A DNA stretch of 64,000 nucleotides from an uncultured delta proteobacterium (GCA_963815115.1 CAWFFN010000009.1:1824001-1888000), one strand, 5' to 3'. Positions 1-64,000 are shown, numbered from the stretch's first letter. The notes: generated by a model not told the origin, from the letters alone. Numbers and translations: made by a program.

Positions 1-79
1 GGTGCGGGCGTGGTACATCGCGCGCCGGCGCGCGCTCCTGATGGGCCGGCCGCTGCCCGACGGCGGAGGACAGTAGTCC

Positions 80-1522
80 TCAGGCGTGGAGCGGGGCCCG
101 GCGCTTGGCCCAGGACGCGGCCTCCTCGAGCTGAGCGGCGACGGCGAGCAGCACGTCCTCGCGCCCGTAGGCGGCGACCAGCTGCGCTCCCACGGGAAGT
201 CCCTGCGACGTCCAGTGGAGCGGCAACGAGATCGCCGGCTGGCCGGACATGTTGAAGGGCAGCGTGCAGGCGCCATAGGGCGCCGAGCGCAGGAAGGCGC
301 GCAGGGGATCGTCGGGCGTCGAGCTCAGGTAGCCGATCTCCGGCGGCGGTGCGGCCTGCGTCGGTGTCACGAGCAGATCGAACCCACCGTCCCACCACGA
401 CGCGAGCCGCCGCCCGAAGGCGTGCACGTACTCGATCGAGGCGAGGAGCTCCGGCGCGCTCGTCGCGCGCCCGCGCTCGACCAGCGCCCAGGTGAGCGGC
501 TCGAGGTCGGCCTCGGCGACCGGACGCCCGACCTTCAGTCCCCAGGACTCGACCGCGCGCGCCGTGTTGCTGGCGACCACCGAGACATAGGCGAGGACGC
601 TCTCCGGCTCGTCGAGCGCCGCGGGATGGGCCAGCTCGACGTGGTGGCCGAGATCGGCGAGCAGCGTCGCGGCGCGGTCGGCGGCGGCGAGACACTCGAT
701 GTGCGTCTCGATGCCGCGCGGGGCGCCGCGCAGCACGCCCACGCGCAGCCGCGCCGGCGGCTGCGCGATCGCGCTCGCGAACGGGCGGGCCGGCGGCTGC
801 GCGAAGTAGGGATCACCCGGCATGGGGCCGGCGGTGACGTCGAGCAGCGCGGCGGTGTCGCGGACGCTCCGCGTGACGACGAACTCGGCCGAGAAGCTGC
901 TCCAGCGCTCTCCCAGCGCGGGCCCGAAGGAGTTGCGACCCCGCGTGGGCTTGAGCCCGACGAGCGCGCACATGCTCGCCGGCCCGCGGATCGATCCTCC
1001 GCCGTCGCTGGCGTGCGCCGCCGGCACGATGCCGGCCGCCACGGCGGACGCGGCCCCGCCGCTCGAGCCGCCGGCGCTGTGCTTGAGGCTCCAGGGATTG
1101 CGCGTCGCGCCGTAGGCCTCCGGCTCCGTGGTGGGCAGGAGGGCCAGCTCGGGCGTGTTGGTGCGGCCGAGCGACACCAGGCCCGCGGTGCGGAAGCGGC
1201 GCGTGAGATAGGAGTCCTCCCGCTCCCTCCAGCCCGCGTCGCGCAGGAAGCGCATCCCGCAGTGATAGGGCGCGCCTGCCTCCGTGCCGCCGATGTCCTT
1301 CATCAGGAACGGAACGCCGCGGAACGGTCCATCCGCCAGGTCGGGTGCCGAGGCGGCCGACAGGGCGCGCTCGAGTGCGGGGTGGATCACCGCGTTCAGC
1401 CGGGGGTTCAGGTGCTCGAGCCGCGCGACGGCCGCCTCGACCAGCTCGCGCGGCGAGACGTCTCCACGGCGGACCAGCGCGGCCTGCGCGGTGGCGTCGA
1501 GGCTGGAGAGATCGGTGGCCAT
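80..1522 (-). CDS. Amidase signature family protein
   Basis: GVPFLMKD (catalytic Lys), GGSSGG and [14 protein letters not shown] signature; C-terminal GLPVGAQLV. Start placed at ATG 1522 (MATDL). Confidence 0.93.
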
Positions 1523-1558
1523 GGGCTCGTGTAGCACAGATCGCCGCCCCTGCGTGTC

Positions 1559-2230
1559 TCACCCGAGCGGGACGCCCACGGCCGCGCACACGATCCAGCC
1601 CGCGAAGCCGACGAACAGCGGGATGGTGAGGTTGTCGTCGAGCCGCAGCGGGACCATCTCGAAGGACGTGGCCGCTAGCGCCAGCAGGAACGATGCGCCG
1701 GCGACGGTCGCGTAGGATGCTCCGGTCGCGAAGAAGAGCACGACGAGCGAGACCACCAGGGCGGCGAGGAAGAAGGCGAGCGTGCCCTCGACGGTTCGGT
1801 GCGGCGCGATCTGCCGCCGGCCCCAGGAGATGCCGACCATGGCCGCCAGGGGATCGGCGATGGCCAGCGTGTAGATGGCGATGAGGGCGACCGGCTTGGG
1901 AAAGGTGAGGATCGTGAGCAGGGTCGCGATGGCGTAGGGCGTCATCGCGGATTCCTTGAACTGCTCCTCGGCGCGGAAGAACAGGCGGTTCAGCAGGGGC
2001 ACGCGCCGCGTCACCTCGGGATAGTGAATGCGAATGCGATCGAGGATGTACACCAGGCAGGCGATCGTGCCGAAGAGATGCACGACCTGCTGGTGCGTGA
2101 AGAGCAGGGCGTAGGCCGAGGCGACCGTGACGCCGTTCGCCAGATGGATGAGGCGGCGTCCGAGCTGCAGATCCTTGCGGGTCGCCGTCGGACCATCGAT
2201 GGCCACCGCGGCGTCGTCGGCAGTCTCCAC
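1559..2230 (-). CDS. Dolichol/phytol kinase-like (cytidylyltransferase family) membrane protein
   Basis: RRLIHL, ADPLAAMVG, RTVEGT and DDNLTIP motifs; several hydrophobic segments. Confidence 0.8.
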   Translation of the reverse strand: METADDAAVAIDGPTATRKDLQLGRRLIHLANGVTVASAYALLFTHQQVVHLFGTIACLVYILDRIRIHYPEVTRRVPLLNRLFFRAEEQFKESAMTPYAIATLLTILTFPKPVALIAIYTLAIADPLAAMVGISWGRRQIAPHRTVEGTLAFFLAALVVSLVVLFFATGASYATVAGASFLLALAATSFEMVPLRLDDNLTIPLFVGFAGWIVCAAVGVPLG

Positions 2231-2313
2231 GGCGCGATGGTGACGCCCTCGCGGCGCGCGTGCAACGGGCCGGCGCTTGACGCAGCCGCGAGCCCTGCGC
2301 TCACTGGCGCCTC

Positions 2314-2506
2314 ATGGCAGATGCCCTCTTCGAGCGCGACGGCTCCCGCTTCGTGCCGACCGAGCTCGCGCGCGGGCCCTGGACGCCGGGCGCGCTCCAC
2401 GGCGGTCCGCAGCCGGACGGTATCGGCCTCGCGGAGAGCCGGCTGTGGGACCGTGACGGGCGCCTGGGGCCGTGCGGTGCAGAGCCTGCTGATCGACCGA
2501 CACTGA
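2314..2506 (+). pseudogene. Internally deleted thioesterase-family (TesB-like double hot-dog) gene remnant
   Basis: N-terminal MADALFERDGSRFVPTELARGPWTPGALHGG joined directly to C-terminal-like QPDGIGLAESRLWDRDGRLG / RAVQSLLIDRH* with a frameshift near 2468; the middle of the protein is missing. Confidence 0.65.
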
Positions 2507-2581
2507 GTCGCCCGCGGGTTGGCCCGACCAGGCCGCGGCTGGTAGAAGAGGCGCCCGCCGACACGGAGGACGAGAGCCACC

Positions 2582-2842
2582 ATGCCGAAGAAGATCGCGA
2601 AGAAGGATTTGCCGTCGCCCGATGACGTGGCGACCGCCAAGCCGCTCGTGGAGAGGCTGGACAAGCGTCGGACGACGCTCGCGGCCGCCCGCACCGCTGC
2701 CACCAAGGACGGGGTGGTGGTGAAGCACGAGCCGAAATACCGGACGGCCCGCAAGAAGCTCAAGCGGGCGCAGCGCCGCCTGCGGGTCGAGCTGATCCGC
2801 GCCTCGGGCCAGATGAAGAAGGCCCCGCCCGCCGAGTCGTAG
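2582..2842 (+). CDS. Small Lys/Arg-rich hypothetical protein
   Basis: 86-aa ORF with GGAGG upstream and GC3-rich codons; predicted helical and basic. Confidence 0.65.
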   Translation: MPKKIAKKDLPSPDDVATAKPLVERLDKRRTTLAAARTAATKDGVVVKHEPKYRTARKKLKRAQRRLRVELIRASGQMKKAPPAES

Positions 2843-2867
2843 CGCGCGCGCCCGGGGCGCCTCGGCC

Positions 2868-4706
2868 TCAGGCCACGTGGCGGCCGCTGTCGGGACCGAC
2901 GGCACGGATCAGGGCCTCGAACTCGATCGATTCCAGGGTCTCCTTGTCGAGAAGCGCCTTGGAGACCCGATCGAGCAGCGCACGCTTCTCGGTGAGCAGC
3001 ACGGTCACCCGGGCGAGCCGTTCGTCGAGGATGTGCTTGACCTCGGAGTCGAGCGCCTGCGCCGTGGCCTCGCTGTACTCGCGTTGCTCGGGGAGCAATC
3101 CGGCCCGGTCGCCGAGGAACGCCGGGCCGCGCCGGCGCGGGAAGGTCATCGGCCCGAGGGTGTCGCTCATGCCGTACTCGAGCACCATGGACCGCACGAT
3201 GTCGGTGGCGCGGTCGAGGTCGTTGGAAGCCCCGGTCGAGATCTCGTCGAAGACGATCGACTCCGCGGCACGGCCGCCGAAGAGGACGTCGACCCGCGCC
3301 TCCAGCTCCTTGCGGGTCATCAGGTAGCGGTCGTCCGTGGGCAGCTGCTGGGTGTGGCCGAGCGCCCCGATGCCACGCGGGATGATCGAGATCTTGTGGA
3401 CCTTGTCCGCTCCCTCGGTGAAGGCCGCGACCAGTGCGTGACCGCTCTCGTGGACGGCGACGATCTCGCGCTCGTGCGGATTGATGAGCCGGCTCTTCTT
3501 GCGCAGACCGGCCACCACGCGATCGATCGCCTCCTCGAAGTCGCTCATGTCGACCTCGGTCTTGCGGCGTCGGGTCGCGAGCAGGGCGGCCTCGTTCACC
3601 ATGTTCGCCAGGTCGGCGCCGACGAAGCCCGGCGTGCGCTGGGCGAGCACGCCGAAATCCACGCTCGCCGCGAGCTTCACGCCCTTCGCATGCACCCGCA
3701 GGATGGCCTCCCGTCCGCGCCGGTCGGGCCGGTCGAGCAGCACCTGACGATCGAAGCGGCCCGCACGCAGCAGCGCCGGGTCGAGCACCTCGGGACGGTT
3801 GGTGGCGGCGAGGATGATCACGCCCTTGGCGGTGTCGAAGCCGTCCATCTCGACGAGGAGCTGGTTGAGCGTGTTCTCGCGCTCGTCGTGACCGCCGACG
3901 ACGCCCGCCAGGCCGCGCGCCTTGCCGAGTGCGTCGAGCTCGTCGATGAAGACGATGCAGGGCGCCTTGCTCTCGGCCTGCGCGAAGAGATCGCGTACGC
4001 GGGCGGCGCCCATGCCGACGAACAGCTCGACGAACTCGGAGCCGCTGATCGAGAAGAAGGGGACGTCGGCCTCGCCGGCGACGGCCTTCGCGAGCAGCGT
4101 CTTGCCCGTGCCCGGAGGGCCGATCAGCAGCACGCCCTTCGGCAGCTTGCCGCCGAGCAGCTTGAACTGCGCCGGCTCCTTCAAGAACTGGATTATCTCC
4201 TGCAGCTCCTCCTTGGCCTCGTCCTGCCCGGCGACGTCGTCGAACCTGACGCCGGTCTCCTTCTCGGCATAGATGCGGGCGCGGCTCTTGGTGAACGCCA
4301 TCACGCCGGCGCCGGGCCCCATGCGCCGCATGGCGAGTGCCCAGATGCCGACGAAGACCACGGCGGGCAGCACCCAGGAGACGATCGCGTTCAGGACCGG
4401 GCTCTCGTACTGGCCCTCGTAGAGCACGCCCTGCTTCTGCAGCTCGGGCACCAGCTCGTCGTCGGTCACGCGGACGGTCACGAAGCTCTTCTGGTCGCCG
4501 GCGTGCTCGGGCTTGACGGTGCCGCGGACGAGCGTGTCGGAGAGCACGACCTGCTCGACCCAGCCCTTGCCGAGCATGTCGCGGAACTCGGAGTACGGGA
4601 TCTGCTTCGCCTGCGGCGAGAGCAACGTCTGGAGCCAGAAGAGCGCGATCGCGGCAAGCATGAAGTAGCCCACCGAGAAGGTCTGACGGCGAGGCACGGA
4701 CGGCAT
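2868..4706 (-). CDS. ftsH: ATP-dependent zinc metalloprotease FtsH
   Basis: Two TM segments, Walker A GPPGTGKT, Walker [34 protein letters not shown] zinc motif; GGAGG RBS. Confidence 0.97.
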
Positions 4707-4754
4707 GAACCCCTCCTCCAGCTCAGCCTGCCGGCTTCGCGCTTTCTTGGCTAG

Positions 4755-4879
4755 TAGGTCGACCCGAGACTCCGTCTCGGGTCGAAGACGGACGCGAGCG
4801 TGCGGCGTCCGGTGGGTTCAGCAAACCTCAAGCTCCCCCTCCGCGCCGGCCCGAGACGGAGTCTCGGGCCGGGGTCCAC
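4755..4879. repeat. REP-like inverted doublet (REPIN/BIME-like)
   Basis: GTAG-G-TCGACCCGAGAC-TCC-GTCTCGGGTCGA (4755-4785) and an inverted copy CCGGCCCGAGAC-GGA-GTCTCGGGCCGG (4846-4872) with a GTGG foot on the minus strand; 19-bp core CCCGAGACTCCGTCTCGGG shared. Confidence 0.7.
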
Positions 4880-5592
4880 GACTCGTGCAGGCCGCACTCG
4901 CGCTTGAGCCCGAAGAAGCGGGTCTCCTCCTCGGCCACGCCGTCGGTGAGCTTGGCCGAGGTGTGCCAGTCGCCGATCGACACGTAGCCCTCCACCCAGA
5001 GCGGGTGGTAGGGCAGGTCGTTGCGCGTCAGGTAGTCGTAGACGTGCTTGTCGTTCCAGTCGACGATCGGGTGCACCTTCAGGAAGCCGTCCTGGAGGCC
5101 GAGGACCGACAGGTGGCGCCGCGTCTCGGCCTGCGCGCGACGCAGCCCGACGATCCAGCCGCGCGCGCCGAGCTCGTCCAGAGCCCGTTGCATCGGCTCC
5201 ACCTTGTTCATGTGGTTGTAGCGCTCGATGGCCGCGAGTCCCTGCTCCCAGAGCTTGCCCCAGCGCGCCTCCTGCCACGCCGGGCTCCGCTCCGCCCGGT
5301 AGACCTTGAGATTGAGGCTCAGGCGCTGGGTGAGCTCGTCGATGAAGCGGTAGGTCTCCGGGAAGAGATAGCCGGTATCGACCACCACCACCGGGATCTC
5401 GGGCCACTGGCGAGTGACCATGTGGAGGAGCACCGCTGCCTGGGCGCCGAAGCTGGAGGAGAGGACGATGTGAGGCCGCAGCCGGTCGAGCGCCCACGCC
5501 ACGCGGGCCTCGGCCGGGGCGTGCTCGAGCTCGGAGTTCCCGGCCTCGAGGTCGATGTCGGTGACGTCCAGGGGAGGGGATCGCAGCAGCAC
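4828..5592 (-). CDS. cysH: Phosphoadenylyl-sulfate (PAPS) reductase
   Basis: [28 protein letters not shown] and ECGLH motifs; lacks the CC/CxxC cluster ligands of APS reductases. GTG start at 5592 is uncertain. Confidence 0.92.
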
Positions 5593-5647
5593 GCAGACAT
5601 GTATACGCACGGCCGCGGCCAGAGCCAGGGACGCCCGTTGGCGCCCG

Positions 5648-5675
5648 TTGACATCTTGGCAAACGGACACAGTCT
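5648..5675 (+). promoter_or_regulatory. Sigma-70-like promoter, probably giving a leaderless lon mRNA
   Basis: TTGACA-N16-CAGTCT with the ATG 7 nt downstream and no Shine-Dalgarno sequence. Confidence 0.4.
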
Positions 5676-5682
5676 GCCCAGC

Positions 5683-7968
5683 ATGGCCGCCACCTACAGG
5701 CTGATCCCCCTCGACGACACGGTGGTATTCCCGCAAATGCAGGTGACGCTACCGGTGGACGTCGGGACCGAGTCCCGTGTCTTCCTGGTCCCCCGCCATG
5801 GCACCGACTATGCCCACGTGGGGGTCGTCGCAGACGTGGTCGAGCGCATCCAGCTTCCCGGCCCGGCCCGCGCGGTGAGCCTTCTCGGGGTCAACCGAGC
5901 CGTTGCGGGCGCAGCGCGCGCCGGGCGCGACGGCGAGCTGCGCGTCGAGGTCGAGGAGCATCCCGACGTGACCCCGCCGCGGAGCCAGACGCGCGATCTG
6001 GAGCGCGAGTATCGCGCCGTCGTGGACGAGATTCTCGAGCTGCGCGGCGACGACGGCCGGGTGCGCGCGTTCGTCCGCTCCATCGCCGAGCCGGGCGCGC
6101 TCGCCGACACCTCGGGCTACTCGCCCGACCTGAGCTTCGCCCAGAAGGTCGACCTGCTGCAGACGCTCGACGTGGTGGAGCGCCTCCGCATGGCCCTCGG
6201 CTTCCAGCGCGACCGCCTCGCCGAGCTCCAGGTGCGCAAGCGCATCCGCGAGGACGTCGAGTCGGGCGCCCAGAAGCAGCAGCGGGACTACTTCCTGCGC
6301 AAGCAGATGGACTCCATCCGCAAGGAGCTCGGAGAGGACGAGGCCTCGGTCGCCGACGAGTACCGCACCAAGATCGCCGAGGCGGGCATGCCCGATGCGG
6401 TGCGCGAGCAGGCGGAGCGCGAGCTGCGCCGGCTCGAGCGCATGGGCGATCAGAGCGGCGAGTCGTCGATGATCCGCACCTACCTCGACTGGCTCATCGC
6501 GGTGCCCTGGGCGAAGCGCTCCGAGGACCGGCTCGATCCGGTCGAGGCGCGGCGCGTCCTCGACGCCGACCATGCCGGCCTCGACGACGTGAAGGCGCGC
6601 ATCACCGAATACCTCGCCGTGCGCAAGCTGCGCGCCGAGCGCGGCGTGCCGGACGACAAGCGCTCGGGTGTCATCCTGACGCTCATCGGACCGCCCGGAA
6701 CCGGCAAGACCTCCATCGGCGAGTCGATCGCCCGGGCCACGGGCCGCAGCTTCGTCCGCATGTCGCTCGGCGGCGTGCGTGACGAGGCCGAGATTCGCGG
6801 ACATCGGCGCACCTACATCGGCGCGCTGCCGGGCAGGCTCGTGCGTGCACTGCGCGACGCCGGCACCATGAACCCGGTCATCATGCTCGACGAGGTCGAC
6901 AAGATCGGCGCCGATTGGCGCGGCGATCCGTCGTCGGCGCTCCTCGAGGTGCTCGACCCGGCCCAGAACCACTCCTTCCGCGACCACTACCTCGACGTCG
7001 AGGTCGATCTCTCGCGCGTCCTCTTCATCGCCACCGCCAACGTCGCCGACACCATCCCGGGACCGCTCCTCGACCGCATGGAGATCCTCCGCTTCGACGG
7101 CTACACGATGGACGAGAAGGTCCACATCGCGCGCGGCTACCTCTGGCCGCGTCAGGTGGAGCGCAACGGGCTGCGTCCCGACGAGGTCTCGATCGACGAC
7201 GAGGTGCTGCGTACGGTGGTCACCGAGTACACGCGCGAGGCCGGCGTGCGCCAGCTCGAGCGCGAGCTCGGCACGTTGCTCCGCAAGATCGCCACCCGCA
7301 CGGTGTCCGGCACGGCCACCCCCCCGGTGGCCGTCGACCTGGCGCTCGTGCGCGACGCGCTCGGGCGGCAGAAGTTCTTCCAGGAGTCGATCGAGCGCAC
7401 GGCCGTCCCCGGCGTGGCGACGGGTCTCGCCGTCACCGGCACGGGCGGCGACGTGCTCTTCGTCGAGGCGGCGTCCATGCCCGGCAACGGCGGCCTCGTG
7501 CTCACCGGGCAGCTGGGCGACGTCATGAAGGAGTCGGCGCGCATCGCCCTCACCTGGGTGCGCAGCCATGCGGTCGGGCTCGGCATTCCGGACGCGGCCT
7601 TCGAGGGTCGCGAGTTCCACCTCCACGTACCCGCGGGCGCCATTCCCAAGGACGGCCCGAGCGCCGGCATCACGATGACGACCGCGATCGCCTCGCTGCT
7701 CACGGGCCGGCCGGTGAAGCACACCGTCGGCATGACGGGCGAGGTGACGTTGCAGGGCCGCGTGCTTCCCATCGGCGGCGTCAAGCAGAAGGTGCTCGCG
7801 GCGCACGCGGCGGGGCTCCGCGAGGTGATCCTGCCCGAGCGCAACCGGGGCGATCTCGACGACGTGCCGGCCGACGTCCGGCAGCAGATGCGCTTCCATC
7901 CGGTCAGCACCATCGACGAGGTGCTGGCGCTGGCGCTCGAGGACGAGACGGCGAAGCTCGCGGCCTGA
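5683..7968 (+). CDS. lon: ATP-dependent protease La (Lon)
   Basis: [12 protein letters not shown]-domain, [34 protein letters not shown] (catalytic Ser), PIGGVKQK (catalytic Lys). Confidence 0.97.
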
Positions 7969-9080
7969 TCACGCCTGGGGCGCGCCTGGCAGCGCGCCCC
8001 AGGACGGCAGCGGCACGCCGTCGGCGATCGCCTCGGCGACGAGCTGCCCCACCCGGACGCCGAGCGCGACGCCGTGACCCGCGCAGCCCGCGTTGACGAT
8101 CACGCCGGGCGCGTCCGGCAGCCGGCCGAGCACCGGCGTCCGCTGCGGAGTGAACGCGATCGGTCCGCCCCAGCGCGCGACGATCTCGGCGCCGGCGAGG
8201 ATGCGGTGGAGGCGCGTGATGCGCTCCTCCAGGCGCGCCAGCACGGCCGTGCCTTCCGCACCGTGCAGCGCGACCCGTGACACGTCGGCGCCGTGCACGA
8301 GCCCGGCGCCCGAGGACGAGACGCCCGTCGGCGGTCGCGCGGCCCCAGAGATACGGCAGGTCGGCGGTGTAGAACGGGATCGCGTCGCCGACGCCCAGCT
8401 CGGCGAGCGCCGCGGCGTCGAGTGGCGCCGTGCAGATGGCGAGCGTCAGGGCGGCGCCCAGGGGAACCCGCAGCGCCAGCAGCGTCGCGGTGTAGGCGTT
8501 GAGCGCGACGACCACCTGATCGGCGTACAGCGTCCCGCTGGCGAGGCGCAGGCACGTCGGGCGACCCGGCTCGATCGCGAGTACGGCGGCATCCTCGTGC
8601 AGGCTCGCGCCGGCGACCCCGCGCGGCGCGGCCGAGCCCGGCCACCAGGGCTCCGGGGTCGATCGTGCCGCCCGGCACCGTGTCCGCGACGCACAGCCAC
8701 GCGTCGCCGTCACGCCAGAGCGTGCGCCGCGCGCCGGGCTCGGCGCGGTGGGCGAGCTCCCAGCAGCCGTTCAGGCGGAGGCCGCACTCGATGTGCTCTC
8801 GCGCGACGACCGCGGCGAGCGCGGCGAGACAGTGCTCGACGCGCTCCAGCGGACCGACGGCCGTGCCTTCGAGCACGATCCCGCCGGTGCGACCGCTCGC
8901 GCCGGCGCCCAGCCGGGATGCCTCGAGCAGCACGACGCCTACGCCACGCCGCGCGAGGTGATAGGCCGCCGAGAGGCCGGCAAAGCCGCCGCCGACGACG
9001 GCGACGTCACAGCGCGCGGGCAGGGGAGTGGACGCGACCTCCAGGTCGACGTGCCACGGCGGCTGGCCCCAGTCCGGCAT
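7969..9080 (-). CDS. FAD-dependent oxidoreductase (DAO/PuuB-like), broken by about 2 frameshifts
   Basis: DVAVVGGGFAG, GASGRTGG and C-terminal GCAGHGVALG found in three different frames, shifting near 8625 and 8310; TGATG coupling to the upstream AKR gene. Confidence 0.82.
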
Positions 9081-9925
9081 CAGAGCGTCGCTACGCCGCG
9101 CCTGCGGCCGCGGCGCGGAAATGCGGCGTCGAGGCGCGCCAGGTCGTCGTCCGTGAGCGCGAGGGTCCCCGCCGCGGCGTTGTCCTCGACGTGAGCGACC
9201 CGTCCCGCCTTCGGGATGGCGAACAGCGACGGGCGTCGCACGAGGAAGCGCAGCGCCACCTGGCGAGGCGTGCTGCCGTGGGCGGCCGCGATGCCGGCCA
9301 GGAGGCGGCCGCCGCGACTCGCGGCGGCGGGAAAACGGCCCGAGCCGAACGGGCTGTAACCGACGACGGCCACGCCGTGTGCCTCGCACCACGGCAGCAC
9401 CTCGTGCTCGATGGAGCGCTCCGCGAGATGATACAGGACCTGGTTGCAGGCGATGCGCCCGGCGCCCCCGACCGCCGCGGCCTCCTCGAGCCCGTCGACG
9501 TCGAAGTTGCTGAGGCCCCAGGCGCGGATCTTCCCGGCTCCCCGCAAGCGCTCGAAGCCCGCGATGGTGTCTGCGATCGGATGCGAGCCGGGCCAGTGCA
9601 GCAGGTAGCAGTCGAGATGGTCGGTCCCGAGCCGGCGCAGGCTGCGCTCGCAGGCGGCGACGGTGCCGGCCGCCGATGCGTTGTGCGGGCGCACCTTGGA
9701 CACCAGGTAGACCTGGTCGCGGCGTCCCGCGATCGCCTCGCCAACCACCTCCTCGACCCCGCCGCTGCCGTACAGCTCCGCCGTGTCGATGTGGACGAGG
9801 CCGAGATCGAGCCCGCGCCGCAGCGCGGCGAGTGCGCTGCGCCGATCGGTCTTCTCCAGCATCCACGTTCCCTGACCGATGGCCGGCACCGTAGCGCCCG
9901 TGCCGCCGAAGGACCGGCATTCCAT
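9080..9925 (-). CDS. Aldo/keto reductase
   Basis: IGQGTW, IDTAELYG, LVSKV, DCYLLHWP, GLSNF, NQVLYHL; AGAGGAG RBS before ATG 9925. Confidence 0.93.
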   Translation of the reverse strand: MECRSFGGTGATVPAIGQGTWMLEKTDRRSALAALRRGLDLGLVHIDTAELYGSGGVEEVVGEAIAGRRDQVYLVSKVRPHNASAAGTVAACERSLRRLGTDHLDCYLLHWPGSHPIADTIAGFERLRGAGKIRAWGLSNFDVDGLEEAAAVGGAGRIACNQVLYHLAERSIEHEVLPWCEAHGVAVVGYSPFGSGRFPAAASRGGRLLAGIAAAHGSTPRQVALRFLVRRPSLFAIPKAGRVAHVEDNAAAGTLALTDDDLARLDAAFPRRGRRRGVATL

Positions 9926-10008
9926 GTCTCCTCTTACCGTCGCCTCGCGCCCGCCGCGAGCCAGCCGCGGTTGCACGGCGTGATGGCCTGCGCTAGCGCC
10001 CCGACTGC

Positions 10009-10452
10009 ATGGCTCGCGTGGTCGGAATTGCCTGCCTCCTCGCGCTGGTGCTCGCCGCGTGCGCGCACCAGCGCAACCGGGTCCGCGAGGGGATCGTGCC
10101 CACGCGCGCGCAGCAGATCGCGGAAGGCCAGCGCGCCTATCTCCGGGCCTGCGCCTCGTGTCACGGGACGGACGCGCGGGGTGACGGGCCGGTGGCGCCG
10201 ACGTTGAAGGTGCCGCCGCCGGACCTGACGCGGTTGGCCAGCCGCCACGGCGGCCGCTTCCCGCGCGAGTACGTCGTCGACGCCGTCACCGGCACGGCAC
10301 CGATCGCGGCGCACGGAACCTCCGACATGCCGGTCTGGCGACTCACGTTCGGTCCCACGAGCTCGGGAGCCGCCGCGGCCGCGGCGCTGCGCAGGCGGCG
10401 CTGGCTCGATGGCCTGGTGGACTATCTCGAGACGGTGCAGGAGGTGTCATGA
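10009..10452 (+). CDS. Monoheme cytochrome c, probably a lipoprotein
   Basis: Signal peptide ending LAAC; CASCHG heme motif; GDGP...PPDLT and HGTSDMPVW (Met ligand). Confidence 0.87.
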   Translation: MARVVGIACLLALVLAACAHQRNRVREGIVPTRAQQIAEGQRAYLRACASCHGTDARGDGPVAPTLKVPPPDLTRLASRHGGRFPREYVVDAVTGTAPIAAHGTSDMPVWRLTFGPTSSGAAAAAALRRRRWLDGLVDYLETVQEVS

Positions 10453-10871
10453 TCACGGCGACACGGCGCATCCAGTTCGCGGCGGGGCACCGCGTCTTCG
10501 GGCACGAGGGCAAGTGCGGCTGGCTTCACGGCCACAACTTCGTCGCCTTCCTCACCGCCGCCGCCGCCGATCTCGACGCGGTCGGACGGGTCATCGACTT
10601 CGGCGTGCTGAAGGCGCGCGTCGGCGGCTGGGTGGAGCGCGAGTGGGACCACGGATTCCTCGTCTGGGAGCAGGATGCGGAGGCACGCGGCGCGCTGGCA
10701 CGGGTCGACGGCCAGAAGGTCTACGTGCTGCCGACGAATCCGACGGCCGAGAACGTGGCCGATCATCTGCTGCGGGTGGTCGGGCCCGACACGCTGGCCG
10801 GCACCGGGGTCCGGCTCGTGAAGGTGACCCTGTACGAGACCGAGAACGGGCTCGCCGAGGCCACGCTCTGA
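10449..10871 (+). CDS. queD: 6-carboxytetrahydropterin synthase (PTPS/QueD family)
   Basis: AGHR, CGWLHGH, VIDFG, WDHG, NPTAEN, LYET motifs; ATGA overlap with the cytochrome c gene. Confidence 0.85.
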   Translation: MITATRRIQFAAGHRVFGHEGKCGWLHGHNFVAFLTAAAADLDAVGRVIDFGVLKARVGGWVEREWDHGFLVWEQDAEARGALARVDGQKVYVLPTNPTAENVADHLLRVVGPDTLAGTGVRLVKVTLYETENGLAEATL

Positions 10872-10915
10872 GCGCGCGGGTGGCCTCGACGTGCGCGGCG
10901 CGCTAGGAGGGCGCG

Positions 10916-11365
10916 ATGTCCGAAGACACCGCGCTTCTCTCCCCGGAGCCGCTGGACGGCTGGGATCGGGCACTGGGCCTGCACATCGTGAGCGCCTCGC
11001 GCGACGAGGTGGTGGCCGAGTACGTCGTCGAGCCGCGGCACCATCAGGGGTACGGGATCGCGCACGGCGGGGTGCATTGCAGCGCGGTGGAGTCCGTATG
11101 CTCCATGGGGGCGGCGATGGACGCCATGGCCCGCGGGCAGTCCGTCGTCGGTCTCGAGAACCACACCAGCTTCGTGCGCGCCGTCCGTTCCGGCCGCGTG
11201 CGCATCACCGCCACGCCGGTGACCCGCGGCCGGCGCTCGCAGCTGTGGGAGGCGGTGGCCCGTGACGAGCAGGGCCGCATCGTCTCCTCCGGCCGGGTCC
11301 GGTTGCTCTGCCTCGAGGCCGGCTCCGACCTGGCGGGCGAGCCCGTGGCCGTGAAGCGCGACTGA
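10916..11365 (+). CDS. PaaI family thioesterase
   Basis: HQGYGIAHGGVHCSAVE and hot-dog-fold C-terminus (GRRSQLWE). Confidence 0.9.
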   Translation: MSEDTALLSPEPLDGWDRALGLHIVSASRDEVVAEYVVEPRHHQGYGIAHGGVHCSAVESVCSMGAAMDAMARGQSVVGLENHTSFVRAVRSGRVRITATPVTRGRRSQLWEAVARDEQGRIVSSGRVRLLCLEAGSDLAGEPVAVKRD

Positions 11366-11381
11366 CGCGCGCCCGGGCCGC

Positions 11382-12926
11382 CTATCCGGCCAGAGCCGCC
11401 GCCGTCGCCTCGCGCGCCTCGAGGTCGGCGATGGCGACGTCGAGGTGGAGGCGCAGCCCGCGCACGTAGTCGTACAGCGCCTGGTGCACGACCACGAGCG
11501 TGACCGCGTCGACGAACATCGACGGCCGCCGGAGCAGCGTCGCCGCGATCAACGAGAACGTGAACCACGCCCGGCGCGGGCTCGCGCGAACGACCGTGCG
11601 CCACATGATGCGGACGAAGAGGCGCAGATCTTCACGGCCGAGCTCGAGACCGTGGCCGACCTCGCGTCCCTTGCCGAGGAGATAGGCCAGGGCGCGGCGG
11701 CGGTAGAGGCGGAAGTCGTACAGCTTCGTCACCAGCTCCCGGTAGCCCCGGTAGAGCTCGAGCCGGGTCATGCCGCGCGGCAGGATGTTCGAGAACACGA
11801 ACTGGTCGCCGGTGGTCTCGCCGACCAGCCGCCCCTCGGCCGCGACCCGGGCGTGCAGCGGGGTCTTCGGCAGCGCCTGCAGCATGCCCGTCATCGACAC
11901 CGGGATGCGGGCGTCCTGGATGAAGCGCAGCTGCTCCTCGAAGATGGTCGCGTCGTCGTGGTCGAAGCCGACGATCATGCCGGCCTGCACCTGGATGCCG
12001 TAGGACTGCACCTTGCGGACGTTCGCCACCAGGTCGCCGCGCAGGTTCTGCGTCTTGCGCGTCTCCTCGAGCGAGGACGCCCGCGGGCTCTCGATGCCGA
12101 TGAAGACCGTGGTGAAGTGCGCCGCTCGGAGCAGCGCGAGGAGCTCGTCGTCCTGCGCCACGTTGAGCGACACCTCGGTGTTGAAGTGGATGGGATGTCC
12201 GCGTGCCGCACTCCACTCGGCGATCGCCCGCAGGAGGTCCTTGGCGAGCTTCTTGTTGCCGATGAAGTTGTCGTCCACCAGGAACACCTGCTTGGCCCCG
12301 AGCCGGTGGCACTCCTCGATCTCGGCCATCACCTGGGCGACCGACTTGGCGCGCGGCCGGCGCCCGTAGACCACGATGATGTCGCAGAACTCGCAGTTGA
12401 ACGGGCAGCCGCGCGCGAACTGGATGGTGAGGGCGTGATAGCGGTCGACGTGGAGCAGGTCGAAGCGCGGCATGGGCGCCGTCGTCAGGTCGGGCTTCTC
12501 CTCCGGGCGGTACTCGGCCTGCCAGGCGCCGGCTGCGAAGTCGCGCAGGAACTTCGGCCAGGTCTCCTCCGCCTCGTCGACGAAGAGCACGTCGCAGCGG
12601 CCGCGCAGCTCCTCCGGACAGAGCGACGCGTACGGGCCGCCGATGACGACGAAGCGTCCGCGCCGCCGGAAGGCCTCCGCCAGCTCGAGCATGCGCTCGC
12701 GATGGACGATGTAGCCCGTGATTCCGACGATGTCGGCGTCGACGTCGAGATCGACCTCCTCGACGTTCTCGTCGCACAGGATCACCTCGTGCTCGCGGGG
12801 CGTGAGCCCGCCGAGCGTCGGCATCGAGAGATTGGGAAAGATGCAGCGCTTCCCGAGCGCCGGCAGCACGTGGTCGTAGGTCCAGAAGCTCTGGGGATTC
12901 CGGGGCGTCACCAGGTAGATGCGCAC
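11382..12926 (-). CDS. B12-binding-domain radical SAM protein (DUF4070-type C-terminus)
   Basis: N-terminal cobalamin-binding domain (DENVE, IGGPYASL), RGCPFNCEFC, DDNF, GIESP; GTG start after a GGAGGG RBS. Confidence 0.9.
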   Translation of the reverse strand: MRIYLVTPRNPQSFWTYDHVLPALGKRCIFPNLSMPTLGGLTPREHEVILCDENVEEVDLDVDADIVGITGYIVHRERMLELAEAFRRRGRFVVIGGPYASLCPEELRGRCDVLFVDEAEETWPKFLRDFAAGAWQAEYRPEEKPDLTTAPMPRFDLLHVDRYHALTIQFARGCPFNCEFCDIIVVYGRRPRAKSVAQVMAEIEECHRLGAKQVFLVDDNFIGNKKLAKDLLRAIAEWSAARGHPIHFNTEVSLNVAQDDELLALLRAAHFTTVFIGIESPRASSLEETRKTQNLRGDLVANVRKVQSYGIQVQAGMIVGFDHDDATIFEEQLRFIQDARIPVSMTGMLQALPKTPLHARVAAEGRLVGETTGDQFVFSNILPRGMTRLELYRGYRELVTKLYDFRLYRRRALAYLLGKGREVGHGLELGREDLRLFVRIMWRTVVRASPRRAWFTFSLIAATLLRRPSMFVDAVTLVVVHQALYDYVRGLRLHLDVAIADLEAREATAAALAG

Positions 12927-13113
12927 GACCTTCCCTCCGCAGCGGGGGTTGCCCGCTCCTGTGCGCTTCTGGTGCAGGTTGGTCCCGCTGTCAATGGTAC
13001 CCGGACGACGAGGTGCGGCATGACCGCCGGGTCCGATGACCGGATTCGTGGGGCCACTGTCCTTGCGGCCGGGAGCGGTGGTTACTAGCGTGTGACGAGG
13101 AGGAGGACGACCG

Positions 13114-13737
13114 ATGAACGACAAGACCACTCGCACGCTCGGCGCGTTGCTCTACGAGGACTTCGAGCTGCTCGATCTCTTCGGGCCGCTCGAGATGTTC
13201 GGCAACATGCAGGGCGCCGTGGAGGTGCGGACCGTGGCCGAGCGAGCCGGCCTCGTGCGCAGCGCCCAGGGTCCCCGGGTGCACGCCGACCACGGCCTCG
13301 CCGACTGCCCGCCCCTCGATATGCTGCTCGTGCCGGGTGGCATCGGTACCCGGGCGCAGGTGGAGAACGCGCCCCTGGTCGACTGGCTCCGGGCGCGCGC
13401 CGGCGACCTCGAGGTTGCCATGACGGTGTGCACCGGGACGGCGCTCCTGGCGGAGGCCGGGCTGCTCGACGGGCGGCGCGCGACCACCAACAAGATGTTC
13501 TTCGCATGGCCGGAGAGCACCTGGCCCGCGGTGCGCTGGGTGCGCGCGGCGCGCTGGGTCGAGGACGGGAAGTTCTGGACCTCGTCCGGGGTGGCGGCGG
13601 GGATCGACATGTCGCTCGCCGTGGTGGCGCGGCTCGCCGGCCAGCAGACCGCCGACTTCCTCGCCACCGCCACCGAGTACGACTGGCACCGCGATGCCGA
13701 CTGGGACCCCTTCGCCCGCGTGCACGGCCTGGTGTGA
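13114..13737 (+). CDS. DJ-1/PfpI family protein (isonitrile hydratase-like)
   Basis: FELLDLFGP, LLVPGG, VCTG (nucleophile Cys), TSSGVAAGIDM; GGAGGAGG RBS. Confidence 0.9.
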   Translation: MNDKTTRTLGALLYEDFELLDLFGPLEMFGNMQGAVEVRTVAERAGLVRSAQGPRVHADHGLADCPPLDMLLVPGGIGTRAQVENAPLVDWLRARAGDLEVAMTVCTGTALLAEAGLLDGRRATTNKMFFAWPESTWPAVRWVRAARWVEDGKFWTSSGVAAGIDMSLAVVARLAGQQTADFLATATEYDWHRDADWDPFARVHGLV

Positions 13738-13941
13738 TCCGACGTCTGCGTCGGGCGCCGACCCCGCGCCCGATTGCCAAGCCCCCGGGCGGGCGCTAGG
13801 GAAAAGGCGGGCATGAGGAGGGGTCAGGGATGAAGCGAGCTTTCCCGCTGGCGGTCGTGCTCGCGGCGCTCGCAGCGCGACCGCTCGGGGCGGCGGTCTC
13901 CCGCGCGGGACGGCATTCGCGCTAGCGCTGGGCGGCGCGCA

Positions 13942-14922
13942 GTGAGGCGAGCGCTCCGGGCCGCGACGGCGATCGTGCTTCTCGCCGTGGTGCTGTGGTG
14001 GAGCCTCGCCCTCCATTTCCGGCTCCCGGGCCCGTCCTGGCTGGCGACGGCGGTCGCGCTCCTCTACGCGCTGGCAGCCGTCGTCGTCCTGGTGCGCTGG
14101 CGGCCGTACTGGCGCGCCGTCGCGCTGGTGCTGGCGTCGTTCGGTCTCCTGCTCGTGTGGTGGAGTACGCTCCGCCCCGCGAACGATCTCGACTGGGCGC
14201 CGGAGTATGCCCACATCCCGTACGGCGAGCTCGAAGGCGATCGCCTGGTGATGCACAACATACGCGTCTTCGACTACCGGACCGAGAGCGATTTCACGCC
14301 CCACTGGGAGGATCGCACGTACGATCTTTCGCGGCTGCACGAACTGGACCTGTTCATGTCATACTGGGGCTCGCCATGGATGGCCCACACCATTCTCAGC
14401 TGGGTGTTCGAGGACGGCCCGCCGCTCGCCATCTCCATCGAGACGCGCCGGACGCGCACCCAGCAGTACTCGGCCATCCGGGGATTCTTTCGCGAATACG
14501 AGATCTGCTACGTGGCGGCGGACGAGCGAGACCTGGTCGGGCTGCGCACGAACTACCGGGGGGAGCAGGTGTATCTCTACCGCCTGCGGACGCCGCCGGA
14601 GCGCGCGCGCGCCATCCTGCTGGACTACCTCGCCAGCATGAACGCGCTCGTGAAGGAGCCGGCGTGGTACAACGCCCTCACGGACAACTGCACGACCTCG
14701 ATCCGGACGCATCTCAAGCACCTCGCCCTCGCGCAGCCCTTCGACTGGCGTCTTCTCGCCAATGGCTACGCGGACCAGATGCTCTACGAGCGGGGGGTCC
14801 TGGACACGCGGATCCCGTTCGAGGAGCTGAGGGCGCAGTGTCTCATCGTCCCCAAGGCGCAGGCGGGAGGCGACGGAGCGGGGTTCTCCGCGCGCATCCG
14901 GGAGGGTGTGCCGCGCCCGTGA
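13942..14922 (+). CDS. DUF4105 (Lnb N-terminal-like) membrane protein
   Basis: Three N-terminal TM segments, AHTILSW, SIETRR, YNALTDNCTT. Confidence 0.85.
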   Translation: MRRALRAATAIVLLAVVLWWSLALHFRLPGPSWLATAVALLYALAAVVVLVRWRPYWRAVALVLASFGLLLVWWSTLRPANDLDWAPEYAHIPYGELEGDRLVMHNIRVFDYRTESDFTPHWEDRTYDLSRLHELDLFMSYWGSPWMAHTILSWVFEDGPPLAISIETRRTRTQQYSAIRGFFREYEICYVAADERDLVGLRTNYRGEQVYLYRLRTPPERARAILLDYLASMNALVKEPAWYNALTDNCTTSIRTHLKHLALAQPFDWRLLANGYADQMLYERGVLDTRIPFEELRAQCLIVPKAQAGGDGAGFSARIREGVPRP

Positions 14923-14956
14923 TCGAGAGCACGAGGAGCACAGGGAGGAACGAGCG

Positions 14957-15415
14957 ATGCCAATGATCGGACGGATCGGGATCGTGGCCGCCGTCACCGC
15001 CGGGCTGCTGGTGGGTGGGGCGGACGCGAGGACACGACGGCGTTCGAGCGGGGAGCAGCCGTCGGGTACGCTCCGGCTGGAGAGCAAGTCGGTGGCGGTC
15101 GGGGTCGGCTTCCAGTGGGGCAGCGGCACGTTGCGCTTCCGGGGCAGAAACTATCCCTTCAAGGTCGACGGGCTGTCGGTGAATGCCGTCGGCGTCTCGG
15201 CGAGCGATGCGACCGGCTACGTCTACCACCTGAAGAACCTGAGCGACTTCGACGGCACCTACACCGCGATCGAGGCATCGGGAACGGTCGGCGGTGGCAA
15301 GGGCATCTCCACCATGCGGAACGGGAATGGCGTCCGCGTGACGCTCCACTCGACGAGCCAGGGCGTCGAGTTGAAAGCGGCGCCCGAGGGAGTCAAGTTC
15401 ACGCTCCAGCGCTGA
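14957..15415 (+). CDS. Exported beta-rich protein (DUF1134/EipA-like)
   Basis: Signal peptide; GVGFQWGSGTL and DFDGTY, MRNGNGV motifs; GGAGG RBS. Confidence 0.65.
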   Translation: MPMIGRIGIVAAVTAGLLVGGADARTRRRSSGEQPSGTLRLESKSVAVGVGFQWGSGTLRFRGRNYPFKVDGLSVNAVGVSASDATGYVYHLKNLSDFDGTYTAIEASGTVGGGKGISTMRNGNGVRVTLHSTSQGVELKAAPEGVKFTLQR

Positions 15416-15441
15416 GCGACGGCCGGGGGGAGGAGGTGGAC

Positions 15442-16239
15442 ATGAGACGCGCTGCGATGCGGGCGACCATGCTGCTCGCCGCCGCGGTGATGTGCGCGTG
15501 CGGGCCGACGTCGCCACCGCGGCAGGCTCCCGCGCCGGCGGGCGCGATGGTGCGGATCGGGACGTCGCCGGATGCGCCTCCCATCTCCTTCGTGCGCAAC
15601 GGCCGGCTCACGGGCATCGAGCCCGACCTGGCCCAGGCGCTCGCGGACCAGCTGCGCCGGCCGGTGCAGCTGGTCCCGATGCGCTGGGACGAACTCGTTC
15701 CCGCGCTGCTGCGCGGGAGCATCGACATCATCATGTCGGGCATGACGGTGACCACCGCGCGTCAGGTTCGCGTCGCCTTCGGCGATTCCTACCTGCAGTC
15801 GGGACTGGTGCCGGTCGTCCGGAGTGACTCGGTCGCCAAGTACGGCACCCTGGAGGCCATCCGGCAGGCACCCGCAAACGTCGGCATCCGTGCGAACTCG
15901 ACCGCCGATCGCTGGGTGCGCGACAACCTGCGCTTCGCGACCGTGGTCCCGTATCCCAACCTCGAGGATGCGGCGCGGGAGCTGGCGCAGGGCCGGCTGG
16001 ACATGTTCGTCACCGACATCCCGATCGCGGCCTGGATGGTGTCCCAGCACGAGGGGTCGCTCCAGCTGGTACGGATCCGGCTCACCCGCGAGGACATCGC
16101 CTGGGCGTTCCGTCTGAACGACCCGCAGCTCCGCGCCACGGCGAACGCCGCCCTCGCGCGCCTGCGTCAGGACGGCACCCTGCGCACGATCCTGCAGCGC
16201 TGGCTGCCCTACCTGAGCGACCTCGAGCGCTGGCGGTGA
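15442..16239 (+). CDS. Amino-acid ABC transporter substrate-binding lipoprotein (family 3)
   Basis: Lipobox MCAC; GIEPDLA, WDELVPALLRGSIDIIMSGMTVT..R; AGGAGG RBS. Confidence 0.88.
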   Translation: MRRAAMRATMLLAAAVMCACGPTSPPRQAPAPAGAMVRIGTSPDAPPISFVRNGRLTGIEPDLAQALADQLRRPVQLVPMRWDELVPALLRGSIDIIMSGMTVTTARQVRVAFGDSYLQSGLVPVVRSDSVAKYGTLEAIRQAPANVGIRANSTADRWVRDNLRFATVVPYPNLEDAARELAQGRLDMFVTDIPIAAWMVSQHEGSLQLVRIRLTREDIAWAFRLNDPQLRATANAALARLRQDGTLRTILQRWLPYLSDLERWR

Positions 16240-16637
16240 TGCGAGCGAAGGTCCATCTGCTGCTCGCCGTCGCCGCCCTCGGGTTGAGCGGCTGCCCCCT
16301 GCCGCAGCCCCCGCTGCCGTCCAGCCAGGCCCCGGGCGTATGGGCCGCCCGCGTGCCGGGGCCCGACGGCGGAGCGCGCATCGTCACCCTCTGGCTCCAG
16401 TCCGGCGGCGTGGCGACGCTGGAGACCGTCGACATCGGCAAGGAGCGACTGCCGGTGGTGCACGGGGTGTGGTCCGCCACCGGCGACGAGGTGACGGTGC
16501 AGCTCCGTGGCGAGGACGGCCAGCCGAGCGGCGCACCGCTGGTCTACACCATCGCGCCCGATCACCTGGAGCCCAAGCAATGGGACCGCGACGTCTACGG
16601 TCCGACCGGGCTTCCGCTCACGCGGCGCAGGAGATAG
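16236..16637 (+). CDS. Lipoprotein (NlpE N-terminal-like beta-barrel)
   Basis: Lipobox LSGC; beta-strand-rich sequence; overlaps the upstream stop codon. Confidence 0.6.
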   Translation: MMRAKVHLLLAVAALGLSGCPLPQPPLPSSQAPGVWAARVPGPDGGARIVTLWLQSGGVATLETVDIGKERLPVVHGVWSATGDEVTVQLRGEDGQPSGAPLVYTIAPDHLEPKQWDRDVYGPTGLPLTRRRR

Positions 16638-17195
16638 CTAGCGTGCCGGCGGCGGGGTCGGCTCGACGGCGGCGGGCTCCCCGGCGCGCCTCTGCACCCA
16701 TTGCCAGGTGCCGTCGGCCTGCTGCTGCTCGATCCATTCACCGGGAAAGGCGCGCTGGCGCCAGAGCGCAGCCTGGTCCGCCTCGATACGCGACACCGCC
16801 ACGCGGTGCTCCGCGGCGAGCATCCGCATGAGGGCCTTGCGATCGGCATTCTCGGCCTCGACCACCTGCTCCACGCGTTCGCCGTAGGGTCCCCCCGGCC
16901 GTTCCCGGATCGTGAGCAGCCCGTAGTGGTTCTCGCCCACGATGCGCGAGTTCTTGAAGCGCTGGATCTCCGGCATCCGATCACGGCGGCGGCTCTCGAG
17001 TGTCGCGTTGGCGGTGTCCTCCTCGGGCTCGGCGGGTTTTTCCGGGGTGTCGTCTCCCGTCTGCTTCGCATGCTGATAGATGTCGACCCGCATCGAGACG
17101 TCGACCTTGAGCGGCCGCGGCGTGGACACGTGGACCGGCACCCCGAAGCAGCCGCCGAGCACGACGGCGAGACCCGCCAGCGCTCCGCGTCTCAT
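16638..17195 (-). CDS. YnbE-like lipoprotein fused to a YdbL/DUF1318 domain
   Basis: Lipobox LGGC then PLKVDVSMRVDIY (YnbE-like); VGENHYGLL, ENADR, GEWIEQ..GTWQ (DUF1318-like). Confidence 0.75.
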   Translation of the reverse strand: MRRGALAGLAVVLGGCFGVPVHVSTPRPLKVDVSMRVDIYQHAKQTGDDTPEKPAEPEEDTANATLESRRRDRMPEIQRFKNSRIVGENHYGLLTIRERPGGPYGERVEQVVEAENADRKALMRMLAAEHRVAVSRIEADQAALWRQRAFPGEWIEQQQADGTWQWVQRRAGEPAAVEPTPPPAR

Positions 17196-19864
17196 TCACT
17201 TCCCCCCGTCGCCGCCGCCGCGGCAGGGGCGTCCTGCCCATAGTGAATCTCGATCTGGCGCGCTCCCCGCGGCCCGTCCAGCGAGAGCTTCGCCTCCCCG
17301 CGGTAGTCGGCGAAGTCGAGCGAGCCCTCGCCACTCGTGTAGGGGTAGTCGCTCAACGTCTCGACGGCGATGCGCGCGAGATCGCGCTGCCACCCGGAGG
17401 TGCCCGGCGGGAGGCGATGGAGGACCTCGCCCAGCTCGGGGAAGCTCACGTGCCCGGGACGGTCGAGGCTGAGCGTGCCGTTGGCGCGATCGAGGCGCTC
17501 GCCCAGCACATCGGCCGTCGCGCTCAGGTTCGCCAGGCCGGTCATCGCGAGGTGCTTTCCCGCCACCGCGGCGCCGAACGGCTCGAGGTCGAGGTCGGTG
17601 GCGGCGACCCAACCGGAGATGGCTCCCGCGGTGAAGGGGAGGTTGCCGCCGCCGTTGACGTAGCCCGAGTAGGCGCCGCCGCCCAGGGTGCCGCTGAGGC
17701 CGTTCTGGTCGAACGTCGCGGCGAGCCAGCCATCGCGCACGCTGTAGTTGCGCCAGCGGATCTCCGCCACCCGCAGGGTGTTCACCACGTTGTCCTTCAC
17801 GTTCCCGGGCGGATAGTCGAAGCGCAACTCGCCTTCCACGTCCAGGAAGGCAAGGTCGAGGCCAGGGAAGTCGTAGCTCTGCTTGGGCACCCGCAGCGCC
17901 GCCCCGAGTCGAAGGGTGGCGAGGTCGCCCAGCGAGACGTTGGTGGCATCCGTCGTGAACCCGAGGGGCAGACCGACACGGTCGACGCCCTTGAAGGTGA
18001 GGACCAGGCGGCCGAAGTCGGCCCGCAGGGTGCGCACCGTCCACGGCCGTTCATGTCCGCTGTCGCCGGCGGCGGTGCGCGAGGCGTTCATGTACCAGAT
18101 CAGGTCTTCGCCCAGGTAGATGGTGGGAGAGAGCACGAGGAGCGAGGTGATCTGCCGGTCGAGCACCCCCGCCATCGTGAACTCGACGAACATGCTGCCG
18201 ATGTGCACCACCTGCCGGAACGGATCCAGCGGCGAGAAGAGCGTGAAGCCGGCCAGCTCGATCCGTTGCGGCGTGCGCGCCTTCGCCAGCCCGTGCGCAG
18301 ACAGCGGGACGTCGCGGAGCCTGGTGTGGACCTCGAGCGTGACGTCGGGAATCTGCGGCCCGAGCTCCGCCAGGCGCACGCCGAGCTGCCCGATGTCGAG
18401 CACGCCGACGGACCAGATCGCCGCGCCCAGCCTCCGCGTGGGGCCACCGCCGGCCCCGGAGAGCCAGTCCCGGAGCGCGCTGTCGAACACCAGCGTCCCG
18501 CGCTCGATCGCGACGCGCGCGAGCTGCCGGTGCTCGAGGAGTCCGTCGACGGTGAAGTCGACACGGGCGTCGTCGACGACGAGCCACGTCGGCCGGCGGC
18601 GCGGTCTGACCTTGAGCTCGTGCAGTCGCACGTGCTGCGGTCGTCGGGTCTCCGCGGCGCCGGTTCCGAGCTCGCGCAGATCGAACGTGAAGCCGCCGAC
18701 CACACCCGGCAGGTCCCCGGACGCGGCCATCTGGAGCCGTCCATCGTGGGTCGCCAGCCGTCCGATCGTCCAACCGGGCGCCGCGGATCCGGGGTGCGCG
18801 GCGCCGGCGAACGAGGGCAGACGCTCGCCCACCGAGAGGAGCGGCGTGATCAACCTGACCTCGTCGATGCGCCGCTCGAGGACACCAGCCACGCGGAACC
18901 CGGCTCGGACCGCGGCGATCGTGACGAGCACGTCGCCCTCGGAGGGCGTCACGCGAACGTCCTGCAAGGCGAGGCGATGGGGTTGCTGCGCCCGCTCGGG
19001 ATCGAGCCCGAGCTCGCGCAGGTCGGCGGCGAAGCCGAAGTCGACGCCGGGGAGGTCGCCCGCGGGCGGCATCGACAGGTATCCATCCCGGGCGACCAGC
19101 CGTCCGAGGGTCCACGCGTGAGCGGCCGACGCGCCTTCCCCGCCGGCGAACGCCGGCAGCGTCCCGGGCAGCGACAGCCGCGGTGAGTCGAGACGCGCCT
19201 CCTCGATCCGCTGCCGCTCGAGCACGCCCGCCAGGCTGAAGGCGACGCCGGCCGAACGCGCGTCGAGGACGGGCGCGCCGCTCGCCAGCGTGGCGCGGAC
19301 GTCGCGCAGCGACACGTGATGGATGCGGCCGGCGCGATCCGGATCCGGTCCGAGCTCCCGGAGATCGAGTGCGAAGCCGAAGGCGACGCCGGGCAGGTCG
19401 CCGGACGGCAGCATGGAGAACTTGCCCTCGGCGGTGGCGAGCCGGCCGATCGACCAGGTGCTCTCGCTCGCGTGCCCCGGCGCGCCGCCCGACGCGAAGA
19501 GCGTGGGCAGCGTCTCGGGAAGGGAGATGACGGGCCCGGCCAGCCGCACGTCTTCGATCCGACGCTGGCTCAGCTCCCACGGGGAAAATCGCACGACGAC
19601 CCGCGGCGCCGTGAGCAGCGGCACGGTCTCGCCGCGCGCCCGGACCTGCACGTCGCGCAGGTCGAGGCGGCCGTAGCCGAGCCGGGCCGCACCCACCACG
19701 AGCTCCATCCCCGGAACCAGGCGCGTGACCGTGTGGGCGAGGATGCCGGGGAGGTCGTCGAGCGCGAGCTGGAGCGCCAGCCCGCCGATCCCCAGGATCG
19801 CGACGAAGCCGCAGATGGCGCGGACGATCGCGCGTGCGGCTCGGAAGCGCGCGGACGGGGTCAG
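17192..19864 (-). CDS. AsmA/YdbH-like membrane-anchored periplasmic bridge protein with internal repeats
   Basis: Long beta-strand-rich ORF coupled to ynbE/ydbL by an ATGA overlap; a TM anchor lies in-frame upstream of ATG 19708, so a CTG start at 19864 is inferred. Confidence 0.7.
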   Translation of the reverse strand: MTPSARFRAARAIVRAICGFVAILGIGGLALQLALDDLPGILAHTVTRLVPGMELVVGAARLGYGRLDLRDVQVRARGETVPLLTAPRVVVRFSPWELSQRRIEDVRLAGPVISLPETLPTLFASGGAPGHASESTWSIGRLATAEGKFSMLPSGDLPGVAFGFALDLRELGPDPDRAGRIHHVSLRDVRATLASGAPVLDARSAGVAFSLAGVLERQRIEEARLDSPRLSLPGTLPAFAGGEGASAAHAWTLGRLVARDGYLSMPPAGDLPGVDFGFAADLRELGLDPERAQQPHRLALQDVRVTPSEGDVLVTIAAVRAGFRVAGVLERRIDEVRLITPLLSVGERLPSFAGAAHPGSAAPGWTIGRLATHDGRLQMAASGDLPGVVGGFTFDLRELGTGAAETRRPQHVRLHELKVRPRRRPTWLVVDDARVDFTVDGLLEHRQLARVAIERGTLVFDSALRDWLSGAGGGPTRRLGAAIWSVGVLDIGQLGVRLAELGPQIPDVTLEVHTRLRDVPLSAHGLAKARTPQRIELAGFTLFSPLDPFRQVVHIGSMFVEFTMAGVLDRQITSLLVLSPTIYLGEDLIWYMNASRTAAGDSGHERPWTVRTLRADFGRLVLTFKGVDRVGLPLGFTTDATNVSLGDLATLRLGAALRVPKQSYDFPGLDLAFLDVEGELRFDYPPGNVKDNVVNTLRVAEIRWRNYSVRDGWLAATFDQNGLSGTLGGGAYSGYVNGGGNLPFTAGAISGWVAATDLDLEPFGAAVAGKHLAMTGLANLSATADVLGERLDRANGTLSLDRPGHVSFPELGEVLHRLPPGTSGWQRDLARIAVETLSDYPYTSGEGSLDFADYRGEAKLSLDGPRGARQIEIHYGQDAPAAAAATGGSE

Positions 19865-20319
19865 CCGAGGATGTTCTTGAGCAGGCTGGCCCCGGCCTGG
19901 GCAAGCTGGTTCTGCTGCGGCACCTGGCCCTGCGGGGTGAGCCGATCGATCAGCTGCGGAAGCAGCAGGGCGATCAGCGACGAGCCCTGCTGCGGCGGCA
20001 CGCCGGCCTGTTGGGCCATCTGCGTGACCTCGTCGCGGCCGAGGACCTGCTGGAGAGCGTTCGGGTCGATGGGTTGATTCTGACCGGTGCTCACCCAGGA
20101 GTTGAGCACGTCACCGAGGCCGTTCTGCTGGAAGCGCTGGGCGAGACCCTGCAGTCCTCCGATCCGGGGGTCGTTCAGCATGGCGATGACCGCCTGCGCG
20201 AGACCGGACAGCTGACTCAGATCCACCTGACCCGGCGCGCCCTGGCCAGGGGCCATCTGACCCTGACCCCGCTGGTCCTGGTTCACGATGCTACCGAGGA
20301 GCTGCTCGAGAAGTCCCAT
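19861..20319 (-). CDS. YidB/DUF937 family protein
   Basis: GGLQGLAQRFQQNGLGDVLNSWVSTGQNQPI and LLPQLIDRLTPQG motifs; GGAGG RBS. Confidence 0.9.
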   Translation of the reverse strand: MGLLEQLLGSIVNQDQRGQGQMAPGQGAPGQVDLSQLSGLAQAVIAMLNDPRIGGLQGLAQRFQQNGLGDVLNSWVSTGQNQPIDPNALQQVLGRDEVTQMAQQAGVPPQQGSSLIALLLPQLIDRLTPQGQVPQQNQLAQAGASLLKNILG

Positions 20320-20564
20320 GGCTGCCTCCCTTGGGCGGTCGCTGTCTCTCCGCCGCTAGTCTCCCGTCCGCGCTCTTTCAACCCTCCTCCGCCGCGGGGT
20401 CGGCTTCCCACGACCGATCCGTCGCGCCGGCGCGGATCGACCACAGCACCTGGCGCGTCGCCGAGATCCTGTCGCTGGTTCCTCACTCTGCTTCTCACCT
20501 AACGATGCAGCATGCTGCGCATGACCTGCCGGGCCTGACCCGCGTCGTGCCCGCCGGAGATCGT

Positions 20565-20697
20565 TTGACAGCCGGACGCGGCCGGCATAGTTATCGACCT
20601 TCGGTTGAGTCGCTAGCGGCAGCACCCGAACCACCCCGCGGACGCTGGCCTCCGTGCGGCGGCGTCAGGCCGAGGCCACGACCCAGGAGGTCAATCG
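20565..20697 (+). promoter_or_regulatory. Sigma-70-like promoter and structured 5' leader
   Basis: TTGACA at 20565, TAGTTA 17 nt later, CGAC...GAGTCGCTA hairpin, TGGCCTC/GAGGCCA stem, AGGAGG RBS. Confidence 0.55.
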
Positions 20698-21123
20698 ATG
20701 GCTGCTCCGCGCGGCGCGTTTTCGCGCCCATTCGTTCATACCCCGCCACCACGCGCGCATGGTGACGGCCACGTCTTGGCCGTGGGGTGGCGAGTGCTGG
20801 TCGCGGCACCGGCGGGTCGGGGACATCGCGTCACGCTGACCGAAAGCGACGGAACCACGGCCACGTCGACGGTGCCCGACGGGGCCGAGGTCGAGATCCT
20901 GGCCTGGCGACCGCGCCGGTCCGGCTCCACGCTCTACCACGTCCAGCCCACCGGCGGCGGGACGGCCGGCTGGCTCACCGGCGCCAGCCTGAAGCACCGC
21001 CCCACGCTCCCGGCGGCGAAGGTGAAGGTCCAGTCGATCGCGGTAGCTCGCCCGCAGCCCCCTGCGAAGAGCGCCGCCAGCAAGACGGCCAAGCGCCCGG
21101 CCAAGTCCAAGACCGCCCGCTGA
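20698..21123 (+). CDS. Hypothetical protein, SH3-like core with basic Lys/Ala tail
   Basis: Strong RBS; VPDGAEVEIL...YHVQ...GWL pattern typical of SH3b-like barrels (inference). Confidence 0.65.
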   Translation: MAAPRGAFSRPFVHTPPPRAHGDGHVLAVGWRVLVAAPAGRGHRVTLTESDGTTATSTVPDGAEVEILAWRPRRSGSTLYHVQPTGGGTAGWLTGASLKHRPTLPAAKVKVQSIAVARPQPPAKSAASKTAKRPAKSKTAR

Positions 21124-21133
21124 GGAGGTTACG

Positions 21134-21331
21134 ATGGCGTCCGCCAGGTTTGGCCCGTGCCCTCACTGCAAGACCCCGCTCTCCTTTCTCGAGGGGGTGA
21201 GCGGAAGTACGCTGAACCCGAAGTGCCCGCGCTGCCAGGCGGTGGTGAGTGTCACCCGGGCGACCTTCCTGATGGCCGATCACTCGCGGCCACGAGCGGC
21301 AGCGTCCGACGACTTGAAGCCCACGTCCTGA
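21134..21331 (+). CDS. Small zinc-ribbon protein
   Basis: CPHC and CPRC knuckles; GAGGAGG RBS. Confidence 0.65.
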   Translation: MASARFGPCPHCKTPLSFLEGVSGSTLNPKCPRCQAVVSVTRATFLMADHSRPRAAASDDLKPTS

Positions 21332-21383
21332 CCCCGCGCGACCGTCTGGGTGACCCCGCCGCGCCCCCGGCGAGCCGGCTGGG

Positions 21384-21538
21384 TTGACAGGTGCATCAAA
21401 AGAGAGCAGGGTCCCGACTCCAACCGAGTCGCTATTGCTCGAGCGCGACCCAGCCTACGTCCCGTCGACGACGGGCTTCTCGCCCTCGCAAGGGTGACCA
21501 CAGCAGCCATCTCTGATGGCCAGGAGTGTTTAGAGCCC
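21384..21538 (+). promoter_or_regulatory. Promoter and multi-hairpin 5' UTR of the RRM gene
   Basis: TTGACA at 21384; hairpins at 21415-21431, 21461-21475, 21480-21497 and 21506-21520; AGGAG at 21522. Confidence 0.55.
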
Positions 21539-21871
21539 ATGGGCAAGAAGCTCTTCGTCGGCAACCTTTCCTTCGATACGACCACGGCGGATCTCGAGGC
21601 GCTGTTCGCCCAGATCGGCACCTGCGAGTCGGCGGCAGTCATCACCGATCGGGCTACGGGCCGCTCACGCGGATTCGGCTTCGTCGAGATGAGCTCGGCC
21701 AGCGAGGCCCAGAAGGCGATCTCCGACCTGAACGGCCACGAGCTGCAGGGCCGTACGATCAACGTGAGCGAGGCTCGCGATCGCGAGGGCGGTGGTGGCG
21801 GTGGTCATCGTCGCGGCGGCGGCGGCGGCGGGGGTGGTGGGTACGGCGGCGGCGGCCGCAGCCGCTACTAG
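21539..21871 (+). CDS. RRM (RNP-1) RNA-binding protein with Gly-rich tail
   Basis: RNP2 LFVGNL, RNP1 RGFGFVEM, Gly/Arg-rich C-terminus. Confidence 0.95.
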   Translation: MGKKLFVGNLSFDTTTADLEALFAQIGTCESAAVITDRATGRSRGFGFVEMSSASEAQKAISDLNGHELQGRTINVSEARDREGGGGGGHRRGGGGGGGGGYGGGGRSRY

Positions 21872-21877
21872 ACTCGC

Positions 21878-23596
21878 CTAGACGATCGGAGCGGCCTGCG
21901 GGCCGCGCACCAGCTTGCCGGGGAGTGCCCCCGTGGGCTCGCCGTTCTCGGCGACGACGGTACCGCTCACCACGGTCATCCGGTAGCCGCGCACGCGCTG
22001 CACGAGGCGCCGGCCCTGCGCGGGCAGGTCGAAGACCGTCTCGGGCGGGGCGAGCGCGAGCGCGCCCGTGTCGATCAGATTGACGTCCGCCTTCATGCCG
22101 GGCGTCAGGACGCCGCGATCGTGCAGCCCGTAGAGGGCCGCGGTGTCGTGTGTCTGCCGTCGTACCAGGTACTCGAGCGGCAGCCGCGCGCCGCGGCTCC
22201 GCCCGCGGACCCAGTGGGTCAGCAGAAACGTCGGCGTGCCGGCATCACAGATGACGCCGCAATGGGCGCCGCCGTCGGCGAGCCCGATGACCGTGCGCGG
22301 ATGGAGAAGCATCTCCCGGATGGGCTCGAAGTCGAAGCCCGAGTAGTTGAGGAAGGGAAGGTAGAGGAGCTCGTGACCGTCGCGCTCGAGTAGCAGGTCG
22401 TAGGCGACCTCCTCGGGTTTCACGCCGCGCCGGCGCGCGATGGCGGCGACGCTGGCCTCGGGGCTGGGCTCGTAGTCGGGCGGGTCGCCGAGCGGGAAGA
22501 GCTTGTGAAAGGCCGTGGCCAGGTAGGCGAGGATCGGGTTGGAGAACTCGACGCGCTCTTCGAGCATCCGCCGGCGCGTCTCCGGATCGCGCAGGCGTCG
22601 CACGCGCTCGGCCAGCGGGAGGTGCTCCAGCTCCTGGTAGGTGGCGTGGCCCATGAAGGGATTGAGCTTGCTCTCGAGCCCGAGGAGCACGCTGGTGGGT
22701 CGCGCGGCCACCTGCGGCACCAGGGTCGCGCCGCGCTCGGCCGCGCGGTCGGCGGCAGCGAGCAACCGGCGCCACTGCTCGGGGTCGGCGTCGTTCTGCA
22801 AGCAGGCGAAGGTGACCGGCCGTCCGGTCGCGGCCGAGACCTCCTCCATCCACGCCAGCTCGGGTTCCTCGGGCAGCAGGTCGGCTGCCAGCTCGAGCAC
22901 GCCGCGCCCGAGCTCCCCGAGGACGCGACCGATGCCGACGAGCTCCTCCGCCGCCGCGAACGTGCCGGGAACCGGCTCGCCGTCGACGGCGCGGTGGAGC
23001 AACGTGCGTGAGGTGGTGAAGCCGAGCGCGCCGGCCGCGACGCCCTCGCGCACGATCGCCGCCATGCCTGCGATGTCGTCCGCGTCGGCAGGCTGGTTGC
23101 GCGCCCCGCGCTCGCCCATCACGTAGGCGCGCACGGCGCCGTGGGGGACCTGCGCGCCGACGTCGAGGGCGCGGGGCATCGCCTCGAGGGCGTCGAGATA
23201 CTCCGGGAAGCGCTCCCACTGCCAGTGGATGCCCTCGGCGAGGGCGGTGCCGGGAATGTCCTCGACGCCCTCCATCAGGCCGATGAGCCAGTCGTGCCGG
23301 TCGGGTCGCGCCGGCGCGAAGCCCACGCCGCAGTTGCCCATGACGACGGTGGTGACGCCGTGCCACGACGAGGGCGTGAGGTACGGATCCCACGTGGCCT
23401 GGCCGTCGTAGTGGGTGTGGATGTCGACCCAGCCAGGCGCGACGACGAGCCCGCGCGCGTCGACCTCGCGGCGGCCCGCGCCGCTGGTGCTCCCGGCGGC
23501 GGCGATGCGGCCGCCGTCGATCGCCACGTCGCCCTCGCGCGGCGCCGAGCCCGTGCCGTCGACGATGGTGCCCCCGCGCAGGACGAGATCGTGCAT
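21878..23596 (-). CDS. N-acyl-D-amino-acid deacylase family amidohydrolase
   Basis: [35 protein letters not shown] motifs. Confidence 0.92.
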
Positions 23597-23720
23597 GCGG
23601 ATGGCTTACCAGGGAGCGAAGAGCCGTGTCCATCGGAAGCAAGCGCGAGGTGGCGCGAACCCGCGCGGCACGGTCGTCCTGACGGCACGGTGAGGAGGCA
23701 GGGCTCGCCGCGCCGTCTCG

Positions 23721-24785
23721 TCACGAAGCCGTCCGGATCGCCTCCGCCAGCCACTCGATGCGGTCGTTGCCCCAGAAATGCTGGTCGCGGAACACGAAGA
23801 ACGGGAAGCCGAAGACGCCGTCGGCCTGCGCGGCCGCGTTGCTCGCGGCGAGATCGGTCTCCCAGCGCGGGTCGCCGAGCGCGGCCACGAAGCCGTCCCG
23901 GTCGAGCCCGGCGCGCTGGGCGATCGCAGCGAGGACGTCCTTCTGGCCGATGTCCCGGGCCTCGAGGAAGCGAGCCGCGAAGACTCCGTCGTGGTACGCC
24001 TTGCCGCGCCCTTCGGCACGCGCGAAGAGGAAGCCGAGACAGGCGAGCCGGCTGTCGGCGAACGGGCCCGGGCGCATGCGCAGGCCATAGGCGGCGGCGA
24101 ACCGGCGCGCGTCCTCGACGATGTACCGGATGCGAGGGGAAGCGGGGTCGGGTCCGCCCCCGCCGGCGCGCGGCGAGTACACCGGCCTGGGCTCGACCGT
24201 CACGTGCAGTGGTGCGAGCTCGCGGTCGAGCCGGGTGTTGGCGAGAAAGGCATACGGGCTGTTGTAGGCGAAGTAGAACCGCACGCTACGCTGGTCCATC
24301 GAACTCTCCACGTTCCGTTCGTCGAACGCCAGATCGAAGCCCTCGAGCCATGCGACATATTCCGGTGGCAGGCCTCCCGCTCGCGCCCCGTCGAGAAGCA
24401 GTCCCAGGTAGCGTGCGGACGGCCTCCGGCCGGAGCGACGCAGATCGGACTGGTAGGTGAAGGCGGCAACCGGCTCCGCACCGTCGTTCGTGACCACGAT
24501 CGACACGCGCCGGTAGATGCCCTGGGGCACGCCCTCGGTCCGATCGAGGCGTTCGGCGTCCTCGGGCGTGATGCGGTAGAGGATGCCCGCCACTCGCCGG
24601 CCCGCTCCCGGCACGACGGTGGCGCATCCGCGCTCGCCCGGCCCGATGGGGAGATCGAAGCGCAGTTCGTAGTCGCGCAACCAGCCCCACCGGTTCGCGA
24701 GGGGCCGGATGCCGCGGCGGTCGACGAAGACGGCAGCGCTCATGTTGCTGCCGTAGGCGAAGTACCAGAGGTCGTCCGGCGGCAT
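23721..24785 (-). CDS. Gamma-glutamylcyclotransferase fused to DsbA-family (HCCA isomerase/GST-kappa-like) domain
   Basis: YFAYGSNM and LDRTEG (GGCT), then FYFAYNSPYA, GVFGFPFF, FWGNDR; internal GGAG-ATG at 24299. Confidence 0.8.
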   Translation of the reverse strand: MPPDDLWYFAYGSNMSAAVFVDRRGIRPLANRWGWLRDYELRFDLPIGPGERGCATVVPGAGRRVAGILYRITPEDAERLDRTEGVPQGIYRRVSIVVTNDGAEPVAAFTYQSDLRRSGRRPSARYLGLLLDGARAGGLPPEYVAWLEGFDLAFDERNVESSMDQRSVRFYFAYNSPYAFLANTRLDRELAPLHVTVEPRPVYSPRAGGGGPDPASPRIRYIVEDARRFAAAYGLRMRPGPFADSRLACLGFLFARAEGRGKAYHDGVFAARFLEARDIGQKDVLAAIAQRAGLDRDGFVAALGDPRWETDLAASNAAAQADGVFGFPFFVFRDQHFWGNDRIEWLAEAIRTAS

Positions 24786-24864
24786 GGGGTGCAGAAAGTT
24801 AGGGTGGCGCGCCGGAGCTGAGTCAACGGCCGGGCGCGCCGAGGGGCGCTCGCGCGCGCGAGGA

Positions 24865-26154
24865 TCAGTGCTGCTGCCCGGCGGCGGTCTGGCCTGCGTT
24901 GGCCCGTCCGCCCGCGGGCTGATCCGGTGGCGGAGCCGGCGTGCTCCTCACCTTTGCCCCGTCGGCGAGGCCGCTCGGCACCGCGGTGGCGATGACGTCC
25001 GAGGGCTCGAGCCCGGTGAGGATCTCTACCCGGTCACCGTAGTCCCGACCGATCTCGACCGGCTTGTAGTGCAGCGTGGCGTCGGGGCCGATCACGGCGA
25101 CGCGTATGCCCTGGGCGTCTATCAACAGCGCGGTGCCGGGAACCAGCAGGGGCGGGGCCGAGCGCTGGAGCTTGAAGTGCACCGTCACGTAGCTGCCGGA
25201 GAGCAAGGCGCCGTCGGGATTCGGCACCTGGACCTCGGTGAGCAGCGTGCCCGAGGCGGGGTCGATCGCGCCTGCGGTCCTCGTCACCATCCCCTGGAAG
25301 GCGCGGGTGGGCTGCTCGCGCAGCGTGACCTCGGCGCTCTGGCCGACGCGCACGTCGAACGCGTAGGCCTGCGGCACGAAGATGAAGATGCGTAACGTAT
25401 CGACCTGCGCCAGACTGAAGAGCTGCGTCGTCACCTGCGTCGAGCCCGCGGTGATGAGCGACCCGGGGTCCACGTTGCGCGCCGTGATGATCCCGCTGAA
25501 CGGCGCGTAGACCCGCTCGAACCCCTGCAGCTCGCGCAGGCGCTCGACGTCCGCCTGGTTGGCGCGCACGGTGGCCTCGGCGGCGTCGACGGCCTTCTGC
25601 GCCGTTTTCTGCGTCGCCGCACGCTCGTCGATCTCCTGCTGCGTCACCGCCCCCACGCCGATGGTGACGAACCGCTTGAGCGTCGTCTGGGCCAGCTCGA
25701 GATCGGCCTGGAGTCGCACCACGTTGGCCTGCCCTTGCCCGAGGGTGGCCCATGCCTGGCTGAGCTGCTGGTCGACCTCCGGCGAGGCGATCTCGGCGAG
25801 GAGCTGGCCCGCTTTCACGTGGTCTCCGATGTCGACGTAGCGCACCTTCAGGTAGCCGTCGGTGCGCGCGTAGATGCCGGTCGTGAGGAGCGGCTCCGTC
25901 GTGCCGGGGAGCGGCACGTCGACCACCGTGGCGGCGACCTCCGGGTGGGCCGTGGCCAGCGACGGAATCCGGTCCCGTTCCGTCCGGGCCTGCGTCTCGA
26001 GCCGGTGCCAGAGGCGCATGCGCGGCAGCAGCCCCGCCAGGGCGAGGAGCACGAAGACGACGGCGCCGCCGGTGAGGACGACCCGCCGGCGGCGTGACCC
26101 GGTGGCACCGCGGACCGGCGCAGGGAGCGCCTCGAATGCGGACGAGTCCGTCAC
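24865..26154 (-). CDS. RND efflux periplasmic adaptor (MFP)
   Basis: TM anchor, YARTDGY...VDIGDHVKAGQLLA, APFSGIITARNV, GRDYG; GTGA overlap with the permease stop. Confidence 0.92.
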   Translation of the reverse strand: MTDSSAFEALPAPVRGATGSRRRRVVLTGGAVVFVLLALAGLLPRMRLWHRLETQARTERDRIPSLATAHPEVAATVVDVPLPGTTEPLLTTGIYARTDGYLKVRYVDIGDHVKAGQLLAEIASPEVDQQLSQAWATLGQGQANVVRLQADLELAQTTLKRFVTIGVGAVTQQEIDERAATQKTAQKAVDAAEATVRANQADVERLRELQGFERVYAPFSGIITARNVDPGSLITAGSTQVTTQLFSLAQVDTLRIFIFVPQAYAFDVRVGQSAEVTLREQPTRAFQGMVTRTAGAIDPASGTLLTEVQVPNPDGALLSGSYVTVHFKLQRSAPPLLVPGTALLIDAQGIRVAVIGPDATLHYKPVEIGRDYGDRVEILTGLEPSDVIATAVPSGLADGAKVRSTPAPPPDQPAGGRANAGQTAAGQQH

Positions 26155-29100
26155 GCCAGCTCCGGATCCGTTTCGGTGCGGATCGGCGCCCGGCGCAGCC
26201 GGCTGTAGACGACGGGAACGAAGAAGAGGGTGGCGAAGGTGGCCAGCAGCAACCCGCCGATCACCACGCGGCCGAGCGGGGCGTTCTGCTCGCCGCCCTC
26301 GCCGAGGCCGAGCGACATCGGCAGCATGCCGAGGATCATCGCGAGCGCCGTCATCAGCACCGGACGCAGGCGCACCACGCCCGCTTCGAGCGCGGCCGGG
26401 ACGGATTCCTTCCCCTCTTCGCGCTGATCGTTCGCGAAGGTGACCAGCAGGTTGGAGTTGCTGGTCGCGACACCGATGCACATGATCGCCCCCATCAGCG
26501 CCGGCACGGAGATGTTGGTCTGCGTCAGCCAGAGGATCCACAGCACTCCCGCGATCGCGCCCGGCAGGGCCATCAGGATGATGAGGGGGTCGATCCACGA
26601 CTGAAAGTTGACCGCCATGAGCAGGTAGACCAGCACGATGGCGAGCAGCATGCCATACGCCATCGTCGTGAAGCTGCTCCGCATGGCCTCGGCCTGGCCC
26701 CGGATGGAGATGAAGGAGCCGCGAGGCAGGGTGGGGCGGACCTCGTCGACGACGCGCTCGACGTGGTCTGCGACGGACCACAGGTCGCTGTCCTGCACCG
26801 CGGCGAGCACGTCGAGCACCGGCTGCACGTTGTAGTGGCTGATGACGCTCGGCTGGACCTTGCGCTGCGTGGAGGCGATGTTGGCGAGCAGCTGCGGCTG
26901 CGTCTGGCCCGGAACGATCACCGGCGTGCCGTTGAGCGCATCCATCGAGTCGACGCGATACTGGGGCGTCTGCACGCCGATGGGATAGTTCACCCCGTTC
27001 TTCAAGTTGAGCCAGTAGTTGGGCGCGATCTGTGAGATGCCCGAGAGCGATACCAGCAGGCTCGTGGCGACGTCCTGCTCCGTGAACCCGAGCTGCTTCG
27101 CCCGGCGGCGGTCGACGTCGACGTCGATGGTCGGTGCGTCCAGGACCTGCTGCAGGCGGACGTCCGCGGCGCCGGGAATGGCGGCGATGCGACGCACGAG
27201 ATCCCGGGCGATGTCCTGGTTCTTCGGGTCGCGACCGACGATCTGGACGTCGATCGGCGCCGGGAGCCCGAAGTTCAGGATCTGGGTCACCATGTCGGCC
27301 GGCTGGAAGAAGAACACCAGGTCGGGAAAGCGCTCGCGCAGGAGGGGGCGGAGCTGGGCGACATAGCCCGGCGTCGAGCCGTGGTGTTCCGGGTTGAGCG
27401 CGACGAGGATCTCACCGTCGGCCGCCGACACGATCGAGGCGTCGCTGAACGCCAGGTTGATCCCGCCTCCGGGGATTCCGATGTTGTCGATGACGATCTG
27501 GATCTCGTCGGCCGGGATCGTCTCGCGGATCACCTGCTCGACGGCCGCGTAGCGCGCCTCCGTCTCCTCGATCCGGGTGCCGGCGGGACAGCGCACGTGG
27601 AGGCGGAACTGACCGGCGTCGACGGTGGGGAAGAAGTCCATGCCGAGCAGCGGGAAGATGCCGAGCGACACCGCGATCAGCCCGATGAAGCCGGCGACGA
27701 CCACCCACCGATGAGCGAGCGACCACTCGAGCGCGCGGCGATAGACGCCCTGCAGGCGTTCGAAGTGGCGGTTGAAGCGATGATGGACCGACCAGATCCG
27801 GCCGCCGTCGGTCACGGGGTGGTCCGGGTGGTGGAGATGGGCCTCGGCGGGCAGCAGATACTGCACCATCGTCGGCACCACGGTGCGCGAGAGGAAGTAG
27901 CTGGCCAGCATGGCGAGGACGACGGCGAGCGCGAGCGGCGTGAAGAGGTACTTGGCGACGCCGGTGATGAACACGACGGGCACGAACACGATGCAGATAC
28001 ACAGGGTGGAGACGAAGGCCGGGGTGGCGATCTGCTGGGCGCCGTCGAGGATGGCCCGCGTGACGGGTTTGCCCATCCCGAGGTTGCGGTTGGTGTTCTC
28101 GATCTCGACCGTCGCGTCGTCGACCAGGATGCCGACCGCGAGCGCCAGGCCGCCCAGCGTCATGGTGTTGAGCGTCTGCCCCATGGCCGAGAACACGATG
28201 ACCGACACCAGGATCGCCAGCGGGATGGAGACGAGGATGACCAGCGTCGAGCGCCAGGAGCCGAGGAAGAGCAGGATCATCAGGCCCGTGAGCCCCGCGG
28301 CGATGACCGCCTCGCGGAGCACGCCGTTCAGGGCCGCGCGCACGAACACCGACTGATCGAACAGCGGCTTGATCTGCAGGTCGGTCGGCAGCGTTGCCTG
28401 GATGCGCGGCAGCGCGTCGCGCACCCGCTGGACGATGTCGAGCGTCGACGCGTTCGGCGTCTTCTGGACCGAGAGCAACGCCGAGCGCCGGCCGTCCACG
28501 TGCACCATGGAGGTCTGGGGCGGGAAGCCGTCGTGCACCTGCGCGACGTCGCTCAGGTACACGGTCGCCGCGCCGTCCTGCCGGACCGGGACGTCGTTGA
28601 GGGTCGAGAAGACGTCGGGAGAAGAGTTGGTGCGGATGACGTATTCCGTCGGGCCCATCTTCGCCGTGCCGGCCGGGAGGATGACGTTCTGCGCGTTGAC
28701 CGCGCTCGACACCTCCTGTGCCGACACCCCCTTGGCGTAGAGCTGGTCGGGGTCGAGATCGACCATGATCTGCCGCGTCTTGCCGCCCCAGGGCAGCGGC
28801 ACCTGCGCGCCCTGGACGGTGGCGAGCTGCGTGCGGATGAAGTTCAGGCCGTAGTCGTAGAGCTGCTGTTCGTTCAACGTGGGAGACTGGAGCGCAAGCT
28901 GCAGGATGGGCACGTTGGTGGCCGAGTACTGCAGGATGAACGGCGGCGTGGTCCCGAGCGGCAGCACCTTCAGCACGGTCTGATTGACGGCGGTCGTCTC
29001 GGCCACCGCCGCATCGATCGACGCGTCCGGCTGGAAGAAGACGCGGATGACTCCGGCGCCGATGCCGGCGCCGTTCAGCGATTGCGACTCGATGTGCTCG

Positions 29101-29333
29101 ATGTCGTTCACGGTCGTCGTCATCGCCCGCTCGGAGATGGTGACGACGCGTCCTTCCATCTCCTGAGCCGACAGGCCGTTGTAGATCCAGAGCACGGAGA
29201 CGACCGGGATGTTGATGCCGGGGAAGATGTCGGTCGGCGTGCGCAGGATCGTGAGCCCGCCCAGGATGGCGATGAGCAGCGCCAGCACCGCGAAGGTGTA
29301 GGGTCGGCGCAGAGCGAGGCGGACGATCCACAT
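26151..29333 (-). CDS. RND efflux permease (AcrB/CusA superfamily)
   Basis: 1060 aa; GILVDDATVEIEN, RLRPVLMT, APLGRVVIGG. Confidence 0.96.
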   Translation of the reverse strand: MWIVRLALRRPYTFAVLALLIAILGGLTILRTPTDIFPGINIPVVSVLWIYNGLSAQEMEGRVVTISERAMTTTVNDIEHIESQSLNGAGIGAGVIRVFFQPDASIDAAVAETTAVNQTVLKVLPLGTTPPFILQYSATNVPILQLALQSPTLNEQQLYDYGLNFIRTQLATVQGAQVPLPWGGKTRQIMVDLDPDQLYAKGVSAQEVSSAVNAQNVILPAGTAKMGPTEYVIRTNSSPDVFSTLNDVPVRQDGAATVYLSDVAQVHDGFPPQTSMVHVDGRRSALLSVQKTPNASTLDIVQRVRDALPRIQATLPTDLQIKPLFDQSVFVRAALNGVLREAVIAAGLTGLMILLFLGSWRSTLVILVSIPLAILVSVIVFSAMGQTLNTMTLGGLALAVGILVDDATVEIENTNRNLGMGKPVTRAILDGAQQIATPAFVSTLCICIVFVPVVFITGVAKYLFTPLALAVVLAMLASYFLSRTVVPTMVQYLLPAEAHLHHPDHPVTDGGRIWSVHHRFNRHFERLQGVYRRALEWSLAHRWVVVAGFIGLIAVSLGIFPLLGMDFFPTVDAGQFRLHVRCPAGTRIEETEARYAAVEQVIRETIPADEIQIVIDNIGIPGGGINLAFSDASIVSAADGEILVALNPEHHGSTPGYVAQLRPLLRERFPDLVFFFQPADMVTQILNFGLPAPIDVQIVGRDPKNQDIARDLVRRIAAIPGAADVRLQQVLDAPTIDVDVDRRRAKQLGFTEQDVATSLLVSLSGISQIAPNYWLNLKNGVNYPIGVQTPQYRVDSMDALNGTPVIVPGQTQPQLLANIASTQRKVQPSVISHYNVQPVLDVLAAVQDSDLWSVADHVERVVDEVRPTLPRGSFISIRGQAEAMRSSFTTMAYGMLLAIVLVYLLMAVNFQSWIDPLIILMALPGAIAGVLWILWLTQTNISVPALMGAIMCIGVATSNSNLLVTFANDQREEGKESVPAALEAGVVRLRPVLMTALAMILGMLPMSLGLGEGGEQNAPLGRVVIGGLLLATFATLFFVPVVYSRLRRAPIRTETDPELA

Positions 29334-29345
29334 GGCCGATTGCGA

Positions 29346-30395
29346 TCAGGCTCCCGGGCTCCCGGCCTGTGCCGTCGCCTGCCGCGGCCAGGCCGACCGG
29401 CGAGCCGGCCGCGCCGGCGGTGCCATGAACTCCGGCCCGACGGGGTCCGTGACGCGCTGGCGCACGATGGCGTCCACGTCGCGCATGGCGTCGCCGTCGA
29501 GCGACCAGCCCATCGCCTCGTCGAGTGGATCGAGCTGGTCGGGGCTGCGCGCGCCCCACAGCGCGATCTGCACGCCGGGCTGATCGAGGACCCAGCGCAG
29601 CGCGAGGGCGAGCACGCTCTTCCCGTAGCGCTCGCGCGCAAACCCATCGAGCGCCGCGACCGCGCGCAGGTACTGGGCATAGCGTGGTGCCTGGAACTTG
29701 GGATCGGTCCGGCGCAGGTCGTCTCCCTCGAACCGGCTGTCCGTCCGCATGCGGCCGGAGAGCAGGCCGCGGCAGAGCGCGCCGTAGGTGAGGGTGGTGA
29801 TGCCGTGCCGCCCGCAGTACGGCAGGATGCGCGCCTCGGCCTCGCGCTCGAACAGGTTGTAGGGCGGCTGCGCCGTGTGGAGCGGCGCGACCTGCCGGAA
29901 GAGCTCCATGCGCTCGGGCGAGTAGTTGCTCACGCCGATCGCGCCGATGAGGCCCTGGCGGTAGAGGTCGTACAGGGTCTCGGCCGTCTCCTCGATCGGG
30001 ACGGAGGGGTCGGGCCAGTGGACCTGGTAGACGTCCACGTATTCGGTCTGCAGCCGCCGCAGGGAATCGGTCAGCTCCTTGCGGATGCGTGACCGGCTCG
30101 AGTTCCGGACGGGTGCGCCGCCGCGCTTCCACTCGAGCCCGACCTTGGTGGCGAGCACGACGCGGTCGCGTTGCCCCCAGCACTTGAGAGCCTTGCCGAC
30201 GATCTCCTCCGACCGGCCCTGGCCGTAGACCGGCGCGGTGTCGATCACGGTGATGCCGCGGTCGAGCGCCGTGCAGATGGTCTGGATCGAGCGCTCCTCG
30301 TCGGTGCCGCCCCACATCCAGCCGCCGATCGCCCACGTTCCGAGGCCGATGCGCGAGGCCTTCGGGGTGATGCCTTCGATCTCGACGTGTTCCAT
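29346..30395 (-). CDS. Aldo/keto reductase (general stress protein 69/YhdN-like)
   Basis: IGLGTWAIGG, IDTAPVYG, ATKVG, YQVHWP, GVSNY, QPPYNLFER. Confidence 0.94.
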   Translation of the reverse strand: MEHVEIEGITPKASRIGLGTWAIGGWMWGGTDEERSIQTICTALDRGITVIDTAPVYGQGRSEEIVGKALKCWGQRDRVVLATKVGLEWKRGGAPVRNSSRSRIRKELTDSLRRLQTEYVDVYQVHWPDPSVPIEETAETLYDLYRQGLIGAIGVSNYSPERMELFRQVAPLHTAQPPYNLFEREAEARILPYCGRHGITTLTYGALCRGLLSGRMRTDSRFEGDDLRRTDPKFQAPRYAQYLRAVAALDGFARERYGKSVLALALRWVLDQPGVQIALWGARSPDQLDPLDEAMGWSLDGDAMRDVDAIVRQRVTDPVGPEFMAPPARPARRSAWPRQATAQAGSPGA

Positions 30396-30417
30396 CGGAA
30401 TGGTTGCCCCCTTTCGA

Positions 30418-30572
30418 CTAGCTCGCCCTGGGCGCGGCGGGGTCGATCAGATGCTCGGCCGCGAACCACACCTGCATCTCGTTGGTCCGGATGACCTCGC
30501 TCACCAGCAGCTCGTTGCTGCCGCTCGCACCGGTTCGGGCGCGCGCGAGTCTGGCTGGACCCTGAGATTCAT
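30418..30572 (-). pseudogene. Dps/ferritin-family remnant with internal deletion
   Basis: GGAGGAG-ATG at 30572, then an out-of-frame GSNELLVSEVIRTNEMQVWFAAEHL segment matching the C-terminal helix of Dps proteins. Confidence 0.65.
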
Positions 30573-30632
30573 ATCGACTCCTCCGTCGCTGGTGCCGTCC
30601 GGTCGGTGCCGGGCGGCCCGTCAAGCGAGAGG

Positions 30633-30647
30633 GCAAGTCCTGTGCCA
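30633..30647 (-). promoter_or_regulatory. Sigma-54 (-24/-12) promoter for the dps-AKR-RND operon
   Basis: Minus strand TGGCAC-AGGAC-TTGC, matching the consensus. Confidence 0.85.
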
Positions 30648-30708
30648 GGCGAACTGCGCCGATATCCTGCCGGGCGACCGCACTCCCGCGGGCTGCCGAC
30701 GAGGATAC

Positions 30709-30740
30709 GCCGCCATGTCGGCACGTGCCGAGATGTCGGC
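30709..30740. promoter_or_regulatory. Tandem palindromic enhancer (UAS) A
   Basis: GCCGCCATGTCGGC-ACGT-GCCGAGATGTCGGC. Confidence 0.7.
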
Positions 30741-30772
30741 GGTCGTCCGGCTGCTGGTGCCGGTCCAGGAGG

Positions 30773-31237
30773 TCAAAGGCCCAGGTCGCCGAGTCCCGGG
30801 TGATCGTCCGGCCGCCGGCCGAGCGGCCAGCGATACTTGCGATCGGTCTCGGCGATGGGAAGGTCGTTGATGCAGGCGAAGCGGACGCGCATGAGGCCCT
30901 GGTCGTCGAACTCCCAGTTCTCGTTGCCGTACGATCGGAAATGCTGGCCGCTGTCGTCGTGCCACTCGTACGCGAAGCGCACGGCGATCCGGTTGCCGGT
31001 GAAGGCCCAGAGCTCCTTGATGAGCCGGTAGTCCAGCTCCCTCACCCACTTGCGGGTCAGGAACGCGACGATCGCCGGCCGCCCGTGCAGGAACTCGGCG
31101 CGGTTCCGCCAGCGGCTGTCCTCGGTGTAGGCGAGGGACACGGTCCGCGGATCGCGGCTGTTCCAGCCGTCCTCGGCCAGGCGGACCTTCTGCGCCGCGG
31201 ATTCTGCCGTGAAGGGGGGGACGGGTAGTCGGGCCAT
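30773..31237 (-). CDS. DUF1348 SnoaL-like (NTF2) protein
   Basis: [40 protein letters not shown]. Confidence 0.9.
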
Positions 31238-31285
31238 CCGCTTCGCCTCTCGCAACCTTCGTGCCCTACCGGGCAAGCCGCGGAC

Positions 31286-31639
31286 TCACACCCGCGGCGA
31301 GATCTTCGCGGCAAACGTCTGGGTCACGATCCGTCCGTCCTTGACGATGAACGTGTCGGTGGCGAACTCGATGTGGCTGGCCGGCGTGTCACCTCGCCAC
31401 ACGATGTAGGCGGTGTCGCCGTCGACCTCCTGCTTCAGCATGTGGAAGTCCAGTCCCGGCTTCACGAATTCCTCGAAGACCGTGGCGAAGAATGCGCGGA
31501 TCGCCACGCCTCCGCGCACCAGACCGTCCGGCGTGAAGATCCTCGAGTCGGCGGCGTAGTCCTCCATGATGCCGTCCACGTCACCCTTCCCGAAGCAGCG
31601 AAGGTGATGGGTCAGTACGCCCTCCGTCGTGTTGCCCAT
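31286..31639 (-). CDS. SnoaL-like/NTF2 family protein
   Basis: [11 protein letters not shown]...GGVAIRAFF...[12 protein letters not shown]; AGGAGG RBS. Confidence 0.85.
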
Positions 31640-31784
31640 GGCAGGCCTCCTACCGGAAAGAACAATTTGCCAGGCGACCGCTGGTTCGATCGGTGCCCGA
31701 GGAGTTCACCCGGGCAACGACATGCCGCACTGGCTGGCGCCGGTGTCGTCATCCTACGCCCCGGGAATTCGAACGGAAGTAGCA

Positions 31785-31816
31785 GCCGAGATCCCGGCAA
31801 CCGCCGAGATCTCGGC
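31785..31816. promoter_or_regulatory. Tandem palindromic enhancer (UAS) B
   Basis: GCCGAGATCCCGGC-AACC-GCCGAGATCTCGGC. Confidence 0.7.
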
Positions 31817-31918
31817 ACGATCGACCGTCTGCAGGGTCGAGAGCGGCAGTGCCGTCGGGCCGGTGAAACCGCCATCGTCCGTGCCGGTGCACTCCTTCGG
31901 CCGGCGCCTGCGGCGGGG

Positions 31919-31933
31919 CGGCATGGCAATTGC
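31919..31933 (+). promoter_or_regulatory. Sigma-54 promoter for the iorAB operon
   Basis: CGGCAT-GGCAA-TTGC with exact GG-N10-GC spacing. Confidence 0.75.
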
Positions 31934-32027
31934 GGAGTGGCAGCGTGGTGGAGACCCACCGAGATTCGAGAATGTGCCCCCGGGAGGCCGGGAGCAGCCC
32001 CGCGGAGCGTCACCCCTGGAGACGGGC

Positions 32028-32480
32028 ATGGTGACCCTGCGAGTGAACGGGAAATCGCGCGCGGTGGACGCGGACCCGAACACGCCGCTGCTCTGGGTCC
32101 TGCGCGACGACCTGAGGCTGACCGGCACGAAGTTCGGCTGTGGCGTGGCCCAGTGCGGGGCATGCACGGTCCACCTCGACGGCAAGGCCGCGCGCTCCTG
32201 CGTGACGCCGGTCGGCGCCGTCCGTGGCCGCGAGGTCGTCACCATCGAGGGCGTGTCGAGCAAGACGGCGAAGGCCGTTCAGGACTCCTGGCGCACCCTC
32301 GACGTCGTGCAGTGCGGCTACTGTCAGTCCGGCCAGATCATGTCGGCGATCGCGCTTCTGGACGAGCTCCCCCACCCGTCCGACGACGACATCGACGCGG
32401 CGATGACCGGCAACGTCTGCCGGTGCGCCACCTACGTCCGCATCCGGGCCGCCATCAAGGACGCAGCCCAGAACCTGTGA
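32028..32480 (+). CDS. iorA: Aldehyde/isoquinoline oxidoreductase small (2Fe-2S) subunit
   Basis: [26 protein letters not shown] cluster ligands. Confidence 0.92.
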
Positions 32481-34657
32481 TGCCCGCGGAATCGGTCACA
32501 TCGCACCCGCCGCTGGAGCTGACCCGCCGTCGCTTCCTCGAGGCGGGCGCCGTTGCGGGTGCGGGTCTGCTGATCGGGTTCAACCTGCGGCGCGGGCGAG
32601 GCATCGCGGAAGCGGCCGGCGCGTGGGAGCCGAACGCGTTCGTCCGCATCGCGCCGGACAGCACGGTGACGGTGATCGCCAAGCACATCGAGATCGGCCA
32701 GGGAGCCTACACCGGGCTGGCGACGCTGGTGGCCGAGGAGCTGGACGCCGACTGGTCGCAGGTCCGGGTCGAGTCGGCCCCGGCCGACGAGAACGTCTAC
32801 AAGAACCTCAGGGTCGGCGCCCAGCTCACCGGCGGCAGCTCGTCGATGGCGAACTCCTGGGACCAGCTTCGCAACGCGGGCGCCCTCGCGCGCGCGATGC
32901 TGGTGTCCGCTGCCGCGGCGGAATGGGGTGTTCCGGCGACGGAGGTCACGGTCGAGCGCGGCGTCGTGCTCCACGCGTCCTCGAGCCGCCGCGCCAGCTT
33001 CGGCGAGCTCGCCACGAAGGCGGCGACGATGCCGCAACCGGCGGCGGTGACGGTCAAGGATGCGAAGGACTGGAAGCTGATCGGCGCCCGGCTGCCGCGG
33101 CTGGACTCGAAGGAGAAGACCGACGGCTCGGCGCAGTTCACGATCGACGTCTACCTGCCGGACATGCTGACGGCGCTCATCGCGCGGCCGCCGCGCTTCG
33201 GGGCCCGGGTGAAGCGCTTCGACGCGTCTCCCGCGCTGCAGGTGAAGGGGGTCAAGCAGGTCGTCGAGGTGCCGACCGGAGTCGCCGTCGTCGCGGACGG
33301 ATTCTGGGCGGCGCGCCAGGGCCGCGCGGCGCTGACGATCGAGTGGGACGAGGACGCGGCCGAGATGCGCGGCACCGAGGAGCTGTTCGACGCCTACCGC
33401 GCACTGGCGCAGCAGCCCGGCACGCCCGCTCGGCACGACGGGGATCCGGCCGCGGCGATCAAGGGGGCGCCGCACGTGCTCGAGGCCGTCTACGAGTTCC
33501 CCTATCTCGCGCACGCGCCGATGGAGCCGCTCGACTGCGTCATCCGCCTCGGGGCGGATGGCTGCGAGATCTGGGCCGGGTCGCAGGCCCAGACGACCGA
33601 TCAGTACACGGTCTCCAAGGTCCTGGGGTTACCGGTCGAGAAGGTCCGGATCCACACCATGCTCGGTGGCGGGAGCTTCGGCCGGCGGGCCACGCCGGAC
33701 GGCGACGTGGCCGGCGAGGCGGCCAGCATCGCCAGGGCGATTGGCGGGCGCCGGGCGGTCAAGCTGGTCTGGACGCGCGAGGACGACATCAGGGGCGGGC
33801 GCTACCGGCCGCAGTACGTGCACTACCTCAGCGCGGGCCTCGATCGGTCCGGCCGCATCCTGGGCTGGCAGCATCGCATCGTCGGCCAGTCCATCCTGAG
33901 GGGCACGCCCTTCGAGGCGAGGATGCTCAAGAACGGGATCGACGGGACCTCGGTCGAGGGCGCCGTCAACCTGCCGTACGCCGTCGGGAGCATCGGTGTG
34001 GAGCTGCAGACGACCGACGTCGGCGTGCCGGTGCTGTGGTGGCGGTCGGTCGGCAGCACGCATACCGCGTTCTCGACCGAGACGTTCATCGACGAGCTGG
34101 CGCACGCGGCGCGCCGGGACCCGGTCGAGTACCGCCGGAAGCTTCTCAAGGGACATCCGCGGCATCTCGCCGCGCTCGAGCTGGCCGCGGAGGCGGCGGG
34201 CTGGGGCACGCCGCTTCCGGCCGGCCGGGCGCGCGGCGTCGCCGTGCACGAGTCGTTCAACACCGCGGTGGCGGAGATCGCCGAGGTCTCGCTCGGTCCG
34301 GACGGGCTGCCCAGGGTCGAGCGCGTCGTGTGCGCGGTCGACTGCGGCGTCGCCATCAATCCGGACGTGGTCCGGGCGCAGATGGAAGGCGGGATCGGGT
34401 TCGGCCTGGGTGCCGCGCTACTGAACGAGATCACGCTCTTCGAGGGCCGGGTCCAGCAGTCGAACTTCCACGACTACCACCCGATCCGGATCGAGCGGAT
34501 GCCGGCGATCGAGGTCCACATCGTGCCCTCGGCGGCGCCGCCGACCGGCGTCGGCGAGCCCGGCGTGCCCCCGATCGCGCCCGCGGTGGCGAACGCGATG
34601 TTCCAGCTCACCGGGAAGCGCGTGCGGCGCCTGCCGTTCGCGAGGCGCGAGGCATGA
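32480..34657 (+). CDS. iorB: Molybdopterin-binding large subunit (IorB-type) with Tat signal
   Basis: TRRRFL Tat motif, [23 protein letters not shown]. Confidence 0.92.
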
Positions 34658-35253
34658 AACGGCACCTGGTGGCCGTCCTCGGCGTCGCCGCGTGCCTGCT
34701 CCCGGCCCTCGCCGCCGCGCAGGCCGGACGGACCCTCCAGCCACCGAGCGCGTTCGCGGGAATCACCGACCAGCGGCAACGCTCCGAAGCGCTCTTCGTG
34801 GAAGCGGGCAAGGTCCTGCAGAATCCGCGCTGCGTGAACTGTCACCCTGCCGGCGATCGTCCCTTGCAGGGCGACGACGGGCATCCTCACGAGCCCGCCG
34901 TGCGCCGCGGTCCGGAGGGACATGGCGCTGCGGGATTGCACTGCGCGACCTGTCACCCCGCCGCGAACTACGACGCGGTCGGCATGCCGGGACATCCCGA
35001 TTGGCACCTGGCGCCGATCTCGATGGCGTGGCAGGGTCGCTCCCTGTCCCAGATCTGCGCGCAGCTGAAGGATCCGACGCGCAATGGCGGGCGCAGCCTC
35101 GCCCAGATCGTGGAGCACATGTCTCGCGACTCGCTCGTCGGGTGGGGGTGGGCGCCAGGAGTCGGACGCGAGCCGGCACCCGGTACGCAAGCCATGCTGG
35201 GTGAGCTCATCAAGGCCTGGGTCGATACGGGAGCGGCGTGTCCGCAGGGCTGA
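34654..35253 (+). CDS. Exported diheme cytochrome c accessory subunit of IorAB
   Basis: Signal peptide; CVNCH and CATCH motifs; ATGA overlap with iorB. Confidence 0.85.
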
Positions 35254-36404
35254 TGCGCGACGTCCTCGACGCGTGGCGGAGGTCGGAGCAGCGCGGTGAG
35301 CAGGCCGTGCTCGCGACGATCGTGCGCGTGGAGGGTTCCAGCTACCGGCGCGCGGGCGCCCGGCTCCTCGTCACGGCGAGCGGCGTGCCGGTCGGGACGA
35401 TCAGCGGCGGATGCGTCGAGCGCAATCTCGGGCATCGTGCGTGGTGGCTCACGGCAGCGGGCCGTCCCGCTCTCGTGTCGTACGACGCGAGCGCAGCCGA
35501 CGACGGCGAGGAGGACGCGGGCTCCGGATGCGGAGGGGTCGTGTCGGTCTTGCTGGAGCGGCTCACGCCCGGCGACCCGAACCCGCTGCACGTCATCGAC
35601 GCGGTCCGCCGGGTGCGCCGGCCGGGCGTCGTGGTGACGACGCTCGCCGACGAGGCGGCGCCGGGCGCGCTCGGTGCCCACTGTCTCGGGTTCCCCGACG
35701 GCACGCTGTGGTCCTCGTCCGACTGCGACGCCGCTGCGGCGCTGCGGACGGTCGCCGAGCACGCCCTCGCGACGGGCGCGCGCGAGGGGGTCCGCGTCAC
35801 CACGGTCGCGGGCGTCCCGGCGCTCGTCGAGGTCGTCGCGCCGCCGCCGGCGCTCGTCATCCTCGGCACGGCCGCCGCCGCCCGGACGCTGCTCGCCTTC
35901 GCGAATGCGCTCGAGTGGGACGTGACCGTGAGCGGCAGCCACGCGGGCAGGACACGGCCTGCGCTCTTCCCGCTGGCCGACCGCGTCGTCCTGACATCAC
36001 CCGATGAGCCGCTGCGCGGTGTGCCGCTCGACGCGCAGAGTGCGGTCGCGGTGATGACCCACAGTCTCAGCCTCGATCGGACCATCCTGCGCGCGCTGCG
36101 CGAAGTGCCGCTGCGCTATCTCGGTCTGCTCGGCCCGCGTCACCGCACCGAGGGCCTGCTGGCGGAGGTGTTCGGCGACGACGCCGCGGGGCTGGCTCGC
36201 ATGCGCGCGCGGCTTCACGCCCCGATCGGGCTCGACATCGGGGCCGACGGTCCGGACGAGATCGCGCTCGCGATCCTCGCCGAGATCCGGGCCGTGCTGG
36301 CGTGCCGCTCCGGCGGTCACCTGCACGCGCGCCCCGCGCCGCTGCACGGCGCCGCACGCGTCACGCCCCTGGCGCGCCACTCGGCGATCGGTGGGCGCCG
36401 GTGA
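35253..36404 (+). CDS. xdhC: XdhC/CoxI family Moco chaperone
   Basis: [36 protein letters not shown]. Confidence 0.9.
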
Positions 36405-37072
36405 TCCGGGAAGGCGTGCCAGGCCGCGTCGCGATCGTCGTGCTCGCCGCCGGCGGCTCGACGCGAATGGGCGAGCCGAAGCAGCTGCTGTCGTTTCGCG
36501 GCACCTCGTTCCTCCGGGCCGCCGCGAAGGAAGCGCTGGCGTCGCGATGCCAGCCCGTGTGCGTGGTGCTCGGCAGCCGGGCCGATCTGCTCGAGCGCGA
36601 GGTCGCGGACCTGCCCGTCGCGGTGGCGCTGAACCGCGGGTGGGCGAGCGGCATGGCGTCGTCGATCCGCACCGGTCTCGAGACCGTCGTCGAGGTTGCG
36701 CCCCGCTCCGAAGCCGCCGTCTTCATGCTCTGTGACCAGCCGCTGGTCACGGCGGAGGTTCTCGACGGGCTGGTGCGAGCGTGGGGCGCGACGGGCCGAT
36801 CGATCGTCGCCAGCGCGTACGGCGAGGGGTACGGCGTGCCGGCGCTCTTCGCACGATCCTGGTTCGGCGACCTGTCGAGGCTCGCGGGCGACGCCGGTGC
36901 CCGGCCGATCATCCGGGCCCACGCCGCCCAGGCGGCGCTCGTGCCCTTTCCCGGGGGTGCCGTCGACGTGGACTCCCCGGAGGACTACGCGCGCCTCACG
37001 CGAAGCCGGCCGGCCGGTCACGTCCTCGAGCGGGGACACGGGGCCGCGGCGATCCCTGACGGCCCCGGGTGA
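36401..37072 (+). CDS. mocA: Molybdenum cofactor cytidylyltransferase (MocA-like)
   Basis: LAAGGSTRMGEPKQLL, GMASSI, LCDQP, GDAGAR, DVDSPED. Confidence 0.85.
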   Translation: MIREGVPGRVAIVVLAAGGSTRMGEPKQLLSFRGTSFLRAAAKEALASRCQPVCVVLGSRADLLEREVADLPVAVALNRGWASGMASSIRTGLETVVEVAPRSEAAVFMLCDQPLVTAEVLDGLVRAWGATGRSIVASAYGEGYGVPALFARSWFGDLSRLAGDAGARPIIRAHAAQAALVPFPGGAVDVDSPEDYARLTRSRPAGHVLERGHGAAAIPDGPG

Positions 37073-37085
37073 GCACCTGCCGCCG

Positions 37086-37763
37086 TCACTCCCGGTGAAG
37101 CGGCGACACGTCGGAAAGGTCCTGGTGAATCGAGTCGACCTCGCTGTCGATGGCCTGGACGGCGGCGGCGACAAGCGCCGGATTCATCCCTGCCGGCAGG
37201 TCGCCCTCGAAGCGCGTCGCGCCTTCGGGGTCGATCCTCACGCTCAACCAGCCGTTCGTCCCGTTCTCGTCGGAGCGCAGCAGCGCCCGGTAGGTGCCCT
37301 CGAGGTCTCCTCTCGTCGAGATGTTCCGGGTGAGGTTTGCATCGTGGCCCGTCCCCGCACGTCCGAACACGTCGGTCCTGACGGCGGGACCGCCCGCCGG
37401 CTCGATCGTGATGCGCAGCGCGTCCCGGTCCCACGAGGGAACGATCCGTCCGATCACCGGCGCATTCTCGCTCGTTCCGTTACGGACCACCGCGGCGTCG
37501 GGCCCGTTCGACCACACGCCGGCGACCGGTCTTCCGCCGCTCTTGTAGACGAACATCGGCTCACCCGGGCGCCGGAACAGCCCCGTGGGCACGAGCGCGC
37601 CCGCCGTGGCCCCCTGGGTGGTCACGAGGCCGCGATGGGTCAGCTCCGCCGAGAACGGCGCCGCGGACGCGGTGCCCGCGAGGAGCGCGGCTCCGCAGGC
37701 GACCATCGTGCCGGCACCGAGCAGCCGGCGGAGTCGTGGACCGTGTGTCTTCCGGGACGTCAT
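37086..37763 (-). CDS. Exported hypothetical protein
   Basis: AGGAGG RBS, signal peptide ending ASA-A, beta-rich body. Confidence 0.7.
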   Translation of the reverse strand: MTSRKTHGPRLRRLLGAGTMVACGAALLAGTASAAPFSAELTHRGLVTTQGATAGALVPTGLFRRPGEPMFVYKSGGRPVAGVWSNGPDAAVVRNGTSENAPVIGRIVPSWDRDALRITIEPAGGPAVRTDVFGRAGTGHDANLTRNISTRGDLEGTYRALLRSDENGTNGWLSVRIDPEGATRFEGDLPAGMNPALVAAAVQAIDSEVDSIHQDLSDVSPLHRE

Positions 37764-37789
37764 GAGTACACCTCCTCTGGTGAATGGTT

Positions 37790-38271
37790 TCATACGGGGG
37801 GCGGACCGACGTAGCGGACCCTGCCGGCGCGCACCAGGTCGTCGAGCGTGCCGAGCACCTCCTCGACGGGGGTCACCGCGTCGAAGCCGTGCAGCTGATA
37901 GAGGTCGATGTGGTCGGTGCCGAGCCGTCGCAGGCTTCCCTCGACGGCCCGGATCAGATGATGGCGCGAGGAGCCGACGTCGTTCGGACCCGGTCCCGAA
38001 CGGAAGGTGCCCTTGGTGGAGATGATCACCTGGTCGCGGCGGCCGTCGATCGCACGCCCCAGGATCTCCTCGGCCATGCCGTCGGAGTAGATGTCCGCCG
38101 AGTCGAACATGGTGAGGCCCGCTTCCAGGCAGATGTCGACGAGCCTCGTCGCCTCCGCCACGTCGCTCGCGCCCCAGGCTCTGAAGAGCTCGTTGCCGCC
38201 GCCGAAGGTGCCGGTCCCGAGGCTCAGCGCCGGGACCTTGAACCCCCGCCTCCGAGCTGCCGGAATTCCAT
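37790..38271 (-). pseudogene. 3'-truncated aldo/keto reductase
   Basis: MEFRQLG then a frameshift to FKVPALSLGT, FDSADIYS, ISTKG, YQLHGFD; ends abruptly after VRYVG. Confidence 0.8.
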
Positions 38272-38299
38272 CGTCGCCTCCCTTCCGCATCATGGGAAG

Positions 38300-38314
38300 G
38301 CAATCTCCGTGCCG
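38300..38314 (-). promoter_or_regulatory. Sigma-54 promoter for the truncated AKR gene
   Basis: Minus strand CGGCAC-GGAGA-TTGC. Confidence 0.8.
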
Positions 38315-38356
38315 GGAGCGAGCGTCCCCTCCTTCGTCGACTACCGCCACGCCGCT

Positions 38357-38389
38357 GCCGACATGTCGCCCACGTGCCGAGATATCGGC
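38357..38389. promoter_or_regulatory. Tandem palindromic enhancer (UAS) C
   Basis: GCCGACATGTCGCC-CACGT-GCCGAGATATCGGC. Confidence 0.7.
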
Positions 38390-38480
38390 ATTCCCCGGCG
38401 AAAGGCGCCGGCTCGTGCTGCTCGCGGCGCCGCTTGAACGACGACCTCGGTCTGGCACAGATTCTCCACCACTCCTCGCC

Positions 38481-39482
38481 ATGGACATCCGCGACGGCAT
38501 CCTCGAGACCATCGGCAACACGCCACTCATCCGGCTGCGCAAGGCCTCGGAGCTGACCGGCTGCACGATCCTCGGCAAGGCCGAGTTCCTGAACCCCGGC
38601 GGCTCCATCAAGGATCGCGCCGCACTCGCCATCGTCGCCGACGCCGAGGCCCGGGGGCTGATCCGTCCCGGCGGCGTGGTCGTCGAGGGAACGGCCGGCA
38701 ACACCGGCATCGGATTGACGCTGGTGGGCAACGCGCGCGGCTATCGCACGGTGATCGTCCTCCCCGAGACCCAGTCCCAGGAGAAGAAGGACATGCTGCG
38801 GCTGGTCGGCGCCGAGGTGCGCGAGGTGCCGGCGGTCCCGTACGCGAATCCGGGCAACTACGTGCACGTGTCCGAACGGGTGGCGAAGGAGCTCGCCGTC
38901 AGCGAGCCCAACGGTGCCTTCTGGGCGAACCAGTGGGACAACGTCGCCAATCGGCGCGGCCACTACGTGACGACCGGGCCCGAGATCTGGCGCCAGACCG
39001 ACGGGAAGGTCGACGGCTTCGTGTGCGCGGTCGGCACCGGCGGCACGCTGTCGGGCGTGGGACTGTTCCTGAAGGAGCGCAATCCGAAGATCCGCGTCGG
39101 CCTCGCGGACCCGATGGGCGCCGCGCTCTACAGCTACTTCAAGCACGGCGAGCTCAGGGCGCAAGGCACCTCGATCACCGAGGGCATCGGCCAGGGCCGC
39201 ATCACGAAGAACATCGAGGGCGCACCGATCGACGTGCCGTACCAGATTTCCGACGAGGAGGCGTTGCCGATCATCTTCGACCTGCTGAAGGACGAGGGGC
39301 TGTGCCTCGGCGGCTCGAGCGGCATCAACGTCGCGGGCGCCATCCGCCTGGCACGCGAGCTGGGGCCGGGCCACGTCGTCGTCACCGTGCTCGCCGACTA
39401 CGGCAACCGCTACCAGAGCAAGCTGTTCAACCCGGCGTTCCTCCGATCGAAGAACCTGCCGGTGCCCGGCTGGCTCGCCTGA
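38481..39482 (+). CDS. cysK: Cysteine synthase family protein
   Basis: IGNTPL, KAEFLNPGGSIKDR (PLP Lys), TAGNTG, GTGGT, GGSSG. Confidence 0.92.
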   Translation: MDIRDGILETIGNTPLIRLRKASELTGCTILGKAEFLNPGGSIKDRAALAIVADAEARGLIRPGGVVVEGTAGNTGIGLTLVGNARGYRTVIVLPETQSQEKKDMLRLVGAEVREVPAVPYANPGNYVHVSERVAKELAVSEPNGAFWANQWDNVANRRGHYVTTGPEIWRQTDGKVDGFVCAVGTGGTLSGVGLFLKERNPKIRVGLADPMGAALYSYFKHGELRAQGTSITEGIGQGRITKNIEGAPIDVPYQISDEEALPIIFDLLKDEGLCLGGSSGINVAGAIRLARELGPGHVVVTVLADYGNRYQSKLFNPAFLRSKNLPVPGWLA

Positions 39483-39494
39483 CGCGCCCTGCGA

Positions 39495-41620
<2,126 letters not shown>

Positions 41621-41702
41621 CCATGGTCGGTCTACCTGCCGGTCCGAGGGGAGTCCACCGTGGTCGTGCGGGCGTCGTCCCGGAGACGACGTCCGCGGAG
41701 CG

Positions 41703-41984
41703 TCACTCCTCGGCGCGGTTCGGCTCGCTCTGACGCGGCTCCTTGCAGCTGTTCTCGTAGCACGAGCCCAGGTAGCCGGCGCAGCGTTTCTGCGCGCTCC
41801 TGCTGGAGCCCAGGCTCTGCAGGCAGCGGATGTGCTGGGCCTGGCATTCGATGAGGCAGCGTTGGTCGGCCTCGGTGGCGACGCCGGGCGGGGAGGGGAG
41901 CTTGACGGAGCAGCCGGCGAGGGTGGCCGCCAGCGCGGCGACCAGGAGCCGCCGGGGCGTCGAAGGCGGCGGAGGCGTCACCAC
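41703..41984 (-). CDS. Small Cys-rich lipoprotein
   Basis: Lipobox LAGC followed by six further Cys (Cx3Cx6C...Cx6Cx4C). Confidence 0.6.
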   Translation of the reverse strand: MVTPPPPSTPRRLLVAALAATLAGCSVKLPSPPGVATEADQRCLIECQAQHIRCLQSLGSSRSAQKRCAGYLGSCYENSCKEPRQSEPNRAEE

Positions 41985-42172
41985 GGATTCGATCGGACGA
42001 TCGCTCGACGGCAACGTGCCCGCACGAGGGGAGGCTAGCGCAGATCTGCCAGCGGGTAACAACCGTACACCAGAGTGCACACCAGAAAGCTTATACGCTC
42101 CAAAAAATGGGGAGATGAGAATGAACCCACGCTCGGCACGAGCCGGTGCACCTCGAAGGGGGAGAAATTGAG

Positions 42173-43792
42173 ATGCCATCCATCGACGTAGTCATGGGCG
42201 GCCTGCTCGTCCTGCTGGCCGCGAGTGATCGGTTCAATACCCCACTCACGAACAGATCGTCGACGACGGCGATTCGGTACCACTCGGCGGCGACGGCGTA
42301 CTACGTGATCGCACTGTCGGCATATCTCCTCATCGTGACCTCGGCGCAGCCGCTGTCGGTTCTTTCTCGGTTCGTGCAGGGGATCGGAGGCGGACCGGGC
42401 GGCCCATCGCCCGCTCTGATCGCGGCGTTCGCGCTCGGTGCATTGTTGCCTCGCACTCCCGGGGTCTGCGACATCGACAACTGGCTTCGCCGGCGGCTGC
42501 AAGCGATGGCTGCGATCCCGCAGGAGGTGCGCCGGCTCGCCGCGGAGATACGGCGCGCACGATTCGATCCTCCCGCCGACTTGCAGGAGCACACGAGGCT
42601 GTTCGTCGAAGAACTCGGAATGGACAGGTCGCAGCTCGATTTCGGCGGGAGATCTCCGGCGCGGGTCGCATGGACCAAGCTCAGTGTACTTCGAGTGGTG
42701 CTCGATCAATGGGAAGAAGACCGGAGGTTTGCTGCCTTCATGAGCGCGTTCAGGTCGGACGTCGAGGACATCAAAGCGCGATACGGACGCCTGGTGCCCA
42801 AGGCGAAGACCGCCCTGTACGTAGCCGGCGAAGGCTTGCACTCCGACGGGGTAGGCGACGCACGGCACACGCAGGCGGCACTGGCCTATCTGACGGATTT
42901 CCAGGACCAGGCCGGTGAGTGCGCGCATGCGCTGCTGGCGTTCATGAGCAGGGCGTTGCTCCAGTGCGACCTCACGCACAAGGCTCGGGTGGGGCATCTC
43001 CGGTCGATCGGGTTCGGCGTCCGATCAATGGACAAACGCTTCGCACTCGACGAGCTCTTGATGGTCGGCCTGGCGGCCTGGGTGATCGTACTGTTCGGCT
43101 TCATTTGCGTTCCCGGAATCGTCGCCTCGGTGTCGATAGACGAGATATTGGCCCGGACGCTCATGATCGCCGTCATCTACAGCGTGGGCGTGGCGTGCGC
43201 CATCTACGAGCGAGAGCATCGACCGAACGAGATGCCGCGTGCTCGGGTACGGCCGGTTGCGCGATACCTCGCGGTTGCCCTCGTCGCGTCGGCGTGCGGT
43301 CTGATGATCAGCCTCTGGTTCCACGTCGCAATCTTCACGAGCTTCTCGAAGGGCCTGGAGCGGCTGATGATCGTCTACCCGTGGTTCGTTCTCACTTTTC
43401 TGATCACGTTCATGACCGCGGTATGTCTCGACAACGCCGCGCCCGCCGGCGGACGCGGACGGCTGCGCGCGATCGAGGGAAGTTCGATGGCGCTCGTGAT
43501 GCTGCTCGCCGCTTGCGGCGTCCGGGCGTGGCTGGGGCAGCGGGCGACTTCAGCGGGCGCGGCGGGCTACAGGGTACCGCCTCTTGCCGGCGTCATGATG
43601 ATATCGGCTGGCATCGGCCTCTTCGTCGGCTGGTTCGTGCCGACCTGGTATCGCGAGGCGCCGCGGAGATCGATCGGCGAGGATACCGGGGATCATGAAG
43701 GTGCCCCGGCATCGAACGTGATCTCGCTGACGCCGGACGACGGGGTAGGAGCTACCGTCGACCACACCGGGACCGGCAATCGGGCGGCCTGA
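42173..43792 (+). CDS. Multi-pass membrane hypothetical protein
   Basis: About 539 aa with N- and C-terminal TM bundles and a soluble middle; more A/T at third codon positions than neighbouring genes; GGAG RBS. Confidence 0.75.
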   Translation: MPSIDVVMGGLLVLLAASDRFNTPLTNRSSTTAIRYHSAATAYYVIALSAYLLIVTSAQPLSVLSRFVQGIGGGPGGPSPALIAAFALGALLPRTPGVCDIDNWLRRRLQAMAAIPQEVRRLAAEIRRARFDPPADLQEHTRLFVEELGMDRSQLDFGGRSPARVAWTKLSVLRVVLDQWEEDRRFAAFMSAFRSDVEDIKARYGRLVPKAKTALYVAGEGLHSDGVGDARHTQAALAYLTDFQDQAGECAHALLAFMSRALLQCDLTHKARVGHLRSIGFGVRSMDKRFALDELLMVGLAAWVIVLFGFICVPGIVASVSIDEILARTLMIAVIYSVGVACAIYEREHRPNEMPRARVRPVARYLAVALVASACGLMISLWFHVAIFTSFSKGLERLMIVYPWFVLTFLITFMTAVCLDNAAPAGGRGRLRAIEGSSMALVMLLAACGVRAWLGQRATSAGAAGYRVPPLAGVMMISAGIGLFVGWFVPTWYREAPRRSIGEDTGDHEGAPASNVISLTPDDGVGATVDHTGTGNRAA

Positions 43793-43810
43793 GTCGAACT
43801 GCCGCTGGGC

Positions 43811-44218
43811 TCACCGGCAGTCCTGCCCGCCGAAGATGTTGGGCCGGCATGTCCGGGTCTTCCCGTTCGGGTACCTGAGGTCTCGCCCTCCGAAGATGTT
43901 CGGTACCGACTGCACGCGCCCGCCGTTCGGGAGCTGGTAGTCCTCGCCGCCGAGGACGTTGGGCGACGAGCGGGTCGTGCCTTCCCGGGTCCGGATGTCG
44001 TCGCCTCCGAAGATGTTCGGCTGCGAGGTCGAGCGCCTGCCGCCGGGACCCTCGGTGTCGACGCCCCCGAAGATGTTGGGCCTGGACGTGGAGCGTCCCC
44101 CGGGACCCTCGCAGTCCTGTCCCCCGAAGATGTTGGGGCGGCACGTGACCTGACCCGGCGCCGCCACCGGGACGGCGAGCAGCCCGAGCAGACCGGCGAG
44201 GACGAAGGCTCCCCTCAT
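43811..44218 (-). CDS. Secreted protein of six PNIFGG.D repeats
   Basis: Signal peptide plus six 19-20-aa repeats; ATGA overlap with the WYL gene stop. Confidence 0.8.
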   Translation of the reverse strand: MRGAFVLAGLLGLLAVPVAAPGQVTCRPNIFGGQDCEGPGGRSTSRPNIFGGVDTEGPGGRRSTSQPNIFGGDDIRTREGTTRSSPNVLGGEDYQLPNGGRVQSVPNIFGGRDLRYPNGKTRTCRPNIFGGQDCR

Positions 44219-45333
44219 GTCTCCTCGTACAACCGCGCCGCGGCCCGCAGGTCACGTTCCACCCGCTCGCGCAGCGCGGCCGGCCGCAGGACCTTCACGT
44301 GCGGCCCGAAGCCCAGCACCCAGTTGGCCAGCTCCTCGGTTCCGCGCGCACGCATGGTGAGCAGCGTGGTGCCATCCTTCCGCTTCTGGAAGCGCTCCTC
44401 CAGGTTCAGGCGCCGGGCGCGCACCAGCGCCGCGGTCGCCGGGTCCATGAGCAGGAGCTCGACGCGTGTCTCCTCGCCGCGCATGATGCCGAAGACTCCC
44501 TGGAGGTGACGGCGCGGCGAGTAGCGTGCGGGATATTCGAAGCGCTCCGCCGTCAGCTCGACCGACCGGATGCGCTCGACCGCGAGGGTGATGATCTCGC
44601 CGTGGCGATCGCTGTGCCCGATCAGGTAGAGGCCGCCTCGATAGACGGCCAGCGTGTACGGGTCGAAGGCGTGAACCCGCGGCGCGCCGCCCGTCCCGGC
44701 GTACTCGACGCGCAGCCGGCGCTGCTTGATGAGGCCGTTCAGGATGCGGTCGACGGCGTCTTCGAGGTGGCGGTAGTGCTTCTCGATGAAGGGGATCGCG
44801 TGAAACTTGTCTCCGAGGGCTTCCAGCCGCGGCCGGTCCTCGGCACGGGCGCCCGATTCGAGCCGCTCGCAGGCGTCGTCCAGCAGCTGCTCCAGGACGG
44901 TTCCGCCCGCGAATGACAGCAGCGCGCGGGCGAGCCGGAGCGCCGCCACCTGGAAGACGGTCGATTCCCGATCCGGAGCACGCTGGACCAGGTGGATCAT
45001 GCGCCGGCCGCCCTGGCGGACGATCTCGATCCGGGGCCGTCCTGCCCGATCCGTGATGAAGTCGGTGCAGGCCTTCACGTAGCGCTCGACCGAGCGCTCC
45101 GAGACGTCGAGGTCGGCGGCGGCGGCCTCGAGGCTCCAGCCCAGGGGGCGATTGTACAGGCCGTCGACCAGCTGCGCGCAGCGCACGGCCGAGGCATGGG
45201 TCGCGGCGCCGCGCCTATCCCCAAGCGCCAGCAGGCGTTTCGGCGTGCGGACATCCGACAACGGTTGTCGCGGCACGGCGGTATCAAAGAGGAGTGCGAA
45301 GCGAGACGCAAGCCGAGGAAGGAGTCCACGCAT
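44215..45333 (-). CDS. HTH-WYL-WCX transcriptional regulator (true start probably near 45186-45230)
   Basis: HTH LDVSERSVERY, WYL core FDPYTLAVYRGGLYLIG...LAVERI, WCX WVLGFGPHVKVLRP. Confidence 0.9.
   Translation of the reverse strand: MRGLLPRLASRFALLFDTAVPRQPLSDVRTPKRLLALGDRRGAATHASAVRCAQLVDGLYNRPLGWSLEAAAADLDVSERSVERYVKACTDFITDRAGRPRIEIVRQGGRRMIHLVQRAPDRESTVFQVAALRLARALLSFAGGTVLEQLLDDACERLESGARAEDRPRLEALGDKFHAIPFIEKHYRHLEDAVDRILNGLIKQRRLRVEYAGTGGAPRVHAFDPYTLAVYRGGLYLIGHSDRHGEIITLAVERIRSVELTAERFEYPARYSPRRHLQGVFGIMRGEETRVELLLMDPATAALVRARRLNLEERFQKRKDGTTLLTMRARGTEELANWVLGFGPHVKVLRPAALRERVERDLRAAARLYEET
45256..45287 (+). promoter_or_regulatory. Palindromic WYL operator with PafBC-like promoter spacing
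   Basis: CGACAAC-G-GTTGTCG; TGTCGC-N10-TATCAA. Confidence 0.55.
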
Positions 45334-45511
45334 GAGCGGGGTGGTACACGCCCTCCGTCCGAGGGCACCCGAAGGGGGGCACCGTCGCCTCCGCCGCCCG
45401 GAGACGCCGGCGGCGCGACAGCAGCGGCGCCTGCGTCACCTCGATCGGATGAGGCAGTGGTACGCCACCCAGCTTCGCGGCGGAAAGCGAGACGACCATG
45501 TCACCGAATGA
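45332..45511 (+). CDS. Small Arg-rich ORF (59 aa)
   Basis: GGAAGGAG RBS 7 nt before the ATG; overlaps the DUF2130 start. Confidence 0.45.
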   Translation: MSGVVHALRPRAPEGGHRRLRRPETPAARQQRRLRHLDRMRQWYATQLRGGKRDDHVTE

Positions 45512-46463
45512 GCACTGTCCGCTGTGCGGGCACGCGATCACGTCCGAGGAGCTGGCGGCGATCGAGACCCGGGTCCGCGAGGAGGAGCGTGCCCGCCAGC
45601 TGGCGAGCGAGGAAAAGGTCCGGCGCGAGCTGCGCGAGGAGCACGAGCGCGAGCTGGCGGCGCTGGCCGCGAGCCAGCGCGAGGCCCTGCAGGCGGACCA
45701 CGACCGGGCGCTGCTGAAGGCCCGGGCCGAGGCCAACCGCGAGAACGAGCGCCTCCAGAAGAAGACGAAGGAGCTCCAGCGCGCCCTCGAGAAGAAGACG
45801 GCGAACGACCTCGGCGACGGCCAGGAGCGGGACATCGAGGCCGACCTTCGCAGCGCGTTCATGCCCCCCGGCGGCGAGGACGCCATCCAGCGGGTCGCGC
45901 GCGGCGAGCTCGGCGCCGACATCCTGCACGACGTCCGCTACAAGGGCGTGACCTGCGGCCGGATCGTCTACGACTCCAAGAACCACAAGGCGTGGCGCAC
46001 CGACTTCGTGACCAAGCTCCGGCAGGACAGGGCACGGCACGACGCCGCGGCCGCCGTGCTCGTCACGACCGCCTTTCCCTCCGGCACGCGCTACTTCTGC
46101 GTCGACGGCGACGTCTGCATCGTCCACCCCGACGCCGTCGTCCACATCGCCGGCGTGCTGCGCCGGAGCCTGATCGCGCTCCACCGGCAAGGGCTCTCGC
46201 TGCAGGCCCGATCCGGCAAGATGGCCGCCCTCTACAGGTACCTCGCCTCGGGCGACTTCGCGGACCAGATCCGGACCGCCGAGACCCTGGTCGCCGACCT
46301 CCGCACACTCGACGCCCGCGAGCGCGACGCGCACGACAAGGTCTGGAAGGAGCGCGAGCGGCTGGTCACGCGCACGAAGGCGGCGATCGACGAGATCGAC
46401 ACCCAGATCACGGGTGTGATGGAGCGGGAGGACGGGGCGGAGCGGGAGGCGGCGGCGGGTTGA
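45498..46463 (+). CDS. DUF2130 domain protein
   Basis: CPLCG knuckle, long coiled coil, GDGQE...GADILH...IVYDSKN...W...KLRQD, LYRYLASGDF. Confidence 0.85.
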   Translation: MSPNEHCPLCGHAITSEELAAIETRVREEERARQLASEEKVRRELREEHERELAALAASQREALQADHDRALLKARAEANRENERLQKKTKELQRALEKKTANDLGDGQERDIEADLRSAFMPPGGEDAIQRVARGELGADILHDVRYKGVTCGRIVYDSKNHKAWRTDFVTKLRQDRARHDAAAAVLVTTAFPSGTRYFCVDGDVCIVHPDAVVHIAGVLRRSLIALHRQGLSLQARSGKMAALYRYLASGDFADQIRTAETLVADLRTLDARERDAHDKVWKERERLVTRTKAAIDEIDTQITGVMEREDGAEREAAAG

Positions 46464-46509
46464 GGGGGGACGGGCGAGGTGGTGCCCTTCTCATGACCCA
46501 CGAGAGGAG

Positions 46510-46623
46510 CCGCCTGTCGGGTTGCAGCTGGTGACGCGCCCGCGAGACGACGGCGGGCTGCTGCGTGCCGCCGCCAACTTCGAGCGCGCCCGACCCTGGG
46601 CGGATCGTCGTCCCGTGCCGTGA
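46510..46623 (+). pseudogene. 3' remnant of an amidase gene
   Basis: PVGLQLVTRPRDDGGLLRAAANFERARPWADRRP*, compared with LPVGAQLV...[14 protein letters not shown] at the end of the amidase at 80-1522. Confidence 0.7.
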
Positions 46624-46674
46624 GCCGCCGTGCCCCCGAAGGCGGCGCCGTCGGAGAGCCGCCCAGGACCGAAG

Positions 46675-47181
46675 TCAAGGTCCGGACGCGGGACCGATCG
46701 TCCTTCTCAGGTACGCCGCGACGTCCGTCACGAAGCGGTGGACGGAAGCTTCCGCGATGCGATGACCGACGAGCGAGTCCATGGCGCTGCCCAGCAAGCC
46801 GAGCGGTGGCTCGTAGCGACCAGAGAAGTCGAGCTGAGTCTCGGTCGCGGTCAACGGGTAGATCGCGAGCTCCGCCCGCATGAACGGAAACAGGTGCGGT
46901 CGTTGGGCGGCCGTCCAGTCGAGCTGCAGGCAGGTCCGCGCCGGGGAAGTTGGCCCTCGCGGGTGTTCCTCGATCTCGTGGACCGAGATGTCGATCTCGG
47001 TGCCCATCTCGATGCCGCCGACGTCCACCCTGAGCTGCGACGCGACGGAGTGCGCGCGCGAGGCGGCCGCATGCGTCGCGGAGCGGAAGACCTCAGGGGC
47101 ATTCGCGGTCAGCGCATCGCGGACCTGCGCGTAGGGGTGGTTCACGTATTCGAAGCAGTGAATCGCTCGACCTTTGGTCAT
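46675..47181 (-). CDS. Hypothetical protein (possibly SRPBCC/START-like)
   Basis: 168-aa ORF; FPFMRAEL and GRYEPPLGLLG...D..VGHRIAEASV pattern. Confidence 0.65.
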   Translation of the reverse strand: MTKGRAIHCFEYVNHPYAQVRDALTANAPEVFRSATHAAASRAHSVASQLRVDVGGIEMGTEIDISVHEIEEHPRGPTSPARTCLQLDWTAAQRPHLFPFMRAELAIYPLTATETQLDFSGRYEPPLGLLGSAMDSLVGHRIAEASVHRFVTDVAAYLRRTIGPASGP

Positions 47182-47496
47182 CGGCTGCTCACGGGTTCGT
47201 CGCCGGAGTCCTGGTCCGGGCGAGCTGGGCGAACGCCTCGTCGACCATGCGCGGCATGCTCGACCTCCAGGGCTTCTCATGACAAGGGTCGGCGAGGGAA
47301 GCAACGGTGTCGTCGCCGGCGCCACGGCGGGGTCCTGACCGTTTCCGTCGATGGTCTGCACCCCGCCTGTTCGAGCGGCGGAGGGTCGCGAGTCGTTCCG
47401 GTGCCGGTGGCCGCCGAGCCGTAGGCCATTTCGATCGACATCCGTCACACCGTTCGGGTAAGCTCCATCTTCCATCGATCGCGGAGGACCTACCAA

Positions 47497-49491
47497 ATGA
47501 ACGTCCGCTCAGCTTCTCTCCCCCTGCTGCTCCTGCTGTCCGCCTCGCGCGGCTTCGCCGGAGTCTGCACCACCGGCCCGACCGACCCCGCCAGCCTCGG
47601 CATCGACCTCTCCCAGCAGGCGTTCTGCGACCCGCTGGTGCCGGAGCAGTGCATGCTGCCCTTCCCCAACGACTACTTCACCGTCGCCGATGCCAGCTCC
47701 AAGACGCGGCGGCGCATCCACTTCACGCCCCAGGGCCTGCCGAAGAACGACGCGGCCGTCCCGCTGGACTCCACCGAGCTCAACCGGTCCGACGGCTTCA
47801 GCCCGGGCGCGGCCCTGCTGTTCTGGATGCCGGCCGCCGACCTGGTGCGCTCGAACGCCCCGGCCATCAACGACATCGGACGGTCCCTCGAGCCCGGCTC
47901 GCCCATCGTCATCGTCGACGCGCGCAGCGGCAAGCGCGTGCCGCTGTGGGCCGAGCGCGACCTGCTGTCGGCGCCGGGAAGCCAGTCGCTGATCGTGCGA
48001 CCGGCGATCGACTACACCGACGGGCGCCGGTACGTCGTCGCCATCCGCAGCCTCGTCGACGCCGACGGGAATGCGATACCGCCGTCGCCCGCCTTCGCCG
48101 CGTACCGCGACGGGACCTGCACGACGGACGCGACCTTCGAATCCCGCCGTCCGGCGATGGAGGAGGTCTTCCGTACTCTGGGTAAGGCCGGAATCGATCG
48201 CGGCGGTCTCCAGCTGGCGTGGGACTTCACGGTCGCCAGCACGCAGAGCACCACTGGCCGGATGCTCAAGATCCGCGACGACGCCTTCAAGGCGCTCGGC
48301 AGCAAGGCGCCCACGTTCACCATCACCTCGGTGCAGGAGAACCCGTCGCCGCAATTCCGCCGCCGGGTCCAGGGGACGTTCGAGGTCCCGCTCTACCTCA
48401 CCGGCGACGGCAGCCCCGGCCAGCGCTTCGCGCTCGGTCCCGACGGGCTTCCGCAGCGCCAGCCGCTTCCGTTCACGGCGACCTTCACGTGCAACCTGCC
48501 GAACAGCGCGATTCCCGGGCCGGCGCGCATGAGCATGTACGGTCACGGACTCCTCGGGGACCAGAGCGAGGTCAACGGCTCGCTCGTCCGTCCCATGGCC
48601 GCCACCTACAACGTCGCCTACTGCGCCACCGACTGGATCGGCATGGCGGAGGAGGACATCGGCAACGCCATCGCCGTCCTGCAGGACCTCTCGCAGTTTC
48701 CGAGCCTGGCCGACCGGCTCCAGCAGGGACTCCTCAACTTCCTCTTCCTCGGCCGGCTGATGAAGCACCCCGATGGCTTCGCCAGCAACGACGCCTTCAC
48801 GATCGACGGCGCGCCCGCGCTCAACACCAAGGAGCTGTACTTCGACGGCAACAGTCAGGGCGCCATCCTCGGCGGCTCCCTGTGCGCGGTGGCCCGTGAC
48901 TTCCGCCGGTGCGTCCTCGCCGAGGCCGGCATGAACTACTCGACCCTGCTGAACCGCAGCGTCGATTTCGACCTCTACAAGCTCGTGCTCGACGGGAGCT
49001 ATCCGGATCCGTTCACCCAGCTGCTCTCGCTCAACATCGTCCAGATGCTGTGGGATCGCGGTGAGACCAACGGGTACGCCCAGCACCTGACCCGCAAGTC
49101 TCTCCCGCACACGCCGCAGCACACCATCCTGCTGCTCGGCGCCGTCGGCGACCATCAGGTGAGCGAGTTCGCGCTCCAGGTCGAGGCCCGCACCATCGGT
49201 GCCTACGGTCACGTCCCCTACGTCGCGTCCGGCCGCGAGTTCGGCGGCGAGCACGGCTTCGGCATCCCGCCGCTCCCGCCGTCCTCGTGGCCGCGTTCGG
49301 CCTACTTCCTGTTCGACACCGGCTCCCCGCTCTCGCCGCTGGAGAATCGCCCGCCGCGCGACGGTCACGATCCGCACGACGACACCCCGAAGATCCAGGC
49401 GGCGCAGCAGCTGAAGGACATGTTCTGGAGGCCGCGGGGGTTCGTCAACGACGTGTGCAACGGAGGGCCGTGCACCGGGCCGCAGTTCTGA
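47497..49491 (+). CDS. Secreted alpha/beta hydrolase with N-terminal Ig-like/lipase-associated domain
   Basis: Signal peptide, PFPND, DGFSP, YGHGLLG, GNSQG nucleophile elbow, GDHQV, DPH. Confidence 0.82.
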   Translation: MNVRSASLPLLLLLSASRGFAGVCTTGPTDPASLGIDLSQQAFCDPLVPEQCMLPFPNDYFTVADASSKTRRRIHFTPQGLPKNDAAVPLDSTELNRSDGFSPGAALLFWMPAADLVRSNAPAINDIGRSLEPGSPIVIVDARSGKRVPLWAERDLLSAPGSQSLIVRPAIDYTDGRRYVVAIRSLVDADGNAIPPSPAFAAYRDGTCTTDATFESRRPAMEEVFRTLGKAGIDRGGLQLAWDFTVASTQSTTGRMLKIRDDAFKALGSKAPTFTITSVQENPSPQFRRRVQGTFEVPLYLTGDGSPGQRFALGPDGLPQRQPLPFTATFTCNLPNSAIPGPARMSMYGHGLLGDQSEVNGSLVRPMAATYNVAYCATDWIGMAEEDIGNAIAVLQDLSQFPSLADRLQQGLLNFLFLGRLMKHPDGFASNDAFTIDGAPALNTKELYFDGNSQGAILGGSLCAVARDFRRCVLAEAGMNYSTLLNRSVDFDLYKLVLDGSYPDPFTQLLSLNIVQMLWDRGETNGYAQHLTRKSLPHTPQHTILLLGAVGDHQVSEFALQVEARTIGAYGHVPYVASGREFGGEHGFGIPPLPPSSWPRSAYFLFDTGSPLSPLENRPPRDGHDPHDDTPKIQAAQQLKDMFWRPRGFVNDVCNGGPCTGPQF

Positions 49492-49828
49492 GGCGGGAGC
49501 GCGCCGTCCCGCTCGCCCATGCCAGCGACGCGATCGCGTACATGGCGAGCGGGAACGACTAGTGGAATCACACTGCCCGCGCGTTGGAGCGGTTCCGCGC
49601 ACGCCTGCGCGGCTGTGGACGAGGGATCGGTGGTCGTGAAGGCAGGAACGGCGATCGTCGCGGCAGTGAGCGCGACCAGCGCCCAGAACAGGATCGGCAA
49701 CGCGTGCTTCGGCTCGATCGAGTGATCCACGGTCGTCGAGCGTCGGTACGCCACCGCACGCCGCACCGGATCTGGCGGCGTGCGGCGGCGCCGGATCCCC
49801 GACTGCCGGACGTCACGGTGTGACGGGT

Positions 49829-52800
49829 TCAGACGATCCAGCGGACGGGACGTGACGAATCGCACAGGTAGATGCAGCGCGTCCCGGTCCGGATGCGGAC
49901 GAGCAGATGCTCGGCGAGCGCGGGCATCTGCGGCGAGATGCGGCGCAGCGCACCCCGGATCCGCTGCGTCACCGTCGAGCGCGCGCGCTCTGCAGCCGCC
50001 GGATCGGCACCGTCCAGGTCCGCGCCTTCGGCAGCGAGATCGAGCGCAAGAAGCGGCTCGCCGGCGCAGGCGAGCAACCGGGCCAGGTAGCGCAAACCCT
50101 TGGTGTCGCGCATGCGGGCGACCTGGCCATTCCAGCCGAGTGTCCACACCTCGCCGTCGCGCAGGAGGATGCCAGTGCTGGGCGCGACCTGCGGCGAGGA
50201 CGTCGCGACGTGCCCGGCCGGAGCGCGCCCGCGGGCGGCGAGCTCGAGTCCGACGGCGCGCTCGAGCACGACGGGCATGCCGAGCCTGTCGGCGATGTCC
50301 ACCGCCGCCGCCGCCAGGGTCGCGGCTCGCGACCGGTCGCCCGGGCCGTTGCGCGCGAGCAGCAGCTCCGCCCAGTGGCAGCGCGTGCGCGCCGTCCACG
50401 GCACGGCGCCGAGGCCCTCGTCGAATGCCAGCGCTGCCGCGAAGTGATGCTCCGCCTCGTCGACGCCCCCGAGCTCGCCCGCGAGGAGGCCGAGGTACGT
50501 CGCGCTGCATCCCCAGTAGGCGGCGAGGTGGCCCAGCACGACGGCGCGCGTACCGTACGGCGCCAGCCGTGCGTGCAGGACGCGTGCGGCGCCGGTGTCG
50601 TGCAGGAGCGCGCTGAGCTCGGCGAGCATCGTCACGGTCGGAAGAAGGAATCCGTCGGGGGCGAGCCGATCGAGGTCGCGGGCGACCAGTCGCCTGAGCG
50701 CCTCGCGTGCCTCCGGCACGCGTCCGATCTGGGCATGGAGGAGGGCGAGCCCCGCCTCGCACAGGAAGCGGCGGGGATGGGAATCGATCTGGAGGCCCAT
50801 CTGCGGCTCCATCTCCGCCAGCCGTCCCTGCTCCCGCCGCAGCACGCTGCGCTGGCCGAACACGACGCTCGCGACGTCGTGGTCGGGGCGCACGCGTCCC
50901 GCGAGCGCCGAGACCGTGTCGATGGCACGGTCGGCGTCGGCGAGCTGTCCCCGCATGAGCAGCTCGAACCCGCGCAGGATCGCCCTCCAGTACTCGACGT
51001 CGATCGGCAGCCGCTCGCCGAGTCGGGCGTCGTGCAGCAGACGGCGGGCACCGCGTAGATCGCCCTGCTCGACCAGGTCGACCAGCACCTGGAAGATCGC
51101 GGCGACCACCTTGTCGGGGTCGCCGAGCGCGCGTGCCGCGCGCAACGTTTCGCGCGCCAGCGCCTGGCGCTCCTGGAGATCGACGGAGCCGAGCAGACCC
51201 CAGTGCCGGCTGGTTCCCGCGGCCGCGATCGCGCTGCGATCCCCCGAGTCGCGCGCCAGGGCGAGCGCCTGCGCGCTGAGCGCGTCGTGGGCACCTGCGT
51301 CGCCCCCGGCGAGTCCCTCGAGGGCGAGCTTCGCGAGCACCCGGGCGCGCAACGCGGGAGCGCGATCGCCCAGCGTGTCGAGGGTCGCTTCGAGAAGTCT
51401 GACATGCTCGCGGTCGACACCGAGGCTCAGCGAGAACTGCCCGCCACGAAACTGCAGCGCGGCACGAACGAGAACATCGGGCAGGGCGAGGTGCGCCGCG
51501 AGATCGGCCGCTGCGAGGACCGCACGCCGCGCGGCCTCCGCATCTCCCGCCCGCGAACGTGCCTCGCCCAGCGCGAGGAGCAGCTCGGCCCGCTTCCTCG
51601 CGTCGACGGGCGGTGCCAGCTCGAGCGCGTCCAGGGCGCCGCCGAAGTGACGGCCGGCATCCTCCCATTCCCAGCGCGCGTTCGCCTGCGCCGCCGCGCG
51701 CTCCGACCAGGCAGCGGCCTGACCGGCGCAACCGATCGTCGCCGCGAGGAAGAAATGGCGCGCGATGGCTGCCGCAGGAGGGTCGGTCGCTTGCGTGTGG
51801 AGGGCGACGAGGGCCCCGGCGACGGCGTGGTGGAGGCGCGCTCGCGTGCGACCGTCGAGCTCGTCGTACAGCGCTTCCTGGATGAGACCGTGAGTGAATC
51901 TCCACCGTCCCGGCCGCCCGGGCCGCTCGTCCAGGATTCCCTCGCGCACCGCCTCGTCGAGGAGCGCGAGCACGTCGACGCTCGACGGCGCGACGACGCG
52001 CTCCACGACCGGCTGTGCGCACTCTTCTCCGATGACCGCGATCAGCCGCAGCAGACAGGTGCAATCGGGCGACACGTGCGCCAGGCGCCGGCGGGCGACG
52101 GCGCGCACGCCGTCGGGGATCACGGGCGCTCCGTCTTTCCGCCCGAGGAGCTCGATCAGCTCACCGATGAAGAACGGATTGCCCCCGCTCCGCCTCGCGA
52201 GGGCGGCGACGATCGAGGAATCCGCCGCACCACCCGCCGCGACGGCCACCCAGCTGGCGATGGCCGCTTCGTCGAGGCCGGCGAGGGGGATCCTGCGCGT
52301 GGCAGGTACCCGATGCATCGTGTCGGGGGACGCGAGCTCGCCCGTCCGGATCGTGCCGACGATCGCGAGCCGCGTTCCTTCGAGCCGTGCGGCCAACGAC
52401 CGGAGCAACGCGAGTGACCCCGGGTCCGTCGCGTGCAGGTCGTCGAGGACGATGAGCAGCGGACCCCGCGCTGCGGTCTCACAGACGCTCCGCACCCATT
52501 CGGCGGGATCGGGCGAGCCGGGTTCGGAGTCACGCGAGGGGTGTCCGGCTCGCAGCGCCGTCAATCCGCGCATCACCTGGAGCCACGGCCCGTACTCCGT
52601 CGGGTCATCCTCGACCGCCGAAGCCCACAGGACGTCGAATCCGCGGTCTCTGGCCGTCGCCGCCAGCGCCTGCGCCGTGCGCGTCTTGCCGATGCCGTCC
52701 TCGCCCGTGAGCAGGACGAGCCGTCCATCGCCTTCCGCGGCCGCTGCCAGCTCCGCTCGCAACGTCGCGAGCTCGCGCTCCCGACCCACGAACGGCCGCG

Positions 52801-52906
52801 CGGGGGCTGACGGGGCGAGCGGGGGTGGCACCGCGTGCAGCGCGGACACATCCTCGTCGCTCCAGGGCGTTCGAGCGCGCTCCGGGGCGAGTTCCGCCGT
52901 GTGCAT
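49829..52906 (-). CDS. STAND/AAA ATPase + TPR-like transcriptional regulator
   Basis: FVGRERE, GEDGIGKT, LDDLH, GGNPFF, C-terminal ERARSTVT...IRTG; start could be 53035. Confidence 0.85.
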   Translation of the reverse strand: MHTAELAPERARTPWSDEDVSALHAVPPPLAPSAPARPFVGRERELATLRAELAAAAEGDGRLVLLTGEDGIGKTRTAQALAATARDRGFDVLWASAVEDDPTEYGPWLQVMRGLTALRAGHPSRDSEPGSPDPAEWVRSVCETAARGPLLIVLDDLHATDPGSLALLRSLAARLEGTRLAIVGTIRTGELASPDTMHRVPATRRIPLAGLDEAAIASWVAVAAGGAADSSIVAALARRSGGNPFFIGELIELLGRKDGAPVIPDGVRAVARRRLAHVSPDCTCLLRLIAVIGEECAQPVVERVVAPSSVDVLALLDEAVREGILDERPGRPGRWRFTHGLIQEALYDELDGRTRARLHHAVAGALVALHTQATDPPAAAIARHFFLAATIGCAGQAAAWSERAAAQANARWEWEDAGRHFGGALDALELAPPVDARKRAELLLALGEARSRAGDAEAARRAVLAAADLAAHLALPDVLVRAALQFRGGQFSLSLGVDREHVRLLEATLDTLGDRAPALRARVLAKLALEGLAGGDAGAHDALSAQALALARDSGDRSAIAAAGTSRHWGLLGSVDLQERQALARETLRAARALGDPDKVVAAIFQVLVDLVEQGDLRGARRLLHDARLGERLPIDVEYWRAILRGFELLMRGQLADADRAIDTVSALAGRVRPDHDVASVVFGQRSVLRREQGRLAEMEPQMGLQIDSHPRRFLCEAGLALLHAQIGRVPEAREALRRLVARDLDRLAPDGFLLPTVTMLAELSALLHDTGAARVLHARLAPYGTRAVVLGHLAAYWGCSATYLGLLAGELGGVDEAEHHFAAALAFDEGLGAVPWTARTRCHWAELLLARNGPGDRSRAATLAAAAVDIADRLGMPVVLERAVGLELAARGRAPAGHVATSSPQVAPSTGILLRDGEVWTLGWNGQVARMRDTKGLRYLARLLACAGEPLLALDLAAEGADLDGADPAAAERARSTVTQRIRGALRRISPQMPALAEHLLVRIRTGTRCIYLCDSSRPVRWIV

Positions 52907-53367
52907 GTTGCCCTTCGGCGGTACGACGGCAGGAGACGCTTCGGATCTGTGAGCGGACGGACCTGGCGATGCTGAGTGCCGGGCGGCGGCGCGGACCGCG
53001 CTCCCCCTACGCGGCCGCGCCGGGCCGCCCGTCACGGCTCGCCGAGATGCAACGCATGCCCCCGAGATCGGGCGCGTCCGTCCCCCTCCGGCGGGAGCTC
53101 GTGCTGCGCGACGACGCCGCGACGGAGGCGGCGCTCGGAGCTACCCCACGGACGCGCGTGCCGGTCGGATGACGATCGCATGTTCCTCCGTACGCGACCC
53201 CGCTGAGACGCAGATGGGCGAGGACAGGGCGCGATTCGCGCCGCTCAGTCGAACCCGACTCGCCCGTGTCACGAATGGGTCCCGAGAGGCGGGGACATCA
53301 CGTCGTGACGCCGCGGGGCCGCTCTGGCAGGGGTCCGTTGGAGGGCGTCGGACGTGGCGCACCGGAC

Positions 53368-53394
53368 AGATCTGGTTGCCGACAAACCGTCGTA
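53368..53394 (+). promoter_or_regulatory. Putative ECF autoregulatory promoter
   Basis: AGATCT-N17-CGTA, same register as the promoter at 55686-55712. Confidence 0.45.
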
Positions 53395-53415
53395 GTGGTC
53401 TATAGAAGGGCAATC

Positions 53416-54012
53416 GTGGAGGCGAAGCAGGTTCTGGTCCTCCAGCCGCAACCGGACGATCTCGCGAGCCTCATCGCGCGGACGGCCCGCGGCGATGAGG
53501 TCGCGCTGGCGGACCTCTATGACCAGACGTGTGCGACGGTCTACGGGCTCGCCCTCCGCATTGCCCGGGACCGCCCGACGGCGGAAGAGGTGACTGCGGA
53601 CGTGTATCTGCAGGTGTGGCGGCAGGCCGCGCGATTCGACCCCGCGAGGGGGACGCCGCTCTCCTGGTTGCTCGTGCTGACGCGCAGCCGCGCCATCGAG
53701 CAGCTGCGCGCCCGTGCCCGGCAGCTCGAGGAGCCCGGACATATGGACGAGATGCCGGAGAGGGCGGAGGAGGGACCCGGCCCGGAGGAGCAGTCCGCGG
53801 CGGCGCAGCGCCGTCGCCTCGTCCGCCGCGCGCTGATGGAGCTCCCGCACGAGCAGCACCAGGTGATCGAGCGGGCGTACTTCCTCGGCCTGAGCCACGC
53901 CGAGATCGCCGTGATGCTCGGCGAGCCGCTCGGTACCGTGAAGACGCGTATCCGTCTCGCGATGGTCCGCCTGCGCTCGGCGCTCGCGATGGTGCGTGAG
54001 GGGGCTCTCTGA
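53416..54012 (+). CDS. ECF sigma-70 factor (SigK-like)
   Basis: ALADLYD, AEEVTADVYLQVW, LSHAEIA...PLGTVKTRIR. Confidence 0.92.
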   Translation: MEAKQVLVLQPQPDDLASLIARTARGDEVALADLYDQTCATVYGLALRIARDRPTAEEVTADVYLQVWRQAARFDPARGTPLSWLLVLTRSRAIEQLRARARQLEEPGHMDEMPERAEEGPGPEEQSAAAQRRRLVRRALMELPHEQHQVIERAYFLGLSHAEIAVMLGEPLGTVKTRIRLAMVRLRSALAMVREGAL

Positions 54013-54554
54013 GCCAGCCTCACTGCAGCTTCGCCGATGCCGTGGCGCTGCACGCCCTCGGTGCCCTCGATCCCACCAGTGCCGACGCGTTGCGGGCGCA
54101 CGTCGAGGCAGGGTGCGTCGCGTGCCGGTCCGACGCCGAGGGTTTTGGCGCCGTGGCGCGCGACCTGGCGTTCGACGCCGTGCCCGAGAGGCCCGACCCC
54201 GGGCTGCGCGCCCGCGTGCTCGGCCGTGCCCGCGCCGACGTGGTGCAGCGCGAGCCGGCGAGCGCATCCTCGCGCACATGGCGTGAGGTCCGGAGCGGAA
54301 TCTGGCGCCACGTCGTCGAGGCGTCGCCGCGCGGGCGCTCGTACCTGATCCGGATGGCACCGGGTGCGGCCTCGGGACCCCACGTGCACCGCGTGCGCGA
54401 GGAGTGCTGGGTGCTCTCGGGCGACGTCCGGGTGGAGGCTCAGCTCTTGCGTGCGGGGGAGTCGTGCCGGACGGAGGCGGGTGCGGTGCATGAGGGAAGT
54501 GCGAGCGCCGGTGGGTGTTTGCTGCTGATCGTCGAGGAGGCCGCGGCGGGGTAG
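54009..54554 (+). CDS. Zinc-binding anti-sigma factor with cupin domain (ChrR-like)
   Basis: HVEAGCVAC zinc motif, cupin HVH...EECWVLSG...H; CTGA overlap with the sigma stop. Confidence 0.82.
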   Translation: MSQPHCSFADAVALHALGALDPTSADALRAHVEAGCVACRSDAEGFGAVARDLAFDAVPERPDPGLRARVLGRARADVVQREPASASSRTWREVRSGIWRHVVEASPRGRSYLIRMAPGAASGPHVHRVREECWVLSGDVRVEAQLLRAGESCRTEAGAVHEGSASAGGCLLLIVEEAAAG

Positions 54555-54643
54555 GGCGCGGGGCCGTCGCGTTCGTGAGGGCGCCGGCGGCGTCGCCGAT
54601 GCGACTGAGGTGCTCGGCCCGTTCACCCTCGATGCGCCCCCGA

Positions 54644-54683
54644 GAACAAACGCGGGCCGCAGGGTGTTTCCCTGCGACCCGCG
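54644..54683 (-). terminator. Intrinsic terminator after the DUF4394 gene
   Basis: CGCGGGcCGCAGGG-loop-CCCTGCGaCCCGCG stem followed on the minus strand by TTTGTTCT. Confidence 0.6.
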
Positions 54684-54711
54684 CGGTGTTCGGATCGGGT
54701 GGTGGCTCGGA

Positions 54712-55628
54712 TCAGTTCTGGCCGAGCGGCAGCGCGACGTCCACGACCTGGTCGTTGAACGGGTCGAGCAGAGTCGCCTGCCCGGTCTGGAAGTTCACGC
54801 TGTAGAAGCCGGAGCCGTCGCTCGTGTTGAGCACGCCGAATCCCCGGTTGTCGACCGCCACCCCGCCCACCACGACGCTGTAGATGTCGAGGCCGGCGGC
54901 GAGCCCGGCGTCGACGCCGAGGCTACCGGTGGGGACGAGGTTGGCGGCGACGCCCCCGGGAATGCCGTTGGGTGGCGACTGCACGACGACCTGGTCCTGG
55001 TCGTGGCGACGTCGTAGAGCGTGGTCCCGGTGCTCGTGGCGAGGTCGTTGTTGGTGTAGGCCGCGGCGGTCACGCCCGTGGCGGTGACCACCAACGTGCC
55101 CGCCATGATCGTGAGCGGCGCATCGTTGATCGTCACGCCACCCGCATTGACGTTGTGACGCAGGTTCTGGCCGGTGTTGCTCAGGACCCGGAGCCGGTCG
55201 GCCGCCGGGTTGAAGTCGACCGCGAACGACGTCGCCGCGGGATCGAGCGGCACCGTCAGCTGGTTCACGAACGTCGCCTGTCCGGTGTTCGGATCGATCG
55301 TGTACACGCCGCCGCCGTTTCCGACGCCGTAGAGCTTGCCGTCCTGCACGCGGAAGTCGATGCCGATGAGCGCGCTGTCCGGGCTGCCGAGGCCCGTGAC
55401 GAACCCGACGACCTCCGCCTTGTCGGCCGAGCTCGTGGGAAAGCACAGCAGGCGGCCATCGGCGGTGAGGCCGACGGCCCTCAGGCTCTTGATCCGCGCG
55501 CTGCGACCCTTGCCGGTGTTGCTCACGCAGTTCCGTGCGGCGAATGCCTCGCCTCCGCCGAGCAGCAGCGCGATCGCGCCGGCGATGGCGGCGCGCTGGA
55601 TGGTGGACCCGGTTCTTCCATTGATCAT
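54712..55628 (-). CDS. DUF4394 domain secreted protein (one frameshift near 55005)
   Basis: Signal peptide, LIGIDFR...GKLYG, VDFNPAADRLR, GQNLR, AAAYTN; the C-terminus (QSPPNG, GSLGVD, YSVNFQTG) is in another frame. Confidence 0.82.
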
Positions 55629-55685
55629 GATCGTTTGTCTCCCCTGCCGGCCAGGGGTCGCGCCCCCGGCGTCGGCACCCGTCCC

Positions 55686-55712
55686 TACGCGACGAGTGGA
55701 GAGGACGGATGG
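55686..55712 (-). promoter_or_regulatory. SigK-type ECF promoter for the DUF4394 gene
   Basis: Minus strand CCATCC-N17-CGTA. Confidence 0.55.
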
Positions 55713-55800
55713 AGCTCCAAGGGGAGCGTCACGATGTGACGCGTTCGCCGCTCGATCGTGGTTGCAGCCCTGCGCCGCGTGGGCGGTCCTGGCTGCTCGT

Positions 55801-56859
55801 CTAGCCGGCGACGCGCGCCGTGCTCGGATCGTTGCGGTCGTCGCGCCAGGGCGGATGGTTGAAGTGCACGACGTGGTCGCCATTGTAGGAGGCGACGGCG
55901 TCGTCGAAGGTCATCGTGCCGACCTGGCGCCAGCCGGTGATCTCGCGGCGCTCCTTGAGCGGGCTGCCGCGCGTCACGCCCTCGTCGGAGGTCTCGATGC
56001 GAAAGGTCAGGGTGCGCTTCGGCTCGGGATCGCCGGGGTCGAAGATCTGGGCCATGATCTCGTCGCGGAAATCGAGGCTGTCGCCCGGGATGATGGGCTG
56101 ATCGGGGACGACGGAGAGCTGCATGAACTCGGGCGCGCGGGTCCGCTCGCGCGTCGGCTTGCCGAGCTCGGCGAGCTGGTACACCTGGCGAGCGGACGGT
56201 CTCTTGTCGGCGAGCATGAGCACGATTGCCGTCGCCAGCAGCACTGGCAATCCGCTGCCACGGCGGAAGGCCGTGGTGTTCGGCGCATTGCGAAGGACGG
56301 CCTGGTTGATGCTGGCACTGTCGTCGCCGCCGATGTCCTGCTGGGTGATGAAGCTGGCCGTCGGCAGCGGCTCGGGATGCCGGGGATCCGTCGTCGGATA
56401 GACCCGTCCCACGAGGGCCAGCGATCGGGTGTGCCCCCTGCGGGTCTCGGTGCAGCAGGTCGAGTAGCGCGCGACGATCAAGCCACGGCTGCCCTTCCGG
56501 AAGAAGCCGGTGTAGGGGGTCTCGTCGGTGATCTGCCACATCCCGGTCAAGCAGATGCCGTTGGGATGCAGGAGCCGGCGGTAGCCCTTGCCGTCCGGTC
56601 CCCAGCGCAGGTCGGCCTGCGAGGCCACGGAGCGGCGCGCGGCGGAGAGAAACTGCCACGGCTTGCCGAACGGGAGGACGCCGCGCAGCACGCTTCCGAG
56701 GGTCACCGGAAACCTCTCGAGAGGCGGCTCGCCGACCGCCCCCCAAACCTTCTGGTAGGGGTTGGCGAAGATCGCATCGCGGACCGTGGCGAACCGCGAC
56801 CCGGAGAACCGCCGGTCCTCCTCGGTCAGGCCCTCGATGCCGAGCGATTCTCCGCTCAT
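55801..56859 (-). CDS. Catalase-fold-like hypothetical protein
   Basis: RRLLHPNG (distal-His-like), YTGFF, VARYS motifs typical of the catalase-related N-terminal barrel; GGAGAGG RBS. Confidence 0.6.
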   Translation of the reverse strand: MSGESLGIEGLTEEDRRFSGSRFATVRDAIFANPYQKVWGAVGEPPLERFPVTLGSVLRGVLPFGKPWQFLSAARRSVASQADLRWGPDGKGYRRLLHPNGICLTGMWQITDETPYTGFFRKGSRGLIVARYSTCCTETRRGHTRSLALVGRVYPTTDPRHPEPLPTASFITQQDIGGDDSASINQAVLRNAPNTTAFRRGSGLPVLLATAIVLMLADKRPSARQVYQLAELGKPTRERTRAPEFMQLSVVPDQPIIPGDSLDFRDEIMAQIFDPGDPEPKRTLTFRIETSDEGVTRGSPLKERREITGWRQVGTMTFDDAVASYNGDHVVHFNHPPWRDDRNDPSTARVAG

Positions 56860-56872
56860 CCTCTCCCTCTCG

Positions 56873-58768
56873 TCATCCCCGCGCGGCCGCGGCGATGACG
56901 CCGGCGGCCTTCTCGCCGATCATGTAGACCGGGGTGACGATGAAGAACCCGGGAATCCTCGGGAAGATCGAAGCGTCGACGATGCGCAGCCCGCGTGTCC
57001 CGTGAACCTCGAAGTTGCCGTTCACGACGCCCCCTTGGCTCGGTTCCCCGATCGGGCAGGAGCACGAGGCGTGATGCCCCCAGGCATTGTCCTTCACGAA
57101 GTCGGCGATCTGGTCGTCGGTCTGCACGCCCGCTCCCGGCAATTCCTCCTCGGCGACGACTCCCTTCCGACGGAGACGCGCCGTCAGCTTGCGCACGAAC
57201 TTGACGCCTTCGACGACCGACGTGAGGTCGTCGCCCCGTGCGTCGCTCCCCTCGGTGAAGTAGCGAAAGTCGATGTCGGGCGTGTCGAGCGGATCGGCCG
57301 AGCGCAGCCGCACCGTTCCTGCGCGGTTTTGCGTGTGAGCCTTGAGAATGGCCCAGGTGAGGTAGTTCCGATTGCCCGCGAAGAGCTTCGAATAGCCCGG
57401 GAAGTAGCCGCGGAAGAGGCCGAGAAGCGCAAAGATGAAGAGGTCGGGCACGGGGCGTTCGGGCACGGATCGCTTCACGATCGCAGCGACGGCGCCGTTG
57501 GTCGTGTAGACTCCGTCGCGCTTCGTCTTCCACTCCTCGTACTGTGGATCGCCCGCAGCGAACTTCGCCCCCTTCAGCACCCACCACTCCGGAAAGTTCA
57601 TCCGGTTGACGACGCCGACCTCGTAGCGGTCCTGCAGATTGGAGCCGACGCCGGGGAGATCGATCCGAACCACGATGCCGTGCTTCTCGAGCTCCGCGCG
57701 CGGGCCGATACCGGAGAGCAGGAGGAGCTGCGGTGTGTTGTAGGCGCCGCCAGCGAGGATGACCTCGCGTGAGACGGGGACCTGGCGCGTCACCCCTGGC
57801 TCGTTCGCCGGGTGCTCGTGCGCACGATAGAGGCGCCGTCCCTTGAGGTACTCGACGCCGACGGCGCGGTTGGTGTCGTCGAACAGCACACGGGTCGCCA
57901 GGGCATCGAGCTCGACGGTGAGCTTGTCGGGACGCTTCGCCGCCACGTCGAGCACGCGCTCACGGCTGCCGTTGCGGGCGTGATGCTTCGTGGCCAGCGG
58001 GGTGTAGCGCAGGCCCGTCGAGTCACCGTCGACGAGGCGCCAGTCGTTCGGATCGCCCTTGCCGAGCAGCGACCAGCGAATTCGCTCGAGGAGCGGTGTG
58101 CCGATGGCGCGTTCCTCCGCGGCGATCGTCTTGATGAGGAACTTGTCGAGGTTCTCGTCCTTCACGGCCGCTTTCGGGATCGCGGCCTCGGTGTTCAGCC
58201 ACCCCTTGAATCCATGGCGGGTCGGATTGATCCCGGTGAGCTTCTGCAGGAAGCGCCACCCGGGACGGTGGTGGCAGTTCTCCATCAGCTCGAAGTGCTT
58301 CCGCATGCTCTTCGGCGACCAGGAGCTGTCACCGGTCAGCTCCTCGATGAATCGCCAGTCGTCGTTGTGCGGATAAACGGTGATCTGGGCGTTGTGCGCG
58401 GTGCAACCGCCAAGCGTGCCGGCGCGCGGGTAGAGAACGCCGTCGACGCGCTTCCCGTCACATGTCTCGACGTACTTGGGATCGCGGTTCTGGAGCGTAT
58501 CGTCCCCGTAGTGGCGGACGAAGAAGTCCCACTTCAGGGCGCCGTTCTCGGACGCGAAGGCGTGAAAGCACGGAACGTTGTAGTCGTCGGGCAGACGGTT
58601 GGAGGAGGTTGGATCGGCGGCGTGCATCTCGACCGCATCGCCACCCGCCTCGAGCAACAGAACCCTGTAGCCCTCTTCCGCGAGCCGGGCGGCGACCGTT
58701 CCGCCTCCGGCTCCCGATCCGACGACCACGTATTCGTACTCGGCGCGAGGGAGTCCTTCGATTGCCAT
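56873..58768 (-). CDS. GMC family FAD oxidoreductase
   Basis: VVGSGAGG, GTLGGCTAHN, GAYNTPQLLLLSGIG, VGSNLQD, HHASCSC, LRIVDASIFP. Confidence 0.92.
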   Translation of the reverse strand: MAIEGLPRAEYEYVVVGSGAGGGTVAARLAEEGYRVLLLEAGGDAVEMHAADPTSSNRLPDDYNVPCFHAFASENGALKWDFFVRHYGDDTLQNRDPKYVETCDGKRVDGVLYPRAGTLGGCTAHNAQITVYPHNDDWRFIEELTGDSSWSPKSMRKHFELMENCHHRPGWRFLQKLTGINPTRHGFKGWLNTEAAIPKAAVKDENLDKFLIKTIAAEERAIGTPLLERIRWSLLGKGDPNDWRLVDGDSTGLRYTPLATKHHARNGSRERVLDVAAKRPDKLTVELDALATRVLFDDTNRAVGVEYLKGRRLYRAHEHPANEPGVTRQVPVSREVILAGGAYNTPQLLLLSGIGPRAELEKHGIVVRIDLPGVGSNLQDRYEVGVVNRMNFPEWWVLKGAKFAAGDPQYEEWKTKRDGVYTTNGAVAAIVKRSVPERPVPDLFIFALLGLFRGYFPGYSKLFAGNRNYLTWAILKAHTQNRAGTVRLRSADPLDTPDIDFRYFTEGSDARGDDLTSVVEGVKFVRKLTARLRRKGVVAEEELPGAGVQTDDQIADFVKDNAWGHHASCSCPIGEPSQGGVVNGNFEVHGTRGLRIVDASIFPRIPGFFIVTPVYMIGEKAAGVIAAAARG

Positions 58769-58784
58769 GGATGGTCTCTTCCGC

Positions 58785-61346
58785 TCAGAACGTCTTCAGG
58801 AAGGCGATCAACGCGTGCTTGTCGGCGTCGGAGAGACCCGGTTCACCTTCGCTCTCGGGAAGGAAGTCGGTGCCGAAGTAGTGGCCGCGGTTGACGACGA
58901 AGTCTTTGCATTTGCTGACATCGAGGAGATCCTTCACGAGCGGAGCGAACTTCGTCCTGGCCTGCTCATCGCTGTAGTTCGGCGGCAGCTCGTGGAGGTC
59001 GTTCTTGATCTCGAGCAGGAGATCGACGACCCGATCGCCCTTCGTGAGGTCGATGTTGGAAAGGAGGTTGATCGGGGTTCCCTTCGGGATGGGCCCGATC
59101 TTCACGCCCCCCGGACTGAGCACATTGGGGAAGAACCGGGCCAGCGGTCCCAGAAGTTTCGCCAGCGCCGGCGGGAGGTACCCGGGAGCGACGCTCAGAT
59201 AGGTACTGTCGGAAGTCACATCGACGATGCCGGGGTGCGACTTCCCGGAGACCGTGACGTAGCTGCGGTCGCCCTCGCGCTTCTCGGGCCAGAGCATCTT
59301 CGTGATGCCGTCTTCGAACGCCTCCTCGCGATCCTTGACCGACCCGCTCCATCTGAACCCACCGACGGTGTTGTTCTGCAGATACGGTGCGGTTGCCCAG
59401 AGGCTGATCAGGGATGCCGGCCGCGTGAAGCCCCGGCCCCCGCCCGGCACATCCCAGGTCGAAGCAGCGCCGGTGTACGGGTCATGGATGAGGATGCTGC
59501 CGACGGACGGCAGAGTCTTGTACGACTCCGAAGAGAAGTTGTCCCAGATGTTGTCGCGGAGGGCGTTCGTCGCCAGGGGGCTGCAGGCGTTGGTCTCGAG
59601 CAGCGTCACCGGCACGCGCAGCTCGGTGGAGAGGAAGTTGTCGTCCAGGAAGTCGGAGGCGATGACGATCTGCTGCATCTGATCCTTGAATTCGCCGGTC
59701 TTGGTCCACTGCCAGTAGTCCTTCCAGCACTGGAGGTAGCTCGGACCGATACACCCCGGCTGCATGAAGCTCGTGAAGGCTTTCTCCGGGAGCTTGCTCG
59801 AGTGGCACCGCGCGCAGCGCTCCGCGAACACCGCCTTGCCACGCGGCACCTGCCCGACATCGGCCGCGAGGTAGGCGGCGCCGCCGGGCGCGTTCCTCAG
59901 GTAGTCGGGCCTGGCGCTGGCGAGAAAGAACAGGGCGAGATCGAGCGTCTGGGCCACGTTCGCCTGCCAGTACGTGGAATTCTTCTCGGCATCGGCGATC
60001 CTGATCGGGGAGATCGGGAAGAGGGCGGTGCCACCGAAGAGTGGCCTGAAGTGGAGCAGCCACTCCTCGCTGAACAGGCCGATGTTGAGGTAGACGCGGT
60101 TGAGCGCTCCGAGTCCGCCGACCGAGTCGGCGCCGTCCTTGAGGACGTGGGTCGTCAGCACGGTCTGCGTGGCCGGGTCGTAGAACTTCGACAGCGGAGC
60201 GCCGGGCGGGACGTAGTCGTTGAACTGCTTGTTGTTCACGCTTCCGCCGGCGAGGTGCTCGGCTCCCCACTTCCGTGCGATCTCGAGCCGCGCGCCGAGA
60301 TTGTAGATCGCGTTCATCGTGCGCGGGTTGTTGATCTGATCCGACGAGACGAGCGACGTGTCGAGCGCGCCGGGCCGGGAAGTGTGGAAGAGCTGGAAGA
60401 TGAAGCTCTTCTCCTCGTTCGTGCGATTCCACATGAAGATCCGGTCGATCCAGAAGTACTGCGCGCCGGGGTTGCTGTTCAGGTTCGCCCAGGCGGGATT
60501 CTCCGGATCTGCGGGGGGGTTGGTCGGATTCGGTCCGACGTGGCAGAAGCCGCACGACATGCCCACGCGGTACGGCTTCACCAGGTCGGCGCGGTTGTAG
60601 TACGACTCGTCGGTGTAGTAGGGGTCCCGGTCCCTCTTCGGACCCCGTGCCGCATCCCACGCCTGCTGCGCTTTCTCGTCGAAGTCCGGGTTGGGAAACA
60701 GTCGCAGCCCGACGATGCCGGTGGCGTAGCCGTAGTAGGAGCCGAGCGCCAGCTTGCCCGTGCCTCGGGCACCGATCTTCACGCCCGGGTATTTCTGCTC
60801 GTTCTCGAAGGGATCGGGTGGGCAGCCGGGCCCATCGACACGCTCGTCCAGCCAGAGGCCCCAGCGGTCCTCTCGCGGTCCGGTCGCCTTCCGGAAGCAG
60901 GGCTCGTTGACGAGGCCGAGCTCCTTCCACCGGTTGTCGCGATTGGCCCTCAGGCTGGGATGGTTCGAGAGGGTCTTCAGCAGATCGAGGTTGCCGGCAC
61001 TGCTGCGGGACAGCACGTCCCACAAACGGTCGTTGCCGGCCGTCCAGACGATCCAGTTGTTGCGGCCGCGAACGGCAGCCTTCGCCGCGACGTCGGCGGT
61101 GATGCCCGGGACGTACGGATCCAGCGCGGCGCGGAGCGCCTCGGGATTCTTCGTGATGCCGTAGTCCATGTCGCGATAGTAGTCTTCATCGGCTGCGGTC
61201 AGGCTCGCAGCATTTCGGCCCGCCAGCCTGGCCTCGTCCAGTACCGTTCCAGGCTGTGGTTTCTTTCCCTGAACGTGGTTCCAGACGAGCAGGCCGCCGA
61301 TGGCTCCGACCACGATGACGACGAGCGCGAGCACGAGCTTCCCCAT
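58785..61346 (-). CDS. Large membrane-anchored/exported diheme c-type cytochrome (RoxA/bCcP-like superfamily)
   Basis: N-terminal TM/signal, CGFCH and CARCH motifs, WATAPYLQNN, C-terminal GHYFG...LSDADKHALIAFLKTF. Confidence 0.8.
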   Translation of the reverse strand: MGKLVLALVVIVVGAIGGLLVWNHVQGKKPQPGTVLDEARLAGRNAASLTAADEDYYRDMDYGITKNPEALRAALDPYVPGITADVAAKAAVRGRNNWIVWTAGNDRLWDVLSRSSAGNLDLLKTLSNHPSLRANRDNRWKELGLVNEPCFRKATGPREDRWGLWLDERVDGPGCPPDPFENEQKYPGVKIGARGTGKLALGSYYGYATGIVGLRLFPNPDFDEKAQQAWDAARGPKRDRDPYYTDESYYNRADLVKPYRVGMSCGFCHVGPNPTNPPADPENPAWANLNSNPGAQYFWIDRIFMWNRTNEEKSFIFQLFHTSRPGALDTSLVSSDQINNPRTMNAIYNLGARLEIARKWGAEHLAGGSVNNKQFNDYVPPGAPLSKFYDPATQTVLTTHVLKDGADSVGGLGALNRVYLNIGLFSEEWLLHFRPLFGGTALFPISPIRIADAEKNSTYWQANVAQTLDLALFFLASARPDYLRNAPGGAAYLAADVGQVPRGKAVFAERCARCHSSKLPEKAFTSFMQPGCIGPSYLQCWKDYWQWTKTGEFKDQMQQIVIASDFLDDNFLSTELRVPVTLLETNACSPLATNALRDNIWDNFSSESYKTLPSVGSILIHDPYTGAASTWDVPGGGRGFTRPASLISLWATAPYLQNNTVGGFRWSGSVKDREEAFEDGITKMLWPEKREGDRSYVTVSGKSHPGIVDVTSDSTYLSVAPGYLPPALAKLLGPLARFFPNVLSPGGVKIGPIPKGTPINLLSNIDLTKGDRVVDLLLEIKNDLHELPPNYSDEQARTKFAPLVKDLLDVSKCKDFVVNRGHYFGTDFLPESEGEPGLSDADKHALIAFLKTF

Positions 61347-61363
61347 GGTGTGTGTCCCTTCGG

Positions 61364-64000
61364 CTACGAGGAGCCGCCCTGGGATCGCGCCCGGCCCAGC
61401 ACGCCCGAGAGGTCCGTGAGCTTCGAGCTGGCGCTCCCGATCGCCGACAACGCGCCAACGAGCCTTGCCCATCCCTCCGGCTGGGCGAAGTACAGTACCA
61501 GCCCGGCGGCGATCAGCACGTAGGTCAGCAGTCCGCGGGTTCGATCCCACAAGCTGTCACCTTCGGCTCGCTCCCACGCGACGACCCGCGCCGGCGGCTC
61601 CTCGTGCGCGACGAAGTTCTGGAAGCTCTCGTTCATCGGCCGGGGCGCCGGGGTGAACCGTACGAGTCCCGCTCGTGCCAGCCCCTGCGCCAGACGCCAG
61701 TTCCTCGGATTGACGAGGCCTTCACTCACCAGCTGCGCCAGCAGCAGCTGCTCCTCCTCGGAACACTGCAACCAGAGGCGGCGGTAGTGTGCACCAGCGA
61801 CCTGCTCGAGCCGCCGGACGACGCCCTCGGCAGGCGGAGGGAGCGACCACACTTCCCAGGCGATACCCCGGAGCCGGGGTGTCCAGCGCGTCTCCTCGAC
61901 GAGCTGCTGCACCTCTTCCGTGCGCCACGGCACGGTCACCCGCGTCGGGAGCCACAGCCAGCCGGTGCGATCGGCCTCGTCAACCGCGACCGCCAGAGAG
62001 ACGAGTGACTCGGCGTCGGAGGGTGCCGCACCCGCGGGCACGCGCGCCAGGCGCTCGAGCACCCTCGCCCAGCGCACGGCGTCGTTCGGAACCGGCGTGC
62101 CGGCCGGCAGCGTGCGCTTGCGGAAGTGAGCCAGGGGATCCGTCTCGGAGCAGACCACCAGCGGCTTCGGTTGACGGGACACCAGCGTCTCCAGCAGCTG
62201 CAGCGCCTGCTCACCGCGCGCGGGATCGTCGAGCGCCGCCTCCAGGTGGTGCACGATCACCACCGGGGCGGGCGACCAGACGCGGCCGAGCGCTTCCTCT
62301 CGCCCCGGAGCCGACTGGTCGTCACTCAGATCGAAGACGTCGGCATGCACGGCCTCGCCGGCGAGGAGCGCGCCGCTGCCGATGACCAGCAGCCCGCGGG
62401 CGTGCTGAGCTTCGGTCGGAAGCGTGCGCCTGCCGCCGTGTTCCTCGTCGAGTCCGACGATGCAGGCAGCCAGCCAGCGCAGGACCAGCCAGAGGAGGCT
62501 CGCAAAGACGAGGAAGCCGCCGATCACGCCCACGCGCTGCCACGTGCCCGACGGGGTCAGTCCGGGGACCGGGACCGTGCTCGCGATGCGACTCACCTGG
62601 TGCGGCCCGCGGCCCTCTTCCGTCGAGCCGCCCGCCCGGTCGCGGCGCAGGCGATACCAGCACAGTTCCCCGGTGCCGTCGGCGTGCCGCGTCCATCCCC
62701 AGCGCTCGTCGACCGCCTGGCGTGTCAGCAGCTCGCGCGTCTGGATCAAATCCTCGCTGTGGATCGGCAACAGCTCCAGGATGGGTGCGGAGACGTGTCC
62801 CGACGCCACCGCGAGGCGCCACAGCCGCTCGACGGGTCCAGCGAACGGCTCGGCCGGGCCGGACTCGACGCATCGTTCGTCTGCCTTCCGGACGCCCCCC
62901 TGGAGCGCCACGCCGAAGAGACGACCCGGGACCACTTCGGCGCTCTGCGATCCACTTCCGCCACTCGCTGGCGACCCGATCCATCCGCGCTGTCTCAGCT
63001 CGAGCAGCTCGGGGCAGATTCCGGCCGCCTCGTACTCCGCCTTGTTGGTCTCCTGCAGTCGTTCCACGTCCTCGGCGAGCTTGAGCTGGCCGTTGCGGAC
63101 GAACGCCTCCATTCCGAGCTCCCACGAATCGCGCAGGAGTGCGGCAGAGGGAATCACCACGGCCAGCACCAGGATGAGGACGCCGACGGTGACGAAATCG
63201 TGCCGCCATCCCATCCAGGTGCCACCGGCGCCCCGCCACGCTTGCACGACGGCGACCACGAACAGAACCGCACCGAGGCCGGCCGCGAGAGCCGTCCCCT
63301 GGATCATTGCCGCCAGGCAGACGACTGCCAGGACGAGCCAGACGATCCGGGAGCGCGCCGCGACGACGAGCGCAGCCGGCGGCCGAGCCTGCGGGTTGAG
63401 CAGGAGCCTCACGCACGCGAGGCACATCCCGATGATGGTCACGAGCATGGCGAACAGACGTGGCGAGACGCTTGGTCTCGTCGCCAGAAGCCACGTCGCG
63501 GTCGCGCAGCTGCCGGCGAGGACGAGGATGCACTGGCGGTACTGGAGGGCGCTGGCTTCCGACGGCCACAGCCGGTTGTTCCGTGTTCGCGGCGTGAGCA
63601 GACACCACACACTCCAGACGATGCCGCCCAGCGCCAGGTAGACGAGAAAGCCGATGGACCAGCCAAGGAGCCCGTCGAGATCGTGCGAGAGCTGCTTCTC
63701 CCGATTGCGCATGACCACGAGCGTCCAGGGTGAAAAGTTGATCGGGGTGATCAGGAAGCGATACGGCGCCCCCCGGTATTCACCGCTCAGGAAGCGCTCC
63801 TGCCGCGCCTCGATCGCCGCCCGGGCGCCATACTCGACGGTGACGTCCTCGAAGAAGTCCTCGAACAGCCGATGCTCCTGGGATTCGGGGAACACGACTC
63901 GCCCGTCGTTCTCGATGATCGCGAACGCGAAGTCGGTGGGCAGTACCGGCCGCGACACCGACACGAAATGGGGCGTTGCGGAAACGATGCCCTCGAAGTT
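61364..64000 (-). CDS. Large multi-pass membrane protein (Cache-like region, degenerate ATPase/winged-helix-like C-terminus), 5' end outside the window
   Basis: Open frame to the window edge; FAFAIIENDGRVVF Cache-like segment, many TM segments, C-terminal LWLQCSEEEQLLL...GLARAGLV. Confidence 0.65.
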   Translation of the reverse strand, partial: NFEGIVSATPHFVSVSRPVLPTDFAFAIIENDGRVVFPESQEHRLFEDFFEDVTVEYGARAAIEARQERFLSGEYRGAPYRFLITPINFSPWTLVVMRNREKQLSHDLDGLLGWSIGFLVYLALGGIVWSVWCLLTPRTRNNRLWPSEASALQYRQCILVLAGSCATATWLLATRPSVSPRLFAMLVTIIGMCLACVRLLLNPQARPPAALVVAARSRIVWLVLAVVCLAAMIQGTALAAGLGAVLFVVAVVQAWRGAGGTWMGWRHDFVTVGVLILVLAVVIPSAALLRDSWELGMEAFVRNGQLKLAEDVERLQETNKAEYEAAGICPELLELRQRGWIGSPASGGSGSQSAEVVPGRLFGVALQGGVRKADERCVESGPAEPFAGPVERLWRLAVASGHVSAPILELLPIHSEDLIQTRELLTRQAVDERWGWTRHADGTGELCWYRLRRDRAGGSTEEGRGPHQVSRIASTVPVPGLTPSGTWQRVGVIGGFLVFASLLWLVLRWLAACIVGLDEEHGGRRTLPTEAQHARGLLVIGSGALLAGEAVHADVFDLSDDQSAPGREEALGRVWSPAPVVIVHHLEAALDDPARGEQALQLLETLVSRQPKPLVVCSETDPLAHFRKRTLPAGTPVPNDAVRWARVLERLARVPAGAAPSDAESLVSLAVAVDEADRTGWLWLPTRVTVPWRTEEVQQLVEETRWTPRLRGIAWEVWSLPPPAEGVVRRLEQVAGAHYRRLWLQCSEEEQLLLAQLVSEGLVNPRNWRLAQGLARAGLVRFTPAPRPMNESFQNFVAHEEPPARVVAWERAEGDSLWDRTRGLLTYVLIAAGLVLYFAQPEGWARLVGALSAIGSASSKLTDLSGVLGRARSQGGSS

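Follow-up and report, generated by a model that had tools for sequence, protein, structure and literature searches.

The rubber oxygenases RoxA and RoxB of Steroidobacter cummioxidans 35Y (PDB 4b2n; models NF050033 and NF050034) are exported proteins that carry two CxxCH haems in an enlarged, loop-rich bCcP-type core; they also have a motif of the WATAPY type, and their second haem-2 His belongs to a C-terminal GH motif (PMC6311187). The FadCCPs PA2077 and PA2078 (oleate 10S-dioxygenase and 7,10-diol synthase of Pseudomonas aeruginosa) are periplasmic di-haem enzymes of the same superfamily that act on fatty acids (PMC4496055). Among the GMC flavoenzymes, choline oxidase and choline dehydrogenase, fatty acid photodecarboxylase and bacterial alcohol oxidases have in common an FAD motif, two Pfam domains and a catalytic His. 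The catalase barrel is found in coral allene oxide synthase (AOS; 1u5u), MAP2744c (3e4w) and chanoclavine synthase (9jdb), and the proximal haem ligand of AOS is Tyr353 (PMC5617202). We compared these systems with a gene run from an uncultured delta proteobacterium that lies in a 64,000-nucleotide stretch of DNA (the window) and encodes a relative of each:

61364..64000, minus strand: 3' part of the gene for a multi-pass membrane protein of ~1470 aa, extending past the window
58785..61346, minus strand: P0001, di-haem c-type cytochrome enzyme of 853 aa from an unnamed bCcP/MauG/RoxA-fold family; module core gene
56873..58768, minus strand: P0002, GMC flavoenzyme of 631 aa from a distinct subfamily, here without signal peptide; module core gene
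55801..56859, minus strand: P0003, catalase-fold protein of 352 aa without a C-terminal proximal-Tyr helix; optional partner

The intergenic gaps between the last three open frames measured 16 and 13 bp, as tight as the first-pass annotation had claimed, and in both gaps a purine-rich stretch precedes the ATG. The families of all three proteins are large (at least 6413 matches for P0001 and at least 3057 for P0003), and the frames are therefore not chance ones; the three genes are real and intact. The run had been described as three genes. We corrected it to four, because the gene for the ~1470-aa membrane protein is co-directional and its 3' end lies 17 bp upstream of the di-haem gene. This protein, which has a weak match to dCache_1 (E 0.03), is an occasional partner, with homologues near module genes in loci L102, L115 and L120. 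A consensus scan of the locus picked out neither a promoter nor, on the coding strand, a terminator.

The following features were located in P0001:

61281..61337, minus strand: predicted N-terminal membrane anchor or signal, residues 4-22 (hydropathy 2.9; a helix in the model)
60540..60554, minus strand: CGFCH, haem-1 attachment motif, residues 265-269 (C, C and H invariant in 104/104 rows)
59802..59816, minus strand: CARCH, haem-2 attachment motif, residues 511-515 (invariant in 104/104 rows)
58881..58883, minus strand: His822, predicted to be the other axial ligand of haem 2 (invariant in 35/35 rows)

The earlier description of P0001 as an exported protein of ~850 aa with two CxxCH motifs held for length and motifs, while "exported" was narrowed to an N-terminal anchor or signal predicted by hydropathy from the single N-terminal hydrophobic helix. 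A Foldseek search with the predicted model returned RoxA as the top row (E 0.018), and the best seven rows in a VIA comparison were all bCcP-superfamily chains (Z 6.2-8.2, rmsd 4.0-4.8, 240-351 residues aligned; next row 3.9), scores that sit at the tool's "common" level (Z under about 8). With its two CxxCH motifs and, on the predicted model, the shared two-haem core fold, P0001 falls in the bCcP/MauG/RoxA di-haem superfamily; PDB sequence searches with P0001, A1 and A3 gave generic CxxCH matches only. By analogy with RoxA (PMC6311187), haem 1 is likely the active-site haem, and haem 2 is predicted to be bis-His (His515 and His822), like the C-terminal haem of RoxA (His394/His641); the His822 region gave a profile match (probability 97.5) to the GH motif at the C-terminus of RoxA-like proteins.

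P0001 shares with RoxA and RoxB the two CxxCH haems, the enlarged core, a WATAPY-type motif and predicted export. It differs from RoxA in its length of 853 aa, its predicted membrane anchor, its GMC partner and its haem spacing (246 residues versus 199 in RoxA). This spacing is near those of PA2077 (245) and PA2078 (235) (PMC4496055), but P0001 is ~220 residues longer than these enzymes. In the MauG-motif region (TAPYLQNNTVG), Gln657 replaces the His of the MauG motif (PYxHNGSVP); this His was absent in every homologue of >50% identity read at the motif and kept in a paralogous clade of <45% identity. No match to the NCBIfam RoxA, RoxB and RoxC models was found at E 0.1, and against NF040606 P0001 scored 29.5 bits, below the cut-off of 150, although a profile match to NF040606-type proteins had a probability of 98.8. 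We therefore rejected P0001 as a RoxA (MauG-motif His absent, Rox models unmatched) and as a FadCCP (NF040606 score below cut-off, PYxHNGSV His absent); it was also rejected as a plain electron carrier, since it has 850 residues, two haems only and an enzyme-type fold. Other positions were placed tentatively: Lys403 at the MauG Trp93 (inter-haem Trp) position by motif alignment, where the profile alignment is of low confidence; Ile422 (35/35 rows) at the RoxA Phe317 position by motif spacing only; and the haem-1 pocket mapped on RoxA by a profile alignment of probability 85 and low column confidence.

P0002 scored above the Pfam cut-offs for GMC_oxred_N (64.5 bits versus 23) and GMC_oxred_C (103.2 versus 24.6) and carries the GxGxxG FAD motif. 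It lacks an N-terminal extension and any hydrophobic helix, in agreement with the earlier call of a GMC flavoenzyme without evident signal peptide. Three active-site positions were identified by alignment:

58394..58396, minus strand: His125, within GGCTAHN, which aligns with the choline oxidase SSHN motif (40/40 rows)
57071..57076, minus strand: His565-His566, with His566 aligned to the GMC catalytic His (40/40 rows each)
56942..56944, minus strand: Phe609, at the second active-site residue position (40/40 rows)

The SSHN-motif His binds FAD covalently in choline oxidase, and His125, the residue that P0002 shares with this enzyme, is predicted to be a covalent FAD site. Phe609 aligns, by sequence, to Asn in four solved GMC chains; P0002 thus departs, in its aligned residues, from typical GMC alcohol oxidases and dehydrogenases, with His-Phe where His-His or His-Asn is usual. 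It fell below all NCBIfam equivalog cut-offs, among them those of BetA (175 bits versus 732) and MftG (132 versus 387), and both identities were rejected. A twin-arginine leader is present in 7/76 module GMC ORFs, and most, P0002 included, have none. Three loci encode a GMC fusion, either with a patatin or, via a membrane helix, with a catalase-related domain. A complex prediction for P0002 with the haem-2 half of P0001 scored 0.00; it was uninformative and was given no weight.

P0003 had no match in Pfam or NCBIfam, and PDB sequence searches with P0003 and A2 gave nothing significant. Its predicted model (pLDDT 93) matched only catalase-family chains by VIA (Z 10.4-11.6, rmsd 3.6-5.0, 181-203 residues aligned; next unrelated row 5.5), with AOS, MAP2744c and chanoclavine synthase at Z 11.1-11.6, and Foldseek gave E 3e-5 to 3e4w, which bears out the catalase-barrel-like protein proposed earlier. 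In the Atlas, a homologue fell with unnamed clusters (0.97) and with a cluster in which 37% of members carry Pfam Catalase (0.94). Two motifs were mapped:

56566..56568, minus strand: His98, aligned to the catalase distal His (121/121 rows; weak profile alignment to catalase 9t0l)
56179..56190, minus strand: R224-Q-V-Y227, a motif specific to the P0003 family (R224 and Y227 in 121/121 rows)

The distal His with its Arg-x-Ser strand is retained (H98, R131 and S133 in 121/121 rows). Unlike the catalase-related haemoproteins, P0003 has an extra N-terminal part of ~65 residues, and the distal Asn is apparently Gln173, an assignment that is tentative and made by motif only (121/121 close rows; 58/81 in the wider alignment). 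The C-terminal proximal-Tyr helix is absent: no Tyr follows His335 in 121/121 close homologues, whose chains end a median of 18 residues past His335, and the Arg-x-x-x-Tyr proximal ligand (RxxxY) was not found in 76/76 wider family rows. Structural alignments with catalase-related chains likewise stop before the proximal-ligand helix, that with AOS at residue 336-339, ahead of Tyr353. Because the canonical proximal Tyr helix is absent, P0003 probably does not work as an ordinary catalase-type enzyme, and its identification as a typical catalase was rejected; Tyr227 is a candidate replacement haem ligand. Elsewhere, catalase-fold domains are fused behind three membrane helices or ahead of a di-haem anchor; aligned by profile with two catalase-related fusion domains, P0003 gave no significant match (probability 0.4). 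Taken together, the VIA, Foldseek and Pfam comparisons back the initial guesses of a RoxA/MauG-type di-haem protein, a GMC enzyme and a catalase fold, and, as aligned, all three proteins differ in active-site sequence from their studied relatives.

We then asked how far these genes travel together. Across 301 evenly sampled genomes of a single phylum, 11/11 close di-haem loci and 11/11 subfamily GMC loci coincided, in 8 genomes; with the seed genome left out, the pairing was 9/9. The 13 genomes of this sample with other GMCs had no di-haem partner. Where a genome locus had 3 kb or more of downstream sequence, a GMC was present in 54 of 61 cases. The catalase-fold gene occurred in only 11/77 module loci, and 10 of 24 well-flanked catalase-fold loci held no other module gene, so the trio is rejected as an obligate unit. 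The conserved unit is the di-haem and GMC pair, with the catalase-fold gene optional; the first-pass annotation is supported on a dedicated, conserved and uncharacterised oxidative module, and unsupported on the trio as its unit. The P0001 family, with 319 confirmed stretches in species-representative genomes, occurs in acidobacteria, nitrifiers, methanotrophs, marine gammaproteobacteria and rhizobia, and no description of the module was found in the open-access literature.

Lipid hydrolases are the commonest module neighbours with a recognisable substrate class. A membrane patatin is encoded in 15/77 module loci of several lineages and is absent from 35/45 well-flanked ones; in the even sample, a patatin lies within 10 kb in 1/11 pair loci and somewhere in the genome in 7/8 pair genomes. 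A patatin-GMC fusion occurs in Mesorhizobium, and on pRL11 of Rhizobium johnstonii 3841, which has a copy of the core pair, the patatin adjoins the GMC. A Rhizobium INSeq preprint reports that nodule bacteria need pRL110509, a putative oxidoreductase (10.1101/2020.05.07.082560); we draw no conclusion on the module genes from this old tag. Oleate-diol-synthase-like di-haem enzymes recur as neighbours, with NF040606 members above cut-off in loci L017, L046, L060 and L034, and singleton neighbours include Lipase_3, YhhN, ceramidase and further patatins. Of the substrates proposed at the outset, lipid is accordingly the best-supported class.

In the same genome, beyond the window, a patatin with intact motifs lies ~11 kb upstream and an alpha-dioxygenase homologue ~5 kb upstream (L080 5677-8976; E 2e-55 to the rice enzyme). 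By alignment to 4kvj, the latter keeps equivalents of rice H157, H311, T316, Y379, H382 and R559, so that the catalytic Tyr, two haem His and the carboxylate-binding His and Arg are retained (residue roles: PMC8720084). It resembles the plant and cyanobacterial enzymes (4kvj, 4hhr) in these residues and differs in its size (~950-1000 aa), its insertions and a lipoprotein-like leader recognised by eye. An alpha-dioxygenase near the module was found in 0/77 genome loci and 1/80 metagenome loci, and its presence here may therefore be incidental.

From the genes, folds, conserved residues, one-to-one pairing and recurring neighbours, we infer a possible sequence of steps. Our leading proposal, to which we give slightly less than an even chance, is that the module performs stepwise oxidation of a membrane-derived fatty acid or a similar hydrophobic membrane compound. 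The fatty acid would first be released by a membrane patatin phospholipase, whose gene is often close by. At haem 1 of the di-haem enzyme, which would be anchored in the membrane and face outward, it would then take up O2, or a lipid hydroperoxide would be rearranged there; bis-His haem 2 would serve to store electrons. RoxA and the Pseudomonas oleate 10S-dioxygenase are the precedents for this step. From there the oxygenated lipid would travel within the membrane to the GMC, a route suggested by the export of the GMC in some lineages but not in others; with its predicted covalent FAD and hydrophobic His-Phe site, the GMC would turn a hydroxyl or aldehyde group into a ketone or acid. Interchangeable accessory enzymes (the inner-face catalase-fold protein, DyP, alpha-dioxygenase, FadCCP-like enzymes and molybdenum oxidoreductase) would produce lipid hydroperoxides and aldehydes or remove them. 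The twin-arginine leaders of some GMCs and the catalase-fold membrane fusions fit a substrate inside the membrane. On the other side, most module loci are without lipid enzymes, and P0001 fails the RoxA/B/C and NF040606 models and is without the MauG-motif His common to RoxA, RoxB and the FadCCPs. The same proposal takes the module to be a mobile one, with the catalase-fold protein as an optional add-on to its fixed core of di-haem enzyme and GMC.

Other readings share the same pair of core genes. The peroxide coupling proposed in the first-pass annotation seems unlikely to us: H2O2 from a GMC oxidase would cross the membrane and drive a di-haem peroxidase or peroxygenase on some substrate, with the catalase-fold protein and DyP managing peroxide. 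H2O2 would bridge the compartments and would account for the strict pairing, DyP genes occur in 10/77 module loci, the choline-oxidase-motif His is kept in the GMC, and enzymes that use H2O2 share the di-haem fold (PMC6405878). However, the predicted bis-His haem 2 and large size of P0001 match RoxA, which has no peroxidase activity (PMC6311187), and P0003 is without the canonical catalase proximal Tyr. A generic peroxide source, moreover, would need no specific GMC subfamily, yet genomes with other GMCs had no di-haem partner. Covalent FAD, which pyranose dehydrogenase also has, is no proof of oxidase behaviour.

The strict one-to-one pairing would also suit a flavocytochrome dehydrogenase, in which the GMC takes electrons from a small soluble substrate and hands them straight to the di-haem cytochrome, from where they enter the respiratory chain; flavoprotein-cytochrome sugar dehydrogenases set a precedent. 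GMC ORFs with a twin-arginine leader would share the periplasm with the cytochrome, and a molybdenum oxidoreductase with a multihaem cytochrome is encoded in 8/77 module loci. We nevertheless regard this as quite improbable: most GMC ORFs are leaderless, the module neighbours included no conserved twin-arginine carrier subunit, an electron carrier would hardly be ~850 residues long with only two haems and an enzyme-type fold, and the GMC fusions to patatin or a catalase-related domain speak against it. A substrate other than lipid has in our estimate a similarly small chance; the pair would then oxidise a soil compound, aromatic or polymeric, or act as MauG does on a residue of a protein or peptide. 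MauG, BthA and MbnH-type folds score equal to RoxA for P0001, and DUF4331 (13-14/77 loci) and TPR proteins (12/77) recur and could be targets. LodA/GoxA and tyrosinase genes lie within ~10 kb of the module on two rhizobial plasmids, the sole hint of protein modification being one LodA/GoxA gene ~7 kb away on a Mesorhizobium plasmid. But no conserved substrate protein accompanies the pair, the MauG inter-haem Trp appears, tentatively, to be Lys403, haem 2 is predicted to be bis-His and not His-Tyr, and the neighbours of recognisable substrate class are most often lipid hydrolases.

Returning to stepwise lipid oxidation, a bolder form, which we think doubtful, is that the module is the core of a widespread, undescribed oxylipin pathway of bacteria with three enzyme chemistries that are all new, in which a membrane-anchored, MauG-His-less di-haem oxygenase family and a His-Phe GMC for oxygenated lipids would work with a non-canonical catalase-fold protein whose haem ligand would be Tyr227, Tyr35 or His332/His335, or which would function haem-free.

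The di-haem family numbers in the thousands, yet no curated model covers it. Its superfamily has few known catalytic types (peroxidases, MauG, rubber oxygenases and oleate dioxygenase), and a new one would therefore be a real addition. The catalase fold with no proximal-ligand Tyr and the His-Phe GMC site each pose a directly testable question of enzymology, and the core pair with its patatin on pRL11 of R. johnstonii 3841 makes genetics easy. If the lipid reading is true, bacteria of soil and water would have in this module a common way of making oxylipins.

Three close-packed, co-directional genes had been proposed in the first-pass annotation, and all three were found intact on the minus strand, with gaps of 16 bp between the P0001 and P0002 genes and 13 bp between the P0002 and P0003 genes. 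A gene for a membrane protein of ~1470 aa stops 17 bp upstream of the P0001 gene and extends beyond the window into L080, the fetched host locus.

61346-58785, minus strand: P0001, di-haem c-type cytochrome enzyme, intact ORF of 853 aa
58768-56873, minus strand: P0002, GMC flavoenzyme, intact ORF of 631 aa
56859-55801, minus strand: P0003, catalase-fold protein, intact ORF of 352 aa
61364-64000, minus strand in the window, and L080 1365-5777: membrane protein of ~1470 aa, 8 predicted helices

P0001, P0002, and P0003 are each encoded once in the host genome, which also carries cytochrome c assembly genes; the G+C content of the module genes is 65-69% versus 70.4% for the genome. The module (P0001 and P0002 homologues as the core pair, with an optional P0003 homologue) looks acquired, because the P0001 gene was not found in any of 40 relatives examined, 4 of them from the same genus, and neither the P0001 nor the P0003 gene was detected in any of 300 other genomes of the host phylum. 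The ~1470-aa membrane protein is possibly a sensor (best Pfam match dCache_1, E 0.03, not confident); it has a paralogue elsewhere in the host genome, and homologues lie close to module genes in L102, L115, and L120. Directly downstream of the module, a DUF4394 gene (54712-55628, minus) is broken into two reading frames near 55010, one of which matches profile positions 2-150 and the other 149-230; this marks the gene as a pseudogene or else reflects an assembly error. The window also encodes a 664-aa protein (47497-49491, plus) with a leader and no Pfam match at E 1, whose GNSQG motif is similar to the nucleophile elbow of hydrolases. Two further neighbours are ordinary and showed no connection with the module: an ECF sigma factor partnered by a ChrR-type cupin (53266-54554, plus) and an AAA_16 ATPase regulator (49829-53035, minus).

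The GMC subfamily of P0002 is clearly set apart: its own members reach 430-1030 bits with its alignment (A5), and other GMCs 125-199 bits. A genome scan with P0001 confirmed 319 of 337 candidate stretches, the best of which were returned as 77 loci. Of these 77, 61 contained the subfamily GMC; where the downstream flank was 3 kb or longer the figure was 54/61, and where both flanks were 8 kb or longer it was 41/45. Eleven of the 77 had the catalase-fold gene (one at 28% identity only), and 6 had the exact host gene order. The reverse test with P0003 yielded 80 metagenome loci, the best 80 of at least 511; in 24 of them both flanks were 3 kb or longer, and of these the GMC was found in 10, the di-haem gene in 10, one or more module genes in 14, and no module gene in 10. 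We also sampled 301 genomes evenly from the phylum of the seed genome, that of L019. Loci with a close di-haem gene numbered 11, as did those with a subfamily GMC; all fell in the identical 8 genomes and, by their coordinates, the two sets coincided within 3.2 kb in 11/11 cases (9/9 without the seed genome). No subfamily GMC was found in the 6 genomes with more distant di-haem homologues, and no di-haem match in the 13 with other GMCs; the catalase-fold gene occurred in 3 of the 301 genomes, all among the 8 with the pair, and was adjacent in 2. These counts include related genomes, which are not independent, and are therefore given without a P value. Thus, conservation of the trio, which the first-pass annotation proposed to check, holds for the di-haem/GMC pair, which is one-to-one, and fails for the catalase-fold gene, which is optional.

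All three proteins fall within known superfamilies, and each fails a test that defines the characterised family closest to it. P0001 matches the earlier description of an ~850-aa protein with two CxxCH motifs; both are invariant and spaced 246 residues apart, and there is a single N-terminal hydrophobic helix. Its top curated match, NF040606 (an oleate-diol-synthase-like di-haem model), reached 29.5 bits, below the cut-off of 150. With the predicted model (pLDDT 86), Foldseek placed RoxA first (E 0.018), and a wide structure search gave seven chains above Z 5 (Z 8.2-6.2; the following one at Z 3.9), namely hydrazine synthase, MauG, YhjA, BccP, RoxA, a MauG-like copper-homeostasis protein, and BthA. 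These modest fold scores support the RoxA/MauG-type fold suggested earlier and agree with profile comparisons, in which P0001 matched NF040606-type proteins from the fetched loci (probability 98.8), whose own profile matches RoxA (E 2e-30). The second haem is predicted to be bis-His, like that of RoxA (PMC6311187), since His822, present in 35/35 rows, falls at the C-terminal GH motif in the alignment. The MauG-motif His, common to RoxA, RoxB, and the Pseudomonas aeruginosa oleate enzymes PA2077/PA2078, is Gln or Leu in the P0001 family. Among 98 homologues from the fetched loci, it was missing from every one above 50% identity with the motif read, and was kept in 11 of 13 below 45% identity, the motif being unread in the other 2. 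A paralogous clade (36-43% identity) that keeps this His often shares a locus with the His-less clade (L012, L013, L020, L025, L006, L074, L089, L096, and others). Judged tentatively from motif spacing, Lys403 occupies the position of MauG Trp93/RoxA Trp302 and Ile422 that of RoxA Phe317. An enzyme without the Trp could still be active: RoxB has Val there (PMC6311187) and BthA is without it (PMC6405878).

P0002 exceeds the cut-offs of both Pfam GMC domains and passes no NCBIfam equivalog cut-off. His125, within GGCTAHN in 40/40 family rows, aligns with the SSHN motif of a choline oxidase, whose His carries covalent FAD. His565-His566 and Phe609 are likewise present in 40/40 rows; His566 aligns with the GMC catalytic His and Phe609 with the Asn of four solved GMC chains.

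The catalase-barrel likeness of P0003 was confirmed at the level of fold, as its model (pLDDT 93) matches catalase-family chains only (Z 10.4-11.6). His98, Arg131, and Ser133 are invariant across 121 close homologues. The structural alignment to coral allene oxide synthase stops at residue 336-339, short of Tyr353, the proximal ligand there (PMC5617202). Family chains end a median of 18 residues past His335, with no Tyr in the tail (121/121); a wider alignment of 76 rows has some tail Tyr in 7 and RxxxY in 0. Candidate alternative ligands, from residue conservation, are Tyr35, Arg76, Arg224-Gln-x-Tyr227, and His335, all invariant, and His332 (119/121); haem in P0003 is putative. A weak DUF4331 match precedes the P0003-type domain in 8 of 18 longer homologues scanned, and the six such fusions checked have a leader and then 2-4 membrane helices (3 in 5/6), a layout that would place the domain on the cytoplasmic side. 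One metagenome contig (L139, 5769-9395) holds a single 1209-aa ORF joining a catalase-fold protein, a hydrophobic membrane helix, and a di-haem protein. Two GMCs (L006 12510-15692, L109 6767-9877) are joined via a hydrophobic helix to another catalase-related domain. By eye, the C-terminal helix of that domain has the Arg without a Tyr four residues on, so the Tyr ligand may have been lost twice within the module.

Across the 77 P0001 loci, we found a membrane patatin in 15, DUF4331 types in 13 and 14, a TPR protein in 12, DyP in 10, a molybdenum oxidoreductase with a multihaem cytochrome in 8, NF040606-like di-haem proteins in 7, and an alpha-dioxygenase in 0. The NF040606 protein of L046 shares with PA2078 a haem spacing of 235 (PMC4496055). 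The molybdenum enzyme may be comparable to OxiAB, which deals with the aldehydes left once rubber has been cleaved (PMC7413915). A DyP-type peroxidase and two 405-435-aa proteins without a Pfam match accompany the core pair as a recurring trio in 9/77 loci (L043, L049, L056, L057, L059, L069, L070, L075, and L076). Most remaining neighbours (180 representatives scanned) are unrelated housekeeping genes; the lipid-related ones comprise 4 further patatins, 2 Lipase_3, 2 YhhN, 1 ceramidase, and 2 P450. Among 21 plasmid records, Rhizobium pRL11 carries two RoxA-like cytochromes, the di-haem gene, GMC, and patatin consecutively, and Mesorhizobium pOM4 carries a GMC-patatin fusion, DUF4331, and the catalase-fold gene. 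Just past the window end, on the strand opposite to the module, L080 5677-14690 (plus) encodes a divergent run of an alpha-dioxygenase homologue, DUF4331, TPR, and membrane patatin; the last three are repeatedly found next to the module elsewhere too. The alpha-dioxygenase homologue keeps all key residues (PMC8720084) and has a lipoprotein-like leader; the patatin has 8 helices and all three motifs.

Alongside the observed gene anatomy and associations, we tentatively favour a module that oxidises, step by step, a fatty acid or similar compound derived from the membrane, and we infer every chemical step. Patatin would release the fatty acid from the membrane, the di-haem enzyme, facing outward, would carry out oxygenation or hydroperoxide rearrangement at its haem 1, the GMC would oxidise the product, and optional enzymes would deal with hydroperoxides and aldehydes. 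In the even sample, patatin lay near only 1/11 pair loci, which counts against a lipid; anywhere in the genome, it occurred in 7/8 pair genomes versus at least 25/293 others. A non-lipid substrate is improbable.

The location of the GMC bears on the other alternatives. P0002 lacks a leader, as the first-pass annotation had it, and among 76 GMC ORFs >520 aa from the loci, the 9 with the longest, most leader-like N-termini were read by eye; 7 of them begin with a twin-arginine leader, which in 6 includes a lipobox. Because some lineages export the GMC and others do not, a membrane substrate fits better than the direct electron transfer of a flavocytochrome dehydrogenase, which we regard as doubtful. 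Coupling through peroxide is unlikely, if somewhat less so; diffusible H2O2 would suit the variable export as well as a membrane substrate does. For the module itself, we found no description among titles and opening lines of abstracts in the open-access literature, with subscription papers and bioRxiv supplements, which may be relevant, outside this scope. Our own direct measurements cover the one-to-one pairing with its denominators, the optional status of the catalase-fold gene, the His-Phe site of the GMC, the absence of the Tyr helix from the catalase-fold protein, and the alpha-dioxygenase adjacent to the module.
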